Below are positions 1 through 64,000 of a stretch of 64,000 nucleotides of DNA, in pieces. The position numbers were made by a program, and so were the translations under genes. The notes beneath the pieces are model-generated. The model was given only the letters and a program-made list of their open reading frames with translations. It was not told the origin of the DNA and did not search any database. The DNA is from Armatimonadota bacterium (lineage in GTDB: Bacteria; Armatimonadota; SYMT01; JACQGL01): positions 712 to 64,711 of the forward strand of contig JACQGL010000205.1 in the NCBI GenBank assembly GCA_016199525.1. The letters are read 5' to 3'. Numbering within the stretch: the first letter of the stretch is position 1; each line of letters starts with the position of its first letter.

Positions 1-1761
1 CGGCTGGATACCAGCGAGCTGCAATCACGGGTGGATGAGCGGCGCGCGAACCGCACCATGGCGGAGCAGATGGCGGCTATATCGCAGCTCGAATACCAGC
101 AAGCCCTGGCCTCTGTGGCGCAGGCGCGCGCCGAAGTGACGAGCAAAGAGGGCGCCCTGGAGGAGGCCCGCCGCATGCACGCCAAAGCGCACGGAATGCT
201 TAAAGAGAACCAGGCTATGCTGGTGGAGGCCCGCAATGAGCTGCGAGCGATGCAGGCGGAACTCACCGCCGCCCAGCAGGAGCGCTCGGAAGCCGACGCG
301 ATGCTCCAATCCGCCCAGGCGATGCAACCAGAAGCGGAAGCGATGCTTGCCTCGATGCAGGCGGACCAGGCCTACTGGGTGAAAGAGATCGCCCGCATGA
401 AAGCGCTGCTGAATAAGGGCGCTGTGTCTCAGGAGGAGTTCCAGCGCGAGGAGGCGATGGCGAAGAGTGCCGATGCCAAGGTGCGGCAGGCAGAAGCCAA
501 ACTCCAGGCGGTTGGCAGCGACATCCGGGCGGCGCGCTCCCGGCTGGCTAAAACGGAGGCAATGGTCGAGAGCGCGCTGGCCAGGATTTCCCAGATGCAG
601 GCCCGCGTGCAGGGGTCGGAAGCACGCATCGAGCAGGCCCAGGCTGAGATCGGGACCCACGCAGGCCATATCAAGACCGCCGAGGGCGACCTGGAGGCGG
701 CGCGCGCCAACGTGCGCGCCATGCAGGCGATGGCCAACGCAGCGACAAAGAAGATCGGTCAGGCGCAGGCCGGAGTTCAGGAGGCGGCAGCGGCGCTCAC
801 TACCGCCAGCGTTGTCAAAGGCTACACCGAAATCCGCTCCCTGGTGGATGGCGTGGTCACCCAGCGGGTGATCAGCCCCGGAGTGCTGGTGAACCCTGGC
901 CAGCTGATCCTGAAGATCGCCCAGATCAGCCCCATCCGCCTGCAGGCGAACGTGGCGGAGGCAGACCTCGAGAAGGTGCGCGTGGGAGCGCGAGCTGCGG
1001 TGCGGAGTCAGAACCATACGGGCAAACCGGTGGTGGCTCGCGTGACGACCATCACCCCCGCGGTGGACCCGATAGCGCGGACGGGCGTAGTCGAGGCCGT
1101 GATCCCCAACCGGGACAGCCGCTTCCTGCCAGGCCAGTACGTGGTAATGGAAATCTCTACGGGGCGATCCGCGGACGCCCTGCGGGTGCCCGCCAGCGCC
1201 ATCCGGTGGCGCACTCCTCCCTCCGGCGGCGTCCTCTCCACTCAGCCCATGCCCTACGTGTGGGTGGCGGAACCCTCGGCGCGGGAGGGAGAATACGCCG
1301 TCCGCGCCGTGGACGTGCAGGTGGGACTCAGCAACGATACCTACGCCGAGATCCTCTCCGGCCTGGAAGAGGGGCAGCAGGTGGTGGTGGCGGGCTACCA
1401 GGACCTGCGGAACGGCGACACCGTGCTGTCCGTGGTGACCCCCGCTGGCGCCCAGCAGTACACCTGCCCCATGCACCCGGAGGTCGTTAAGGACCAGCCC
1501 GGGCGGTGTCCTAAGTGCGGGATGAACCTGGTGCCGCTGAAGGAGAAGGGTCAGGCAGGCACAGGGACAGCACCCCCGGCAGACCACGCACAGCACGCCG
1601 CACCGTCGCCCCAGAGGGATGACGCGCGGCCCGCCGCACCCGCCGCGGGAGCGGTGCGGTACGTCTGTCCGATGGATAAGGAGATCGTCCAGGACCAACC
1701 GGGCCGCTGTCCGAAGTGCGGCATGGAGCTGGTGCCACAGACGGAAGGGAAAGGACAATGA
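1..1761 (+). CDS. Heavy-metal RND efflux periplasmic adaptor (membrane fusion protein, CusB-like), 5' end open to the window edge. It has a Met-rich N-terminal coiled coil and two C-terminal CPMH..PGRCPKCGM metal-binding zinc-ribbon modules.
   Basis: ORF 31..1761 has no in-frame stop back to nt 1 and no N-terminal TM anchor in the window. It has a HlyD-like beta-barrel/lipoyl region and the motif YxCPMHPEV..PGRCPKCGM twice. Its stop overlaps the next start (ATGA). Confidence 0.8.
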   Translation, partial: RLDTSELQSRVDERRANRTMAEQMAAISQLEYQQALASVAQARAEVTSKEGALEEARRMHAKAHGMLKENQAMLVEARNELRAMQAELTAAQQERSEADAMLQSAQAMQPEAEAMLASMQADQAYWVKEIARMKALLNKGAVSQEEFQREEAMAKSADAKVRQAEAKLQAVGSDIRAARSRLAKTEAMVESALARISQMQARVQGSEARIEQAQAEIGTHAGHIKTAEGDLEAARANVRAMQAMANAATKKIGQAQAGVQEAAAALTTASVVKGYTEIRSLVDGVVTQRVISPGVLVNPGQLILKIAQISPIRLQANVAEADLEKVRVGARAAVRSQNHTGKPVVARVTTITPAVDPIARTGVVEAVIPNRDSRFLPGQYVVMEISTGRSADALRVPASAIRWRTPPSGGVLSTQPMPYVWVAEPSAREGEYAVRAVDVQVGLSNDTYAEILSGLEEGQQVVVAGYQDLRNGDTVLSVVTPAGAQQYTCPMHPEVVKDQPGRCPKCGMNLVPLKEKGQAGTGTAPPADHAQHAAPSPQRDDARPAAPAAGAVRYVCPMDKEIVQDQPGRCPKCGMELVPQTEGKGQ

Positions 1762-4700
1762 GTGAGCCGCGCCCTGAGGGTGTCCACCGCCCGCGCTACG
1801 AGGTGCGAGGCGTCACGCCCCTGCACCTGATCCACAAGTGGTCGATTGAGCACCCGTACGTGGTGATCGCCTTCTACGTGGCGGTGGTTGCGCTGGCCTG
1901 GCTGGCCATCACCCGCGCCATGCCGCGGCGCTTCGCCCCCTACGTGAAAAGCCCCCTCATCGGCGTGGTCACCATGATGCCGGGCCTCTCCGCTCAGGAG
2001 ATGGAGATCTACATCAGCAAGCCGATCGAGGAGCAGCTGGTCAACATCAAGGGGCTGCGTTATATCCGCTCCACCTCGCAGGATGGCTTTTCCCTCGTTT
2101 CCCTGGAGTTCCACTACGGGACGGATGTGGAAAAGGCAATCTTCGACGTGCAGGCGCTGATGAACGTGATCCAGGCAAACCTGCCGGCCACCGGCGCCAA
2201 CCTGAAGCCGTCCTGGGTGGTTGCCATCGACCCCCTTAACATCCCGATCCTCTCCCTCAGCCTGCGCGGGGACCCGGCGCAGGGCTGGGACGAGCTGCGC
2301 GTGCGGGAGTTCGCGGATAACACGGTGGTCAACCGGCTTAAGGAGATCACCAGCGTCTACTCGGTGGTGCCGTTCGGGGGCTACCGGCGGCAGCTCCAGG
2401 TAATTGTGGACCGCAATAGGCTGGCGGCCTATCGGCTCTCGATCCTGGACGTGAAGAATGCAATCGACCGCTTCAACGTAACCCGCGCCGCGGGCACGCT
2501 GACCTACGGGCCGTACGAGGGCATCGTGCGCGTGGATACCCGCGCATTGCAAGCGGAAGACGTGCTCAACTATCCGCTTACCAGCGTGACACCGGGCGCG
2601 GCCGCGCTCACCAGTGGCACGGCAGGCGGCGGTATGGGCGGCAGTACGGGCGGCGGCATGGGCGCGATGGGCGGTGGCGCTGAGACCCTTCCTCTCACCC
2701 CTCCCCTATCAGGCGAGGGGCCGGGGGAGAGGTTGGGATCGGCGGCCTCGCCCCGCATCGTCTATATCCGCGACGTGGCGCGGGTGATAGACACCCACTG
2801 GGAGCGCCGCAGTGCCTACCACTACCTCAAGCACGACCCGGGAGCGCCGGGCGAGGTGATTCCCTCCGTGGAGGTCTCCATCATCCAGGACCCGGGCGCC
2901 AGCTCGGCGACGGTGGTCCCCGCGGTGATGAAGGTCGTGGAGAAGCTGAAGAATGATAACCCTGGCCTCACGTTCGAGGTAGCCTACGACAACGCCCACT
3001 TCGTGAACATCCTGTTTGAAAACGTCTGGCACGAGCTGCTGATAGCCATCCTCCTCACCGGCATCGCTGTGCTCTTCTTCCTGGGGGAGTGGCGAGGCAC
3101 ATTGATCGCGATGGTCACCCTCCCCACCTCGCTGGGCTTCGCCGTGCTGCTGATGGTGCCGTGGGGAATGACGTTCAACAGCGGCACGCTCATCGGCCTG
3201 CTGCTCTCCATCGGCCGGCTGGTGGACGACAGCATCATCGACATCCACGCTGTGGAGCGCCACCTGCGCATGGGTAAGGACCCGAAGACCGCCACCATCG
3301 ATGGCATCGCCGAGGTGCGGCTGGCGGTGCTCGCCTCCACGTTAATGATGGTCCTGGCGATGACGCCGCTGCTGTTCACGGGCGGCATCACGCAGCTGAT
3401 GTTCCGGGAGCTGGTGTGGCCGATCATCTTCGGCCTGCTGGCCTCGATGCTCGTCTCCTTCACGCTCACCGCCCTCCTGTGCGCCAACCTGCTGCGCCAC
3501 GAGGAGGCGCGCGAGGTGGATCGGCGGCATCCCGTACTGCGCTGGCTCTACGTACCACTGGATCCGTTCCAGCGACTCCTGGATCGCCTCGAGGCAGGCT
3601 ACAGTCGCCTCATCAGGTGGATGCTGCGGAACCGGTTTAGCAACCTCGCCCGCATCATGGCGACGGTGATCCTGGGGTTCACTTTCTACTACTTCATCGG
3701 CAGCGAGATGATGCCACTGGCGGACGTGGGTCAGGCGAGCGGCCTCCTGGAGATGGCGCCGGGGACCTCCTTCGCGCAAACGGAGCGCGCGGTGCAGCAG
3801 CTCGAGCGGATTATGCTCAAGTACCCCGAACTGGAGAAGGCCAGCATCGAGATCGGCCAGGAAACGATGTTCGAGAGCTTCACCCCGTTCTACACTGGCT
3901 ACCAGATGCCGCAGACGAACGCCGCCGCGATGATGCTTACCTTTAGCGATAAGGATGACCGCAAACGCAGCATCTTCAAGGTGATAGATGGCATCCATAA
4001 AGAGGCACTGGCCACCATCCCCGGTATCCGGCGGCTGCAGATCAAGGAGATGGGCTCGGACGTGATGGCCACCGCTGCGGCACCCATCCACGTCAATATC
4101 TATGGCCCCGACCTCCAGGAGCTGGACCGGCTGGGCCGGGAGGTGGAGCAGGTGGCCCGGAAGATGTCCACCGATCTGTACCAGCCGGCGACCACCTGGG
4201 CCATGGGAGTGCCCGACTACCAGATCCGCGTCGATCCGCAGCGGGCGCAAGAGGTGGGCCTCTCTCCCGAGAACATCTCCCAGCAAGCCTACTATGCCCT
4301 GCGTGGCGGTCTCACCAACGAGTTCTACCGCCTGCCAAACCTGCGGCAGAACACCATCCTCGTCCGCTACGAGGCGGAGGAGCGGCGGGGGCCGCAGGAT
4401 CTGGAGAACCTGTACCTGACTACCGCGGATGGGCGGCAGGTGCCCCTGAAATCGGTGGCCACGGTGGAGCGTCACGTGGCGCCCACAGTAATCGAGCACG
4501 ACGGCCTGCGGCGCGTCCTCGGCATCACGGGCTACTACCGGATCGGCCACCTCCCCTCCATGGACGTGGTCATGGAGCTGGTGGCGAACGCCTATCGGGA
4601 AGTCAACTTCCCGCCCGGCTACGGCATGGAGATGCGGGGCGACATGACCCAGATGATGGACAGCTTCCGGCGGCTGCTTACCGGCCTGGGGCTGGCGCTC

Positions 4701-5258
4701 ATCTTCATGTATCTGGTGCTGGTGGCGCAGTTCCGCGGCTTCCTCCAGCCCTTGCAGATGATCGCCTCCCTGCCCCTGGAGCTGGCGGGGGTCTTCTTTG
4801 CCCTCTGGCTGGCGGGGCAGGCGTTCTCCACCGTCTCCATCCTGGGCATCATCGTCCTCACCGGTATGGACATCACCACCGCCGTACTGCTCATCGACAT
4901 GATCATGCGCTACCGGGATCGCGGCGTACCGCGGGACCAGGCGATTATCGAGGCGTGCCCGCAGCGGCTCCGGCCGATCCTGATGACGTCCATGATCAGC
5001 ATGATCGTCCTTCTGCCGGTGGCGCTGGCGCCGAAAACAGGGCTGGATGCCTATCAGCCCCTGGCCACGGCGGTGGTGGGTGGCCTGGCGGTGGGGACCG
5101 TTCTGAGCCTCCTGGACATCCCGATCATGCACACTTACGTGGATGACTTCATCCGGTGGCTCAACCGCACGATCCTAAACCGGGAGTGGCACTGGCCGGT
5201 GACAGCGTCATCCGAAGAAGGTGCCGCGCCGGGCAGCCCGCCGGCAGGAGGGCATTGA
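1758..5258 (+). CDS. RND efflux permease (AcrB/CusA/CzcA superfamily, probably heavy-metal HME type)
   Basis: ~1167 aa with a 12-TM RND architecture and large periplasmic loops. ATG at 1758 overlaps the adaptor stop, with GGAAAGGA as RBS. It carries a Gly/Met-rich low-complexity insert. Confidence 0.9.
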   Translation: MSEPRPEGVHRPRYEVRGVTPLHLIHKWSIEHPYVVIAFYVAVVALAWLAITRAMPRRFAPYVKSPLIGVVTMMPGLSAQEMEIYISKPIEEQLVNIKGLRYIRSTSQDGFSLVSLEFHYGTDVEKAIFDVQALMNVIQANLPATGANLKPSWVVAIDPLNIPILSLSLRGDPAQGWDELRVREFADNTVVNRLKEITSVYSVVPFGGYRRQLQVIVDRNRLAAYRLSILDVKNAIDRFNVTRAAGTLTYGPYEGIVRVDTRALQAEDVLNYPLTSVTPGAAALTSGTAGGGMGGSTGGGMGAMGGGAETLPLTPPLSGEGPGERLGSAASPRIVYIRDVARVIDTHWERRSAYHYLKHDPGAPGEVIPSVEVSIIQDPGASSATVVPAVMKVVEKLKNDNPGLTFEVAYDNAHFVNILFENVWHELLIAILLTGIAVLFFLGEWRGTLIAMVTLPTSLGFAVLLMVPWGMTFNSGTLIGLLLSIGRLVDDSIIDIHAVERHLRMGKDPKTATIDGIAEVRLAVLASTLMMVLAMTPLLFTGGITQLMFRELVWPIIFGLLASMLVSFTLTALLCANLLRHEEAREVDRRHPVLRWLYVPLDPFQRLLDRLEAGYSRLIRWMLRNRFSNLARIMATVILGFTFYYFIGSEMMPLADVGQASGLLEMAPGTSFAQTERAVQQLERIMLKYPELEKASIEIGQETMFESFTPFYTGYQMPQTNAAAMMLTFSDKDDRKRSIFKVIDGIHKEALATIPGIRRLQIKEMGSDVMATAAAPIHVNIYGPDLQELDRLGREVEQVARKMSTDLYQPATTWAMGVPDYQIRVDPQRAQEVGLSPENISQQAYYALRGGLTNEFYRLPNLRQNTILVRYEAEERRGPQDLENLYLTTADGRQVPLKSVATVERHVAPTVIEHDGLRRVLGITGYYRIGHLPSMDVVMELVANAYREVNFPPGYGMEMRGDMTQMMDSFRRLLTGLGLALIFMYLVLVAQFRGFLQPLQMIASLPLELAGVFFALWLAGQAFSTVSILGIIVLTGMDITTAVLLIDMIMRYRDRGVPRDQAIIEACPQRLRPILMTSMISMIVLLPVALAPKTGLDAYQPLATAVVGGLAVGTVLSLLDIPIMHTYVDDFIRWLNRTILNREWHWPVTASSEEGAAPGSPPAGGH

Positions 5259-5953
5259 TGGATACGCAAGAACGCAGCGAAGCTACCACTCCGGGACGCG
5301 GAGACAGCAAGACCCGACGCCGCAGTGACGGTGCCACGGCGCCGCGTGTCCCCGCGGCGGGAGCGTCCGCCGGGAGCCGCACACCCGAACGCCGGCTCAC
5401 CTCCACGCTTTTGGGTTTCTGGTTCGGGCCGGGGCTACTGCTCGCGCTCCTCGCCATCGTGATCGTTGCCCCCCACCTGCCCTCCGGGGGCAGGGGCGAC
5501 GTTTCATTCCCAACCTACCAACAGTCCGGGGACCACAATCGGCCGCCGTCGGCCACCGCATTGCAAGGGGTGACGGCCATAGACGCCGTGCCCGAGCCGG
5601 ATTGGCTTCTGGGCCAGCGGCACGCGCTGCGCCTGACCGCGTCCCAGGTGAGCCGGCTCCGCCGGTTGCAGACCCGTTGGCAGCGCGAGACGCGCGCGCT
5701 GCGAGAGGCGCTGGACCAGGCATCCGCCGACTTCGATCGGGCGATGTCCGAAAACAAGGGGCAGGTTACCACGATCATGCAGCTCCGGGAACGTGCCGCG
5801 CCGGTAACGCAACTCTCTCGACAGCTCTCGGATGCCCGCCGCGCCTGGTGGGACGAAGCGTCCCGCGCGCTCAGTGCCGCGCAGCGGCAGAGCGCGGAAA
5901 GATTATGGACCGCTCGCTGGACGAAGCGCACGGATGACAAGGAGTCTCGCTGA
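5258..5953 (+). CDS. Small periplasmic LTXXQ-motif protein (CpxP/Spy/ZraP-like) with one N-terminal TM or signal anchor
   Basis: TGATG overlap with the RND stop. It has a hydrophobic segment LLGFWFGPGLLLALLAIVIVA and motifs LTASQVSRLRRLQ and LSAAQRQ in a helical, charged C-terminal half. Confidence 0.6.
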   Translation: MDTQERSEATTPGRGDSKTRRRSDGATAPRVPAAGASAGSRTPERRLTSTLLGFWFGPGLLLALLAIVIVAPHLPSGGRGDVSFPTYQQSGDHNRPPSATALQGVTAIDAVPEPDWLLGQRHALRLTASQVSRLRRLQTRWQRETRALREALDQASADFDRAMSENKGQVTTIMQLRERAAPVTQLSRQLSDARRAWWDEASRALSAAQRQSAERLWTARWTKRTDDKESR

Positions 5954-7476
5954 TGAAATCGTTACCGCTGCTTTCGCTGTTGGGCGCGGCCGCTTTGGCG
6001 ATGTCACCCGCATTTGGGGCGCCTGAGACCGGCGTGTCCGATCACCAGAAGCCGCCCGCAGCGACGGCAGAGGCAGTGCTTGCCAGGCGCCCGATCATCA
6101 ACCAACCGCTGACTCTGGATCAGGCGGTTGAGATCGGGCTGCGCGAGAGTCCGGTCACCCGTGGTGCGGTTCAGGAGGTGGAAGCGGCGGTGGCCCGCGT
6201 GGCGGCGGCGCGGGCAGAGCTCCGCCCCTGGGCGTCGATCAACACTTTTGTCGCCGGTGGCAGCGCCGCCAACGTGGTGGGCAGCAGCGACCCTGTGCAG
6301 CCGCGGATGTTGATGGGGGTGCCCGGCGGCAGCTTTTTCGATCAGAACGTCAGCCTGATGGTCCCCCTGTTCACGGGCGGCCGCCTCCCGGCGATGGTCC
6401 GGCAGGCGCGGGCGCTCCAGCAGGCTTCGCAGGCGGATCTGGCAGCGATGCGCCAGGAGGTCGTGCTGATGGTACGGGTGGCCTATCGGGAGGCGCAGGC
6501 GCGGCGGAGCTTTGTAGATATCTACCGCGCCACACTCGCTGCTCACGTGGAGCGGCAGCGGATCGATCAGGTGGCCTACGAGGAAGGGAAGATTCCGCAC
6601 TTCTATGTCCTGCGAAATGTGGCCGAGGTAGCCAACAGCCAGCAGCTGCTCACGTATGCAGAACGGGACCTGGACGTGAGCCTGATTGAGTTGAAGACGG
6701 TGATGGGCGTGCACCTGGATTCTCGCCTGGAGCTGACGGACCCGCTGAAGTTCGAACCGAGCCACACCATCACCGCCGCCTACACGGGGGAGCGGGCGGC
6801 GGATACATTGGCGCGCGCTGCCGACGGCGCCACGGAAGCTCCAACGCTCGCGCAGCTATTGGAGGTGGCCGCGCGCCACCGTCCCGAACTCGCCGCCGCC
6901 GCCCGGCGGGTGGATGCCAGCCTAGCGGAGGTGAACGTTGCACGTAGCGCCTACCAGCCGCAGATTAGTGCCGGCGTGATGGGCGATTTTATGAAGATGC
7001 GCGGGGCCTCGCCCTTTGGTGGGACCACGTTCTCGGTCGTCGCCTCGCTTCCCATCCTGGACGGCGGCGTGCGCAAGGCGCGGCTGCGCGAGTCGCGGGC
7101 GGAAGCGAAGCGGATGGAGGAGGAGCGCCAGCAGGTAGCCCTCCGGGTGGGTCAGGAGGTGGCATCGGTCTCGCTGAACTTGCGTGCCGCGGAAAAGAAC
7201 GTGCAGGCAGCCCAGACGGGGGTAACCTCCGCCGAAGAGGATTACCGTGTGTCCCTGCTGCGCTATACGGAGGGCAAGGGTATCAACCTGGAGCCACTCG
7301 ACGCCCTCGCCGCGCAGGTGCGCGCTCAGAACAACCTTGTCCAGGCGCTGTTCGACTACAACGTGGCGCAGGACCAACTAGCACGCGCCCTGGGGATGCT
7401 GCCGACGCCTGGCGGCGCGCCAACAACCGGAGCACCAACGGAACAGGGAAGCGCGGCGGGCGCGGGAAACGGGTAG
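5953..7476 (+). CDS. Outer membrane efflux protein (TolC/CusC-like outer membrane factor)
   Basis: Signal peptide MKSLPLLSLLGAAALAMSPAFGAPE. ~500 aa with the two-repeat coiled-coil architecture typical of outer membrane factors. TGATG coupling to the upstream gene. Confidence 0.85.
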   Translation: MKSLPLLSLLGAAALAMSPAFGAPETGVSDHQKPPAATAEAVLARRPIINQPLTLDQAVEIGLRESPVTRGAVQEVEAAVARVAAARAELRPWASINTFVAGGSAANVVGSSDPVQPRMLMGVPGGSFFDQNVSLMVPLFTGGRLPAMVRQARALQQASQADLAAMRQEVVLMVRVAYREAQARRSFVDIYRATLAAHVERQRIDQVAYEEGKIPHFYVLRNVAEVANSQQLLTYAERDLDVSLIELKTVMGVHLDSRLELTDPLKFEPSHTITAAYTGERAADTLARAADGATEAPTLAQLLEVAARHRPELAAAARRVDASLAEVNVARSAYQPQISAGVMGDFMKMRGASPFGGTTFSVVASLPILDGGVRKARLRESRAEAKRMEEERQQVALRVGQEVASVSLNLRAAEKNVQAAQTGVTSAEEDYRVSLLRYTEGKGINLEPLDALAAQVRAQNNLVQALFDYNVAQDQLARALGMLPTPGGAPTTGAPTEQGSAAGAGNG

Positions 7477-7566
7477 GCGATGAGCAGAAGGCCACCTGGC
7501 GAGGCCCGGTGGCCTGGAGGTGGCTCGTTGGGGATTGGGCCTGGTACGCGCCGAAAACGGGGGCTG

Positions 7567-8385
7567 ATGTGGCGGGTGGCAGCGGCGACGCTTGTGCTGG
7601 CAGTCGTCAGCGCGAGCGCCCTCCCGGGAGCCCCCGGGGGAGCGGTGCAGGAGGTTACGGCCGACCTGATCCCGGCCGTGCCTCCGGAGCGCGTGTCGCC
7701 CCGGAACCTGGAGCGAATCACCCGCCGCTACCTGGGTACCCGCTACCTGCGGGATGCCCTCGGCGAGCAGCAGGGGCCGGATCCGGACCCCGTGTTCCGG
7801 CGGGACGGCGTGGACTGCCAGACCTTCGTTGAGCAAACCCTGGCGGAGGCCCTGGCGACCACGCCCGCGGAGGTGCGCTGCACCCTTATCCGGCTGCGCT
7901 ACCACGGCGGTAAAGTGCGCCTGGACCGCCGGTTCCACTATTGCCTCCCTGAGTGGCTGGATAATCCCTGGCCTGTGCGCGACATGACGCGCGCTATTGC
8001 CGGCCGTCGCGTCCAGCAGTTGCGGGTGACGATCCAGCGCGAGCGCTTCCTCCGGCGGCGTGGCTGCTCTCCCGAGGTGGCGCGGCAGTACCCTCCCCTC
8101 TCCGTCCGCACCCACTACATCCCATCCACCTCCGTTCCCTGGCTCCAGAGGCGCCTGCCGGACGGCGGCATCGCGGTATTTATCCTGCGGGTCCCGAAAG
8201 CTTTCGGGATGGCGGGCCACATGGGCTGGCTGTTCCGCCGTGGGAACCACGTGATCCTGCGACACGCCAGCCAGCGCCAGGGCCGCGTGGTGGATGAGTC
8301 CCTGCTCGGCTTCCTGCGCCGCGGGCAGCACCGGTTCAGAGGGCTGGTGGTTCTGCAACCGGACGTGGCCCGCTGGAGAGGGTGA
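7567..8385 (+). CDS. Secreted hypothetical protein (possibly DUF1460 / amidase-like). An alternative start is at 7480.
   Basis: Signal peptide MWRVAAATLVLAVVSASALP. No recognisable catalytic motifs. It contains one in-frame copy of the CCCGAAAGCTTTCGGG palindrome, read as VPKAFG. Confidence 0.5.
   Translation: MWRVAAATLVLAVVSASALPGAPGGAVQEVTADLIPAVPPERVSPRNLERITRRYLGTRYLRDALGEQQGPDPDPVFRRDGVDCQTFVEQTLAEALATTPAEVRCTLIRLRYHGGKVRLDRRFHYCLPEWLDNPWPVRDMTRAIAGRRVQQLRVTIQRERFLRRRGCSPEVARQYPPLSVRTHYIPSTSVPWLQRRLPDGGIAVFILRVPKAFGMAGHMGWLFRRGNHVILRHASQRQGRVVDESLLGFLRRGQHRFRGLVVLQPDVARWRG
8192..8209. repeat. Palindromic repeat copy TCCCGAAAGCTTTCGGGA (inside a CDS)
   Basis: Perfect 18-bp palindrome with an AAGCTT core. 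Confidence 0.9.
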
Positions 8386-8424
8386 ATCCGAAGGGCAAGG
8401 CACGCTGATTGGCAGAGGGAACTG

Positions 8425-8444
8425 GCCCCGAAAGCTTTCGGGGC
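8425..8444. repeat. Palindromic repeat copy GCCCCGAAAGCTTTCGGGGC (convergent intergenic, possibly a bidirectional terminator-like hairpin)
   Basis: Perfect 20-bp palindrome lying between the stops of convergent genes. Confidence 0.9.
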
Positions 8445-8450
8445 TGGTCT

Positions 8451-9908
8451 CTATCCCTCGTCCCGCGGGCCGGATCGAGGCCGCGGTTCCATCGAAGCCC
8501 GTGCGTGCGAGGCCGCCAGCTCCACGCAGATGCGATCCACCCAGATCAGGCCCAGCTGTGTCCACGCGGTCACGAGCAGGGGTTGGGAGTCGCGCAGCAT
8601 CTCATCTTCCAGATGCACTTCCAACGTCCTCTCACGGGCCTGGCCACGCGCATCCGGCAGATCCCAGGCGTTCCCGCGCCAGGTGAGCCGCAGCGGTGGG
8701 CCGGGGGGAACGAGCGGGTGGAGCGCCAGGTGGTAGGCGATTCCCGGAGAGATGGGGGCAGCGAACCGCAGGACGGCTTGGAATCGCGTGCCGTCCCGCC
8801 GCACTACCAGGCCGACCAGGTCTCCCGCGGGCACGGCGGCCCGCAAGGGCGCGTCACCGCGCGGGTAGCGGGAGCGGAACACCCCGGGCATCGCCAGGCC
8901 GTCCTGGGCCAACCCCAGCGAGGCATCCGCGGGCGAGAGCGGCGATAACTGCTCGAACAGCTCGTTCGTGCGCAAGAAGCTGTGCAGGAACCGGCCGATG
9001 CAGCGCATCTGGCTCCGGTGGCGTGCCGTGGCGCGCCGCTTGGCGATTCTTTCCTCCGCGGTGAGCGGCAGCGTTGCCCAATCGCCGTGCGCCAGGTGCG
9101 CGGGGGGGCCCAGCGGGAACTTCTCCCACCTCCCCTGCGGCACGGGCCAATCGCCATGATGAGTCAGGTAGCTGTATACGCCCCGCAATTCGTCGTCCCA
9201 GGCCCCATTGGGGCGGGCGCGGAGCGCCGCGGTAAGCAGGCAGAACGTGGCCCAGTGATCTCCGTGGTCATCCTGGGGATGAGGCGCGTAGATACGCGTG
9301 GGGCGCTCACGGCGCAGAGCTTCGGAGAGATCATCCAGCACCGCCCGGGCGCAGTACGGCGTTCCTGGCTGCCGGGCGTTCTCATACGGCACCCTGTCCG
9401 CCTGCGTGTAGCGGGAGCGGTAGGGCTGGTCGGGCGACCAGTGCGTCAACCACAGCTCGTGCAGACCACCATCGGGGTAACCAAGGAAGATGGCAGTTTC
9501 GTGCGGCAGGCCGAGTTCCGTGAGGGCAGCACGCGTCTCCTGCTGACGCACCGTTCCCAGCAGCCGGCAGGCGCGCCACAGGCCTCCCACGCCGCGCATC
9601 TCGCTGTAGGCGGCGAATGGGAAGCCATCCCCGTGGGTGAGGAACACGATCCTCACCCGCGCCCCGACGGCGACGGCGCGCTGCAGCAGACCGCCGAGGG
9701 CCAGAACCTCGTCGTCCGGATGGGGACAGAGGACGAGGAGGCGATCTTCGGGGCCGGGCGGCGAGTGAAGGGGACGATCGCCGTTGCGTGCCCGCAGGTT
9801 GGCGGCGTAAGCGCGCACCGCCGCGGCCGTCCCATAGAGCGGCGACCTGGCCACCAGTCCCACATACGCCCCCACCGGGAGGCGGACCTTCGGTCTTTCA
9901 GCCCTCAT
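8451..9908 (-). CDS. PIG-L/LmbE family N-acetylglucosaminyl deacetylase with a C-terminal extension of ~230 aa
   Basis: Motif LVLCPHPDDEVLALGG and the HxDH pattern typical of the LmbE fold. Confidence 0.75.
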   Translation of the reverse strand: MRAERPKVRLPVGAYVGLVARSPLYGTAAAVRAYAANLRARNGDRPLHSPPGPEDRLLVLCPHPDDEVLALGGLLQRAVAVGARVRIVFLTHGDGFPFAAYSEMRGVGGLWRACRLLGTVRQQETRAALTELGLPHETAIFLGYPDGGLHELWLTHWSPDQPYRSRYTQADRVPYENARQPGTPYCARAVLDDLSEALRRERPTRIYAPHPQDDHGDHWATFCLLTAALRARPNGAWDDELRGVYSYLTHHGDWPVPQGRWEKFPLGPPAHLAHGDWATLPLTAEERIAKRRATARHRSQMRCIGRFLHSFLRTNELFEQLSPLSPADASLGLAQDGLAMPGVFRSRYPRGDAPLRAAVPAGDLVGLVVRRDGTRFQAVLRFAAPISPGIAYHLALHPLVPPGPPLRLTWRGNAWDLPDARGQARERTLEVHLEDEMLRDSQPLLVTAWTQLGLIWVDRICVELAASHARASMEPRPRSGPRDEG

Positions 9909-9963
9909 TAGTCAGCTCGCCAGCAGGCGAAGTTGGCTGGCAAGCAGTGGTACAAAGATAGAA

Positions 9964-10054
9964 CGGAGCGACTGGGATTCGAACCCAGGAGGGAGCTTTG
10001 AGACCCCCTACACGCTCTCCAGGCGTGCTCCTTCAGCCACTCGGACATCGCTCC
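9964..10054 (-). tRNA. tRNA-Ser (anticodon GGA), long variable arm, CCA not encoded
   Basis: The reverse complement folds as a cloverleaf: acceptor GGAGCGA/TCGCTCC, anticodon stem CACGC/GCGTG with loop CTGGAGA, a long variable arm, and T-arm CTGGG-TTCGAAT-CCCAG. Confidence 0.85.
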
Positions 10055-10124
10055 GTATGAGGTGAGCGAGATTGTACCACGGCGCCAGAGCAGTGTCAAG
10101 CAAGCGTCGGCCCCCCGGCGAACC

Positions 10125-10703
10125 TCACCGCCCCTCTTCGCGGTCCCGATGTATCTGGCTGGGTGTCGGCCCGACCTGGTCCTGATACTTGCTTCCCGGC
10201 CGACTCCCGTACGGGCGCGCGGCCGGCGAGGTGAGCCACTGGAACGAAATCTGGCAGATGCGCATGTTCGGGTGCAGCGCCACCGGCATCTTGCCCACAT
10301 TAGAGAGTTCCAGAGTAACCGTGCCCCTAAACCCCGCGTCCACGAATCCGGCGGTGGCGTGAACCATCACCGCCAGCCGCCCGATGCTGGATCGGCCGTC
10401 CACGCGGGCCACGAGATCCTCTGGCACCTCCACGCGCTCCTTGGTTGTTGCCAGCACGAACTCCCCCGGGTGCAGCATAAACACTTCGCCGTCGGGGACC
10501 TCAACCACCTCAGTATATGCCGTTGGGTCATCCAGCCGTGGATCGATGTAGGGCTTGAGCGACGTGCGAAAGATGACGAATCGGTTGCCCAAGCGCAGGT
10601 CCACCGAGCAGGGCTGAATCTGCACGTCGATGTCTTCCAGAGGGCCGATAACGATTCGGCCCGCTTCCAGTGCCGCGCGGATGTCTCTATCGGAGAGGAT
10701 CAT
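10125..10703 (-). CDS. dcd: dCTP deaminase
   Basis: N-terminus [19 protein letters not shown], 192 aa, typical Dcd. Confidence 0.9.
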
Positions 10704-11488
10704 TGGCTATCTGAAGGAGCGGTTCACCGCACCGGCGCAGAGCGGAGAGCGTGGATCTCCAAAGTGCGAAGCAGGATCCAGACCTCCGAGCGTCGGATCT
10801 ATTGCCTCGATGGGCAGCGCCAGCGCACTGGCAGCGTACTCCTCTGGCTCGACGGGATACCAGTCTTACCCATACGGGGCCGTCGGGCCAGGCCGAAGCG
10901 ACAGCGGCGGATGGCACCCGCCATCTCTTCCATCTTAACCGTTCCGATCTCCTGCCGTCCGTTCGCCCGGCAACGCCGGGAGTAGCAGGCGGCCTTCCAG
11001 GGGGAGGGTTGTTCTGCCAGACTGGATGTGATACGCTCTTCCAGCGGAAGCCAGGCACGCCTGGCCGCTGGCATAGCAGGTGTCCCCTGTTCGCAGCCGG
11101 AGAAGGAGAAGGATTGTCTGGCTGCCGAATTCGTATGAGATGGCAGCCGTGCACGGTTGTAGAGAGGTCTGGAGGACGCGCGTCAATTTTGTGCCCTGCC
11201 CGCCACCCAGTGGTGCACCTGCTGCCGGCGCTGCTTCTGCATTCCAGCGCACTACTTCGGGCGAGTGGTCGGCGGGCAACCGTGGCCGGTTCCTGCGCAA
11301 GCGGCTCGCGGCGCGGGCGGCGGTAGACCAGCGTGTCGGGCTGCCTCTGGGAGCGGCGCTATTCCGGATGCGCCCGGTGGCGGGGACGATTCGTTGCCGG
11401 CCATGGTGACTGATCCAGGAGAGCTGTCGGCGGCTGGTCAAGATTCCCCGACTCGCCGCCCCGCATCGCTGGCAAAGGTGGAGCGCGC

Positions 11489-13507
11489 GTGTTGCGTCGC
11501 CAGAACCCGATGACTCGCTCGCACCTCGACGTGGAAGCATTTCCTTCGCCACCACCCGGCCCCGAAGGGGAGGTATCCCTCCTCGAAGGCGCCGTGCGTC
11601 ACGCCCTGTCGCTCGGCACACGCTGGCTGCTCGCGGACCAGCGGCCGGATGGCCACTGGGTGGGAGAGCTGGAGGGCGATACCATCCTGGAGTCGGAGTA
11701 CGTGCTGCTCCGCCACTTTATGGGCTGCCTGGATGCCGACCGCCTGCGCCAGCTGGGGAACCATCTGCGGCACACGCAGCTGGCGGAAGGCGGCTGGGCG
11801 CTCTACCCCGGCGGTCCTCCTAACCTGAGCGCCTCTGTGAAGGCCTACCTCGCGCTGCGCCTGGCAGGGCTGGATGCCGATCACCCGGAAATGGTCCGCG
11901 CCCGCCAGATCATCCTGCGCCTGGGCGGCGTTACGGCCTGCAACACGTTCACCAGGATCTACCTGGCCATTTTCGGCCAGTACGACTGGGACGGTACCCC
12001 CGTTGTGCCGCCGGAACTGGTGCTGCTGCCCCGCTGGAGCTACCTTAACCTGCACGAGATTTCCTCCTGGTCCCGCGCCATCCTGGTGCCACTGGCGATT
12101 ATCTGCGCTCACCGGCCCTATTGCCCGTTGCCACGCGGGATCAACATCGACGAACTGTTCGCGGGAGGGCGGCACGGCCCTCATCTCCGCCTGCCGTGGG
12201 ACCGGCGCCGCCTTTCCTGGCGCAACTTCTTCCTGCTCCTGGATCGCTGCCTGCACTGGGGCGAACGGAGCGGCTGGAAGCCGTGGCGCCGCCGTGCCCT
12301 CGCCGTGGCGGAAAAGTGGATGCTTGAGCGCTTCGCTGATAGCGGCGGCCTGGGCGCCATTTTCCCTCCCATCGTCAACGCCCTGATGGCCCTCCGCTGC
12401 CTCGGCTACCATGACGATGACCCCGCCGTCCGCTCCCAATGGCGAGAGATCGAGGCGTTCGAAATTGTGGAGGAGGATCGCATGCGGCTGCAGCCATGCG
12501 TCTCCCCCATCTGGGATACCGCCCTCGCGCTGCTGGCGCTCACGAACGCCGGAATCCCGCCCGACGATCCGACGCTGGTGCGGGCGATCGACTGGCTGCT
12601 AACAAAGCAGACGCAGAAGCGCGGGGACTGGTCCGCCAAGCGCCCGCGCGTCGAACCGGGTGGCTGGTACTTCGAGTACGAGAACGAATTCTACCCCGAC
12701 GTGGACGATACCGCGGTGGCGCTGATGGCGCTGGCCCGTATCCACCATCCCGACCAACGGGCCGTCTCCGACGCTGCGCGCCGCGGCCTGGAATGGGTAT
12801 TTGCTATGCAATGCCGCACCGGCGGCTGGGGCTCTTTCGATGTGGATAACGACCGCATGATCTTCGCCCAGATCCCGTTCGCAGACCACAACGCGATGCT
12901 CGATCCCGCCACCGCGGACATCACCGGTCGCGTGCTCGAAATGCTGGGCCATTACGGCTACGATAAGCGCGACCAGCGCGTGGCTCGCGCGGTGCGCTTC
13001 CTGAAACAGGAGCAGGAGAAAGACGGCTCGTGGTTTGGCCGCTGGGGCGTGAACTACATCTATGGCACCTGGCAGGTGCTGAAGGGTCTGCGGCTTATCG
13101 GCGAAGATATGACCGCTCCCTACGTCCGCCGCGCCGTTGAATGGCTGCGCGCGGTGCAGAACCCGGACGGCGGGTGGGGTGAATCGTGCGACTCTTACGA
13201 TGATCCAGCGCTCAAGGGCATCGGGCCCAGCACGGCGTCCCAGACGGCCTGGGCCGTGATGGGGCTGATCGCCGCGGGCGAGGCTCCCTCCGACGCGGTC
13301 CGGCGCGGCGTTAATTTCCTGGTCCGCACCCAGACTCCGGACGGCGGCTGGGACGAGCCCTGGTTCACCGGCACTGGTTTTCCCAGGGTGTTTTACCTGC
13401 GCTACCACCTGTACCGCAACTACTTCCCCGTGTTCGCGCTGGGAATGTACGCGCACGAGATCGGGATGAACCGGAACAATAAGGCAGCCGTAAATGGCCG
13501 CCAGTGA
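11489..13507 (+). CDS. shc: Squalene-hopene cyclase
   Basis: DVDDTA catalytic motif, QW repeats, ~670 aa. The start could be the downstream ATG at 11510. Confidence 0.92.
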   Translation: MLRRQNPMTRSHLDVEAFPSPPPGPEGEVSLLEGAVRHALSLGTRWLLADQRPDGHWVGELEGDTILESEYVLLRHFMGCLDADRLRQLGNHLRHTQLAEGGWALYPGGPPNLSASVKAYLALRLAGLDADHPEMVRARQIILRLGGVTACNTFTRIYLAIFGQYDWDGTPVVPPELVLLPRWSYLNLHEISSWSRAILVPLAIICAHRPYCPLPRGINIDELFAGGRHGPHLRLPWDRRRLSWRNFFLLLDRCLHWGERSGWKPWRRRALAVAEKWMLERFADSGGLGAIFPPIVNALMALRCLGYHDDDPAVRSQWREIEAFEIVEEDRMRLQPCVSPIWDTALALLALTNAGIPPDDPTLVRAIDWLLTKQTQKRGDWSAKRPRVEPGGWYFEYENEFYPDVDDTAVALMALARIHHPDQRAVSDAARRGLEWVFAMQCRTGGWGSFDVDNDRMIFAQIPFADHNAMLDPATADITGRVLEMLGHYGYDKRDQRVARAVRFLKQEQEKDGSWFGRWGVNYIYGTWQVLKGLRLIGEDMTAPYVRRAVEWLRAVQNPDGGWGESCDSYDDPALKGIGPSTASQTAWAVMGLIAAGEAPSDAVRRGVNFLVRTQTPDGGWDEPWFTGTGFPRVFYLRYHLYRNYFPVFALGMYAHEIGMNRNNKAAVNGRQ

Positions 13508-13522
13508 AACGGAAAAACAGCG

Positions 13523-14527
13523 ATGAGATTTCCGCCGCACATCACCGTCGATCTGATCCGCTACCAGGTGGCCAGGGCGCTCCGCGGGGAGCGCCGCTAC
13601 CCGATGGTGCTGATGCTGGAACCGCTTTACACCTGCAACCTGGCGTGTCTGGGCTGCTCGGTGGAGCGCCACACCGGCCGACTCCAGGACAGGCTGCCCC
13701 TGGAAGCCTGCCTGAAGGCGGTGGATGAATGCGGCGCGCCGAACGTCTCCCTCTGCGGCGGCGAGCCCACCATCTACCCCGAACTGAAAGAACTGGTGGA
13801 GGGCATCATTGCGCGGCGTCGGCATATCTACCTGTGCACCAACGCTCTCCTGCTCGATCAGAAAGTCTACGGTATTATCCCGCCTCATAAGCGACTGACC
13901 CTCAACATCCACCTCGACGGAATGCGTCCCACGCACGATTTTGTCTGCGACCGGGCGGGCGTATTCGATAAAGCAGTGGCAATGATCCGCGAGGGCAAGC
14001 GCCTGGGCTACCACGTGGTCACCAACACCACCGTCTTCAAAGATACGGATATGGAGGAGATCGAGCGGCTGTGCCAGCTGCTCACCGATATCGGGGTGGA
14101 TGGGATGCTCGTGACCCCTGGCTACGAGTATGAATCGCTGCTCGGCCGGGACCTCTTCCTCCACCGTGAGGAAACGCACGAGAAGTTTCGCCGCGTCCTG
14201 GAACTCTCCCGGCGCTACCGGCTGACCTCTACGCCGCTATTTCTGGAGTTCGTGGCCGGCCTGCGCGAGCTGCCCTGCTCCCCCTGGAGTACCGTCACGC
14301 TCACGCCAAGGGGCTGGAAGGGCCCGTGCTACCTGATCGGCCTGAAGTACTACCCCACCTGGGAGGAGTTCTGGAACGGAGTGAACTGGGAGTACTGGGA
14401 GAGCCGGCAGGATGCGCGCTGCCAGAACTGCAAGATGCACTCGGGGTTCGAGGCTTCTGCCGTCCGCGAGGCCAGCCGGAGCGTGCGTGAGCTGGGGCGG
14501 CTGCTGACCTGGAACCTGCTGGGGTAG
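13523..14527 (+). CDS. hpnH: Hopanoid biosynthesis radical SAM protein HpnH (adenosylhopane synthase)
   Basis: CNLACLGC radical-SAM cluster motif, plus YLCTNALLL, SPLFLEF and C-terminal CQNCKMHSGFEASAV, which are characteristic of HpnH. Confidence 0.9.
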   Translation: MRFPPHITVDLIRYQVARALRGERRYPMVLMLEPLYTCNLACLGCSVERHTGRLQDRLPLEACLKAVDECGAPNVSLCGGEPTIYPELKELVEGIIARRRHIYLCTNALLLDQKVYGIIPPHKRLTLNIHLDGMRPTHDFVCDRAGVFDKAVAMIREGKRLGYHVVTNTTVFKDTDMEEIERLCQLLTDIGVDGMLVTPGYEYESLLGRDLFLHREETHEKFRRVLELSRRYRLTSTPLFLEFVAGLRELPCSPWSTVTLTPRGWKGPCYLIGLKYYPTWEEFWNGVNWEYWESRQDARCQNCKMHSGFEASAVREASRSVRELGRLLTWNLLG

Positions 14528-14542
14528 CAGCACCGGAATGGC

Positions 14543-15598
14543 ATGGCTGTCCTGGTCACAGGGGGTACCGGCTTCATCGGCAGTCACATCGTCCGCGCGC
14601 TCATCGAGCGCGGCGAACGGCCCCGCTGCCTGGTGCGACGCGATAGCCGCCTGGAGAACCTGGCGGGCCTGCCGGTGGAGCGGATCGAAGGGGACCTGAC
14701 TGATCCCGCTTCCCTGGCGCGGGCAGTGCGCGGCGCCGATCAAGTCTTTCACGCCGCCGCCGACTACCGCCTCTGGTCGCGCGATCCGGCGCAACTCTAC
14801 TGCGTGAACGTGGCGGGCACGCGAGCATTGCTCCGTGCGGCGGCAGAGGCGGGGGCGAAGCGCATCGTCTACACGAGCAGCGTGGGGGCCCTGGGCATCC
14901 CCGCGGACGGCTCGCCGGGAACGGAAGAAACGCCGGTTGCTCTGGCCGATATGGTCGGCCACTACAAGCGCAGCAAATTCCTTGCGGAGCAGGAGGCGCT
15001 GCGCCTGGCCGCGCAGGGCGCGCCGGTGGTCATCGTGAATCCGAGCACGCCTGTGGGACCGGGGGACATCAAGCCGACGCCCACAGGCCAGATCATCGTC
15101 GATTTCCTGCGCGGTCGGATGCCCGCGTACGTGGATACGGGGTTGAATCTGGTGGCGGTGGAGGACGTGGCGGTGGGCCACCTCCTGGCCGCGGAGCGGG
15201 GTCGGGTGGGCGAGAAGTACATCCTGGGTTGCCGTAACCTGACGCTGCGCGAGACGCTGGAAATTCTGGCGACAGTGACCAGCTTACCTGCTCCCCGGGT
15301 TAGAATACCGTACCATGTTGCCTGGATGGTGGGCGCGCTGGACACGCTCATCAACGGCACGCTGCGGGGACGACCGCCCCGCGCGCCGCTGGAGGGGGTG
15401 CGGATGGCGCGCAAGAAAATGTTCTTCAGCGCCGAGAAAGCGGTCCGCGAGCTGGGATTGCCCCAGTCCCCGGTGGAGCAGGCGCTGGCGCGCGCCGTTG
15501 CCTGGTTCCGCGAGCATGGCTATGAGCGAGATACCGCACCGGAACCCCCGGAGGCGCGTGTTAAGCAGGGCGCCGGCGGCGGAAAGGGTCGCTTATGA
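14543..15598 (+). CDS. hpnA: NAD-dependent epimerase/dehydratase, hopanoid-associated sugar epimerase HpnA-like
   Basis: Rossmann motif VLVTGGTGFIGSH. Sits between hpnH and ispH, and has an ATGA overlap with ispH. Confidence 0.7.
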   Translation: MAVLVTGGTGFIGSHIVRALIERGERPRCLVRRDSRLENLAGLPVERIEGDLTDPASLARAVRGADQVFHAAADYRLWSRDPAQLYCVNVAGTRALLRAAAEAGAKRIVYTSSVGALGIPADGSPGTEETPVALADMVGHYKRSKFLAEQEALRLAAQGAPVVIVNPSTPVGPGDIKPTPTGQIIVDFLRGRMPAYVDTGLNLVAVEDVAVGHLLAAERGRVGEKYILGCRNLTLRETLEILATVTSLPAPRVRIPYHVAWMVGALDTLINGTLRGRPPRAPLEGVRMARKKMFFSAEKAVRELGLPQSPVEQALARAVAWFREHGYERDTAPEPPEARVKQGAGGGKGRL

Positions 15599-16470
15599 AG
15601 GTTTACCTGGCCAACGAAGTGGGCTTCTGCTTCGGAGTGAAGCGGGCCATTAATATGACCCGCCAGGCCCTGGCAGAACACAATCACGTCTTCATTCTCG
15701 GTGATGTGGTCCATAACAAGACAGTCACCTCCGAGCTGGAAGCCCGCGGACTGGTGAAGATGGATGATATCGATGGCGTCCGCGGCGGCACAATGGTTAT
15801 CCGTGCCCACGGCCTTCCAGGCGCGCAGATCCAGGAAGCTGAGGAGCGCGGCCTGAGCATCGTGGATGCCACCTGCCCGATCGTCGCTCAAGCGCAACAG
15901 GCCGCCCGCGAGCTGGAAGAGCGCGGCTGCCAGGTGGTCATCATTGGCGACAAGGACCACGCCGAGATTAAGGGGATCATGGGCGCCCTCAAGCGCCCCG
16001 CCCTGGTGGTGGACTCCATAGAAGAACTGCGCCAGGCGAAGCTGGATAAGATCCTGCTGCGCAAGGTGGGGGTCATCTTTCAGACCACCCATTCCTTCCA
16101 GCTCTGCCAGCAGATCGTCAACGAACTCATTATGATGGCCAAGGAGGTGCAGGTCATCAACACGATCTGCCGGCCGGTGCGCAACCGGCAGATGGATGCG
16201 GTGGAGCTGGCGTCCCGGGTGGATGTGATGATTGTGGTGGGCAGCCATTCCAGCGCCAATACCCTGGAGTTGAAGCACCTCTGCCAGAGATACAACCCGC
16301 GCACAATCCATATCGAGAACGCTGACGAACTCGACTTGTCCCAGTTTGAAGGTGTAGAAGCGGCGGGTCTTGCGTCTGGCCTCTCCACTCCTCCCGATCT
16401 GGTAGAGCAGGTGAGGGCGCGGCTGATCGCCTGGGACCAGCAGCGACGCGAATTGGTGAACAGCGAATAG
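15595..16470 (+). CDS. ispH: 4-hydroxy-3-methylbut-2-enyl diphosphate reductase (IspH/LytB)
   Basis: N-terminus GFCFGVKRAI, typical IspH length and motifs. Confidence 0.9.
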   Translation: MKVYLANEVGFCFGVKRAINMTRQALAEHNHVFILGDVVHNKTVTSELEARGLVKMDDIDGVRGGTMVIRAHGLPGAQIQEAEERGLSIVDATCPIVAQAQQAARELEERGCQVVIIGDKDHAEIKGIMGALKRPALVVDSIEELRQAKLDKILLRKVGVIFQTTHSFQLCQQIVNELIMMAKEVQVINTICRPVRNRQMDAVELASRVDVMIVVGSHSSANTLELKHLCQRYNPRTIHIENADELDLSQFEGVEAAGLASGLSTPPDLVEQVRARLIAWDQQRRELVNSE

Positions 16471-16524
16471 GGCAGGACGAACAGACGGGGGAGTGAACGC
16501 ACGCGGTGGCGGCTTGCTTGGGAC

Positions 16525-17334
16525 GTGACCAGCACTGCCACCCTGGTCCGGTTCATTCTTTTATTCCTGCTTCGTTCTTTGAACCCCGTGAACCCCATCG
16601 CCATTGTTACCGCGGTGCCGCTCGAGTGCGCGCCTATTCGCCGACGGCTCGCGAAGCAAGGCATCTGGCGGAGTGCACAAGAGATCTGTTCGGGTCTGGC
16701 GGGGCCGGTGGTGTTTCCTCGCGGGTGGCTCGGGGGCATCCCCGTGGTAGTTGCGTGTACCCGTGCCGGGGGCCGCAACGCGCTGTGGGGCGCCGAGCAG
16801 CTGCTCAGCGTCTGGAAGCCCCGCGCCATCATCGCCGCGGGGCTGGCGGCCGGCCTCGCCCCCGACATCCGGCGCGCCGACCTGGTCGTGGCGACGGCGG
16901 TACGCTCTGGCGAGCGCACCCTACGCTGCTGGCCGGGTCCCGAGGTCGAGTTTGCCCGCTACGGCCCCCTGCTGCACAGCGAGAAGGTGCTGATCGACCC
17001 CAGCGAAAAGCGCGCCCTCGCCGCTACCGGCGCCCTGGCCGTCGATATGGAATCCGCGGCGGTGGCCGAGGTCGCCCTTGCCGCAGGGGTTCCGTTTGCC
17101 GCTGTGCGTGCTGTCTCCGACGCCGTGGACGATCCCCTGCCTCTGGATTTCAACCGCTGCCGCACCCCCAATGGTGACATCTCCCCCCTGCGCGTGGTAC
17201 TGCGCCTCGCGCGCCAACCACGCGCGCTTCCAGGGCTGCTCCGGTTTGCGCGCCGCTGCCATGTCGCGACGTTCTCGCTCGCCGAATTCCTGGCGGCGTG
17301 GCTGCCCGGCTGGGCATCTTCCCTGCCCACCTGA
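16525..17334 (+). CDS. hpnG: Hopanoid-associated phosphorylase HpnG (PNP/UDP phosphorylase family). The start is uncertain.
   Basis: Nucleoside-phosphorylase fold motifs (IAIVTAVPLE, VDMESAAVAEVA) in hopanoid-cluster context. Confidence 0.7.
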   Translation: MTSTATLVRFILLFLLRSLNPVNPIAIVTAVPLECAPIRRRLAKQGIWRSAQEICSGLAGPVVFPRGWLGGIPVVVACTRAGGRNALWGAEQLLSVWKPRAIIAAGLAAGLAPDIRRADLVVATAVRSGERTLRCWPGPEVEFARYGPLLHSEKVLIDPSEKRALAATGALAVDMESAAVAEVALAAGVPFAAVRAVSDAVDDPLPLDFNRCRTPNGDISPLRVVLRLARQPRALPGLLRFARRCHVATFSLAEFLAAWLPGWASSLPT

Positions 17335-17376
17335 AATGCCGACGATGGACATGGACCATGCGGCCCTCCACCGAAA

Positions 17377-18813
17377 ATGCACATGCAGGCACGCGGAGAC
17401 ACGGGGATAGAGAGACAGAAAGAAAGCGAGATAGAGGGGCAGAGGGGCAGGAAACCCGGATGCGCCTTCTGCCGTCGCTCTGTATCTATCCGTCTCTCCC
17501 TCTCTTCTTTGTGCCTGGCGGGCACGCTGCTTCTCTCGGCCGCCGTCCCCAATGCGTTCGGGACACAGGCGCCGAAGCCGCTCTCGCTTGAGGAGAGCCT
17601 CGCCCAGGCGATGCGGGCCAATCCCGCCCTGGAGGCCGCCCGGCACCGCCGGAACGCCGCCCGCGTGGAGGCGGAACGCCAGCGCCCCGCTCTACGGCCG
17701 GAGGTCAATATCGTCGGCTCCCAGCTGCTCCGCGGCCCCGAAGTGACCTTTCCGCGTGGGGATGACTTGGCCACTATCGAGCCTCATTCACGGAGCCGAT
17801 TGTCGGTGGAGGTCGAGCAGCCGCTCTACCAGTTCGGCGCGGGCAGCGCCGCCAGCAGCCGATCCAAGGCCCTGGCGGCGGCGGGCGAGCAGGAGTTCCA
17901 ACGCGCACAGTTGGACCTGGCGCTGGACGTGAAGCGGGCCTATTTCGAGCTGTTATACACCCAGATGGCCGAGCGAGTAGCCGCGCAGGCGCTGGACCTG
18001 GCCCGCGAGCAGCAGCGCATCACCGCCGCCCTCCTGGAGCGGGAGCGGGTGGCGCGGCTGGAGCTGCTGGAAGCGGAACGCGGTGTGGCGGAGGCGGAAG
18101 CAGCCCTCGTCGGCGCCCGGAACGGGGCGCTCCTCGCTCGAGGGGAGCTGAACCGGCTGCTTGGCCGCCCGGTGGGCGCCACGCTGGCCATCACCCCGAT
18201 GACAAACCTGCCCCCCGAGCCGCCGCCGACCGAGCAGCTCCTCCCCGAGGCGCTCCGCGAGCGCCCCGAAGCCATAGCGATGGAGACCGGTATCCAGTCG
18301 GCGGAGGCGGGGGTGCGCCTGGCGCGGGCGGAGCGGCTCCCACGTGCTTCCCTCCAGGGGGGCTACGATCTCCAGACACCTTCCGCCTTCGTGCCGCGCA
18401 GCTCCTGGCGGGTGGCGGTGGAGATCACCGCCCCTCTGTTCGAGACGGCGCGCATACGATACAATGTCCGCGAAGCGGAGGAGCAGCTCGCCGCCTTGCG
18501 TAGCGAGCAAGAGGCCCTGGCGCAGGGCATTGCCCTGGAGATCCACGCCGCGCGGCTGGCAATGGACGAGGCGGGAAAGCGCCACGAGCTGGCCCTGCGG
18601 ATGGAGGCCGCAGCGGCGGAGGCGCAGCGCCTGGTCCAGCTGCGGTTCGAGCTGCTTCGCACCACGCCGGCCGAATTGGCAGGCGCGCGGCTCGCCCTCT
18701 CACGCGCACAGCTGGAGGGCGCGCGGGCGTTCGCCGATGTCTGGATCGCCCGGGCGCGCCTGGAGCGCGCTCTGGGGGCGCCGCTGCCGCCGCAACCTTC
18801 GGCAGTTGAATAA
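17377..18813 (+). CDS. TolC-like outer membrane efflux protein. The start may lie downstream of the annotated ATG.
   Basis: Signal-peptide-like segment LSLSSLCLAGTLLLSAAVPNAFG followed by the coiled-coil repeats typical of outer membrane factors. A purine-rich tract precedes it. Confidence 0.75.
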   Translation: MHMQARGDTGIERQKESEIEGQRGRKPGCAFCRRSVSIRLSLSSLCLAGTLLLSAAVPNAFGTQAPKPLSLEESLAQAMRANPALEAARHRRNAARVEAERQRPALRPEVNIVGSQLLRGPEVTFPRGDDLATIEPHSRSRLSVEVEQPLYQFGAGSAASSRSKALAAAGEQEFQRAQLDLALDVKRAYFELLYTQMAERVAAQALDLAREQQRITAALLERERVARLELLEAERGVAEAEAALVGARNGALLARGELNRLLGRPVGATLAITPMTNLPPEPPPTEQLLPEALRERPEAIAMETGIQSAEAGVRLARAERLPRASLQGGYDLQTPSAFVPRSSWRVAVEITAPLFETARIRYNVREAEEQLAALRSEQEALAQGIALEIHAARLAMDEAGKRHELALRMEAAAAEAQRLVQLRFELLRTTPAELAGARLALSRAQLEGARAFADVWIARARLERALGAPLPPQPSAVE

Positions 18814-18948
18814 TCCGGCGGCGTGGCTGCTGTTCAGCCTCAAGATCCTACTTCCGCTGGAACGCACGGGGTCTGGAAGTAGGAGCAAGAGCACGGTGGG
18901 TAAGGCGGCGGTGGCCTTCCGGAAGCCCCGACTCTTCGGGCCGAGGAG

Positions 18949-18972
18949 CCCTCCCGAACGCTTTCGGGAGGG
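18949..18972. repeat. Palindrome-family variant CCCTCCCGAACGCTTTCGGGAGGG (intergenic hairpin)
   Basis: 10-bp arms with a 4-nt centre, and the same CCCGAA..TTCGGG core. Confidence 0.7.
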
Positions 18973-19026
18973 CATTCGGGACTGTGCTGGTTCATTTAGA
19001 CGACTGCTCAAGGGCTTTTCTTCTCT

Positions 19027-20670
19027 ATGTCTCCTCGGCGGATCCTGGCGCTCGTGGCCCTCGCCCTCCTGGCGGGCGGGCTCACGTGGGCAGTAACGTG
19101 GCGACTGAGCACCCCGGCTCTGACCCTAAACGCGTCTGAAGCCGCGGCCCGCAAGGCCGTCCGCGTGGCCCCCGCGCGCCTGGAGGAGATCCGCGACACG
19201 GCGCTCGTCAGCGGCATCCTGAAGGGTGGGAGCGAGGCGCGGCTGGCCGCGCAGGTAGCGGCGCCCATCCTCACCGTTCAGGTGCGCGCCGGGGAGCGCG
19301 TGCGACGGAGACAGCGGCTCGTCCAGCTCGATAGCACTACGCTCCAGCGGCAGCTCGCCCAGGCGCAGGCGGCGGTAGACGGGGCCGGGAGCGGGCTGGC
19401 CAGAGCGCGCACGGGCGCACGGCTGAAGTCAACCGAGCTGGCGCACCAGGTGAAGCAGGCCGAGAGTGGGCTGGCCCAGGCGCAGCTTGCCCTGGAGAAG
19501 GCGGAGACGGGCGCCCGCGCCAGCCTGGCCGCAGCACGGAGTGAGGTGGAACGCGCCGCCGCGGCTTGGGATGCAGCCCGCGCTCAGCTCCAACGACTCC
19601 ACGAAGGCGCCCGGCCCGAGCAGATCCGTGCCGCCCAGAGCGGCGTCCGACAGGCGCAGATCGCTCTGGAGGCGGCGCGCAAGAACTACACGGACAGCCA
19701 GCTGCTCCACGATCGTGGCGCGCTCTCTGGCGCTCAGCTGGAAGAGGCCAGGCGACAGCTGGATATAGCCCAGGCCGACGACGACCGCGCGCAGGCAGAG
19801 CTGGAACTCGCTCAGGCAGCCGCCACCCCCGCCGAGATTGCCGCCGCGGAAGCCCAGGCGCGTGAGGCCGAGGCGGGCCTGAACGCCGCTCGCAGTGCGG
19901 AGGAAGCGCACATCGAGGGAACGGCGCAGGAGGTTGCCACCGCGCGGGAGCAGGTGCGCCAGGCAGAAGATACGCTGGCGATGGCGCGCGCCGCACGCGA
20001 TCAGCGCCTGCTCGCCGACGAGGACGTGCGCGCCGCCCAGGCGCAGCTCGACCAGGCCGAGGTCCAGCTGCGCCTGACCCGCGACCAGCTCGCTCACACC
20101 ACCATCGCCAGCCCCGTTGACGGCATCTGCACGGAGGTCCACGCCCACGCGGGAGAGACGGCCGTGCCCGGGATGCCACTGGTCACCGTAGTCTCCAGCG
20201 CGGGCGTGCACCTCGAAGCCGCTGTGCCCGCCCGGCGACTCGACCAGCTCCACCCCGGCCAGCCCGCCCAGATCCAGGTCGATTCGCTGCCGGGCCGTGT
20301 CTTCGAGGGCCAGGTCCGAAGTATCTCCCGCGCCGCGGGACCGGACGGGCGGTCGTTCCCGGTGCTGATCGACGTGCTCACCCATGCCCCAGGTCTCACT
20401 CCGGGCGTCTTCGCCCGTGCCACCGTGGTGACCCAGCGCTCCCCCTCCGCGGTGGTCGTCCCCACCGACGCCCTGCGGATCATCGAAGATCGGACCGTCG
20501 TCTGGGTAGTAGTGGGGCAGCGCGTTGCCGAACGTCCCGTCGAAGTAGGCATCCGCGACGAGCGCCGAGCGCAGATCCGATCCGGCGTGCAGCCGGGGGA
20601 GCGGGTCATCGTCTCCGGGGCGGTAGGCCTGCGAGCCGGGGATCCCGTAACCATTGCCCACGACCGTTAA
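19027..20670 (+). CDS. HlyD-family efflux periplasmic adaptor with a very long coiled-coil hairpin
   Basis: N-terminal TM anchor, ~300 aa of Ala/Gln/Arg-rich coiled coil, and a C-terminal beta-barrel domain. Confidence 0.85.
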   Translation: MSPRRILALVALALLAGGLTWAVTWRLSTPALTLNASEAAARKAVRVAPARLEEIRDTALVSGILKGGSEARLAAQVAAPILTVQVRAGERVRRRQRLVQLDSTTLQRQLAQAQAAVDGAGSGLARARTGARLKSTELAHQVKQAESGLAQAQLALEKAETGARASLAAARSEVERAAAAWDAARAQLQRLHEGARPEQIRAAQSGVRQAQIALEAARKNYTDSQLLHDRGALSGAQLEEARRQLDIAQADDDRAQAELELAQAAATPAEIAAAEAQAREAEAGLNAARSAEEAHIEGTAQEVATAREQVRQAEDTLAMARAARDQRLLADEDVRAAQAQLDQAEVQLRLTRDQLAHTTIASPVDGICTEVHAHAGETAVPGMPLVTVVSSAGVHLEAAVPARRLDQLHPGQPAQIQVDSLPGRVFEGQVRSISRAAGPDGRSFPVLIDVLTHAPGLTPGVFARATVVTQRSPSAVVVPTDALRIIEDRTVVWVVVGQRVAERPVEVGIRDERRAQIRSGVQPGERVIVSGAVGLRAGDPVTIAHDR

Positions 20671-20676
20671 TCCGCT

Positions 20677-23600
20677 ATGGGCCTCACGCGGCTATCGGTA
20701 GAACGCCCGCTCGTCCTCTGCATGGCGGTGGCGGCACTTATCTTGCTGGGGCTGCGCGCGCGCGCCCAGCTCCCCGCGGAGATGGATCCTCGCGTGGATT
20801 TCCCCGTCGTCCACGTCGTCACCGTCTACCCGGGAGCAGGGCCGGAGGAGGTCGAAGAGCAGGTCACACGTCCGCTGGAGGAGGCGGTGGCGGGCGTCAA
20901 CGGCGTGACGAGTGTCAGCTCCAGCTCCCAGGAAAACATTTCCTTCGTGAGCGTCGACTTTCAGCTCGGCACCGATCTGAACGCCGCCACCGCCGACCTG
21001 CGCGCCCGCATCGAGGGACTGCGCAGCGATTTGCCCCCCAACGTGGAAGCACCGACGATCACCAAGCTGGATATCAACGCGCAGCCGATCCTGGTGCTCG
21101 GTGTCACCGGCGCGCGCCCGCTCCAGGATCTGCGCGCCATCGTGGACGACGATATCAAGCCGCAGCTGGCGCGCGTCCCTGGGGTGGCGGCGGCTCAGGT
21201 GGTTGGCGGCCGGCGGCGCGAGGTGCGCGTAGCAATCGATCCCGCGAAACTCCAGCTCTACGGCCTCTCGATTCTGGACGTGCTGGAGCCGCTGCGGGCT
21301 GCTTCGCAGAGCGCCCCCGCGGGGAGCATCGTGCAGGGACAGCGAGATCTGTCCGTGCGCGTCCAGGGGGAGTTTCAATCCCTGAACGACATTCGCGCCG
21401 CGCCCATCCCCCTACCCCAGCCGAGCCGTCCAGACCTGTTGCCGCTGTCGCGCAGCCCAGCCGCGCCCAGCACCCCTCTCCGGCTCGGAGATCTGGCCAC
21501 CGTGTCGGATACCGTGGAGAACCAGGAGCAGATCACCCGCGTGGCGCGGCGGGAGAGTATCGGCATCGTCATCACCCGCCTGTCGGATGCGAACACGGTG
21601 AGCACCGCGGCGGGCATCAAGCGCCAGATCGAGCGCCTGCACGCCACTCTTCCCCCGGACGTGCGGCTGGCCGTGCTCCAGGATAACTCCCAGCGGGTGG
21701 AAGACGCCCTGGAAGACATTTACTTCGCGCTCATCTTCGGCTCACTGCTGGCGGTGCTGGTCGTCTTTACGTTCCTGCACAGCGTCAAGGACACGGTGAT
21801 CGTTGCCCTGGCGATCCCCACCAGCATTATCACCACCTTCCTGGTGATGTGGGCGGGCCGGTTCACGCTGAACCAGATGACTATGCTCGCCCTCTCCCTG
21901 TCGGTCGGCATCCTGGTGGATGACAGCATCCTGGTGCTGGACTGCATCCACCGTCACCGCCACCGGGGGAAGGAGCCGCACCAGGCGGCGCTGGACGGGC
22001 GCGCGGAGATCGGCCTGGCCGACGCCACCAACACCCTGGTGGATGTGGTGGTGTTCGTGCCCATCGCCTTTATGGGCGGGATGGTGGGGCAGTTCTTCCG
22101 CCAATTCGGGCTGACGGTCGCCACTGCCACCCTGATGTCGATGTATGTCTCCTTCAGCCTTACCCCGATGCTGGCCGCTCACTGGTTCCGCCCGGGGGAG
22201 GGGCTGGGATCGCCGCAGACCCGCTTCGCCCGCTGGTTCGATCGGCAGTACGGGGCCCTGGATCACGCTTACCGGGGTGTGCTGCGATGGGCGCTGGGAC
22301 GGCGACCGCTGGTAGTGGGCGGAGGGTTCGGGTCGCTCGCCATCGCTGTCCTGCTGGCCTGGCGAGTGGTGGGGTTCGACTTCGTGCCACCCGTAGATCA
22401 CGGCCAGGTAGCGGTGACCCTCCAGATGCCGCCGGAAGCATCCTTGGCCGCCACGGACCGGATGATGCGTCAGATCGAGGACGTGGCCGTCCAGGTGCCG
22501 GAGGTGGCCGAAGAGCGGATGTTCGCCAGCCTGGGAGAGATTATCGGCGGGTTCGGCTCACTGCCCGAGCGAGGGCCGCAGTTCGCCCAGCTAACGCTTA
22601 CTCTGCGCGACAAGGACAGCCTCCTGGACCGGGTGCTGCACCCGTTCGGTGGCTCCGGCAAGCGGCAGCGCAGCGATGAGGAGGTAGCCGCGGACCTCCG
22701 CCGGCGGCTAGCGCAGATGGGAGCGGCGGGGAGGATCATCGTCTCGCCCGTGCGCGCGTTCACCGGCTCCCTGGCGCCCCTGCAGCTCGGTCTCTATGGT
22801 ACGGATCTAAACGAGCTGGAACGGGCTACCGGGCGCGTGCTCGACGTATTTGCCAGCGTACCGGGGTTGCGGAACCCCGACAGTTCCCTGCGCCGCGGTA
22901 AGCCCGAAGTGCAGCTGCGCGTGGAGCGCGAGCGGGCGGCGGACCAGTTCGTCACGCCCGCGGAGGTGGCAGGCGCCCTGCGGGTAGCCTTAGAAGGTGA
23001 TACCAGCGTGCGTTACCGCGAGGGCGGGCACAGCTATGCCGTCCGCGTGCAGCTCGCCCGCGCGGGGCGCAGCCGGCCGGAAGCGCTCCAGGACCTGGTC
23101 GTCGCGCGGCGGGGAGACCACCCGGTGTTCGTGGGCGACGTGACCACCCTCGGGTTCGGCACGGGGCCGACGAAGATTCTACGGCGGGACCGCGTGCGAC
23201 GGGTGGTGATCACCGCCGAGCTGGCGCCCGGGGTATCCCTTGGGGCAGCCCAGGAAGCGGTGGAACGCCGCCTGCGGCAGGTGGATCTGGGCAACGTGCG
23301 GCGCGTCTGGGAGGGCGAGTACGACGATATGATCGAGAGCACGGGCCACATGATCAGCGTCCTCCTGCTCTCCATCGCCCTTTCCTACATATTGATGGCC
23401 GCTCTGTTTAACTCCCTGGTCCACCCGCTGACGATCGTGCTCAGCGTGCCCATGGCCCTGGTGGGGGCGATCCTGGGGCTGATCTTCACGGGCACCACGC
23501 TAAACATCGTGTCGATGATCGGCATCATTATGCTGGTGGGCCTGGTGGCCAAGAACGCCATCCTGCTGGTGGACTATACGAACACGTTGCGCGCCGGGGG

Positions 23601-23865
23601 TCTCGCGCGCGAGGCCGCGCTCCAGGAAGCAGCGCCCGTGCGCCTCCGCCCCATCCTGATGACCACCCTCTCCACCCTGTTCGGGATGCTGCCTATCGCG
23701 TTACGGATCGGGCGCGCCGCGGAGATGCGCGCCCCCATGGCGATCGCCGTGATCGGCGGCCTGGCGCTCTCCACGCTGCTCACGCTGGTAGTGATCCCCG
23801 TTGTCTATACCTACTTCGATGATCTCTCCCGGTGGCTGAAGAAGCTGTGGGGCAGGCAGGGGTAG
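20677..23865 (+). CDS. RND efflux permease (HAE1/AcrB-like)
   Basis: 1062 aa with the canonical RND TM and periplasmic loop pattern. Confidence 0.9.
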   Translation: MGLTRLSVERPLVLCMAVAALILLGLRARAQLPAEMDPRVDFPVVHVVTVYPGAGPEEVEEQVTRPLEEAVAGVNGVTSVSSSSQENISFVSVDFQLGTDLNAATADLRARIEGLRSDLPPNVEAPTITKLDINAQPILVLGVTGARPLQDLRAIVDDDIKPQLARVPGVAAAQVVGGRRREVRVAIDPAKLQLYGLSILDVLEPLRAASQSAPAGSIVQGQRDLSVRVQGEFQSLNDIRAAPIPLPQPSRPDLLPLSRSPAAPSTPLRLGDLATVSDTVENQEQITRVARRESIGIVITRLSDANTVSTAAGIKRQIERLHATLPPDVRLAVLQDNSQRVEDALEDIYFALIFGSLLAVLVVFTFLHSVKDTVIVALAIPTSIITTFLVMWAGRFTLNQMTMLALSLSVGILVDDSILVLDCIHRHRHRGKEPHQAALDGRAEIGLADATNTLVDVVVFVPIAFMGGMVGQFFRQFGLTVATATLMSMYVSFSLTPMLAAHWFRPGEGLGSPQTRFARWFDRQYGALDHAYRGVLRWALGRRPLVVGGGFGSLAIAVLLAWRVVGFDFVPPVDHGQVAVTLQMPPEASLAATDRMMRQIEDVAVQVPEVAEERMFASLGEIIGGFGSLPERGPQFAQLTLTLRDKDSLLDRVLHPFGGSGKRQRSDEEVAADLRRRLAQMGAAGRIIVSPVRAFTGSLAPLQLGLYGTDLNELERATGRVLDVFASVPGLRNPDSSLRRGKPEVQLRVERERAADQFVTPAEVAGALRVALEGDTSVRYREGGHSYAVRVQLARAGRSRPEALQDLVVARRGDHPVFVGDVTTLGFGTGPTKILRRDRVRRVVITAELAPGVSLGAAQEAVERRLRQVDLGNVRRVWEGEYDDMIESTGHMISVLLLSIALSYILMAALFNSLVHPLTIVLSVPMALVGAILGLIFTGTTLNIVSMIGIIMLVGLVAKNAILLVDYTNTLRAGGLAREAALQEAAPVRLRPILMTTLSTLFGMLPIALRIGRAAEMRAPMAIAVIGGLALSTLLTLVVIPVVYTYFDDLSRWLKKLWGRQG

Positions 23866-24257
23866 TCACCACGGAGACGCGGAGAGGGAAGTATGGGGGA
23901 ATGGGGAGTTTAGAATGGAGAGTGGGCGGGCCAGCCAGCGGGAGTGCGGGGGACAAGCGCCGGACGCGGGGCGGAGCGCAACCCGGAGGCCAGCTGGGCG
24001 TTGGTACTTACGGAATGATCGGCTGGCGGGCCGGGCAGTAACGGGAGCCGGGTTCGATCAGGGGGACGGCAGCCCAGTTTCCTCGAGACGCCATCAAACT
24101 ACCGGCGGCCTGGCGGGGTCCTGATCTAGCCAGACTCTGAAGTTCCCGGGGCTGGAGCCCGATTTCATCGGGATTCCGTCAAGATGCGCGTGGAGAAGCT
24201 GTCTCCGGTAACCTGACGGAAAGCCGACGCAGCCGGGCTCATCCGGAGGACAGGCTT

Positions 24258-24467
24258 ATGGGCAGCGGCGAACGCAGGGCGCTCAAGGCGATCATCTTCA
24301 CTCTGCTGGCAGGGCTGCTTCTGCTCTTGTTCCCCAGGGTCGCGGCCGACATCATTATGCCCCCCCGCCTGGATGAGGACGACGCCGTCCTGTTCACGCG
24401 CTGCCTGGGCGCGCTGCTCACCCTCATCGGGCTAGGCTGCGTGGTCTACGTCCTCACGCACCGCTGA
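24258..24467 (+). CDS. Small two-TM membrane protein (hypothetical)
   Basis: GGAGGA RBS 8 nt upstream, and two hydrophobic helices. Confidence 0.4.
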   Translation: MGSGERRALKAIIFTLLAGLLLLLFPRVAADIIMPPRLDEDDAVLFTRCLGALLTLIGLGCVVYVLTHR

Positions 24468-24592
24468 AGGTGCGTCCGAGATAGGGGAAGCGGACGGACG
24501 GCCGTGGTCGCCCGCCCCCTCCACGGATCACCCCGTCACCCTGTCACCGCGGCTCCCGCTCTCCCATTCCACCCCGCCGTGCGGGGCCCCGC

Positions 24593-25057
24593 CTACCGCC
24601 GCCCGCGGCCCCGCGGCCGGCGCACGCGGCCCATGGCGTGGTCGATCTCCTCCGCAGTGGCCTGTATCCGCTCCCAATCGTTCCGAATGCCGCGCTTCAC
24701 GTGGGCGTGCAGGATGCGCGGCTCGGCGCCCTCCAGCGTGGCGGCCAGCTGGCTCCAGGCGAGGCGGAAGTCGGCGTCGCGGCCCTGCTCGTCCAGCAGC
24801 AGCCGGAACGCGCGCGCCTGGCCGAAGACCGTCCCCGCGGCCATCAGGGCAGCGGTCTCCGCCGAGCCCTCACGGCGCTCGCCCTGGTGGTGCATGTCCT
24901 CCGCCAGGCTCTCCAGGAGATCGCCCGCCCGCTTCTGGAGTTCCTCGGCTTTGGGCGTCAGCCGGTGCTCGGCCCGGGCAACTCGCTGCCCCGCCAGCCA
25001 GGCGGCAGGCGCCAGTCCTGCGGCTAGAAAAGAGAGCCCAAATCGCCTGCGTGTCAT
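24593..25057 (-). CDS. Tat-signal secreted hypothetical protein
   Basis: N-terminus MTRRRFGLSFLAAGLAPAAWLAGQRVARA, a twin-arginine-type signal peptide. Confidence 0.55.
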   Translation of the reverse strand: MTRRRFGLSFLAAGLAPAAWLAGQRVARAEHRLTPKAEELQKRAGDLLESLAEDMHHQGERREGSAETAALMAAGTVFGQARAFRLLLDEQGRDADFRLAWSQLAATLEGAEPRILHAHVKRGIRNDWERIQATAEEIDHAMGRVRRPRGRGRR

Positions 25058-25630
25058 CCGTACCCCCTGTTTCTAACGATCCAATAGGCGCGCGCGGAGA
25101 GGATTCTTCCGGCGCTCCATCCGCCAGAGGGATGCCCGCCCTTCTTCTCGCACGGGTACCGCGGTGCCGGAGTGGGAACCGGCAGTCTTGTTCCGACCGC
25201 GGCCCGGGTAACGACCGCCCGCCGCCCCATCTTATCCTTCGGCCGGAGGTCAACGCCGCTCCAGAACCGGCGCCCACACCCTATTGGACCCGGCGCCCGC
25301 CGCCCGGTTCCTTGGAAGCGCGACCGGGCCACTGCCCATGCTAACACCCGTGCTCTCCCCCACCCTCACTCGTTCTCTTACTCGAGGGGCTGTCGAACAG
25401 GAGTAAGAGTAGGAACATCAGCACGACAGGTGTAACAACCCAGAGACAGCCGTAAGCGCTCTCATCCGCGCCACGGAAGCGATGCGCGCGTGATGCAGCT
25501 GGCGGCGGAGATAATGGTTCTGGAGGTGGCAAGCAGCGGCGGAGGTGCCTGAAGTCGGCGACGGTAGCCCAGGCACCTCCGCTCGGAGAACCTCGTCCAA
25601 AAAGAGGCGATCCACGTTCCTGGCGCGTCA

Positions 25631-26542
25631 GTGGCTATGAAACAGGTCGTCAGCGTTAGCCTGGGGTCGCGGAAAGGGGACCTGGAGGTCGAAACCGAGT
25701 TCCTCGGCCAGCGCTTCCGCATCCGCCGCGAGGGCACGGATGGCGACTTCCGCCGCGCCCTGGAGCGAATCACGGCGCTGGACGGTCAGGTGGATGCCAT
25801 TGGCCTGGGTGGGATCGATCTGTACGTCTATGCCGGGGGACGCCGGTACACCATCCGGGACGCCGCGCGGCTTGCCGCCAGGGCACAGAAGACCCCGGTG
25901 GTGGACGGCAGCGGGATCAAGCACACCCTCGAGCGCCAAGCGGTCTGCTGGCTGGATGACCAGGGAGTCCTGCCGCTGCGCGGTTGCCGGACGCTGCTGG
26001 TGAGCGCCGTAGACCGCTTCGGGATGGCAGAAGCGCTCGCGGAGCGGGGAGCAGACGTCATTTATGGCGATCTGATTTTCGGCCTGGGTTTGCCGATCCC
26101 GATCCGCTCCATCGGCGCGCTGCGGCGCCTGGCGCGGGCAGTGCTGCCCATAGTCACCCGTCTACCGTTCCAGTGGTTCTATCCTACAGGCAAACAGCAG
26201 GAAACGTTTCAGCGGCGCTCACCCCGCTACTACCACTGGGCGGAGCTGCTGGCGGGAGACTTCCATTACGTGCGCCGTTACCTGCCCCCGCGTGTAGATG
26301 GCAAGGTCGTACTCACCAACACAGTCCGCGCTCATCACGTGGAGATGCTCGCGCAGCGAGGGATCCGATTACTGGTCACCACCACCCCCGAGTTTGGCGG
26401 GCACTCGTTCGCCACCAACGTAATGGAAGGGGTGCTGGTCGCGCTGCTGGAAAAGCGTCCCGCAGAGGCTACAGAGAAGGAGTACCTGGATCTGCTGGCG
26501 CGGCTGGGCTGGTCACCGCGGTTAACGCCCCTGTCGGTTTGA
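25631..26542 (+). CDS. Conserved hypothetical protein (possibly AroM/Asp-Glu racemase-like fold)
   Basis: 303-aa ORF with globular composition. No confident family assignment from sequence alone. Confidence 0.5.
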   Translation: MAMKQVVSVSLGSRKGDLEVETEFLGQRFRIRREGTDGDFRRALERITALDGQVDAIGLGGIDLYVYAGGRRYTIRDAARLAARAQKTPVVDGSGIKHTLERQAVCWLDDQGVLPLRGCRTLLVSAVDRFGMAEALAERGADVIYGDLIFGLGLPIPIRSIGALRRLARAVLPIVTRLPFQWFYPTGKQQETFQRRSPRYYHWAELLAGDFHYVRRYLPPRVDGKVVLTNTVRAHHVEMLAQRGIRLLVTTTPEFGGHSFATNVMEGVLVALLEKRPAEATEKEYLDLLARLGWSPRLTPLSV

Positions 26543-26775
26543 CAGGTGTTGACGCCAGTGATATACTAACGCGAAAAATTGGGTAGGGTCCTGTAAGCAC
26601 TGGTTTGCCCGTTGGGCATCAGTGCTTCTCTGTTATCGCCCGCATCCATTTGCCAGGCGGATGCGGATTGGTACAAGTGGTACAAGCAGGTTGCGGGCTT
26701 CTTGACCAGGGCGTATCCCGCGCCTGAACCGGGGTCCGGCCATCCGCCGGGCCTTTGAGTTAAAGGAGCACCAGA

Positions 26776-27264
26776 TTGAGCGAAAGGCAAATCATTCTTA
26801 CTGCCTCCGGCTACCGGCGCATTGAGAAGGAACTGAACGAACTTCTGACCGTGCGCCGCAGTCGGGTGGCGGGCGATATTCGGGCCGCCAAGTCGTTCGG
26901 GGACGTGGCGGAAAACCCTGAATACGAGAGTGCCAAGGCGGAGCAGGCGTTCCTGGAAGGTCGCATCCTGGAGCTCAAGAGTATTCTCAACTCCGCACGT
27001 ATCATCGATGATCGGGATGCACCCACGGATGTAGTGGGCGTGGGCTCCGTCGTCCGCGTGCGCGATCTTGAACACCGGGATGAATGGGATTACACTATCG
27101 TCGGCTCTGTGGAGGCAGATCCGGAGGCGGATCGCATCTCCAACGAGTCGCCCATCGGACAGGCTCTCTTGGGCCGCAGGGTGGGCGATACTGTGGAAGT
27201 AAGCGTACCTGTTGGCAAGGCCAGGTACCAGATCGTCTCTATCCGCCGTTTACAGGACGAGTGA
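26776..27264 (+). CDS. greA: Transcription elongation factor GreA
   Basis: 162 aa with an N-terminal coiled-coil and a C-terminal FKBP-like domain. Motifs FGDVAENPEYESAK and GSVEADP. Confidence 0.92.
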   Translation: MSERQIILTASGYRRIEKELNELLTVRRSRVAGDIRAAKSFGDVAENPEYESAKAEQAFLEGRILELKSILNSARIIDDRDAPTDVVGVGSVVRVRDLEHRDEWDYTIVGSVEADPEADRISNESPIGQALLGRRVGDTVEVSVPVGKARYQIVSIRRLQDE

Positions 27265-27528
27265 CGGAACGGACGGCGGCCCCATCCGTAGCCCAACCGC
27301 CGAAGAGCGGCGATCCGGAGGAGGAATGACGAGGGACGAGCCGCGATTGCCAGAAAGCAGCTCTGCAAAGCCTGGTGATGAGCGGCCGTGCCCTGCGTAG
27401 GCGCGCTACGCGCGGCGCGGGTGCCGATTCCCTATTCTTGTCTTCACTCGGCGAAGGCAAGCAAGGGGCGGAAGCGCCGTCGCGAGCGCTTTCTTTTCGC
27501 CCCTGACTTTCCGACCTGCGGGGACCTT

Positions 27529-29046
27529 GTGGACGAACAGCAGGAACTCACCGACCAGATTACAGTGCGGCGCGAAAAGCTCGCCGAACTCCGCCGCCGC
27601 GGCGTGGACCCGTTCACCACCGAGCGGTACCCCCGCACACATACCACCACCGAAGCGGCGGCGGCCTTCCGCGAGTGGGAACAGGTGGGCGAAGCAGCGG
27701 ACCCTCCCACGGCGGCGATCGCGGGCCGTGTGACCTCCCGACGGATAATGGGTAGGAAGGCCGCCTTCCTTGATCTGAGCGACCAGCACGGCCGGCTCCA
27801 GCTCTATGTCCGCGAAGACCATCTCGGGCCGGAGGCGTTCACCCTGCTCGAGTTCCTGGATGTGGGAGACATTATCGGCGCCCGCGGTCCCGTCTTTCGC
27901 ACCCGTGCGGGTGAGATTACCCTCGACACGCACGAGCTGCACATCCTTACCAAGGCGCTTCGCCCGCTGCCTGTGGCCAAAGAGCGCGAGGGCCACGTTT
28001 GGGGCGGCCTCCAGGACGTGGAGCAGCGCTATCGCCAGCGCTATGTGGATCTGGCCATCCACCCCCAGGTCCGCGATCAGTTCCTGCGTCGCAGCCGTAT
28101 TATCTCCGAAATACGCCGCTTTTATGAGGAGCATGGCTACGTGGAGGTGGAGACTCCCGTCCTCCAGACCGTTGCCGGTGGGGCGGCGGCGCGACCGTTC
28201 GTTACCTATCACCACGCGCTGGACCTGGAACTGCACCTGCGCATTTCTCTGGAGCTCTTCCTGAAGCGGCTGCTCGTCGGCGGCGTCGAGAAGGTCTTCG
28301 AGATCGGCCGCGTGTTCCGCAACGAGGGAGTCTCGACGCGCCACAATCCCGAGTTCACCCTCCTGGAGTCCTACGAGGCGTACGCGAACCTCGAAGATAT
28401 CCAAGACCTGGTGGAGCAGCTCATCTGCCGCTTAGCAGTGGCGCTCTGGCACCGTCCGGCGGTGCCATTCCGCGGAGAGTGGATCGACGTGACCCCGCCC
28501 TGGCCCCGCCTGCCGCTCCTGGAGGGCATCGCCCGCTACGCGGGAATTGGCCCTGCCGAACTCGAAGAGTTCGACAGCGCGCGCCACGCTGCGGAGCGAG
28601 CCGGGCTGGACGTCAGCCAGGAGACCCATCTGGGCGGGCTCCTCGAAAAGCTCCACGAGCGGTTCACCCAACCGCACCTGGAGCAGCCGACGTTCATCAC
28701 TGACTTCCCGATCGAGACCTCCCCTCTGGCCAAAAAGCGGCCTGATAACCCGCGACTCACCCGCCGGTTTGAAGCCTACCTGGCAACGCAGGAGATCGCC
28801 AACGCGTTCTCGGAGATCAACGATCCGATCGATCAGCGGGAGCGGTTCCTTGTCCAGGCGCGGCTGCGGGCCGCGGGCGACTTGGAAGCACACCCGATGG
28901 ACGAAGATTTCCTTCGTGCCCTGGAGTACGGTATGCCGCCTGCGGGAGGCCTGGGGATTGGCGTGGACCGCCTAGTTATGGTGCTCACCGATACGGAGTC
29001 TATACGGGACGTGATCCTGTTCCCATTGATGCGCCCGGAGCGGTAG
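27529..29046 (+). CDS. lysS: Lysine--tRNA ligase (class II). The probable start is GTG at 27529; an upstream ATG at 27388 is also in frame.
   Basis: N-terminus ELTDQITVRREKLAELRRRG, class II motifs, and C-terminal GMPPAGGLGIGVDRLVMVLT. Confidence 0.9.
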   Translation: MDEQQELTDQITVRREKLAELRRRGVDPFTTERYPRTHTTTEAAAAFREWEQVGEAADPPTAAIAGRVTSRRIMGRKAAFLDLSDQHGRLQLYVREDHLGPEAFTLLEFLDVGDIIGARGPVFRTRAGEITLDTHELHILTKALRPLPVAKEREGHVWGGLQDVEQRYRQRYVDLAIHPQVRDQFLRRSRIISEIRRFYEEHGYVEVETPVLQTVAGGAAARPFVTYHHALDLELHLRISLELFLKRLLVGGVEKVFEIGRVFRNEGVSTRHNPEFTLLESYEAYANLEDIQDLVEQLICRLAVALWHRPAVPFRGEWIDVTPPWPRLPLLEGIARYAGIGPAELEEFDSARHAAERAGLDVSQETHLGGLLEKLHERFTQPHLEQPTFITDFPIETSPLAKKRPDNPRLTRRFEAYLATQEIANAFSEINDPIDQRERFLVQARLRAAGDLEAHPMDEDFLRALEYGMPPAGGLGIGVDRLVMVLTDTESIRDVILFPLMRPER

Positions 29047-29071
29047 TCGGTGGCCCGAAGGAATCAGTCTC

Positions 29072-29596
29072 GTGGCCGTCACCCCGGATGAATTCAGATC
29101 TGTCCTCGCGCAATGGGCCAGCGGTCTCACCGTGGTGACTACCTGGCGGGTAGGCGGCATCCACGGGATGACCGCCAGTTCCTTCTGTTCTGTCTCACTG
29201 GCGCCGCCCCTGATCCTCGTCTGCGTGGATCGCGCCACGCGCATCCATGCCTATATCCAGGAGCAGAAAGCGTTCGGGGTAAACCTACTGCGTGTGGACC
29301 AGGAGGAGCTCTCGCGCCTCTGCGCGGGTGTGCACGGAGAACAGGGAAACTGGCTGGAGGGCGTCCCGTACCGGACCGCTACCACCCACGCGCCGCTCCT
29401 GGTGCATTGCCTGGCGTGGCTGGATTGTTCTCTCTGGCAGGCCTATGACGGCGGCGACCACACGATTTTCGTCGGCCAGGTGGAGGCGTCCGGCGTTAGT
29501 GGGGGTGAGCCGCTGCTCTGGTACAACCGTGGCCACCGGCGGCTGGCTACGGCGGCGCGGAACCAACCACCGACGGATGCGGATAAGCGCGGGTAA
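29072..29596 (+). CDS. Flavin reductase family protein (HpaC-like)
   Basis: Flavin_Reduct domain signature (SFCSVSLAPPLILVC, GDHTIFVGQVE). Confidence 0.8.
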   Translation: MAVTPDEFRSVLAQWASGLTVVTTWRVGGIHGMTASSFCSVSLAPPLILVCVDRATRIHAYIQEQKAFGVNLLRVDQEELSRLCAGVHGEQGNWLEGVPYRTATTHAPLLVHCLAWLDCSLWQAYDGGDHTIFVGQVEASGVSGGEPLLWYNRGHRRLATAARNQPPTDADKRG

Positions 29597-30061
29597 GCCG
29601 AGCACGTAGCGCCTGCCGTACCTGATCCGACTGACGAAAATCCCTCTGATGGCGCGCCCATCCCGATTTCTCGGGATCCGCCGCCAGGGCCGGATACTCG
29701 ACCATTCTGGGGCAGAGGTGGTTCTCGCACAACCCCTCCAGCTCGCGCGCGCCCGTACGGGAGTGCGGCCCGGCAAACGGCGCAGGTCCCGACTGCGTCG
29801 GAATCGCCAACCGCAGCCCGAACGCCGCGCTGCCCTCCAGGGTGGCCAGGTAACCCGTGCGGTCCTGCCAAACGGACCATTGCTCTGGTTCCCGAACAAC
29901 GGTGTGCACGCAGGTCACCGTTTACAGCGCGAGCGGGGGTCACGAATTCGGCGGCTCTGGTTAGCCAGACGCGCCAAAGGTGGGCTATAATCACACACCA
30001 CGCGTAGTACGTTGCACGCGAAAACAGCCCCCGGCACCAACCCAGAGGCACTTGCAGCACA

Positions 30062-31117
30062 ATGACCATGCACCCGCTCGACGCCATCCGACGCTTGCCG
30101 CTCGCCCACCTGCCCACGCCGCTAGAGCCCGCGCCGAGGCTAGGGGCGGCCCTCGGCCTGCCCCAGCTCTGGGTGAAGCGAGATGATTGTACCGGTCTGG
30201 CGATGGGCGGGAACAAGGCGCGCAAGCTCGAATACCTGGTCGCGGACGCGGTGGCGCAGGGCGCAACAGTACTGATCACCACGGGGGGCGTGCAATCCAA
30301 CCACGCGCGGATGACCGCCGCTGCAGCCTGCCGGCTGGGTATGCGGGCGCTCCTGTTCCTCTCGGACGATCCGCCGCCCGAGCCACAGGGAAATCTGGTT
30401 CTGGACCGCCTGTTTGGCGCCGAGGTGCGCTTCCTGCCGGATGCCCGCCTATCCGAGGTGGATACGGCGATGGCTGAGGCCGCCCGGGACCTCGCGGCTC
30501 TTGGTGAGATACCGTATATAATTCCCGTGGGAGGCTCCACCTCGCGGGGCTGCCTGGGATACGCCCGAGCCGTCCGCGAGTTGGCGGAGCAAGTGGATGG
30601 CGCACAGATCCAGCCGGCGGCAATGGTCGCCGCCGTAGGCAGCTGCGGGACGCTGGCAGGCCTGATGCTGGGCGGGCGGTGCTTCCTTCCGCACTGCCAG
30701 GTAGTGGGTATCAGCGTCTCCCCACCGGCAGCGCGCGCCCGGACGCAGGCGGCCCGCATTGCGACGGATGCGGCTTCCCTTCTGGGGGTGGCCGAGTCGT
30801 TTGGCCCTGAGGACTGCCTCCTGTTCGACGACTGGCTGGGGCCCGGCTACGGAATTCCCACTCCCGCGTCGCTGGCAGCCATCGCCGCTGCTGCTCGCAC
30901 CGAAGGGCTGATCCTGGATCCGGTATACACCGGCAAGGCGCTCGCTGGCGTACGCGGTCTGGCGGAGCGCGGTGTCCTCTCCCCGGATGCGTCGGTAGTG
31001 TTCTGGCACACAGGGGGCGCCCCGGCATTGTTCGCGTTCGCTGATCTCATGAGGGAAGAAGCGATGCGAACGACGGAGGACGCGAGGCAGGCTCAAACCA
31101 GGAAATGTAAAACGTGA
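30062..31117 (+). CDS. PLP-dependent ACC deaminase / D-cysteine desulfhydrase family protein
   Basis: GGNKARKLEYL lysine motif with tryptophan-synthase-beta-like fold features. Confidence 0.8.
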   Translation: MTMHPLDAIRRLPLAHLPTPLEPAPRLGAALGLPQLWVKRDDCTGLAMGGNKARKLEYLVADAVAQGATVLITTGGVQSNHARMTAAAACRLGMRALLFLSDDPPPEPQGNLVLDRLFGAEVRFLPDARLSEVDTAMAEAARDLAALGEIPYIIPVGGSTSRGCLGYARAVRELAEQVDGAQIQPAAMVAAVGSCGTLAGLMLGGRCFLPHCQVVGISVSPPAARARTQAARIATDAASLLGVAESFGPEDCLLFDDWLGPGYGIPTPASLAAIAAAARTEGLILDPVYTGKALAGVRGLAERGVLSPDASVVFWHTGGAPALFAFADLMREEAMRTTEDARQAQTRKCKT

Positions 31118-31219
31118 GGGTAACCGGGTGGGGGAAGCAAGGATACCCGTCGTTGTTGATCCTTACGTTTTACGCATTACATCTTGTGCGTTACGTTATG
31201 CACACCCGGAGATAGAGGA

Positions 31220-32122
31220 ATGGACACCGAGAAGTCAACGTGGAGAACCAAAGTCGGCCTGGCCGAGATGTTGAAGGGTGGCGTCATTATGGACGTCACC
31301 AACGCGGAGCAAGCGCTTATTGCCGCCGAGGCAGGCGCCGTGGCCGTCATGGCCCTCGAGCGGGTGCCCGCCGATATCCGTGCCCAGGGCGGCGTGGCGC
31401 GGATGGCTGACCCGCGCAAGATTCGCGAGATTATCAACGCCCTGCGCGAGTCTCGCTTCGAGATCCCGGTGATGGCCAAGGCCCGCATCGGGCACTTCGT
31501 GGAAGCTCAAATCCTGGAGGCGCTGGGCGTGGATTTCGTCGATGAGAGCGAGGTTCTTACGCCAGCCGACGAAGAGCATCATATCAGCAAGCACGCATTC
31601 CGGGTGCCGTTCGTGTGTGGCTGCCGTGATCTGGGTGAGGCGCTGCGCCGCATCGGTGAGGGCGCCGCGATGATCCGCACCAAGGGCGAGGCCGGCACGG
31701 GAAATGTGGTGGAAGCCGTGCGGCATATGCGCGCCGTCACGGGCGGCATCCGGCGGCTCCAATCGATGCGCGAAGACGAGCTGATGGCGGAGGCCAAGCG
31801 CCTCCAGGCCCCGTACCACCTGGTGGTTGAGGTAGCGCGCACCGGCAAGCTGCCGGTCCCAAACTTTAGCGCGGGGGGGATTGCCACGCCGGCGGACGCG
31901 GCGCTGATGATGCAGCTGGGGGCGGAGGCGGTATTCGTGGGATCAGGCATCTTTAAATCTGCCGACCCGCGGCCGCGCGCCCGGGCCATCGTCGATGCCG
32001 TGGCTTACTACGAAGATCCCAAGAAGCTGGCGGAGATCTCCGAGGGGTTGGGCGAACCGATGTCTGGTATCGACATCCGCCAGCTGGAAGAGAAGCAACT
32101 GCTGGCGCCGCGAGGATGGTAA
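31220..32122 (+). CDS. pdxS: Pyridoxal 5'-phosphate synthase lyase subunit PdxS
   Basis: N-terminus [16 protein letters not shown], with a GAGG RBS before the ATG at 31220. Confidence 0.92.
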
Positions 32123-32703
32123 CTCAACCACGCATAGGAGTGCTGGCCCTCCAGGGGGATGTGCCCGAGCACCTGCACGCCCTGGGGGAAGCAGGCGCGC
32201 AGGCGGTGGCCGTTAAGACTCTGGCCGGGCTAGCCGCGGTGGATGGCCTGGTCATTCCGGGCGGGGAGAGCACTACCATCGGGATGCTTCTGGAGCGGTA
32301 CGGCTTAATGGCCCCGCTGCGCGAGCGCATCGCTGCGGGAATGCCGCTCTACGGCACGTGCGCGGGTCTCATTCTGATGGCGCGCGAGGTCGAGGGAAGC
32401 GAGCAACCGCGTCTGGGGTGTATGGACATCACCGTCCGCCGGAACGCCTACGGGCGTCAGGTGGATAGTTTTGAGGTGGATGTTCCTGCGCCCGAACTGG
32501 GGGGTACGAACCCATTGCGGGCCGTGTTCATCCGCGCGCCGCAGATCACCGCGATCGGTCCCGAAGTGCGCATCCTGGCGGAGATGCCCAACGGTCCTAT
32601 CCTGGTGCGCCAGGGGTCCCTGCTGGGCGGCACGTTCCACCCAGAGATGACGGAGGACCGGCGGGTACACGCCTATTTCCGGCGGATGGTTCAGGAACAG
32701 TGA
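32116..32703 (+). CDS. pdxT: Pyridoxal 5'-phosphate synthase glutaminase subunit PdxT
   Basis: N-terminus [10 protein letters not shown], catalytic GTCAG, 195 aa. Overlaps pdxS. Confidence 0.9.
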
Positions 32704-33860
32704 GAGTTCGCTGGTGGTTGCTGAGTGGCGCCGTGGCCACCGGGCTCGTCGCCGTGGCGGTTGCCGCGGGCCGGGATCACGCAGATCGGCCCGCGTGCCC
32801 GCTCGTGTCCCGCTGGACGCGGTCGTTCACGAATGTGATCTCCCTCTCGCTGGCTCCCGATGGCAGCCGCCTAGCCGTCCTCTCCGCTTACGGGACGATC
32901 ACGTGCCTGGATCGGGCCGGCCAGCTCGCGTGGCAGCAGGACGCCCCGGAAGCGACGCGCGTGCTGGCCGGCCCGGGTGGGCGTCTGGTGGTGGCTTATG
33001 CCCCGCGCCGGCCGCTGGCGAGTAGCGTGTGGCTGTTCGACGAGGACGGACGCCGCCTGGCGGAGATCGCGGCGCCGGACGTGGTGCAATCCCTGGCGCT
33101 TGCCGGGGATGGCCGGCAGGTAGCCATTGGCCTGCGCAATGCCGTTCTCGTCTGCCAGCGCTGGGGGGATCATTTCGATACTCTCCGTGTGCCCGTGAGA
33201 GGCGCCGTCGCCCAGGTCCACTTTGGTCCCGAGCGCACCCTCTACGTGCTGACACGCCAGTCCGATAGCCTGAGACGCTGTAAACTGAGCGGGAAGACGC
33301 TTTGGAAGTTAGATTTCGCGTCGGAGAGCGAGCCCGCGATGGCCTGCACCCCGGATGGCCGCCTCCTCGTCATCGCCAGCCGCGTAGAGGGCAACGGGCT
33401 CCTCATCCGCACGCTTCTCCCGTCGGGCAAAGTGGCCTGGGAGACACGCACCCCGGGTCGGGACCCGGTGCTGCGCCTGGCAACAGATGGTAGCGCCCTC
33501 CTGGTAGCCTATGAGCACTGCCTTGCCCACGAGGAGTATACCTACTTCGAGCGGCGGCTGGGCTATTTCAGCCTGGGCGAAGAGCGAATAGCCTGGGTGA
33601 AAGGCGGTCCCTACACCGTCGCTCTCCCCGCGGCACTGGGCGCCGACGGTGCTTGGGTGGTAACGTTGGATGTGAAGCGTGCGCTCCGGCCGCCGCAGTT
33701 CCGGCTCCTTGGTCGCCACGGAGAGCGACGCTGGATCTACGCCAGCGCTGCCCCCGTGTTGATCGCTACGTCGTCCCTGGACGGGCGGTTTGTGGCGGCC
33801 TGCCGCAGCGACGGGGTGATTGAATTGATTGAAGTGATGAGCGCTCCCCACCCCGGGTAA
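32700..33860 (+). CDS. Secreted beta-propeller (WD40/PQQ-like) repeat protein, hypothetical
   Basis: GTG start overlapping the pdxT stop, a signal peptide, and repeated DG..L/V..A strands. Confidence 0.55.
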   Translation: MRVRWWLLSGAVATGLVAVAVAAGRDHADRPACPLVSRWTRSFTNVISLSLAPDGSRLAVLSAYGTITCLDRAGQLAWQQDAPEATRVLAGPGGRLVVAYAPRRPLASSVWLFDEDGRRLAEIAAPDVVQSLALAGDGRQVAIGLRNAVLVCQRWGDHFDTLRVPVRGAVAQVHFGPERTLYVLTRQSDSLRRCKLSGKTLWKLDFASESEPAMACTPDGRLLVIASRVEGNGLLIRTLLPSGKVAWETRTPGRDPVLRLATDGSALLVAYEHCLAHEEYTYFERRLGYFSLGEERIAWVKGGPYTVALPAALGADGAWVVTLDVKRALRPPQFRLLGRHGERRWIYASAAPVLIATSSLDGRFVAACRSDGVIELIEVMSAPHPG

Positions 33861-34040
33861 CAACAAATCTCCCGGAAGCTCAACCTGTAGCAGGCGGGCG
33901 CTCTCGCGGGTATCGGTTCGGCAGCCCCGATCAGCCGGGGAACGTGGTCGCTATCGCGTCCCAGGTCCGCCGAGTGGTTTCGGTGAGGACCTCGAAAAGA
34001 TCCGCCCCGTGATTGTCGGGGCCTGCCAGGAGGTACCAGA

Positions 34041-35192
34041 GTGAACTCGCGCTCCTTCCTATTCACATCCGAATCCGTAACTGAAGGTCATCCGGACAAG
34101 CTGGCGGACCAGATTTCCGATGCCGTGCTGGACGCCATCCTCGCCCAGGACCCCGAAGGCCGCGTGGCCTGCGAATGCCTAGTGACTACCGGCCTGTGCA
34201 TCGTAGCGGGGGAGATTACCACGGAGTGCTACGTGGAAATTCCCGACATCACCCGCCGGACGATTGAGGAAGCGGGTTACACCCGCGCCAAGTACGGCTT
34301 CGATAGCCTCACCTGCGGCGTGCTCACGGCCATCCAGCACCAGTCGCCGGATATCGCCATGGGCGTAGACACCGGTGGCGCGGGCGACCAGGGGATGATG
34401 ATTGGCTACGCCACGAACGAAACCCCCGAGTTGATGCCCATGCCGATCATGTTCGCTCACAAGCTGGCCAGGCAGCTGGCGCTGGTGCGCAAGACAGGCC
34501 AGATCTCCTACCTGCGTCCGGATGGCAAGAGCCAGGTAACGATCCAGTACGTGGATGGGCAGCCGCGGCGAGTGGATAAAGTGCTGGTTTCTGCCCAGCA
34601 CCAGCCTAATATCCCGCAGAAAACGATCTACCAGGACGTGGTAGATCGGGTGATCCTGCCCGTGATCTCGGAAGAGCTGCTGGACGCCCGCACGCAGTTT
34701 CTCGTGAACCCTACGGGGAGCTTCGCCATCGGCGGGCCGCAGGCAGATACCGGCCTCACCGGTCGCAAGATCATTGTGGACACCTACGGGGGCTTCGGGC
34801 GCCACGGCGGCGGCGCCTTCAGCGGGAAAGACCCCACCAAGGTGGATCGCTCCGCTGCCTATATGATGCGCTACGTGGCCAAGAACCTGGTGGCCGCCGG
34901 GCTGGCAGATCGCTGTGAGATCCAGGTGGCCTATGCCATCGGGCAGCGCGACCCGTTCTCGGTGATGATCGAGACCTTCGGGACGGGTAAGGTGCCGGAG
35001 CAGAAGCTGGTCGATCTGGTGGTCAAGTACTTCGACCTCACGCCACGGGGGATCATCAAACGCCTGGATCTCCAGCGCCCTATTTATCGGCAGACCGCCG
35101 TCTACGGCCACTTCGGGCGGACGGATCTGGGCGTGCCGTGGGAGGACACGGATATGGCGGAGACCCTGCGGCAGGAGGCGTATCGGGTATAG
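34041..35192 (+). CDS. metK: S-adenosylmethionine synthase
   Basis: N-terminus [19 protein letters not shown] motif, 383 aa. GTG start with a CCAGGAGGT RBS. Confidence 0.93.
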
Positions 35193-35220
35193 GGACCACA
35201 GAAGAGGAAAGGAAAAGACG

Positions 35221-35511
35221 ATGGCCAATGAAAATGATGTCGCCGAGAAAATAGAGAAGATTGCAGAACGGCACGTAGATGCGCTGATGCAGATTGTGTC
35301 GCAGCTACCGCCCGAGCGGCAGCAACAGCTGCAACCCCGAGTGGCAGAGTTGGGTGCAGCCGTGTACAGCATCCAGCGGAAGTACGGGGCCCGACGGATA
35401 ACACTGGTGCAGATACGATTATCGCTTGCCGAACGGAACCTGCTGGAGGCACACGCACGGGCGGCACACCAATCACTCAGCGCGTATATCCGCCAGAAAT
35501 GCAATCTTTAG
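35221..35511 (+). CDS. Small ribbon-helix-helix protein (CopG/MobC-like C-terminal RHH)
   Basis: C-terminal segment RITLVQIRLSLAERNLLEAHARAAHQSLSAYIRQK matches the RHH beta-alpha-alpha pattern. It starts 29 nt after the metK stop. Confidence 0.55.
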   Translation: MANENDVAEKIEKIAERHVDALMQIVSQLPPERQQQLQPRVAELGAAVYSIQRKYGARRITLVQIRLSLAERNLLEAHARAAHQSLSAYIRQKCNL

Positions 35512-35522
35512 AGCTTGCGTGG

Positions 35523-36242
35523 CTAATCGGGGTTCTCCTCCAGCCAGCGCTGGAGGGCCGCGTTTTCCTCGGCCAGGACGTCCGCATTTAGCAGCCCCCG
35601 CTGCAGGCCTTCGAAAACAGCCCGGCTGCGGGGGCTGAACATGCTGCCCGGTTCCTCCTCGCGTTCCACACCCAGCCTGGTGTAGAGGCCGTGTAACCGG
35701 TTCTGGGCGCCGCGCCGGGAGAGATAGCGACGCCGGGCGATCCCCCGGTCCGTCAGGCCCAGGGCAATGTCGATCAACGCCTCGTACTCGGCGTCCGTTA
35801 GCGCGCTGGGAGATTGCAGCGCGCGAGCCTGCACGCCGCGAATCTCCCGGTCCAGCCAGCACTGTTCTTCCAGCAGAACCATTCGCACGGCCTGAACCAG
35901 CTTCTCATCCGGGCTACTCTTCAGCACGTAGCCATATACGGTCTCCGGCGGGACGATCTGCGCCAGCCGGCGCACATAGATCTCGTCTTTGAACTGCGAC
36001 CAGAACACGATGCGCGTTTCGGAACGTTCTGCCCACACGCGGCGCGCTATCTCGATGCCATTGAGGCCCGGGAGCTGGATATCCATGACCAGCAGCTGTG
36101 GCTGTTCCTGCCGCGCGTGAATGAGCGCCTGCGCGCCATCGCCCACCGCCGCCAGGGGCAGCGCCTGCGGGATCCGTTCCCGTAACAACCGCTCCAGGTG
36201 CTCACGTTGCGCCGTGTTGTCTTCAACAATCAGCGTTTTCAT
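35523..36242 (-). CDS. Response regulator, NarL/LuxR family (REC domain plus HTH)
   Basis: N-terminus MKTLIVEDN..VMDIQLPGLNGIE with a C-terminal LuxR-type HTH. It lies directly downstream of a HisKA_3 kinase. Confidence 0.8.
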   Translation of the reverse strand: MKTLIVEDNTAQREHLERLLRERIPQALPLAAVGDGAQALIHARQEQPQLLVMDIQLPGLNGIEIARRVWAERSETRIVFWSQFKDEIYVRRLAQIVPPETVYGYVLKSSPDEKLVQAVRMVLLEEQCWLDREIRGVQARALQSPSALTDAEYEALIDIALGLTDRGIARRRYLSRRGAQNRLHGLYTRLGVEREEEPGSMFSPRSRAVFEGLQRGLLNADVLAEENAALQRWLEENPD

Positions 36243-36252
36243 CAGTCAGGTG

Positions 36253-38448
36253 TCAGTTATCAACGCTGTCCGCGGGTGTCTCGCGTAGCGGCAGGCAAAC
36301 TTCCACCCGCGTGCCGCCCGTTTCCCGGGCGCTCCAGCGGACACGAGCGCCGATCAGGTCGGCGCGGTAGCGAATGTTGGCCATCCCGAAAGCTTTCGGG
36401 ACTCCCGCCGCCTGCTCCAGATCCAGGCCGCAGCCATCGTCCCAGATCACCAGGATCAGCGCGCCATCCGCGTGCTGCACCTCCAGACCGGCGTGCCGGG
36501 CGCCGCTGTGCTGAAACAGGTTGTGGATCGCTTCCTGGCAAATGCGGTACAGGGCCAGGCGCTGGTCCGCCGTGAGTGTGGGTTCTTCGCCCACACGGCG
36601 CACGGTAACCGCCAGGGGCGGTGCGCAGCGCGCCGCGCCCGTGCGGAGGGCGCTCTCCAGCGCATCCCCCAGACCCAGCATATCCAGAACGGAAGGCCGG
36701 AGCGCTTCCATTACCTCGCGGACGCTGTTCATCGCGCCCCGCAACTCTGCCTCCAGATGCTCTAGCTCGGACGCGATATCACCGGGACAATGCTTGAGCC
36801 GTTCCGCCTGGGCGGCGATCTGGCGCAGCTCGGGGAGCACCTGGTCATGGAGGTCTGCCGCCAGTCGCCGTCGTTCCTCTTCCGTGCCGGCGAGCACCCC
36901 GGCGGTTCGTGCCGCCAGCTCGGCCCGTTGCCGCTCCAGGAGAGCGGCGCTGAGACGGGCGTTCTCCAGCGCTACCGCCGCCTGCACTGCCGCCGCGACC
37001 AGCAGCTGGCGCTCTTCGGTGGTGTAGGGCAAGCCGCTCTCCCGGGGACCAATCTGCAGGGTGCCCCACACCTCCTGACCGCGGCTCACAGGGATCGCCA
37101 GCTCTGCCTGCTTCTCTGGCGCGCCGTCCGGAAACACAAAGCGCACCAACGTCGGATGCAGCGCCTGCCGAACGCCTTGCTCCAGGGCGCGCAGCACTCC
37201 CTTGGCATCCGTTTGCCCGCCCAGATTCTGCGCCAGCCGGATCAATGTCTGGCGTGTCATGTCAACATCGCGGAAGAACCGACGATCCAGGTCGCGTAAC
37301 ACTTCCTGACGCTTGCCAAGCAGCAGTGCGACAATGAACATCCAGACCAGGTAGGGAACCATCTCTGCCGGGCGGCCGCGAGCGTGGGTCACGGAGATCT
37401 GCCCCAGGCGCCAGACGAGAAGGAACCCGGGGAGCAGAAAGAGCGTGCCCAGCGTCCAGCGTGCCAGCAGGTACTGGAGCGTCCGGCGGGCGACCACCCG
37501 GACTTCCAGCGCCCGCAGCCGGAACACGAGGTGGGCAACAGCAGCCCCAAACAGAGCCGCCGGCAACAGGCTGACCGGGGCGAACTGGTCGGGAACGGCC
37601 CACATCTGCTGCGAGATCCCTACCAGAACGGCGGCCAGTATTGCACCCGCAGCTACCGTGAGAGCGCGGATGATCGGGCGGCTGGCTTCGTCGGCACGTC
37701 GCCAGCCAGCGAGCACGATCGCCAGGCCGTAGATCGCATAACCAATGCCGATTACGTCAAACAGACCTGCCGCCGCCCTGGTTCTGCCTTCGCGCACCAG
37801 GCCGGCGCCCAGCAGGCCAAACAGGAATAGCGGCAGGTAAACGGCAACGGCCATTCGCCAGGGACATTGTGGTTTCTGCCGGGGGGCGGCGGGGAAGATG
37901 GAAAAGAAGTGGGCGGCGAGCGCCAGCGCCACCAGGCGGGGCGCGCGGGGGAACGCGAACACGGGCGCCGATATCAGCACTAATCCCAGAAGCACGGCGC
38001 GGCCATCCCGGGGTTGCTGCCAGAACAGCGCCAGCGCTACCGCTACCAGGCCTCCCTGGAGGAGCGCCAGAGCCCACCAGGCCAGGTGCACCGGCCACGC
38101 GGGTGCGGCGGGCTGAACTGCTAACCGCAGCACCTTTCCCTGGCGGATGATCTCCGCCCAGCCGGCGCGCGGCACGCCACTGCTCCACTGGACCCACTGC
38201 CCTATCCGGGACGGGGCGCCCGCCACCGTGAGCGTCTCGCCGTTTACCCACCGGTCGCCAGTCAGCACGCCGGCGCGACTTAGCGGGCTGCCCGGCTGCA
38301 CGTAAAGCCGCCGCTCCGGCCCCAGCACCAGCGCGCCAGGCGCTGCGCGCGCGCCGCCCACGAGCGGCCGAGCCATCGCACCGAGGAGAGCGAGGCTACC
38401 TGCAAACAGGAGCAGATAGGTGTACCAGGGCCGGGGCATATCTTTCAT
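36253..38448 (-). CDS. Sensor histidine kinase (HisKA_3 / HATPase_c) with a large multi-TM N-terminal sensor domain. The start is probably MKDMPRPW; the ORF is open to 38685.
   Basis: H-box ADLHDQVLPELRQ, an ATPase domain, and ~10 predicted TM helices. It contains an in-frame palindrome copy (GVPKAFGMANIR). Confidence 0.8.
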   Translation of the reverse strand: MKDMPRPWYTYLLLFAGSLALLGAMARPLVGGARAAPGALVLGPERRLYVQPGSPLSRAGVLTGDRWVNGETLTVAGAPSRIGQWVQWSSGVPRAGWAEIIRQGKVLRLAVQPAAPAWPVHLAWWALALLQGGLVAVALALFWQQPRDGRAVLLGLVLISAPVFAFPRAPRLVALALAAHFFSIFPAAPRQKPQCPWRMAVAVYLPLFLFGLLGAGLVREGRTRAAAGLFDVIGIGYAIYGLAIVLAGWRRADEASRPIIRALTVAAGAILAAVLVGISQQMWAVPDQFAPVSLLPAALFGAAVAHLVFRLRALEVRVVARRTLQYLLARWTLGTLFLLPGFLLVWRLGQISVTHARGRPAEMVPYLVWMFIVALLLGKRQEVLRDLDRRFFRDVDMTRQTLIRLAQNLGGQTDAKGVLRALEQGVRQALHPTLVRFVFPDGAPEKQAELAIPVSRGQEVWGTLQIGPRESGLPYTTEERQLLVAAAVQAAVALENARLSAALLERQRAELAARTAGVLAGTEEERRRLAADLHDQVLPELRQIAAQAERLKHCPGDIASELEHLEAELRGAMNSVREVMEALRPSVLDMLGLGDALESALRTGAARCAPPLAVTVRRVGEEPTLTADQRLALYRICQEAIHNLFQHSGARHAGLEVQHADGALILVIWDDGCGLDLEQAAGVPKAFGMANIRYRADLIGARVRWSARETGGTRVEVCLPLRETPADSVDN
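36383..36400. repeat. Palindromic repeat copy TCCCGAAAGCTTTCGGGA (inside the kinase CDS)
   Basis: Perfect 18-bp palindrome, identical to the copy at 8192. Confidence 0.9.
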
Positions 38449-38743
38449 ATAACCGTTCTGTTGCGCCGATGCAATCGGATATCTCCGCCGTTCCCACGGT
38501 GCAAAAGCACAGCCGCCCTGACGCTCTTGCCGCATCAATCGTGCGCTGTTCCCGCTGGGGCGCGGCGGCAGAACCAGGTATGCTGAAGCTGGAGGTGGGG
38601 GAAGAGGAACTACGGGGCGCGTGCCGCCCCCAGCGCTCCCCGCGGCCCCGCCGGAACCCTCTTCCCGTCCTGAGCCGGGGAGCATAGCGGAGAGATAACG
38701 GGAGATACAGTAGCACAGTAGAGACGTCGCAGGGAGGACAAGA

Positions 38744-39403
38744 ATGCAAACGTGGAAGAAGATCGGCGTTTTTGGCGGGCTGGCAGCGGCCCTTGTGGTG
38801 GCCGGCGCAGGCGTTTCGCGCGCTGCAGGGCCAGAGGGGCCCTGGGGCCGGCGTATACGGCTGATTCAGGCGCTGCGGGCGCTGGGGGTGACCCCCGACC
38901 AGGGGCGCGCGCTGAAAGCCGCGGCGGTGCACCTGGCGGTCGAGCGCCGGGCGCTGAACCTGGAAGATCTGTCGGCGCCCGAGCGCAAGGAGCGCCTGTT
39001 CCAGCTGCGCCGCGATTTCTTCGCCCGCGTGGATGCCACCCTTACCGCCGACCAGAAGGCGAAGTTGAAGGCCTGGTTCGAGCAGGGACGCGCGGCGCGC
39101 GCGGAGCAGCTCCGACAGAGAGCTGCCGCATTCGCCACGCAGCTGCAACTTACGGCGGAGCAGCGCGAACGAGCGAAAGACATTATCCAGCAGGCGAAGG
39201 CCAGGATAGACCAGGTGGCAGGCGATGCAGCGGTGGATACGCCTACGCGGCTGGCTACGGCGATCGGGGTGCTGGAAGAGATACCCGGTCAGATCTACCG
39301 CACCCTCACACCTGAGCAGAAAGAGAAGGCAAAGGGCCTGCTGGAGGCGGCTATCCGGTCCCGTCTACCCGTAGAGAACCTCCTCAACCAGGACGCGCCC
39401 TAG
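38744..39403 (+). CDS. Periplasmic LTXXQ-repeat protein (CpxP/Spy/ZraP family-like)
   Basis: Signal peptide, and three LTxxQ motifs (LTADQKAKLKAW, LTAEQRERAKDI, LTPEQKEKAKGL). It is divergent from the kinase-regulator pair. Confidence 0.7.
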   Translation: MQTWKKIGVFGGLAAALVVAGAGVSRAAGPEGPWGRRIRLIQALRALGVTPDQGRALKAAAVHLAVERRALNLEDLSAPERKERLFQLRRDFFARVDATLTADQKAKLKAWFEQGRAARAEQLRQRAAAFATQLQLTAEQRERAKDIIQQAKARIDQVAGDAAVDTPTRLATAIGVLEEIPGQIYRTLTPEQKEKAKGLLEAAIRSRLPVENLLNQDAP

Positions 39404-39416
39404 CTCCATAAACAAC

Positions 39417-39445
39417 GCAGCAATGCGTCTGTTGCTTGCTCTTTT
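39417..39445 (+). terminator. Putative rho-independent terminator after the LTXXQ gene
   Basis: Imperfect hairpin GCAGCAA..TTGCTTGC followed by TCTTTT. Confidence 0.4.
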
Positions 39446-39522
39446 GCCCCTATCTGGACGGCCGGGTTCAGGAGTAGGAGGTAAGAAGCAAGACAGCAGA
39501 AACGCGGCTGTAACGCCGAGCC

Positions 39523-39557
39523 AGAACCAGTTCCGGAGCTGCTCCGGAACTGGTTCT
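39523..39557. repeat. 35-bp perfect inverted repeat AGAACCAGTTCCGGAGC-T-GCTCCGGAACTGGTTCT
   Basis: 17-bp arms around one central nucleotide. Operator-like or cruciform-capable. Confidence 0.9.
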
Positions 39558-40042
39558 ACGTTTCACCTGAGGGCAACCTCACCCCCCGGGCCAGCTCGGG
39601 AGGCATGGCGGGCAGAAGGTCCGAAAGTTGGATCAAACTCCAGGAATCCGATCCCGTAAGTGCGCTGCTCCGGCGCCCGACAGCACCCCTGGCGCTCACT
39701 GCCAGGCCCTATCGACGGTACCTTGTAGGCATACTGCTCCTCCGGGCGACAACCCTACCCAGGCCGATGTTCTCCGCACGATAGAGGATGCGCCGACCCT
39801 GGCGCGGTTCGCCGGGCAGGCCCGTGACGTCGCGTATGGGAAGAGCTAGTGGACCATGAAACCAGTAGAGAGGCAATAAACCGTTTCCGTTCGACTACCA
39901 CACGCCCGCGCAGGTTATGTAAATCTTCTCATCGCTGCGGTTTACGATGGTAAACCCTGTAGGAACCACACTGTTGCCCAGTGCGAATAGAGACCCGCAA
40001 CCAACGCTCTGATGACCAGATAAGCACTGAGTCTGACTGACC

Positions 40043-40072
40043 AGAGCAGCAACGAAACCTTGCTGCTCTTTT
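40043..40072 (+). terminator. Rho-independent terminator (AGAGCAGCAA-cgaaacc-TTGCTGCTCT followed by TTTT)
   Basis: Perfect 10-bp stem, 7-nt loop, and a U-tract on the plus strand only. Confidence 0.7.
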
Positions 40073-40399
40073 CGTGAATACCTTCTATATATCAATAGGG
40101 GAATAACTGTGTCGCCGTACGATTCCCCGTGCTAGGCACGCACTGGCTTACAGCGCCAGGGAGATAAGATCAGCGCTCTTGCAGAGAGAGCTGTGGTAAA
40201 GCGGGATGTCGCTCCTCCCGCTATGCCCGTCCCGCAGTCCCGTTGCACCCGCGTCTGAAAGCAGCTTTAATGGGCTGGATTGAGCCACGAGCAGGAAAAG
40301 CGAAGATTTAGCACAGGCTTCAAGCAGGCTGTACGCTCCCTTTACCGGCCCTTTACCGGCGCGCGGTATGTTGTTGTTGGGGGAAAGGGGGCGAGGGAG

Positions 40400-40483
40400 A
40401 TGTGCGTGCTGTTAGCATTCATCAGTTTTGTAGCCCTGATGTTCATTTCGGACATGCTGGAGCGCCGTCAGCGCCACCGCTGA
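40400..40483 (+). CDS. Possible 27-aa hydrophobic mini-protein MCVLLAFISFVALMFISDMLERRQRHR
   Basis: Strong SD (GGGGGAAAGGGGGCGAGGGAG) before the ATG. A single TM helix with a basic C-terminus. It overlaps the 3' end of the convergent kinase gene. Confidence 0.3.
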   Translation: MCVLLAFISFVALMFISDMLERRQRHR

Positions 40484-41945
40484 CCACTGGCTTTCGTACT
40501 TCGTCCGGTGCCGCGTGCGTGTCACCGTTCTCGAGGGTAATGGCGCCTGTCGGCAATATGAAGGAGAACCGGCTGCCGACGCCCACCGTACTCTCTACGA
40601 ATACCTGGCCGCCGTATGCCTCGATAATCTCCTTGACGATGGACAGCCCGAGACCCGTGCCCGCCAGGTGCCGCGTGTGCGGATCGGAGCTGCGGTAGAA
40701 GCGCTCAAAGATACGCGCCAGATCGGCCGGTGGTATGCCGCTGCCGTGGTCCTCGACAAACACCCTGATCCATTCGTCTTCCCGTTCTGCACCCAATACC
40801 ACGGATTCCCCGACGGGGCTGTATTTGACGGCGTTGTCCAGTAAGTTGGCCAGCACCTGCTCCAGTTGCTGACAGTTCGCGTTAACCACGGCGGGCGGCC
40901 CCGGGGCAACTTCAAAACGCACCTGCTTCTCCGCGGCCACCGGCTCCATTAGCCGGGCGACGTCGTGCAGCACTTCGTTCACCTCAACCGGCGCGCGACT
41001 GTAACGCTCCACTCCGGTATCCAGGCGGGCGATGCTGAGGATGTCGTCCAGCAGAGCGCTGAGGTGCCGGCTCTGCCGTTCCAGGGTTTGCAGGAACTCT
41101 GTGGCGACTGCCGGGTCGTGAATTCCTCCCACGAGCAGCGCTTCGCAGGTGGCCCGCAGCGCCGTCACCGGGGTCCGGAGCTGGTGGCTCACATCCGCTG
41201 CGAAGACCTCACAGGCGTCCCTCTCCTTCTTGAGCCGCTGCACCATCTCCCGCAGGCGGCGGGTCATCAGGTTGAGGCTTTCGGCAAGCCGACCCACCTC
41301 GTCGGACGATGTCACCGTCAGGTGCTGCTCCAGGTCGCCGTCCGCCACCCGTCGCGCCATCTTCTCCATCCGCGCGACAGGTCGCGACAGGCTGGTCGCA
41401 ATCCGGAAGCTGAGCCAGCCCGCCAGCAGCATAGTGACGATCATGGTATCGATGGCCATCCGGCGGATCTTGCTCAGGGCGCGAGCGACGGTGAGGGAAG
41501 GAACCGTGAGCTGGACCTCGCGCACCGGGCTGCCGGCCACGCGCACCGGCTCCACGCTGTGCACGGATTCTACTTTCCGCTCTTCCTCGTGGCATACGGC
41601 ACAGGCCCTCTCCTGCCGGCCGGCGCGATGCACCCCGCTGCTCCCATTGCTCTGGCTATCGGCCAGCGCAACCCCGCCCGCGCCCAGGAGGGTCACCTGC
41701 GCGCCGACCTGCTTGCCCAGCGCATCACAGAGAGACTTGAGGTCGGCGGGAGGACCCGCGCGGTCGAGACTCTGGGACAGCAGCCGCGCCACCAGCCGGG
41801 TATGTTCCGCCGTCGCCTCACGGATGGATTCCAGGTAGTACTGCTTCACGGCGGAGAGGACGCGCACACCGAGTACCGTTACCGCCAGGAAGATGAGCAG
41901 CGTATAGGTAAGGGCAAGGCGGTAGCGGAGGCTGAGAGAGCGCAT
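40443..41945 (-). CDS. Sensor histidine kinase (HisKA + HATPase_c) with a CXXCH heme-c motif in the periplasmic sensor domain
   Basis: Two TM segments flank a periplasmic loop of ~140 aa that contains ACAVCHEEER. Also has a HAMP-like region, the H-box EVFAADVSHQLRTP, and G-boxes. Confidence 0.8.
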   Translation of the reverse strand: MRSLSLRYRLALTYTLLIFLAVTVLGVRVLSAVKQYYLESIREATAEHTRLVARLLSQSLDRAGPPADLKSLCDALGKQVGAQVTLLGAGGVALADSQSNGSSGVHRAGRQERACAVCHEEERKVESVHSVEPVRVAGSPVREVQLTVPSLTVARALSKIRRMAIDTMIVTMLLAGWLSFRIATSLSRPVARMEKMARRVADGDLEQHLTVTSSDEVGRLAESLNLMTRRLREMVQRLKKERDACEVFAADVSHQLRTPVTALRATCEALLVGGIHDPAVATEFLQTLERQSRHLSALLDDILSIARLDTGVERYSRAPVEVNEVLHDVARLMEPVAAEKQVRFEVAPGPPAVVNANCQQLEQVLANLLDNAVKYSPVGESVVLGAEREDEWIRVFVEDHGSGIPPADLARIFERFYRSSDPHTRHLAGTGLGLSIVKEIIEAYGGQVFVESTVGVGSRFSFILPTGAITLENGDTHAAPDEVRKPVVSGGADGAPACPK

Positions 41946-41951
41946 CTTGGT

Positions 41952-42632
41952 TCACCCCTCGAATCGGTAGCCCACGCCGCGGAGGGTGACGATGCGCACC
42001 GGGGCCTCCGGGTTCTTCTCGATCTTCTCCCGAAGGGAGTGAATGTGAACATCCAGGGTGCGCGTCTCCACGGCAAACGGCTCCCCCCACACCGTTTCGT
42101 AAAGGAACTCGCGGGACAACACCCGGCCTTTATGGTTCATGAGGGTTTTCAGTAACTCGAACTCCTTCAGGGTGAGATCCACACGACGGCCCTGCAGGAA
42201 GACCTTGCGGGAGTCGCCGTGCAACTCCAGGTCGCCCGACACGAGGGCCGATTCGGCGACCTCCAGGTCTTGCATCCGGCGGAGGACGGCGCGCACGCGG
42301 GCAATCAGTTCACGAATGCTGAACGGCTTGGTCACGTAGTCGTCGGCTCCCACCTCTAGGCCCACCACCCGATCCACTTCTGCCGTGCGCGCGGTGACCA
42401 TGATGATCGCCGCCGCTGATTCCTTTCGCAGCGACCGGCACACGGAAAGCCCATCTATATCCGGCAAGATCAGGTCGAGCAGCACGACATCCGGGCGCCA
42501 GGCACGCCCTTCCGCAATGGCTGTCTGTCCATCCGAGGCGATACGCGTGAGAAAGCCTTCCTTCTCCAGGGCGTAGCACAGCGAACGCGCAATATCTCTC
42601 TCATCCTCAACTACCAGGACTTTCGTGGTCAT
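41952..42632 (-). CDS. Response regulator, OmpR/PhoB family (the ORF is open upstream to 42923)
   Basis: N-terminus MTTKVLVVEDERDIA..LLDLILPDIDG and a C-terminal winged helix (LRGVGYRF). GGGAGGGGAGGG RBS. Confidence 0.85.
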   Translation of the reverse strand: MTTKVLVVEDERDIARSLCYALEKEGFLTRIASDGQTAIAEGRAWRPDVVLLDLILPDIDGLSVCRSLRKESAAAIIMVTARTAEVDRVVGLEVGADDYVTKPFSIRELIARVRAVLRRMQDLEVAESALVSGDLELHGDSRKVFLQGRRVDLTLKEFELLKTLMNHKGRVLSREFLYETVWGEPFAVETRTLDVHIHSLREKIEKNPEAPVRIVTLRGVGYRFEG

Positions 42633-42738
42633 GGCCCTCCCCTCCCGCGCTCTCCCACCAGCCGGTATCCCCCGGGTGCGCAGGGCGGAACGGGACTCCC
42701 AAAGGTGGTTTGGGGGTGCGCCGCCGGCTCCCCCGACC

Positions 42739-45219
42739 TCAATTCGGCTGCGTTGCATGACAGCGCAAACAATCCTCCAAGGCGAAGGCTCGCGTCCCGT
42801 TATGGCAGGCGCCGCATTGCTGCCCGCCCCCCATCTTCGCCATAGTGCAGGCGCCGCTCTCCGGGCGGCGCATCGGGAACAGACGCGAGTGGCACCCGGC
42901 GCAGCCATTCTCAGTGTACCCACGGTGCCGCGCGTGGCTGAATGTCACGGCGCCCGGGCTGCCCTCACCGGTGGGGAACCGGTAATCCGCCGGGGCAGCC
43001 TGCGCGTTCGACGAAGCCACCGGGCGAACCGTCGGTTTCCTGGGGGTGGCGTGGCAGAGGCCACAATCTGAAGCCACGGTAAACGCCTCCTTGCCGTTGT
43101 GGCAGAATCCGCACTGACGGCCTTCCTTCATGGAGGCCATACGCAGGTCGGGCGAAGAGACCATGCCAAAGAGTGCCGGGTGGCAGGTGGAACAAGTGCC
43201 ACCGCGGGAAAGATGAGCGCGATGGCTGAACGTTACCGGCCCGGGTGCGGCCTGGACGCGTCGCACACGATCCTCCGGCACGCGGTTCACATGCGCGACG
43301 GCGCCGCCCGGCGATGGGGAACTCCCCCGGTGACACAGCGCGCAGTCGGTGGCCACGGTGAACGCATCTCGCCCGTTATGGCACTTGCCGCACCCCTCGC
43401 CCTGGCGCATAGCCGGCATCTTCAGCGGACCGTTTTCCGGCGCTACCATCCCGAAGAGCGCCGGATGGCACGCGGTGCATTCGTCGTTCACGTGCGCCAG
43501 ATGCTGCCGGTGGCTGAAGGGCACCGGGCCCAGGCTCTGCTTCTGTGATGTGAACTGGAAATCCGCGGGCGGCGCAATCTGCCGGGCGGTTACGGAGGAA
43601 ACCGTGATGCCGCTACCGCTGGAGTGGCAGAAGCCACACCCATCCCGGACCTCAAACGCGTCCACACCATTGTGACAGGACTGGCACCGGTCCATCGTGT
43701 CGATGGTGTGCCCGGCGCCAGCACTGGCGGGCCGCGACATGAGAAACAATTCTGCGTGGCACGTTTCGCAGGCGAGATGCTGGCCGTTGACGTGCGTCGC
43801 GTGCCGGAACACCACCGTTCCTGGACTTACGGCGCCTTGAGGAAAGCGCTGCTCCGCAGGCACGCGCAGGGGAACCGTGGCCATGCGCGCCGCGACCTCC
43901 TGGAGGCGCGGGAAGCTGGGGCCCAACCGGCCGCTAGGGGACGCGGCTGCCTCGTTCGCCCGCACGAAAATCGCCGCAAGGGCGAAGAACATCGCCAGGC
44001 CGCTCAGGAAAGCGATACCGGCGGGCGTCGCAATGGGCGCTTCTCCTGGGTGGCCTGCCGGCCGGTTCCGTAGAAGTGGGGCGTAGCTCACGCCCTCCTC
44101 CGACCCTTCCTGGGGGGAAGGAAAGACCGGCAGGTAGCGCGCCGCCATCCCGAACGCCAGGAATCCGCAGGCGATGATGGCGATGGTGATTGCCATCTCC
44201 ATCCAGGTGGGGAAGTAAGCCTGACCGGCGCTCCGCTGAACCCCGGTAAAGCTGACGTTCAGCCGATTCAGCACAAATCCGCACAGCGCCAGGAGCGCGG
44301 CCAGGAACAGTCCGGTGCGGTCGCCGCGCACGCGTGGTGTCAGATAGAACGCTATGGGCAGCACACTGCCCAGGGCGACCTCCAGCAGAAACATCCGACT
44401 CTCCAGGGAACCTTCCAGCACCAGCCCCGCCTTTCCCCGCGCCAGCAGATCGGCCAGCCGGATCGCCAAGCCGAGGAGGAGCACCCCGGCGCTCGCCTTT
44501 GCCAGTCCCTGAAGGATGTCCCGGTGTACGCCAGTTCCGAAAGCCCGGTGGCTCAAATAAGACTCAAAGATAACCATCGACAGCCCAGCGCCCACGGCGG
44601 ACACAAAGAAAAACAGCGGCAGCAGCGGGGAATACCATAGCCCGTGCAGCTTGTTCGGCACGATGAGGAACAGGGTTCCGAGGGATGACTGGTGCAAGGT
44701 GGAGAGCAAGACGCCGGTGATGACCAGCGGCACGATCGCCGCGTGAATCCAGCGGAGGGGTGTCTGGAGGCCGAGCCGCTCAAGTAACGCGGGGCTGAAC
44801 TCCAGGGCGAGCACACCGGTATAGAACATCACGCACATCGCCACCTCGAAGAGCGGCGAGTGGAGGTTGCCCATAATCAGGGGGTGCCAGATGCGGTACG
44901 GCAAGCCGAGGTCGCATAGCAGCGACACGATGACCAGCAGATACCCCAGGAAGGCGGTCAGTAGGGACGCCCGCAGGATGGCGCGGTACTTTTCCAGGCG
45001 GAACACGTAAACCATTGCGGCGAGGGTGAACCCTCCCGCGCTGAGACCGACGCCGCAGAGCACGTCGAAGCCGATCCAGAGCCCCCAGGGATAGGCATCG
45101 CTGAGGGCCGTCGTGGCGCCCAGCCCGTAAACAAACCGCGCCACGAGGGAGTAGATTCCTGCGCCGAGGATGATAATAAGCATCGCGCGCCAGAACGTGA
45201 TGGAAGGACGGGGTCTCAT
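42739..45219 (-). CDS. Fusion protein: N-terminal NrfD/PsrC-like polytopic membrane (quinone-interacting) domain plus C-terminal dodecaheme cytochrome c (4 x c7-type triheme repeats)
   Basis: ~400 aa with ~10 TM helices, then 12 CXXCH motifs with a recurring F.H..H(x6-9)C..CH pattern (for example VTFSHRAHLSRGGTCSTCH). ATGA overlap with the upstream ferredoxin gene. Confidence 0.8.
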   Translation of the reverse strand: MRPRPSITFWRAMLIIILGAGIYSLVARFVYGLGATTALSDAYPWGLWIGFDVLCGVGLSAGGFTLAAMVYVFRLEKYRAILRASLLTAFLGYLLVIVSLLCDLGLPYRIWHPLIMGNLHSPLFEVAMCVMFYTGVLALEFSPALLERLGLQTPLRWIHAAIVPLVITGVLLSTLHQSSLGTLFLIVPNKLHGLWYSPLLPLFFFVSAVGAGLSMVIFESYLSHRAFGTGVHRDILQGLAKASAGVLLLGLAIRLADLLARGKAGLVLEGSLESRMFLLEVALGSVLPIAFYLTPRVRGDRTGLFLAALLALCGFVLNRLNVSFTGVQRSAGQAYFPTWMEMAITIAIIACGFLAFGMAARYLPVFPSPQEGSEEGVSYAPLLRNRPAGHPGEAPIATPAGIAFLSGLAMFFALAAIFVRANEAAASPSGRLGPSFPRLQEVAARMATVPLRVPAEQRFPQGAVSPGTVVFRHATHVNGQHLACETCHAELFLMSRPASAGAGHTIDTMDRCQSCHNGVDAFEVRDGCGFCHSSGSGITVSSVTARQIAPPADFQFTSQKQSLGPVPFSHRQHLAHVNDECTACHPALFGMVAPENGPLKMPAMRQGEGCGKCHNGRDAFTVATDCALCHRGSSPSPGGAVAHVNRVPEDRVRRVQAAPGPVTFSHRAHLSRGGTCSTCHPALFGMVSSPDLRMASMKEGRQCGFCHNGKEAFTVASDCGLCHATPRKPTVRPVASSNAQAAPADYRFPTGEGSPGAVTFSHARHRGYTENGCAGCHSRLFPMRRPESGACTMAKMGGGQQCGACHNGTRAFALEDCLRCHATQPN

Positions 45220-46010
45220 TGGGGCTCGCCTCCTTCGCCTGATTCCGATTCGGCGGCGACTTCCGCGTCGGCCACTGCTTCAACAGACGTCAGGGCTGCA
45301 AGCTGTATGCGCCGATTGATGACCCACGATAGGCCGAACAGGACGGCCGCTCCAAAGCTCACAATGAAGGGAGTCTTCGAGAGCACACCCCAGGTGAGTT
45401 CCGGATAGGCTTCATCGCGGACCCCCGTCTTGAACCCGAGTTCTTCAAACGGTACGGGCGACAGATAGAGCACCGAGGTGCCGCCCGCCTCGCGCAGCCC
45501 GTAAATGTGAGGCACATACTGCTCCGGGTTCTCTCGGATCCGCCGCTCTGCTTCTCTGATCAGGGCGTCCCGATCTCCGAACAGCGTCGCCCCGGTGGGG
45601 CAGACCGCCGTGCACGCGGGTTCTTCGCCCTGCTTCAGACGCTTTTCGTAACAGAGGACGCACTTCTGGGTGATGGGCAGAGCTCTATCCCACTGGTATT
45701 TGGGAATGTCAAACGGGCAGGCCATCACGCAGTAACGACAGCCAATGCAACGGCTGGCGTCGTAGGTTATCGCGCCGGTTTCTGTTTTGCGCAGCGCTCC
45801 CACGGGGCAGACCGAGGCACAGGTTGGCTCCAGGCAGTGCATGCACATGCGCCGGATGAAGGTGTTGTGGCGATAGTCCACGTAGGTCCAGGTGTCCGCC
45901 TCCAGCTGCGATGCTTTTCCGCGGGGCAGATTATTGATCTGTTTGCAGGCCGCGGCGCACGCGCCGCAGCCGATGCACTTCGTCAGGTCGTTCAGAACCC
46001 CGGCTCGCAT
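45216..46010 (-). CDS. 4Fe-4S ferredoxin-type iron-sulfur subunit (HybA/NrfC/PsrB/HmcB-like) with a C-terminal TM helix
   Basis: Four Cys clusters (CIGCGACAAAC..CP, CMHCLEPTCASVCP, CIGCRYCVMACP, CVLCYEKR..CTAVCP). GAGAGGGAG RBS before the ATG at 46010. Confidence 0.85.
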   Translation of the reverse strand: MRAGVLNDLTKCIGCGACAAACKQINNLPRGKASQLEADTWTYVDYRHNTFIRRMCMHCLEPTCASVCPVGALRKTETGAITYDASRCIGCRYCVMACPFDIPKYQWDRALPITQKCVLCYEKRLKQGEEPACTAVCPTGATLFGDRDALIREAERRIRENPEQYVPHIYGLREAGGTSVLYLSPVPFEELGFKTGVRDEAYPELTWGVLSKTPFIVSFGAAVLFGLSWVINRRIQLAALTSVEAVADAEVAAESESGEGGEPQ

Positions 46011-46206
46011 ATTGGTCTCCCTCTCTGCCACGATGGCAACCGGCCGGGATAACCCGGCTCGCCTGAGACCCGGAGTCTGTCAGCGCCGCCCCCGAGTGAG
46101 CCCGCGCCCCTTTTCCGGCGTCCGCCCCACCGCAGAGGGCTGTTCTTCCGCCAAGTACCCATCGCTTTTCGCACGATGGACCCCCGATTCGACCGACGCG
46201 GCCCGT

Positions 46207-46404
46207 TTATGGACCCTTCGAATCGGACAGGCCGCTCATCTGGCGGACCGCTGCATGTGGCGCCCCTCCCGCCGACCCGTCGAGCGTCCACGCTTCTTCT
46301 AGATCCGATCGGACCCCAGCCGCTTTTCGGATTCTTAGCATTTCGCTTACCCAGTCAAGCAGAATGAATGTGACCATGGTGAGCAGGACAAGCATTGCTA
46401 CCAT
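46207..46404 (-). CDS. Small single-TM membrane protein (hypothetical), first gene of the cytochrome operon
   Basis: AAGGAGGT RBS, hydrophobic N-terminus MVAMLVLLTMVTFILLDWV, and an AT-rich promoter-like region upstream. Confidence 0.45.
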   Translation of the reverse strand: MVAMLVLLTMVTFILLDWVSEMLRIRKAAGVRSDLEEAWTLDGSAGGAPHAAVRQMSGLSDSKGP

Positions 46405-46905
46405 CTCGTCCACCTCCTTCCGCGCGCGTCCTGTATCGAGAGGTTACCTGTACACCAGATTTATTGTAGGTTCAGGATGTAAAATCAATTTAAAATCCGA
46501 CATAAGTTCATGTTAATTGTCCGGGCGGCGGGCTCCTGATCGCCGCGACGGCGAGTTCGGGTGAGGGCCGAGAGAGCACCGGCCCACCAACAACACGATC
46601 GGCAGCAGCAGGGGGCACAGCAGGACTCTCAAACGACGGCATCTACAGCGACTGGCCAGCAGGCAGACCTACGGAGAGCAGATCGGGGAGGACGTCCGGC
46701 GCCCGGGTCCGGTAATGGAACCGCGACCGCAAGGGAGCGGCAGGCAAGGGCACCTGGATTGCGGGTGGCGGAGGGGAAACAGCGAACGCAGCGCGAGTAC
46801 CGTCGATTCGGCCCCCCGGCCGTTGCATTACAGAGGGGCTTTGAACGGGGCGTTCGGCGTGGGGTCGTATCCCGAACGCTCCCGCGCTCGAATGGGGAAC
46901 GCCCT

Positions 46906-49077
46906 CTACACCGTTCCTGGGCCCGGCGCGTTCCCCGGCACTCCCGGGGTGATCCCTGGTGGAGAGCCGGGGGTGGGCGGCGAGGGGACGACAATGGGCG
47001 GCGTGCCCCCCAGGCGACGCAGGCCCTCGCGGGCCGGTCGGAAAGCGGGATCCGCCGTCAGGGCGCGCTGATAGTCGGCACGGGCTTCTTCTCGCCGGCC
47101 CAGGGCTTCACGGATCGCTCCCAGATGATAGTACATCTCCGCTTCGCCCGCCTCTCCCCGGAAGCCAGCCATCCGCGCAATTGCGCGCAGCTGGATCGGC
47201 AGCGCTTCTGCGAACCGTTGCTGGCGATAATAGACCCACGCCAGCGTGTCCAGATACGCAGGGTTACCTGGCTCTCGTTTGAGCGCCGACTCCACGAGTG
47301 CAAGTGCCTCATCCAGATGGTCGTTCAGCGAATTAGCCAGCGTGTAAGCCAGGTTGTTCTCCACCAGGGCCCGCTGGCGGGGATCCCGGACGAGGGCTAG
47401 CGCGTCTCGCCAGGCCTCTATCGCCTGCTCCGGGTGCCCCTCACGCTCCAGCGTCCCCGCCATGTCTACTACCAGCAGTTCCGCAACCAGCTGGCGCACG
47501 CGGTCATCGTCCTGGTGGTCAGCCACCAGGTCCTGAAGGCGCCGACGAGCCTCCGGCCAGCGACCGGTCCGGATGAGCCAACTCCCCAGCGCGAGAACGG
47601 CATCCTGGTCGTTGGGCCGCAAGCGGAGGTATTCTTCCAGCTGCTGTGTCGCCTCGCGAAGCTGCCCCTTCCGCCAGAGCAGTTGGGCGAACTGGAGTCG
47701 CGCCTTGGCGTCGGTATATCGTGCTTTCAGGTAGCTATCAAGAAGGGTCCAAGCCTCGTCCAGTTCACCCGTGATCACCAGCAAGCGGGCGAGCTGAAGG
47801 CGCACCTCCACCAGCTGCGGCTGGCGCGCGGCGGCCAGGCGGTACTGCTCGACCGCGTACCCGTACTCCTGCCGCGTCTGGGCAACAGCGCCCTGGAGCA
47901 GCGGGCCCTGCACGCCAAAGTTCACCGTAAGCCCCGCCAGACCGACGACGGCCAGCGCCAGCGCCGGGAGACTGGCGGCGGGCAGTGGGAGCGCTTCCCG
48001 TGCCGCCCGCTCGTCCCCCATCACACGCCCCTCCAGCAGGTAGCCGAGCAGCGCTCCCGCGGCGCCGCCCCCCATCAAGCCGAATACGTCCACCACCTGG
48101 GCATGCGTTGCTGCCACGAGCCCCTGCGCCAGGAGGAGCGGCCCCAGCCACCGGAGGCGTGCGGCGATCCGGGGGGCCTGATAGGCGCGGTACTTCCACT
48201 GGTGCACGGCCAGCGCTCCCATTACCCCCAGCAGCGGCGCGGATCCCAGCACGGAGAGCATGGGATTGAATCGGTAGCTGGCCGCCGCTCCCGCGGTTCC
48301 CGCCAGCAGGAAAATCGTCAGCAGCCGCGCGCGGCCGTAACAGGCCTCCGCCACGCTGCCCACCACAGCCAGCGTCAACAGGTTAATCAGGAAATGGATG
48401 AGGCTCGCACTTAGAAACGCGCTGGTGACCAACCGCCAGTAGTCCCCGGTATCAATGAGTTCCTTTACCTTGGCGCCGAGAAAAACGAGCACGCTGTCAT
48501 TCTGGAAGGCATCCCACCGGAAGCCTCCGATCCAGAAAACGGCGAGCACGGGCAGGGCGAGTGCCACGGCCAGCCAGACAGTAACCACCGGAAACGGCGG
48601 CGGCACCTGGCGCACGGGGATCGTCGTCCCGCCCAGCGCAGGCATAGCCATTGGTGAAGCGGCGCCGGCGCCGTCATCCTCATCCGCGAAAACCCATGGG
48701 GACAGCCCAGGGGGAGGCGGCAAGCGGCCCCCAAGTACGATCACCTGACAGCCGTGGCGGGCGGCAGCCCGTGCCAGCGCCTCGAGACTACGCTCCAGGC
48801 CCGCGTCAAACGGCGGTGAGGGCAGGTCCCGCAAGATCAGCACGGGTGGGGCCTCTGCCATCAGAAAGCGGACTGCCTCCGCAAGCGTCCCCGCGTGATC
48901 GGCCCCCTCCTCGCCCACCTGGCCTGCCACCGTCCAGATCCTGGCGTCCTTGCCCTGGCCTGCGACCATGGCTCGCACCCTCTCGATGATGTCGGCATCG
49001 GCAGGCAGATGCGCCCAGATCAGAGGGCGCTGCTGGTGAAGCGCGCGCTCGAGCGCCTGGTACTCGCTGGGACTCAC
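46906..49077 (-). CDS. Rhomboid-family intramembrane protease with an N-terminal cytoplasmic domain and C-terminal TPR repeats
   Basis: HFLINLL (TM2 H..N), GSAP.. (TM4 Ser region) and a TM6 His region, followed by ~300 aa of TPR-like repeats and a Pro-rich tail. Confidence 0.65.
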   Translation of the reverse strand: MSPSEYQALERALHQQRPLIWAHLPADADIIERVRAMVAGQGKDARIWTVAGQVGEEGADHAGTLAEAVRFLMAEAPPVLILRDLPSPPFDAGLERSLEALARAAARHGCQVIVLGGRLPPPPGLSPWVFADEDDGAGAASPMAMPALGGTTIPVRQVPPPFPVVTVWLAVALALPVLAVFWIGGFRWDAFQNDSVLVFLGAKVKELIDTGDYWRLVTSAFLSASLIHFLINLLTLAVVGSVAEACYGRARLLTIFLLAGTAGAAASYRFNPMLSVLGSAPLLGVMGALAVHQWKYRAYQAPRIAARLRWLGPLLLAQGLVAATHAQVVDVFGLMGGGAAGALLGYLLEGRVMGDERAAREALPLPAASLPALALAVVGLAGLTVNFGVQGPLLQGAVAQTRQEYGYAVEQYRLAAARQPQLVEVRLQLARLLVITGELDEAWTLLDSYLKARYTDAKARLQFAQLLWRKGQLREATQQLEEYLRLRPNDQDAVLALGSWLIRTGRWPEARRRLQDLVADHQDDDRVRQLVAELLVVDMAGTLEREGHPEQAIEAWRDALALVRDPRQRALVENNLAYTLANSLNDHLDEALALVESALKREPGNPAYLDTLAWVYYRQQRFAEALPIQLRAIARMAGFRGEAGEAEMYYHLGAIREALGRREEARADYQRALTADPAFRPAREGLRRLGGTPPIVVPSPPTPGSPPGITPGVPGNAPGPGTV

Positions 49078-49274
49078 GATCTAACCTCTAACTACGCCAG
49101 AAGGCGGCATCGAATCAGACGTTGGGCCTTCCGATTGCGAAGTGCGGAATAGGGATCGAAAGAGTTCACGGTCCTGCGGAGAAAGAATGTGGGGCATTTT
49201 GACCCTTGCTTCCACCCCCCTACTCCGCACACCCATTCTGCCACACTCCCTCTCTCCGCGCTAGGAATTCCGTG

Positions 49275-51269
49275 TCAGTAGTAGATTGTAGCACGCGTCC
49301 ACCTGCGCCCGCCATCCGGGGGCAGGCAGGTGGTGGTGTCCTCCTGAAGGACGAGCGCGGGGCCGCTCAGCGCCTGGCCCGGCGCCAGCATTGCCCGGTC
49401 GTAGAGCGGGCACAACCGCCAGTCATCCCAGTAGATGGGCTGCACGCCGCACGGGCGGGGCTCGGGGCGCCGCCGCAGCGCGCCCGCTGGCAGGCGCGGC
49501 CGGGGGATCCGCCCCGTAGCCCGCAGGCGGACGTTGACCACTTCCGTGGGCTCATTCGGGTCCGCATAACCGAATGACTGGCGATGGCGAGCGTGAAACC
49601 GCTGCGCCCACGCGGCGGGATCGGCCTCTCCCGCCTCCACCCCCAGCTCGTAGGACTGGCCGCGGAAACGCATATCCACCCAGCGAACAAGCACACGGTC
49701 CACAGGAGGGACTCCCTCGGCAGCCAGGTCTGCGTGCGCCGCCGCTTCCAGCTGCGCGAAAGCCTCCGCCAGTGCACCGGGCGCCAAGCGATCCGTGGGA
49801 CGCATCACGGTGCGCGAGTACTCCCGCTCCACATCGCACAGGAGCATCCCGATGGCGGAGAGCGCCCCCGGGTAACGGGGCACGAGAACTTCGGACATCC
49901 CCGTCTCCTCCGCCAGCTGGCAGGCGTGCACGGGACCGCCGCCACCAAAGGCCACCAGGGTGAACTGCCGGATGTCGTGGCCGCGCTCCACGGAAACGCG
50001 GCGCAGCGCCCGCGCCATCTGGATGTTGGCGATGCGGACCACCCCCGCCGCGGCTTCTTCCACGGAGAGCCCTATCGCCTCCGCCAGCGTCGCCAGGGCT
50101 GCCCGGCTCCGCTCAGGATCAATCTTCATCCGGCCTCCCAGGTAGGAAGGAGGATGGAGTCGGCCCAGGACCAGGTTGGCATCGGTAACCGTGGGTCGAT
50201 CGCTCTTGCCGTAGGCGGCGGGGCCGGGATCGGCCCCCGCACTCTGCGGCCCCACCCGCAGGGCGCCGCCCGCATCCCGCCACGCCAGCGACCCGCCCGC
50301 GCCCACGGTGTGAATCTCCAGCATCGGCACACGGATCGGGAGCCCGTCGATCTCCCCCTCGCCGGTGGTCGTGGGCCGGCCCTCCAGCAGCGAGACATCC
50401 GTTGAAGTCCCGCCCATATCGAACGAGAGCACCCGGTCCCGCCCCGCAAGCCGCGCTACGTGCCAGGCGCCCATCACGCCTCCCGCGGGTCCGGAGAGGA
50501 TGGTGCGCACGGCCTGTCGGCGAGCGGCGGCTACGGAAAGCACCCCGCCGTTGGACTGCATGATGCGCAGACGTTCGCCCGGAAGCCCCCGCGCCGCCAG
50601 TGCCGTCTCCAGCCGTTCCAGGTAGCGCGCCACCACGGGGGCGACATAGGCGTTCGCGGCGGTGGTGCTCGCCCGCTCGTACTCCCGGTACTCCGGCAGG
50701 ATCTCGCTGGAGAGCGAGACGTGGAACCCGAGCGCCTCCGCCCGCTCCCCCGCGCGATGCTCGTGCGCGGGGTTGGCGAAAGAAAACAGGAAGCAAACCG
50801 CCAGCGATTCTGCCCCTGCGCGGCGGGCGGCGCGGAGCGCGCACGTGAGGCCCGCCTCCGAAAGCGGCACCAGCGCCCGCCCGTCCCGATCCATCCGCTC
50901 GGCCACCTCGAAACAGAGCGCGCGGGGAATGAGCGGCGGCGGCTTGCGGGGCGCCAGCGCGTAGAGCTGCGGCCGCGTCTGCCGGGCAATCTCCAGCACG
51001 TCACGGAAGCCGGCGGTGGTCAGCAGTGCGGCGCGCGCCCCGCGGCGTTCCAGCACGGCGTTCGTGGCGACGGTGGATCCGTGGACAAGGCGATGCGGCA
51101 CGGGCAGGCCCAGTTCCTTCAGCCCCTGCACGACGGAGAGCGCGGGGTCCTCCGGCGTGCTGGGGACCTTATAGATGCGCAGCGTACCCCCATCCGCGAT
51201 GGCGAAGTCGGTGAACGTGCCGCCGATGTCTACTCCCAGGTTCAGCCAGGGATCAGCGCGCGCGGTCAT
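49275..51269 (-). CDS. Hydantoinase/oxoprolinase family protein (HyuA-like, ATP-dependent)
   Basis: N-terminus LGVDIGGTFTDFA, and an actin-like ATPase fold (Hydantoinase_A) across 664 aa. Confidence 0.85.
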   Translation of the reverse strand: MTARADPWLNLGVDIGGTFTDFAIADGGTLRIYKVPSTPEDPALSVVQGLKELGLPVPHRLVHGSTVATNAVLERRGARAALLTTAGFRDVLEIARQTRPQLYALAPRKPPPLIPRALCFEVAERMDRDGRALVPLSEAGLTCALRAARRAGAESLAVCFLFSFANPAHEHRAGERAEALGFHVSLSSEILPEYREYERASTTAANAYVAPVVARYLERLETALAARGLPGERLRIMQSNGGVLSVAAARRQAVRTILSGPAGGVMGAWHVARLAGRDRVLSFDMGGTSTDVSLLEGRPTTTGEGEIDGLPIRVPMLEIHTVGAGGSLAWRDAGGALRVGPQSAGADPGPAAYGKSDRPTVTDANLVLGRLHPPSYLGGRMKIDPERSRAALATLAEAIGLSVEEAAAGVVRIANIQMARALRRVSVERGHDIRQFTLVAFGGGGPVHACQLAEETGMSEVLVPRYPGALSAIGMLLCDVEREYSRTVMRPTDRLAPGALAEAFAQLEAAAHADLAAEGVPPVDRVLVRWVDMRFRGQSYELGVEAGEADPAAWAQRFHARHRQSFGYADPNEPTEVVNVRLRATGRIPRPRLPAGALRRRPEPRPCGVQPIYWDDWRLCPLYDRAMLAPGQALSGPALVLQEDTTTCLPPDGGRRWTRATIYY

Positions 51270-51275
51270 CGGCGG

Positions 51276-51776
51276 TCAGGGCAGAGGAGTGGCAAACACG
51301 GTGGCCAGGCGCAAGAAGATGGCCCAGATGCTCAGCGGCACCGCCGCGAGGAGTGGGGCCACGATGCTGGCCGCCTTTCCCCCTCTGGCCACGTGCGCCA
51401 GCCAGGCTTCCCGCTGGCTGTGCAGGGCGAAGGACGGACCCGTCCAGCAGGCGATCTGCGCGAGGACGACGGCACGCAGATCGAGCATGTGGACGAACGG
51501 AAAGCCCGGCAGACCCGCATACTGGGCGATAAACGGAGTAGCGAAGCTTACCAGCGCCATTGCCAGCGGCTGCCAGGCTCGCTCCGGGTGGCCCAGGCGA
51601 GACCAGTTCAGGGCTGCGAGCACGCCGCTGGCCAGGATCCCCGCCGGCAGCCAGATGATGGCCCAGGGCACGGTGCACAGGAGGAAGAGGGACAGCGGGC
51701 TCCAGGCAAGCGGCACGGCTTCGGCCACGGCGGCCGCGGTGTGCCGTGCGGCAGGATGATGTTTCCTTGCTGACAT
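51276..51776 (-). CDS. Integral membrane hypothetical protein (~4 TM)
   Basis: Hydrophobic helices. It lies immediately upstream of, and on the same strand as, the hydantoinase. Confidence 0.5.
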   Translation of the reverse strand: MSARKHHPAARHTAAAVAEAVPLAWSPLSLFLLCTVPWAIIWLPAGILASGVLAALNWSRLGHPERAWQPLAMALVSFATPFIAQYAGLPGFPFVHMLDLRAVVLAQIACWTGPSFALHSQREAWLAHVARGGKAASIVAPLLAAVPLSIWAIFLRLATVFATPLP

Positions 51777-52065
51777 AATGAACTCTACGAGGGGACCTCA
51801 CCCCGCGGCCTGATGGTCCTCCGGAACGACCGTTCGTAACCGCGACGCCTGCGGCCGGTGGACGCTGGCGATAACTCGCCTGACGACGAACGGCACGCCC
51901 GGCTCGTAGCAGCGACACCTGCGGTGTGTGGTGACGATAATAGTCACCTGACTACGAGAAACGGGCTGCCGGTCCCACCAATTAGCTCGTTGATCTGCCG
52001 ACTCCCGCCTTTCGGGAAAGACCATTGGCCCGAAGGGCCGCCGGTGAGGAATTCTCCCTACTGTT

Positions 52066-53712
52066 CTATCGCGCATTGAGCTTCCGGCGCAGTTCCTCCG
52101 CGGCGGCACGCACGTCACCGGGCAATGCTTCACGCGCGAGGACAGCGTCCACTTCTGTCAGAGCTTCCTTCTTCCGCCCGCGCTTGTAGAGCACGTTGGC
52201 GAGATGGAAATGGGCGCGCGCGTCCTCGGGGCGGAACCGCAGGTAAATCCGGTACTCCTGTTCGGCGGCGGGGTAGCGCGCCGCTGCGTCGAGGGCGCGC
52301 GCGTGCGCCAGGCGAATCGGAGCGAACGCCGGGCGGCCGGGAACCAGACTGGCAGCGGCTTCGTACTCGCGCCGCGCCTCCCCTGCGCGACCCTGCCGCT
52401 GCTGGAGTTCTGCCAGTTCAAACCGGATCCAGGGGTGATCGGGGGCGGCATCCCGGGCCTGGCACAGCACCGCTTCCGCCTCCGCGAGTCTATTCAGGGC
52501 CAGAAGGGCGCGGGCGTGCAGCAGCCGCGCTTCGGCATCTGCGGGCAGGCGCTGCTCGAGCCCCTGGGCAAGCGCGACGGCGGCTTCTGCATTCCCCTGC
52601 CGCAGGAGCGCCGCGGCCAGCGCGCGCTCGGTGAGGTACCCGTGCCCGTCCCGATCCGATTGCGACTCGCGCAGGGCAGCCACCGCCTCGTCCCAGCGCT
52701 GCTCCCCGGCGGCGGCCAGGCCGCGGTAGTAGGCAGCCTCGGCGAGGCTGCCTTCCGCGGCGACCTCTCGCGCCAGCGCGGCGAGCGCCTGCCAGTTGCC
52801 CGCAGCTTCCAGCGCGGATGCGCGGATGCGCCGCGCGAACCGCTGCCGCGCATCCACCGGTCGCGGGGGCGCCACGCGGGGTGAATCTGCTAGCTGGCAT
52901 CCTGCCCGGGCAAGCAGCGGCTTGAGCGCCGCTACCGGCACCGCCGCCACCTGGGCGACCTGTGGCTCTCCGACAGGCTGGTAGGTGGCCGAGAGGACGG
53001 CGACCACCATCCCGGTATCAGCGCGCAGCACCGGCCCGCCGCTCCACCCGGGCTGGACGCCCGCCGCACCATCCACTAGCAGCACGACATGGCCCCGCTG
53101 CCGCGCCACCTCCACCAGCTGCCCTTCGCCGGCATCGGGCACCGCCTCCTCGGGGCCGGTATCCGCATCCAGGCCGTGAGGGTATCCCAGCAGGCGAAGT
53201 CGGACGCCCTCCAGCGCGGCCTGCAATGCGCCGGGGCGCTCAACCGGCAGCTCGCCGATGGGGAGTGGGGCCAGCCGGCCGTTCTCCAGACGCAGGAGGG
53301 CGAGGTCGGCGTCGGGGTCCGTGGCGCGCAACGAGGCCTCGTGCAGTGCCCCTGTCCAGGGGCTGAGGACGTGCACCGCCGCCGCGGCGGTGCCCCTCCC
53401 CTTCCCGAGCGCGGCACCGACTACATGGAACGCGGTCACCAGCCAGGTTCCGTCGGCGATCGCGAATGCAGTGCCCCGCTCGCGGCGCAGGGAGTCCTGC
53501 ACCAGGATAATGGCGGTCCCCTCGCGGGGATCAAACGGCGCCAGGTTGGCGGGCAGAGCGGACGGCAGGGCCGCCAGTCCCACGACGAGCAAAACCAAAC
53601 CCGACGCAAGGAGCGCCAGACGCGGCGTCACTTGGCGCTTGACCCGCGCCTGGTACCCCCCACTCTCCGTGCCGCCCTCGGCGAGCGGCGCGCCGTGTTT
53701 CGCACTCCGCAC
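52066..53712 (-). CDS. Trypsin-like (S1) serine protease with C-terminal TPR repeats, secreted or membrane-anchored
   Basis: Catalytic triad context TAFHVV (His), DLALLRL (Asp), GWSGGPV (Ser). N-terminal TM/signal and ~250 aa of TPR. Confidence 0.7.
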   Translation of the reverse strand: MRSAKHGAPLAEGGTESGGYQARVKRQVTPRLALLASGLVLLVVGLAALPSALPANLAPFDPREGTAIILVQDSLRRERGTAFAIADGTWLVTAFHVVGAALGKGRGTAAAAVHVLSPWTGALHEASLRATDPDADLALLRLENGRLAPLPIGELPVERPGALQAALEGVRLRLLGYPHGLDADTGPEEAVPDAGEGQLVEVARQRGHVVLLVDGAAGVQPGWSGGPVLRADTGMVVAVLSATYQPVGEPQVAQVAAVPVAALKPLLARAGCQLADSPRVAPPRPVDARQRFARRIRASALEAAGNWQALAALAREVAAEGSLAEAAYYRGLAAAGEQRWDEAVAALRESQSDRDGHGYLTERALAAALLRQGNAEAAVALAQGLEQRLPADAEARLLHARALLALNRLAEAEAVLCQARDAAPDHPWIRFELAELQQRQGRAGEARREYEAAASLVPGRPAFAPIRLAHARALDAAARYPAAEQEYRIYLRFRPEDARAHFHLANVLYKRGRKKEALTEVDAVLAREALPGDVRAAAEELRRKLNAR

Positions 53713-53819
53713 GTTGCACTCCCCCGGTGAGTAATTCGGGCAGGGGGACGCGCGCTCCTTGCCCGCCGCCTACGGCGCAGACGAGGCGGAGGGAACGGCC
53801 GCTCCCCGAGGACCAGCGC

Positions 53820-54062
53820 CTACCCGGGAGCCTCCTCGGGTTCCGCCTCGGCGGGCTCGGTCAGCACCTCCTCCTCATAGTGGCGCTCCAGCTCCCGGAT
53901 GCAATCGGGGCACAGGTTCTCGTATTCAGAGCGGACGTGCTCCAGCACTCCCGCCTCCACCGGCACAGTCGCACGCTCGGGGTAGAGGCGCCCGCAGTGC
54001 GCGCAGGTTACATAGGTGGCGCCCGTGATCTCGGACCGCGGTCCGAGGACATCCTCTTCCAT
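53820..54062 (-). CDS. Small zinc-ribbon protein (two CxxC pairs)
   Basis: MEEDVLG..CAHCG..CPDC with an acidic C-terminus and a GGGAGGAAG RBS. The longer ORF (182 aa) is probably an artefactual extension. Confidence 0.5.
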   Translation of the reverse strand: MEEDVLGPRSEITGATYVTCAHCGRLYPERATVPVEAGVLEHVRSEYENLCPDCIRELERHYEEEVLTEPAEAEPEEAPG

Positions 54063-54288
54063 CGCTTCCTCCCGGCGGCAGCGCGCCGCCAGGCGCAGTA
54101 TACCCCGCACTGCAATCCCGCAGGCGTAGCGAGGGTGGCAGATTCGCCCAGGAACCCATCTGCCGCAGACCGCGCTGTTGCCCGTTGAAAAAGCAAGTCT
54201 ACAAGCAAGCGGCGCGACAGCCATAATCCCTCCTGGGACGCTGCTTGACACGGCGCTGGCATCCGGGTAGCATGGGACGGATCTATCC

Positions 54289-54638
54289 GGGGGCGATGGG
54301 TATCGACAAAGGCGGATAGCGGCGGCAGTTGCGAGCCGAGGCGCCGCTGGCCTCGTAAAAAGCGGCAAAAAACAAACGCCAACACTGGCACGTACGCTTA
54401 CGCTGCCTAATTAGTTAGGGAGCGCGCTTCTCCAGGGCCGGGCCGGGAGCCCGAAGAGAGGCGACGACAATCCTGGCCGCCCGCGTGGGTTTCACCCGCG
54501 AGCCCACGTGCGGTAATCGCGGGCTGGCGCGTGGCCGGTTTGCCGATGGAACGGCGCGCGCGAGACTTAAACATCGGCTACGCTCGTAGGCGCTACCGCA
54601 CGCACCCTTTGGACCCGGGTTCAATTCCCGGCGCCTCC
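54289..54638 (+). ncRNA. ssrA: tmRNA (ssrA), with tag-peptide ORF GCC..TAA encoding ANTGTYAYAA
   Basis: 5' end GGGGGCGATGGGTATCGAC pairs with 3' end CGCCTCC-A. tRNA-like 3' domain GGACCCGGGTTCAATTCCCGG. Internal CCTCGTAAAAAGCGGCAAAAAACAAAC GCCAAC... closely parallels E. coli tmRNA. Confidence 0.85.
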
Positions 54639-54649
54639 ACTTTTCCGCT

Positions 54650-54675
54650 CGCGTCCGGCTCGCCGGACGCTTTTT
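54650..54675 (+). terminator. Rho-independent terminator after ssrA
   Basis: GCGTCCGGC-tcg-GCCGGACGC followed by TTTTTT. Confidence 0.8.
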
Positions 54676-54713
54676 TATGCCCCAGACGTCCCGACGTTGT
54701 CGGGAGGGGCCCC

Positions 54714-56330
54714 ATGCTACCCGCCCGGCAAGCGTCCCCCACCCGGGAGGCAGAGGTGCGCTGGATCGTGGGGAACGCGCGACGCTGGGGCTGGTACTGG
54801 ACGTGGCTGAGCCTCTGGACGCTCATCTGCTGGACGCTCATCTGTGCGGGCGCTCCCGCCTACGGCGCCCGAAGCGGTTCCCGGGATGGCCCGCGACTGC
54901 TCAGCCTCACGGTGGATATCAACCCCGGCGTGACCTGTGTGCGGCTGCGCTGCTCGGCGGCGGTGGAGCAGCCCACCTGGGGTCGGCTTCGCGATCCCGA
55001 ACGGGTGTTGCTCGACGTGCCACGGCTCCGCTGTGAGGGGCTGGAAGAAGATCTGCCGATCGCCGCCGGGGGCATCCGCCGGGTGCGCTTCCTCCCCTCG
55101 GATGGCGAGGGGGCCCGCGTGGAGATCGAGCTGGAGCGCCGCTGGGAAGTGCGCCTGGCGACCGCTGAACGCGGTCGCCAGGTGTCCCTGGAGTTCACAA
55201 CGACCGGGATCCCCGCGCTGGAGCCGCCTCATACCGCAGGCGAGGAACCAGGGACACCAACCGGCCTCCCCTGGCAATCCGCCGCGCCCGAGCTGCCCGC
55301 GCCGCCATCATCCCCCACGCAACCGGAAGCGCCCATCGTTCCTCCCGTGCCGCCCACCCGGACCGAGCTGCCCGAGGCGCCGCGTGCATTGCCGGCGCAC
55401 GTCCTGTCAGTGGAAGTAAAGCGGGACGGACGTGTCGCCGAGGTGGTCATCCACACCAGCCGCGGGGTCCGCGCTTCCGGCTACACGCTGGCAGGGGAGC
55501 GGCCGCGGTTCTACGTGGATCTGGAGCACACCACCCTGGGGGGCACGGTGCTCCCCGCCGTGGTTCCAGGACCGGACCTGCTGACGGTGCGCGCGGGCGA
55601 GCGTCTGGACGATCCGCCCACCACTCGTATTGTGGCCGACCTCGCCTCGGGTGCCGTGGCGCAGCTGGATGCCGACGAGGACGCAGGCCGCTACCGTATT
55701 CGCATCATTGCGCCCGCGATCCGACCGCCTGCGCCCCAGCAGCTGGGCGTCGTGATTGCCCTGGACGCCGGCCACGGAGGAGAGGACTCGGGCGCCATCG
55801 GCCTCACGGGCCTGATGGAAAAGGACGTTACGCTGGACATTGTTCTCCGCCTGCGCCGGCTGCTGGAAAAGGCGGGCTTCGAGGTCGTCCTCTCTCGTGA
55901 CCAGGATACGACGCTGCGGCCGGCAGATCGCGCCGCCTGGATTCGTGCCGTCCGCGCCGATCTGCTCGTCAGCGTACACTGCGATTCTATTGACGACCGA
56001 CCGGAGGTCACCGGCAGCTCCACCTACTTCCGACAGGATCGCGCCGGAGCGCGCGGGCTGGCGGACAGTGTGCAGCTCCGGCTGCGGGAGGCCATCGCGC
56101 TGCCGGATCGCGGCGTTCAACCGGATACCGTGCTCTACCCGCGCAGCGGCCTCTACGTGTTGCGCCATTCGCCCCGACCCTCCGTGCTGGTGGAGACCGG
56201 CTTCATCAGCCATCCTACCACCGAGCAACGCTTCCGCGATCCGGAGTTCCGCGAGCGGATCGCCCAAGGAATCGCCGCCGGAATTCGCCAATACGTCCTT
56301 GCCGGCGGCCTGAAGGAAGTCCGCCGCTGA
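54714..56330 (+). CDS. N-acetylmuramoyl-L-alanine amidase (AmiC-like: AMIN domain(s) plus Amidase_3)
   Basis: C-terminal VIALDAGHGGEDSGA amidase_3 signature. Trp-rich TM anchor. The ORF extension back into ssrA was rejected. Confidence 0.8.
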   Translation: MLPARQASPTREAEVRWIVGNARRWGWYWTWLSLWTLICWTLICAGAPAYGARSGSRDGPRLLSLTVDINPGVTCVRLRCSAAVEQPTWGRLRDPERVLLDVPRLRCEGLEEDLPIAAGGIRRVRFLPSDGEGARVEIELERRWEVRLATAERGRQVSLEFTTTGIPALEPPHTAGEEPGTPTGLPWQSAAPELPAPPSSPTQPEAPIVPPVPPTRTELPEAPRALPAHVLSVEVKRDGRVAEVVIHTSRGVRASGYTLAGERPRFYVDLEHTTLGGTVLPAVVPGPDLLTVRAGERLDDPPTTRIVADLASGAVAQLDADEDAGRYRIRIIAPAIRPPAPQQLGVVIALDAGHGGEDSGAIGLTGLMEKDVTLDIVLRLRRLLEKAGFEVVLSRDQDTTLRPADRAAWIRAVRADLLVSVHCDSIDDRPEVTGSSTYFRQDRAGARGLADSVQLRLREAIALPDRGVQPDTVLYPRSGLYVLRHSPRPSVLVETGFISHPTTEQRFRDPEFRERIAQGIAAGIRQYVLAGGLKEVRR

Positions 56331-56490
56331 ACCACCCGGCAGACTGTAGCCCCGCCGCACGCCGCGGGCCAGCGATCCGCTTGCCGTTGCGTGAGCTCTT
56401 CTCTGCCCCTTTGCATCTTGGTGTGTGCTCTTTGCGTCGCGTTGCGGGGGAATAATGCCGGTAAATGAATACCACCTGGAGTAAGCCACT

Positions 56491-57231
56491 ATGCCAGACA
56501 GGCCGGATGGCCGCCACCCGACCCAAATCCGCCCCGTCCAGTTAATCCGGGGCTGCAACAAGTACGCCGAAGGCTCGTGCCTCATCGAGGTGGGAGATAC
56601 GCGGGTCATCTGCACCGCCTCTGTGGATGAGAAGGTGCCGCCCTTCCTGAAAGGCCAGGGAACGGGCTGGGTCACCGCCGAGTATTCCATGATCCCCCGT
56701 GCCAACCGGCAGCGGACCCCGCGGGAGGTGGGCCGAACGCCTAGCGGTCGGACCATGGAAATCCAGCGCCTGGTCGGGCGCGCGCTCCGGGCCGTGGTGG
56801 ATATGCCAACCCTGGGCGAGCGCACCATCATCGTGGACTGCGACGTGCTCCAGGCAGATGGGGGCACGCGCACCGCCTCGGTAACCGGCGCTTATGTCGC
56901 TCTGGCCGAGTGCCTGGGCAAGCTCCGGCGTGACAACATAGTCAAGCGGATGCCGCTCTATGATCTCCTTGCCGCCGTGAGCGTGGGCATTGTCCAGGGC
57001 CAGTTGCGTCTGGACCTCACTTACGAGGAAGACTCGCAGGCCAGCGTAGATATGAACGTGGTGATGACCAGCGATGGCCGGCTGGTGGAAGTCCAGGGTA
57101 CCGCGGAAGGAGAGCCATTCACGCGCACGCAGATGGACGACCTGTTGAGTCTGGCCTCCGAGGGCATTCAGCAGCTGTTTGTCCTCCAGAAGGAGGCGCT
57201 CGCCTCTCTGCTTCAAGTGGGTGGCAAGTAG
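56491..57231 (+). CDS. rph: Ribonuclease PH
   Basis: Motifs [10 protein letters not shown].., [14 protein letters not shown], and the RNase PH fold across 246 aa. Confidence 0.92.
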
Positions 57232-57337
57232 CCGGGTACGGGCATCCCACGCGAAGGTACAGACAAGAGCCAGAAACGCGGAACGGGGAATCCGGCAGTC
57301 TCTGCTCCGCAGTTTGCAATTCCCGTTGAGAAGCGCC

Positions 57338-57964
57338 GTGCCCATCGATCGGCTCATCCTTGCCACCCGTAACCCGGCCAAGCTGCGGGAACTGCGCGCC
57401 TGCCTTGCCGATGTGCCGCTGTGGCTCGAAACACCCCCAGGCCTGCCGGACGTACCGGAGGCAGGCACCACATTCGAGGAGAACGCGCTACTGAAGGCAC
57501 GGGCGGTGGCGGCCCGCTACGGCACCTGGGCGCTGGCCGACGACTCCGGCCTGGAGGTGGATGTCTTGGGCGGGCGACCCGGCGTTTATTCCAGTCGCTA
57601 CGGCGGTCCGGGGGCCACCGATGAGGAACGCAACGCGCTCCTCCTGCGGGAGATGAACGGCGTTCCCGAGGAGCGGCGCACAGCTCGCTACCGCGCCGTG
57701 GTGGCAGTGGCGACGCCGGACGGGAGCGCGTGGACGTTCACCGGCGTCTGTGAGGGGCAGATCGCGCGGGAGCCGCGGGGCGCGGGCGGATTCGGTTACG
57801 ATCCGATCTTCTGCCTCCCGGAGCGGGGCCAGCGCATGGCGGAACTCTCCCCCGAGGAAAAGAACCGCATCAGCCACCGGGCGCAGGCGCTACGCCAGGC
57901 ACGCTGCTTTCTACGCCAGCTGATGGCTGGCGAGATCACCGGAATTACGGAGGACATCCCATGA
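57338..57964 (+). CDS. rdgB: Non-canonical purine NTP pyrophosphatase (RdgB/HAM1 family). GTG start at 57338; TTG at 57326 is also possible.
   Basis: N-terminus LILATRNPAKLRE, plus FGYDPIF and SHRAQAL motifs. Confidence 0.85.
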   Translation: MPIDRLILATRNPAKLRELRACLADVPLWLETPPGLPDVPEAGTTFEENALLKARAVAARYGTWALADDSGLEVDVLGGRPGVYSSRYGGPGATDEERNALLLREMNGVPEERRTARYRAVVAVATPDGSAWTFTGVCEGQIAREPRGAGGFGYDPIFCLPERGQRMAELSPEEKNRISHRAQALRQARCFLRQLMAGEITGITEDIP

Positions 57965-58950
57965 GCCGCCGACAACGCGAGCTACCCCTGGCCCAGGGAG
58001 AGGCGTGGGAAGTGGACCTGCGGGAACTCCCTATTCCCATCCGGGGAGAACTCGGCTTGCCGCGGGTCCTCCTGGGGGTGGTGGGCGGCGCCGTCGTGGG
58101 CGCCGAGGCGCTCTCCGCCGGAGACGAGGTGGATGCGCCCGCCATACTCGCAAAGTGGACGAAGGCTCCTGCCATCGGCAAGCCGCGTCGGCCCGAGCGG
58201 CTCCGCGTGCGGGACCGCTCCCTCCGGGAGGCACTGCGCGAGTGGGCCGCGGCGCAAGGGATCGCGATTACTGCGGCGCGACGGCTGCCCGAGATAGACG
58301 AGGCGTTCCGCGACCTGGAGACCTTCCTCACCCAGGCGGGGTTTCCCGGCTACGCGCCCCGAACGCCCGAGCAGGAGGCGGCGGTGGAGGCGTTCTTCCG
58401 CGCCGCGGCGGCATTCTACGAAGCGGCTCCCTGGCGGTGGTTGACAGATTCAGATCCGCTGGCCCTCCAGTGGGAGGGAGAGCCGCAACCGCAATATGCC
58501 GCGGTAATGGGGGCGGGCGGCGAAACCTACGGACTGGCACTCTACAGCAGTTGGGAGGCTCTCCAGGCGACCTACGATCTCACCACAGCGGAAGACGAGG
58601 AGGATCTGCGGCACGTCGTCGAGACGATCGAGTCGGTGGCGGTTACCTACGAAGATCTGGGAAGCTTGCTGCCTGCCGCCATGGAAGAGATGCAAGAGCA
58701 CCGCTGGCCGCTGGCCGATCCCACGGCCTATCCCATCGCGCTCCGTAGCGGGCCGCAGGCGGGCGAACTGGCTCCGGAAGAGCTGGGGCCGCTCACCGTG
58801 GCGCTGGAGGCGGTGCAGTGCTTTGCCACGCAATACAGCCGGCGGCTCCGCTCGCGCCGCCGGCCTCTGGTCCAGCCGATGACAATCCAGACGCCGAAGG
58901 GTCCCCGCGGCGTCACTATCCGCTACCCGGTCGGCGAGGAGGCAGACTGA
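57961..58950 (+). CDS. Conserved hypothetical protein (329 aa), translationally coupled to rdgB
   Basis: ATGA overlap and acidic globular composition. No recognisable domain. Confidence 0.5.
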   Translation: MSRRQRELPLAQGEAWEVDLRELPIPIRGELGLPRVLLGVVGGAVVGAEALSAGDEVDAPAILAKWTKAPAIGKPRRPERLRVRDRSLREALREWAAAQGIAITAARRLPEIDEAFRDLETFLTQAGFPGYAPRTPEQEAAVEAFFRAAAAFYEAAPWRWLTDSDPLALQWEGEPQPQYAAVMGAGGETYGLALYSSWEALQATYDLTTAEDEEDLRHVVETIESVAVTYEDLGSLLPAAMEEMQEHRWPLADPTAYPIALRSGPQAGELAPEELGPLTVALEAVQCFATQYSRRLRSRRRPLVQPMTIQTPKGPRGVTIRYPVGEEAD

Positions 58951-59113
58951 ACCGCGGCGCAAGCGGCCGGTGGCGCCCGAGGAGCTGATCATCTCGCTCC
59001 CTCCGGAAGGCAGGAGCCCGGCATCCACCCAGGGGCAAACCCGTGCCGCGACCTCCTGGGCGCGCACCGGGCTGTTCCCTGATGTGTCGAGGGCCGAGGC
59101 CAATCCGCCGGCG

Positions 59114-60811
59114 TTACTGGCAGTAGATCCACTGCGACGCCGCCGCATCCAGCCCGTGCACGCCCCGCAGCTCCGTAGGGGCCGTCACTACGGGACCGGT
59201 GGGGAAAAGATCGATCTCGCTCTCGCCCCCCGGCGCCCAGCGCAGCCGGCGGGAAGTGCCAGGCAGTGGGATCGAGCCGCCCTGGGGCCCGGACCGGCTC
59301 TCCGCCGTCCGAACAGAAGCGCCCGCACCATCCAGCCGCCCATCCCCCCGCTTGATCCAGAGCCGGTAGCGGAGCACGCCGTCTGTGATTCGTAGGGGCT
59401 GAAGCGCCCCGAACCAGTCCGGCCCCACGCGGATCAGAACCAGCCAGCCAATGCGCGCCCGCACCCCCTCTCCGGCCCGCGGCGTCTCGAAAGCTTTCGG
59501 GACTTGTTCACCCGACGCAGCGCCCGGCAACTCCCGCCGCTCGGGCGTGAGCGCCGCCTGACCCCTGGGGCCGGGGGGACCAGCAGCGCCCACATTACCG
59601 CTCGGTGCCGCTGGCGCAGCCGCGCCCCGCAGGCCGTCCGGCAGCGGCGCCGGGGACATACCGCCGGCCCCACTCCCGGTGAACTCGGAATCGTGGAGGG
59701 GTTCCCGCCCTTTCCGCGCGCTGGATTCCTCTGCCGATGCCCCTTCGGGCGCTGCCGGAGTCCGCGATCGGTTGAGGATCAAACGGTCGCCATCGGGTGA
59801 GGGCTTTGCCTCAAACTCCTTCTCTGGCAGGGAACCGAAGCGCGGGCTCCAGACCTCACTCCGCCCCGAAAGCTTTTGGGACCCGACGCTGGTCATCTGC
59901 CGCTGGCCGGCGACCTGCGGTTGCGCGGGGAGCGGTCGCTCCACGGGCGGAGGCGCCTGGGCCATCCGGGGAGCGGTCACGCGGAGCGCCACGCCGTTCC
60001 CCGCTGGTTCGATAACCGCGCCCGTCTGTTCGGCCATCTTTTCCAGGGCAAACCACAGTGGCGCGTCCCGGGCCTGCAGCGAGACACGCGCCTCCGGCGG
60101 CGCCTCCACGTGCACGGGCACATCCGCGGCCTCTACCAGCTGGCGGGCGACGGCCCGCAGGGGCTCCTGCCGGAACACCACCGTGACCGGCCGCTGCAAG
60201 GCGGCCAGCAGCGCGGGGGAAAGATTTTCCTCTGGCACAGCCGCCGCCGCGGAGCGTGCCTCGGCGTTGCTAGCCGGCCGGCGGGGCCGGGGTCGCAGAG
60301 GATGGCGCGGGGCCACGGGAGCCGGCGGTGACACAGGTTGCGGCTTGAGGACCGTCTTGTGAGGCCCTTGTTTACCCGCCGTCTTCGAACTGTGGATGGG
60401 CGGCGGAGATAGGGTCGTTTCCGGAAGCGGAACGCTGACTCCGGGCAGCGCGGGCACGCGGGCGTGGAGCGAGCGCTCCCCCACCGGCGGGGACACGCCG
60501 CGCCCCAGGAGCAGGAGGAAGGCCGCCGCCGCTGCCGCCGGCACCAATGCCGCCGCCGGCCAGCCCCACCGGAAGCGGCGCGCGGGACGATCCTGCGGCC
60601 GAACGCGCGCGTACACAGCGTCGAGCATCCCGGGCGGCGCGGGGTGAGGGGCGACGGAGCGCAGGGCCCGCTCCGCGCACGCCAGCGCTTCGATCTGCGC
60701 GGCGCACGCCGGGCAACCCGCCGCGTGGTGCCGCAGCGCCTCCCCGTCCGCCGGCGACAGCGTCTCGTCCAGGTACCTCTCAACCGCTCCGGCGAAATCC
60801 CTACACTTCAT
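59114..60811 (-). CDS. Anti-sigma factor (zf-HC2 type) with a TM helix and a long Pro/Ala-rich periplasmic domain
   Basis: N-terminus CRDFAGAVERYLD..AGCPACAAQIEAL (zinc-finger anti-sigma). It overlaps the upstream ECF sigma gene. It contains palindrome copies at 59484 and 59865. Confidence 0.7.
   Translation of the reverse strand: MKCRDFAGAVERYLDETLSPADGEALRHHAAGCPACAAQIEALACAERALRSVAPHPAPPGMLDAVYARVRPQDRPARRFRWGWPAAALVPAAAAAAFLLLLGRGVSPPVGERSLHARVPALPGVSVPLPETTLSPPPIHSSKTAGKQGPHKTVLKPQPVSPPAPVAPRHPLRPRPRRPASNAEARSAAAAVPEENLSPALLAALQRPVTVVFRQEPLRAVARQLVEAADVPVHVEAPPEARVSLQARDAPLWFALEKMAEQTGAVIEPAGNGVALRVTAPRMAQAPPPVERPLPAQPQVAGQRQMTSVGSQKLSGRSEVWSPRFGSLPEKEFEAKPSPDGDRLILNRSRTPAAPEGASAEESSARKGREPLHDSEFTGSGAGGMSPAPLPDGLRGAAAPAAPSGNVGAAGPPGPRGQAALTPERRELPGAASGEQVPKAFETPRAGEGVRARIGWLVLIRVGPDWFGALQPLRITDGVLRYRLWIKRGDGRLDGAGASVRTAESRSGPQGGSIPLPGTSRRLRWAPGGESEIDLFPTGPVVTAPTELRGVHGLDAAASQWIYCQ
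59484..59501. repeat. Palindrome copy TCTCGAAAGCTTTCGGGA (1 mismatch), in-frame in the anti-sigma CDS
   Basis: Encodes QVPKAFETP on the minus strand. Confidence 0.8.
59865..59880. repeat. Palindrome copy CCCGAAAGCTTTTGGG (1 mismatch), inside the anti-sigma CDS
   Basis: Core family match, in a different reading frame. Confidence 0.75.
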
Positions 60812-61446
60812 GGCGATCTGCTCGCCGCCTGGTCGGCCGCACAGTCGGCCCCCTCCAGGCAGGCCGCGTAGCGGGCCGCGAAGGACCGCCGCGCCCGATG
60901 GAGCTTGATTTTGACCTGTGGCAGCGTCCAGCCCAGAACCTGGGCGATCTCTTCGTAAGACAATCCCTGAAAGTAGCGCAGCACCAGCACCAGGCGGTAA
61001 TCCGGTATGAGAGCGGTGACCACCTGGCGCACCAGTCGCTCATCATCTTTCTGCTGGAGGCCGTGCCAGGGCGGCGCGCTGCCATCCGGCGCCTCGCGCA
61101 CGTGATCGTCCTCCAGCGAGGCGACTGCCGTCCGCGGTCGCTTCCGCAGGGCGCCCACGCACACGTTAACTGCGATCCGGTAGATCCAGGTGGAGAACGC
61201 CGCGCGACCCCGGAATTCCCCTGCCTTCCGGTAGATGCGCACGAACGTTTCCTGGGCGCAGTCGCGGGCGTCGTCCGGGTTCCCCAGGATTCCCAGGCAG
61301 ATGTTGAAAACGTAGTCCTGGTACTTGAGAAACAACCGGTCGAATGCTTCCGGATTGCCGTCCAGGAAACTCTGGACCAAGGCCAGGTCGCTGTCAGGGC
61401 TAACGGTCACCTTGCGGCCGGCCTCCAGGGTCGGACCCGCCATCAT
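60808..61446 (-). CDS. ECF (sigma-70 family group IV) RNA polymerase sigma factor
   Basis: Region 2 (FDRLFLKYQDYVFNICLGILGN) and region 4 (LSYEEIAQVLGWTLPQVKIKLHRAR). Confidence 0.88.
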   Translation of the reverse strand: MMAGPTLEAGRKVTVSPDSDLALVQSFLDGNPEAFDRLFLKYQDYVFNICLGILGNPDDARDCAQETFVRIYRKAGEFRGRAAFSTWIYRIAVNVCVGALRKRPRTAVASLEDDHVREAPDGSAPPWHGLQQKDDERLVRQVVTALIPDYRLVLVLRYFQGLSYEEIAQVLGWTLPQVKIKLHRARRSFAARYAACLEGADCAADQAASRSP

Positions 61447-61737
61447 CGGCTGAATGCCTTTCGCCTGGCGTTAATGCTACCGGTGATTGGATGCCGTAAG
61501 AAGCGGACGGGTTACAGACCTCGCCACCGCCATTTCATGATACGCCAACAGCGGGCTGCTGGCGGCAGGAAACGCAGAATGCGGATGGCGGATTAAGAGC
61601 TACAAGGTTCCCCCACTCCGCGTTCGAAGGGGTGAGCCCGTGAGTAAGATGCGGCTGATTGCGGCGGGACCGGGGCATAACTTCTTATAAGGGTCCGTGC
61701 AATGCCGTGACACACGCCGCGTGCCTCAACCGCAGTA

Positions 61738-62184
61738 ATGAGCAAATCACTGAATCGAGAAGAAGTTGCCGCACACCTCCGTGCCTACGGGGTGGACCCT
61801 GAGCAACGGGACTGGCCTGCGTCTGCCGCCGCAACGCTGGCCGTGCCGTTCGCGTTCGACGAGCGGATTGGCTACTGGACCGGGGAACGCGATTGGGACG
61901 CTGCCGCCCGGGCCCTGGCGGCGGTGCTGCCGGTTATCGCCCCCGAGCCACTTCTGTGGATTGCCGCCGACGGGACCGGCTGCCTGGTAGAGGCGGAGGA
62001 GTGTCTTGATGCGGCGCACAGGGCGCTTGCCAGGCTGGCGGCAGGAGCGGGATGCGCGGTGGTATTCGCCGGAGATACGCGCCTGCTCGTCGAGGTCGCC
62101 GCGAGCGGCCAGGTCACGATCCGCAGCCCCGATCCGCGCGCCGCAGAGCGCACGGCCAGCGCGCTCACCACCTACATGGCGTAA
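61738..62184 (+). CDS. Hypothetical protein (148 aa)
   Basis: ORF with typical codon composition. No family assigned. Confidence 0.45.
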   Translation: MSKSLNREEVAAHLRAYGVDPEQRDWPASAAATLAVPFAFDERIGYWTGERDWDAAARALAAVLPVIAPEPLLWIAADGTGCLVEAEECLDAAHRALARLAAGAGCAVVFAGDTRLLVEVAASGQVTIRSPDPRAAERTASALTTYMA

Positions 62185-62191
62185 CCTCATG

Positions 62192-62914
62192 TCATCGCGG
62201 CGGCGCCTCGGCCCGTCCGGCGCCCTGCGTCTCGGCAAGGAGGCTCGCCAGGGCGACGCGCAGGCGCTCTGTGGCCGCATCGATCGCCTCCCGTGGGGGC
62301 ACCGCGCCTTCATCCGGTCGCCAGAGGTCGTCGAACCGTAGCGGCTCGCCGAAGCGCACCACCACCGGCCGGGGCGAAAAGCGGGGGATGAGCTTACCGT
62401 AGGGAAGCAGACGCTCCGTGCCACGCAGGGCCACCGGCACCACGGGGACCCCGGTGCGCAGCGCCACGAAGGCCAGGCCCGGTTTGAGCGGCTGCAGCCG
62501 CGCGTCCGGGCTCACGCGGCCTTCGGGGAAGATCACCAGCGCGTGCCCCTGCCGCAGGAGATCCTCGGCCAGGCGCAGAGCAGCGCGGTCGGCGGCCCCA
62601 CGGCGTACGGGGAACACGTGGAAGAGGCGCAGGAACCATCTGGTGGCGGGGTGCTCGAACAGGGTGTGCTTTGCCAGCCAGACCAGGGGCCGGGGGCTGC
62701 TCAGGCCGACGGCGGGCCAGTCCGCGGCGCTAATGTGGTTGGGCGCCAGGATCACCGGCCCCGTGCGGGGGACATTCTGGCGGCCTTCCACCCGCATCCG
62801 GCCGAGGATCTGGTAGCCGAGCCAGATGATGCCGCGCAGAATGGCGCGCGCCAGGTGGTGATACCAGCGGTTATACGGCAGTTCGGCAGGCGGACCAGTC
62901 AGCATCAGTTCCAT
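62192..62914 (-). CDS. plsC: 1-acyl-sn-glycerol-3-phosphate acyltransferase (lysophospholipid acyltransferase)
   Basis: NHISAADWP (HX4D) and FPEGRVS motifs. Confidence 0.82.
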   Translation of the reverse strand: MELMLTGPPAELPYNRWYHHLARAILRGIIWLGYQILGRMRVEGRQNVPRTGPVILAPNHISAADWPAVGLSSPRPLVWLAKHTLFEHPATRWFLRLFHVFPVRRGAADRAALRLAEDLLRQGHALVIFPEGRVSPDARLQPLKPGLAFVALRTGVPVVPVALRGTERLLPYGKLIPRFSPRPVVVRFGEPLRFDDLWRPDEGAVPPREAIDAATERLRVALASLLAETQGAGRAEAPPR

Positions 62915-63267
62915 TATCGGCGGCGGATGCGGGCGCCCAGGATCGCCGATTGCAGATCGCGCATGGCGGCGTAGGGATCACCGGATGCTGCGTTCCAGGG
63001 ACGCTCTTTGGGCCCCGTTCCGCGTTCGGAAGGACATTGGGCACTGAGCGTCTCGCATTGAGCCGCGAGACTGGCTCTCCCAACGCCTTGACATTCAATG
63101 CCCAACGCTACATCTACATCCCCCACTATCCCCCACCTCGCTCCCCCGTTCTCCTGTTCTGCTCTACCGCGCGCCGGCACGGGCGGGCGCGGCCAGGATG
63201 GTTTGCGCGCCCGCTCTCGGGCATAATTGAACCCGGAGAGATGCCCTTTTCCGAAAGGAATCCGCCG

Positions 63268-64000
63268 ATGGCCGCTGCCGCATCCATCACCGCCCTGCCC
63301 ATCGTCTGGCGGCCGACGGACGACGTCCTGCGCTGGTCTCGCCTCTGGCGCTTTATGCACGCTCAGGGAATGGATAACTACGATCTCTTCCTGCGTCGGT
63401 CGCAGCAAGATCTCGCCTGGTTCTGGGACGCGGTTGTTCAGGATTTAGGCCTAGAGTTCTACAGACCTTACTCCCAGGTCCTGGACCTGTCCCGCGGCCT
63501 GCCGTGGACGCGCTGGTTCGTGGGCGGGCAGTACAACTACGTCCACAACGCTGTCGATAAATGGGCCACCAACCCCGCGGAGCGGGACCGCGTTGCTCTG
63601 GTGTGGGAGGGGGACGACGGCGACGTCCGCCGCCTGACCTACGCGGAGCTGGACCGGGAGGTCTGCCGCCTGGCAGGGGCGTTGCGGGAGGAGATGGGCA
63701 TTCGCAAGGGCGATCGGGTAGGCATCTACATGCCGATGGCTCCGGAGACGGCGATCGCCACACTGGCGGTCAACAAGATCGGAGCGATCTATGTGCCGAT
63801 CTTCTCCGGCTACGGGCCGGAGGCGGTGGCGACCCGCCTGGTGGACGGCGGCTGCCGTCTGCTGATCACCGCTGATGGCTTCCGGCGGCGCGGCAACGTG
63901 GTGCGTATGAAGGAGCAGGCCGACGCCGCCGTGGCCCAGGCGCCTGCGGTGGAACGAGTGGTCGTGTGGTCTCGCCTGGGGTGCGAGGTGCCCTGGGATG
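63268..64000 (+). CDS. AMP-forming acyl-CoA synthetase (acetyl/propionyl-CoA synthetase-like), 3' truncated by the window end
   Basis: AAAGGAA RBS. N-terminal Acs-like region (YNYVHNAVDKW..RVALVWEGDDGDVRRLTYAEL) with no stop before nt 64000. Confidence 0.8.
   Translation, partial: MAAAASITALPIVWRPTDDVLRWSRLWRFMHAQGMDNYDLFLRRSQQDLAWFWDAVVQDLGLEFYRPYSQVLDLSRGLPWTRWFVGGQYNYVHNAVDKWATNPAERDRVALVWEGDDGDVRRLTYAELDREVCRLAGALREEMGIRKGDRVGIYMPMAPETAIATLAVNKIGAIYVPIFSGYGPEAVATRLVDGGCRLLITADGFRRRGNVVRMKEQADAAVAQAPAVERVVVWSRLGCEVPWD

Follow-up and report, generated by a model that had tools for sequence, protein, structure and literature searches.

The question posed by this locus is what could be served by a quinone-type membrane protein that carries twelve c-type hemes on the same polypeptide, and whether such a protein is genuine and singular. 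It lies in a 64,000-nucleotide stretch from the genome of an uncultured Armatimonadota bacterium, referred to here as the window, for which a preliminary description had proposed a single-chain conduit from the quinol pool to the periplasm or the cell exterior. The answer that we favor, with moderate confidence, is a membrane complex of three subunits, all encoded in the operon, which links the periplasm with the pool of (mena)quinone.

The fusion protein and its probable partner subunits

The main ORF (42739-45219, minus strand) encodes 826 aa, in which a 10-helix NrfD/HybB-type domain is followed by an 11th helix and by four c7 triheme domains. The N-terminal, quinone-interacting domain (aa 1-395; 44035..45219, minus strand), initially described as an NrfD/PsrC-like polytopic region of about 400 aa, is recognized as such by Pfam NrfD (aa 40-328, 73 bits, cut-off 25.8) and by the NCBIfam profiles of HmcC (316 bits, the top match, far under the equivalog cut-off of 550) and HybB (288 bits); it is 37% identical to E. 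coli HybB over its full length (356 aligned aa, E 4e-61), and its ten helices are modeled by AF2 with pLDDT 70-96. Among the 25 residues proposed for the quinone site and proton path of HybB, 21 are identical or conservatively replaced in the fusion protein, including D52, S99, D103, S121, E125 and T182 of the quinone site; likewise retained are R83, Y93, E140 and H176, which correspond to four positions of HybB at which replacement lowers hydrogen oxidation (PMC8076601). The family is predicted to have an ActC-type fold, from the structural match of a homolog (P0104) to ActC of alternative complex III (6btm_C, TM-score 0.64), and in a distance tree the fusion family forms a separate clade, far from HybB.

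The 11th helix (aa 399-426; 43942..44025, minus strand), found both by a hydrophobicity scan and in the AF2 model, leads from the NrfD domain, which ends on the cytoplasmic side, across to the periplasm, and it is missing in HybB and in the unfused relatives, which stop near aa 390. Over 66 family members the mean number of K+R is 20.6 on the N-terminal side of this helix and 5.7 on the other, and this, together with the count of eleven helices, places the N-terminus inside and the c7 domains outside, as a periplasmic location of the hemes requires.

The heme region (42757..43836, minus strand) is homologous to GSU1996 of Geobacter (3ov0_A, E 1.4e-48; also the GSU1996 fragments 3oue, 3ouq and 1rwj). 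The twelve heme motifs in four c7 repeats that had been claimed are indeed there: CXXCH occurs exactly 12 times in the protein, always between aa 484 and 821 and grouped by threes into four domains (d1, 43624-43836; d2, 43330-43545; d3, 43051-43260; d4, 42757-42969, all on the minus strand), with four matches each to Pfam Cytochrome_C7 (170 bits) and to NCBIfam TIGR04257, “nanowire_3heme.” In d2, d3 and d4 only two spare His are present in each, plus a conserved Met, so that one heme per domain may be His/Met-ligated. The confidence of the AF2 model over this region is low (pLDDT 30-65).

Upstream, sharing the ATGA at 45216-45219 with the fusion gene as had been noted, is the gene of a tail-anchored ferredoxin (45216..46010, minus strand) with a Pfam Fer4_11 match and 16 Cys in four [4Fe-4S]-type motifs (aa 12, 56, 88 and 117 from the ATG start). 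Its ORF extends to a GTG at 46031, and an in-frame stop 16 codons 5′ of this GTG makes a longer N-terminus impossible; the ATG at 46010 is the likely start, which is also that of the NCBI annotation (264 aa). The subunit is HybA/HmcB/FdnH-like; the earlier comparison with HybA, NrfC and HmcB had overlooked that, unlike these, it has no Tat signal. The NCBIfam scores for HmcB (247 bits, cut-off 420) and HybA (215 bits) are both under cut-off, the match to the HmcB profile begins only at profile position 37, that is, without the signal region, and the alignment with HybA (35% identity, C-terminal tail helix included) begins at HybA residue 39; this residue lies just past the HybA Tat signal. The nearest solved structure is that of FdnH (1kqf_B).

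A Tat signal was found neither in this subunit nor in about 80 relatives, and the lack of a signal is a family-wide feature newly noticed here. The tail helix (aa 213-231; 45318-45374) has on average 4.0 K+R after it and 2.1 before it, which predicts that the Fe-S domain is outside. Since no recurring partner with a Tat signal was found within 10 kb of the related loci either, this predicted periplasmic domain would have no known export route. QrcC is exported like FdnH, by way of a signal-bearing partner.

The operon begins with a small gene (46207..46404, minus strand), with the RBS GGAAGGAGG ahead of its ATG, for a single-helix membrane protein of 65 aa that begins MVAMLVLLTMVTFILLDWVSE and has homologs in the same position at three other loci (L001, L005 and L088). 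Its helix resembles the N-terminal anchor (MVAILVVLTII.F..IDY) of the GcvH-like proteins encoded 5′ of the Fe-S gene in other phyla; this match is a further family-wide feature newly noticed here, and the small protein is probably an accessory subunit. The RBS and the AT-rich stretch reported earlier were found again: the leader (46425-46530) has 42% GC against 67% for the window, a consensus scan places in it a candidate promoter, TTAACA-18-TAAATT (46487..46516, minus strand), and its blocks AATT.ACA..AACTT ... GATTT.AAA ... TTTACAT are conserved at the orthologous locus L001.

The heme-sensor kinase and the wider family

A two-component system follows on the same strand, as had been described, and it is no incidental neighbor. 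The OmpR-type response regulator (41952..42632, minus strand; Response_reg and Trans_reg_C) lies 106 nt downstream of the fusion gene, which the same regulator gene also follows in L001 and L089. The sensor histidine kinase (40443..41945, minus strand; HAMP, HisKA, HATPase_c) has two membrane helices around a periplasmic domain with one c-heme motif, CAVCH (aa 115-119; 41589-41603). Profile comparison (hhalign probability 93%, E 2.6e-7) identifies this sensor region as a homolog of the sensors with heme motifs in the sigma-54-type clusters; 17 of 21 of those sensors match PF21563, the Geobacter heme-c sensor family. Of 85 related loci, 73 have a kinase with a periplasmic c-heme motif beside the module, usually as the next gene on the same strand and in one apparent operon (55 of the 64 unfused loci), and in all but two of these 73 kinases at least one CXXCH or CX4CH motif lies within residues 1-330. 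Of the two, L065 is an over-extended ORF in which the CXXCH comes later, and L012 has a kinase that is built differently. The regulator varies, OmpR-type at this locus and NtrC-type elsewhere, while the heme sensor domain stays, and in some related clusters a receiver domain is fused to a GcvH-like protein with the same membrane anchor as the small protein. The near-constant adjacency of the c-heme sensor kinase is likewise a newly noticed feature of the family.

That relatives keep the NrfD protein and the cytochrome separate is correct for the characterized systems, and wrong overall: 119 of the 120 best matches to the 826-aa protein are fused, and since at least 1,500 matches were obtained at E 1e-5, the fusion can no longer be seen as a singular design. 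Thousands of database proteins carry 3, 6, 10, 12 or 15 hemes joined to NrfD. The family is thus widespread, itself unstudied, and the 12-heme protein is its expanded version, an Armatimonadota elaboration of the common 3-heme form. The 12 motifs recur at the same positions in four further clusters of proteins (824-832 aa), whose sequences derive from NCBI, JGI and Logan assemblies made separately, and the fusion is not the frameshift artefact that the preliminary description had named as a possible objection.

That the Fe-S, NrfD and c7 parts belong together is indicated by a locus (L034) where a secreted c7 triheme gene precedes the Fe-S gene and an unfused NrfD gene, and by natural single-chain fusions of the types Fe-S-NrfD and Fe-S-NrfD-c7. 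Close relatives of the fusion protein include unfused ones, and for 63 of 64 of these no c7-like cytochrome was found within 10 kb, so that the module does not always require a cytochrome partner; over the same distance, most unfused clusters encode no cytochrome other than the kinase heme. The unfused locus L065 has only a distant 4-heme ORF.

A predicted electron path and its alternatives

In the complex that we favor, quinol would be bound by the NrfD/HybB-type domain near the periplasmic face, and the ferredoxin, docked on the same face, would receive the electrons in its four [4Fe-4S] clusters and hand them on to the twelve c-type hemes, which the 11th helix and a linker some 45 residues long tether to the NrfD protein. 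The four GSU1996-like c7 units could serve as a membrane-anchored wire or electron store, handing electrons to periplasmic or outer-membrane-proximal acceptors encoded outside the window, and electrons could also travel the path in the opposite direction. To judge from the conserved HybB-type proton-path residues, the quinone reaction is probably coupled to proton movement. The kinase c-heme and the OmpR-type regulator would most likely sense the periplasmic redox state and set the expression of the operon, by analogy with Geobacter: there, when the potential falls, the sigma-54 regulator BccR induces cbcBA, the quinol oxidoreductase operon next to it, and GSU0599, the neighbor gene of bccR, encodes a kinase with c-heme motifs. 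A compact conduit from the quinol pool to the periplasm remains the best-supported function. Apart from the genes described, the 20 largest ORFs in the window include no molybdopterin or hydrogenase subunit and no catalytic redox subunit of any other kind, in agreement with the preliminary description. An extension of the conduit to extracellular electron transfer finds no support in the window, where neither a second multiheme ORF nor a gene for an electron acceptor or donor near the operon was found.

As the genes of the operon abut or overlap, a one-base error could have run two genes together, one for an NrfD protein and one for a cytochrome, and a c7 gene of its own does exist in a relative (L034); the probability of such an artefact is negligible, and this explanation is effectively refuted by the recurrence of the fusion, with its 11th helix, in hundreds of independent assemblies, by the matching motif positions in the four other 12-heme clusters, and by the 11th helix itself, which exactly meets the topological requirement. 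It is very unlikely, moreover, that the signal-less Fe-S subunit docks on the cytoplasmic side, with electrons going from a cytoplasmic donor to quinone and the c7 domains taking them straight from quinol at the periplasmic surface. This would agree with the universal lack of a Tat signal, even in the Fe-S-NrfD single-chain fusions, where an N-terminal domain of about 210 aa loaded with cofactors would otherwise need to cross the membrane, with the lack of a conserved Tat partner nearby, and with the cytoplasm-facing NrfD complex already proposed for SoeABC (PMC8076601). However, by the positive-inside rule the N-terminus of NrfD and the C-terminus of the Fe-S tail are cytoplasmic, and 10-helix NrfD proteins have cytoplasmic termini and the Fe-S subunit on the opposite face (PMC8076601); an inverted NrfD domain would leave the c7 domains, which eleven helices precede, in the cytoplasm and unable to receive heme, and FdnH, without a signal of its own, is exported together with a signal-bearing partner (bioRxiv 10.1101/2023.11.02.564894).

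Two other readings concern the purpose of the path. That the complex is mainly a quinone reductase, like Qrc or Hmc, in which periplasmic donors (hydrogenase, formate dehydrogenase, reduced cytochromes or external ones) would feed the heme chain and finally menaquinone, is possible, if on the unlikely side. Nothing in the sequence fixes the direction of flow, the best family matches, HmcC/HmcB and HybB/HybA, bring electrons from periplasmic oxidations into the membrane (PMC8076601), and Qrc, with the same kind of module, is a cytochrome c3:menaquinone oxidoreductase (PMC13059093, PMC6303296); but the window contains no periplasmic hydrogenase or formate dehydrogenase, similar unfused clusters of metal reducers have been interpreted as quinol oxidases (PMC9386147, PMC7327174), and a triple-fusion relative (Fe-S-NrfD-c7) adjoins genes for reductases like NapA, NapB and NrfA, and these depend on a quinol-oxidizing donor. 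We regard it as rather improbable that the module is a signal-input device instead of a bulk respiratory enzyme, one that brings the heme of the neighboring kinase into equilibrium with the quinone pool and thereby lets the kinase report the redox state of the respiratory chain, with the c7 domains as relay or buffer. The frequency and position of the kinase, the persistence of its heme motif across regulator types, its standing as sole cytochrome of most unfused clusters, and the receiver-domain/GcvH-like fusions, which hint at direct signaling contact with the complex, all point that way. Regulators, however, commonly adjoin the respiratory operons they control, as bccR does cbcBA; an array enlarged to 12-15 hemes suggests a capacity for conduction or storage and not for sensing; the fully conserved proton-path residues suggest energy-coupled turnover; and within 8 kb of one 15-heme locus there is no kinase.

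Relation to known systems

The complex would be a fused variant of the known modules of NrfD, Fe-S and multiheme subunits, such as Hmc, Nrf and similar clusters. The closest characterized sequences compared are HybA and HybB of E. coli hydrogenase-2, which likewise combine a 10-helix quinone subunit without cofactors and a ferredoxin with four clusters; unlike there, no hydrogenase genes are present, the scores fall under the HybB and HybA cut-offs, the Fe-S subunit is without a Tat signal, and the membrane subunit has an extra helix and twelve hemes. The same three-part logic is found in Hmc of Desulfovibrio (HmcA with 16 hemes, HmcB Fe-S, HmcC NrfD-type), Nhc, Qrc and E. coli NrfBCD; the Hmc cytochrome, however, is separate and of c3 type, whereas here it is of c7 type and covalently fused, and HmcD, HmcE and HmcF are missing.

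Unfused clusters of NrfD, 4Fe-4S and multiheme proteins known from genomes (Methanoperedenaceae, MBNT15, Melioribacter; likewise modules of a tail-anchored Fe-S, a HybB-like and an octaheme protein), also without a catalytic subunit, have the same predicted role and were interpreted as menaquinone:cytochrome c oxidoreductases (PMC7327174; PMC9386147; bioRxiv 10.1101/2023.11.02.564894). In the unfused clusters the cytochrome has its own gene and the Fe-S subunit, where examined, its own Tat signal (bioRxiv 10.1101/2023.11.02.564894), in contrast with the fused cytochrome, the signal-less Fe-S subunit and the linked heme-sensor kinase of this locus.

The dodecaheme “nanowire” GSU1996 of G. sulfurreducens (PDB 3ov0) shares the four tandem triheme units, although it was solved as a stand-alone chain of 318 residues, whereas at this locus a polytopic membrane protein carries the array at its C-terminus. 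Geobacter CbcL is analogous in that it joins c-hemes to a quinone oxidoreductase, but the scaffold of CbcL and CbcBA is a di-heme cytochrome b, in place of the cofactor-less NrfD domain with its Fe-S subunit, and the likeness of BccR/GSU0599 to the present system lies in the arrangement of c-heme kinase and regulator. Finally, ActC of alternative complex III (ActABCDEF) is the best structural match of the membrane domain (6btm_C, 6f0k_C, 8k9e_C), while the ActB-type molybdopterin-like subunit and ActD, ActE and ActF have no counterpart at this locus, whose cytochrome is of the c7 type and not ActA-like.

The NrfD-c7 fusion and its operon

The fusion protein of 826 aa is encoded on the minus strand of the window at 42739-45219 and is preceded on the same strand by a ferredoxin ORF of 271 aa (45216-46031), the two ORF calls overlapping by 4 bases (ATGA). 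The ferredoxin most likely starts at the ATG at 46010, with GAGAGGGAG in front of that ATG, and its public annotation (MBI3911774.1, 264 aa) has the same start; the fusion protein is identical to NCBI MBI3911773.1 from an Armatimonadota MAG, where it bears the label ‘Ni/Fe-hydrogenase cytochrome b subunit’. ORF calls together with Pfam and NCBIfam searches bear out what the preliminary description had read here, namely NrfD and twelve hemes in a single chain, a ferredoxin with four Cys clusters, and the ATGA overlap. The flanks that it had described are likewise found in the window: upstream of the ferredoxin gene lies the gene of a single-helix small protein of 65 aa (46207-46404, minus strand), with a strong RBS and an AT-rich leader, and 106 nt downstream of the fusion gene begins a two-component system that comprises an OmpR-type regulator (41952-42632) and a HAMP/HisKA kinase (40443-41945), both on the minus strand.

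The leader of the small gene has 42% GC, against 67% for the window, and a promoter-like site lies within it. At 46425-46530 it has conserved blocks (AATT.ACA..AACTT ... GATTT.AAA ... TTTACAT) in common with positions 8790-8935 of the related locus L001, and these have been kept although the proteins of the two loci are only 69% identical; judged from its sequence, this AT-rich stretch is a candidate regulator-binding and promoter region. No RNA element was found with Rfam, at gathering thresholds, in window 39000-48000, and the predicted folding of the 106 nt between the fusion gene and the regulator gene is no more stable than that of shuffled sequence (z 0.48). The stretch of ~1 kb downstream of the kinase gene (39404-40442) has no ORF of more than 80 aa and a lower GC (0.50-0.60).

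Just beyond the operon are the gene of a periplasmic LTXXQ-motif (CpxP/Spy-like) protein (38744-39403, plus strand) and a second two-component pair, a GAF/HisKA_3 kinase and a receiver protein (36253-38685 and 35523-36242, minus strand), and this region is rich in envelope-signalling genes. The window also carries, on the plus strand, a squalene-hopene cyclase gene (11489-13507), a tmRNA gene (54289-54640), and two RND efflux systems (1716-7476 and 17377-23865) that include TolC-like outer-membrane factors; these pumps and factors point to a diderm cell that has a periplasm.

No CXXCH occurs ahead of aa 484 of the fusion protein, and thus its membrane part is free of heme motifs. This part matches NrfD (Pfam PF03916) over aa 40-328 with 73.3 bits, against a curated cut-off of 25.8, and aligns nearly end to end with HybB of the E. 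coli hydrogenase-2 membrane module (37% identity over 356 residues, E 4e-61). It is neither HmcC nor HybB, since its best NCBIfam scores lie under the equivalog cut-offs (288.5 bits against 450 for the HybB equivalog NF008133; 316 against 550 for HmcC), and the ferredoxin likewise stays under the HmcB cut-off (247 against 420; HmcC/HmcB equivalogs NF045714 and NF045715). The AF2 model gives the membrane domain ten confident helices (pLDDT 70-96), with an extra helix after them, and the model of the homologous protein P0104 resembles the ActC chains of alternative complex III (TM-score 0.60-0.64); on these models the domain is assigned to the ten-helix HybB/ActC subgroup of the NrfD/PsrC family. 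For HybB, 25 residues have been proposed to form the quinone site and two proton half-channels (Calisto and Pereira, PMC8076601), and at 21 of these 25 positions the membrane domain is identical or conservative, which points to a putative quinone site; most are invariant across 66 family members. R83, Y93, E140 and H176 are kept, the equivalents of four functionally tested HybB residues whose replacement reduces hydrogen oxidation (PMC8076601).

The heme region (aa 484-821) has exactly 12 CXXCH motifs, grouped three by four, and neither CX3CH nor CX4CH was found in the protein. Cytochrome_C7 (PF14522) recognizes four units (170 bits), each of ~70 residues, TIGR04257 (‘nanowire_3heme’) four copies. 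Among solved structures, the region has as homologs the Geobacter dodecaheme GSU1996 (3ov0, E 1.4e-48) and fragments of it (3oue, 3ouq and 1rwj). Domains 2-4 have just two spare His each, together with conserved Met, and therefore one heme in each of these domains may be His/Met-ligated. The four c7 domains of the protein share 44-58% identity among themselves, but 63-72% when each is compared with its same-numbered counterpart in the nearest ortholog, and the duplications therefore date far back in this lineage.

With regard to topology, 11 helices precede the heme region, both by hydrophobicity and by AF2, which models the heme part itself with pLDDT 30-65. The loops on the N-terminal side carry a mean of 20.6 Lys+Arg across 66 family members, against 5.7 on the other side, which argues for a cytoplasmic N-terminus. 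As c-type hemes must be attached outside the cytoplasm, it is pertinent that the topology prediction suggested in the preliminary description puts the c7 hemes on the periplasmic side (11 helices, Lys+Arg bias). On this topology the cytoplasmic side is also where the ten-helix domain ends, like the ActC-type ten-helix proteins (PMC8076601), and helix 11 leads the chain out; HybB and the unfused relatives end ahead of this helix. From its motifs and its location outside, the c7 region is predicted to be a periplasmic c-type cytochrome with covalent hemes.

A family of fused and unfused forms

A frameshift that artificially joined two genes can be ruled out, as four other protein clusters (824-832 aa, 60-69% identical to the window protein), stemming from separate NCBI, JGI and Logan assemblies, have their 12 motifs at the same positions; two further clusters, of 938-955 aa, have 15 motifs. 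The comparison of genomes thus upholds the fusion as real, but not the singularity that the preliminary description had attributed to it, because such fusions are common in uncultured bacteria. The family search gave at least 1,500 matches at E 1e-5 or better, and among the best 120 of these there are 89 proteins with 3 hemes, 22 with 6, five with 12 and two with 15, as well as one with 10 hemes of a different cytochrome type. This last protein, P0042 (729 aa), joins the same NrfD domain to hemes matching Pfam Paired_CXXCH_1 and PF22113, which means that multiheme domains of at least two kinds have been added to the NrfD scaffold. The named sources are Armatimonadota, Acidobacteriota (Blastocatellia, Terriglobia), KSB1, Latescibacterota, Eisenbacteria, Bacteroidota/Ignavibacteria and Methylomirabilota.

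Relatives are encoded in at least 598 species-level genomes, and the 80 of these that were fetched contain 65 unfused NrfD-type ORFs (~390 aa, in 64 loci) and 16 fused ones, 15 with 3 hemes and one with 6. A rough distance tree places the whole family far from HybB, with the unfused forms mostly basal and the 12/15-heme clade sister to a 6-heme clade. In a Methylomirabilota MAG (locus L034), a separate c7 triheme gene with a signal peptide (1293-1709) immediately precedes the genes of the ferredoxin and an unfused NrfD protein, an arrangement which, by its sequence, is the split counterpart of the fusion.

Across phyla the usual gene order is GcvH-like protein(s), ferredoxin, NrfD (with or without c7), sensor kinase, sigma-54 (NtrC-type) regulator and Peptidase_M54. 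The kinase and the regulator are each found in 57 of the 64 unfused loci and the peptidase in 55; the kinase gene is immediately downstream, in the same orientation, in 55 of these 64. Of the 21 fused loci, 16 have the kinase. Two helices of these kinases flank a sensor of ~170 residues with a CXXCH and usually a second motif, CX4CH, which is retained in those kinases that have no CXXCH; in a sample of 23 sensors, 17 of the 21 from sigma-54-type clusters match PF21563, the Geobacter heme-c sensor of the GSU0582/GSU0935 type. The sensor of the window kinase, also between two helices, is shorter and has one c-heme motif (CAVCH, aa 115-119); it gives no direct PF21563 match, and hhalign relates it to the profile of the related cluster sensors with 93% probability (E 2.6e-7). 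The regulator of the 12-heme clade is OmpR-type; the window and L001 both have a heme-motif kinase, and so does locus L089, where it is inverted. At L089 (3118-5988) the OmpR-type regulator follows the fusion gene, and the kinase (CSPCH at aa 118), preceded by a 736-nt ORF-free gap, lies convergently with a second regulator, so that the genes are those of the other loci, locally rearranged.

In most related clusters, among them most of loci L007-L086, genes for GcvH-like proteins (205-400 aa) flank that of the ferredoxin; examples matching PF01597 lie at 7209-8837 in L003, 7687-9202 and 11566-12339 in L008, 8017-9210 in L012 and 7213-7962 in L016. Three kinds can be told apart: some have a membrane anchor at the N-terminus, others a Cys motif there (CVWM.AG.V.YKLCDR.F.C..CP.D), and others are fused to a receiver domain. 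The anchor type does not conserve the lipoyl-lysine motif of true GcvH. The Peptidase_M54 (archaemetzincin-like, ~180 aa) after the sigma-54 regulator is at 14648-15229 in L003 and in the same position in 66 of 85 loci. Neither GcvH-like nor M54 genes are present in the window, and its small upstream protein matches the N-terminal anchor of one GcvH-like type. Of 86 loci scanned strictly for sigma-54 promoters (TGGCAY-N5-TTGCW), only 10 have sites, and these lie ahead of the cluster in some cases and face divergent genes in others.

Export of the ferredoxin and the electron path

The ferredoxin has 16 Cys in four cluster motifs, matches Fer4_11 (75 bits) and, among solved proteins, FdnH (best), ArrB and PsrB, and is 35% identical to HybA from HybA residue 39 through the C-terminal anchor helix, which it shares. 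In 111 homologs the tail carries 4.0 Lys+Arg after this helix against 2.1 before it, and the Fe-S domain would thus lie outside, as in HybA and FdnH. No Tat signal is found on the window ferredoxin, which has 11 residues before its first Cys and an in-frame stop upstream, nor on the module ferredoxin of ~80 related loci, where N-termini such as MSKGILYDATLC are typical; the best 120 homologs are just 246-295 aa long, which leaves no room for a signal peptide. The sole Tat signal among the ferredoxins of these loci, at L067, belongs to a second, unrelated NrfD cluster. FdnH, itself signal-less, is exported with a Tat-signal partner, and there is one further such case of a signal-less ferredoxin, with an [FeFe] hydrogenase (bioRxiv 10.1101/2023.11.02.564894). 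In 85 loci no Tat-signal protein was seen repeatedly at a distance of up to 10 kb from the module. The window has none close to the operon; its only convincing case, an ORF of 154 aa (24593-25057, minus strand; MTRRRFGLSFLAAGLAPAAWLAG), was rejected as an export partner, being unrelated and 20 kb from the operon.

Single-chain Fe-S-NrfD fusions, in four full-length clusters of ~654 aa and a shorter one of 553 aa, are also without a signal, as is the one Fe-S-NrfD-c7 fusion seen, P0104. For the triple fusion, an alignment that placed Fe-S sequences on the NrfD region at 20-25% identity (A2) was discarded; with natural Fe-S-NrfD fusions as bridges the alignment (A3) came out correctly. The AF2 model of P0104 (pLDDT 75, pTM 0.73) has the tail helix and 11 helices between its Fe-S and c7 domains, and since the crossings are even in number, both domains are predicted to lie on one side of the membrane.

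A path from the quinone pool to the periplasm is the best-supported reading of the operon: electrons would go from the quinone site through four Fe-S clusters to twelve hemes, all anchored in one complex, which the adjacent redox-sensing regulatory genes would control. The direction, the coupling, the partners and the export of the Fe-S subunit are what we infer in this scheme, which has three main rivals. A complex running in the quinone-reducing direction would draw on the same quinone site and hemes. A cytoplasmic Fe-S domain would be in keeping with a ferredoxin that starts without a signal, but conflicts with the topology evidence. The complex could instead be a redox input device for the kinase, whose gene is a near-constant neighbour with heme motifs. 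A specific proposal of this kind, for which we would give only a slim chance, is that the family (signal-less tail-anchored ferredoxin, HybB-like protein with or without c7, and single-helix or GcvH-like anchor) is a dedicated relay wiring the quinone pool to the periplasmic kinase heme, its Fe-S subunit being exported without a Tat signal of its own or of a neighbour; if true, two-component systems would have an accessory input complex of a new kind.

Regarding the partners of a quinone-pool-to-periplasm path, the preliminary description had seen no molybdopterin catalytic subunit near the fusion, and none is present among the 20 largest other ORFs of the window, which have housekeeping, efflux, protease and regulatory functions and include no molybdopterin enzyme, hydrogenase or cytochrome; nor is there a second multiheme ORF, as every other ORF of the window has at most one CXXCH. 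At another locus, L004, genes for NapB-like, NapA-like molybdopterin (Tat signal SRRDFLK) and NrfA-like (Cytochrom_C552) proteins (4726-9251, minus strand) are divergent from the Fe-S-NrfD-c7 triple fusion (10001-12460), and a sigma-54-type promoter match at 9754 faces these genes, whose products are possible electron acceptors and which may themselves be regulatory targets.

Provided that the complex has the proposed function, one membrane protein takes electrons from the quinone pool via Fe-S clusters into a tethered chain of twelve hemes, which would replace the diffusible periplasmic cytochromes used by model metal reducers, and the family would show the growth of a heme wire by domain duplication, with 0, 3, 6, 12 and 15 hemes on one scaffold. 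Three oddities of the family are unreported and testable: the signal-less ferredoxin, the near-constant heme-sensor kinase and the GcvH-like anchor proteins. For protein export, a ferredoxin that is predicted to be periplasmic and yet universally lacks a Tat signal is a concrete puzzle, and the tight association with heme-containing sensor kinases makes the family tractable for work on how bacteria sense the redox state of the periplasm or the quinone pool. As the family is large, spans several phyla, including soil Acidobacteriota, and is mislabelled as ‘Ni/Fe-hydrogenase cytochrome b subunit’, correction of this label matters for metabolic inference from metagenomes.

Comparison with known systems

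The systems to which the membrane domain is related are accompanied by genes that were not found in the window: those of [NiFe]-hydrogenase-2 in the case of HybB, hmcA, hmcD, hmcE and hmcF in that of the Hmc complex, and, in alternative complex III and Qrc, the ActB or QrcB molybdopterin-like subunit and further Act/Qrc subunits (the QrcD profile scores the window protein at 144, against a cut-off of 570). Unlike the HybA-type tail-anchored proteins, which are Tat-exported, the window ferredoxin has the anchor without the twin-arginine signal. Geobacter Cbc5 (GSU0590-0592), as an unfused set of dodecaheme, Fe-S and NrfD proteins, was dropped as a counterpart, since the Geobacter papers give GSU0591 just as a cytochrome with sensor-type heme motifs and contain no account of such a set. 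On the regulatory side, c-heme motifs are also found in a Geobacter kinase, GSU0599, whose gene adjoins that of BccR, a sigma-54 regulator that acts as inducer of a quinol oxidoreductase.

In open-access full texts neither an NrfD-c7 fusion nor the conserved cluster was found described, which is weak evidence of absence, and neither ‘fused’ nor ‘fusion’ occurs in the review of NrfD-like subunits (PMC8076601). Unfused clusters of NrfD, Fe-S and multiheme proteins are well known from genomes and interpreted as menaquinone:cytochrome c oxidoreductases (PMC7327174; PMC9386147; bioRxiv 10.1101/2023.11.02.564894), and for the joining of a quinone oxidoreductase to c-hemes there is a precedent in CbcL, whose scaffold is a cytochrome b.
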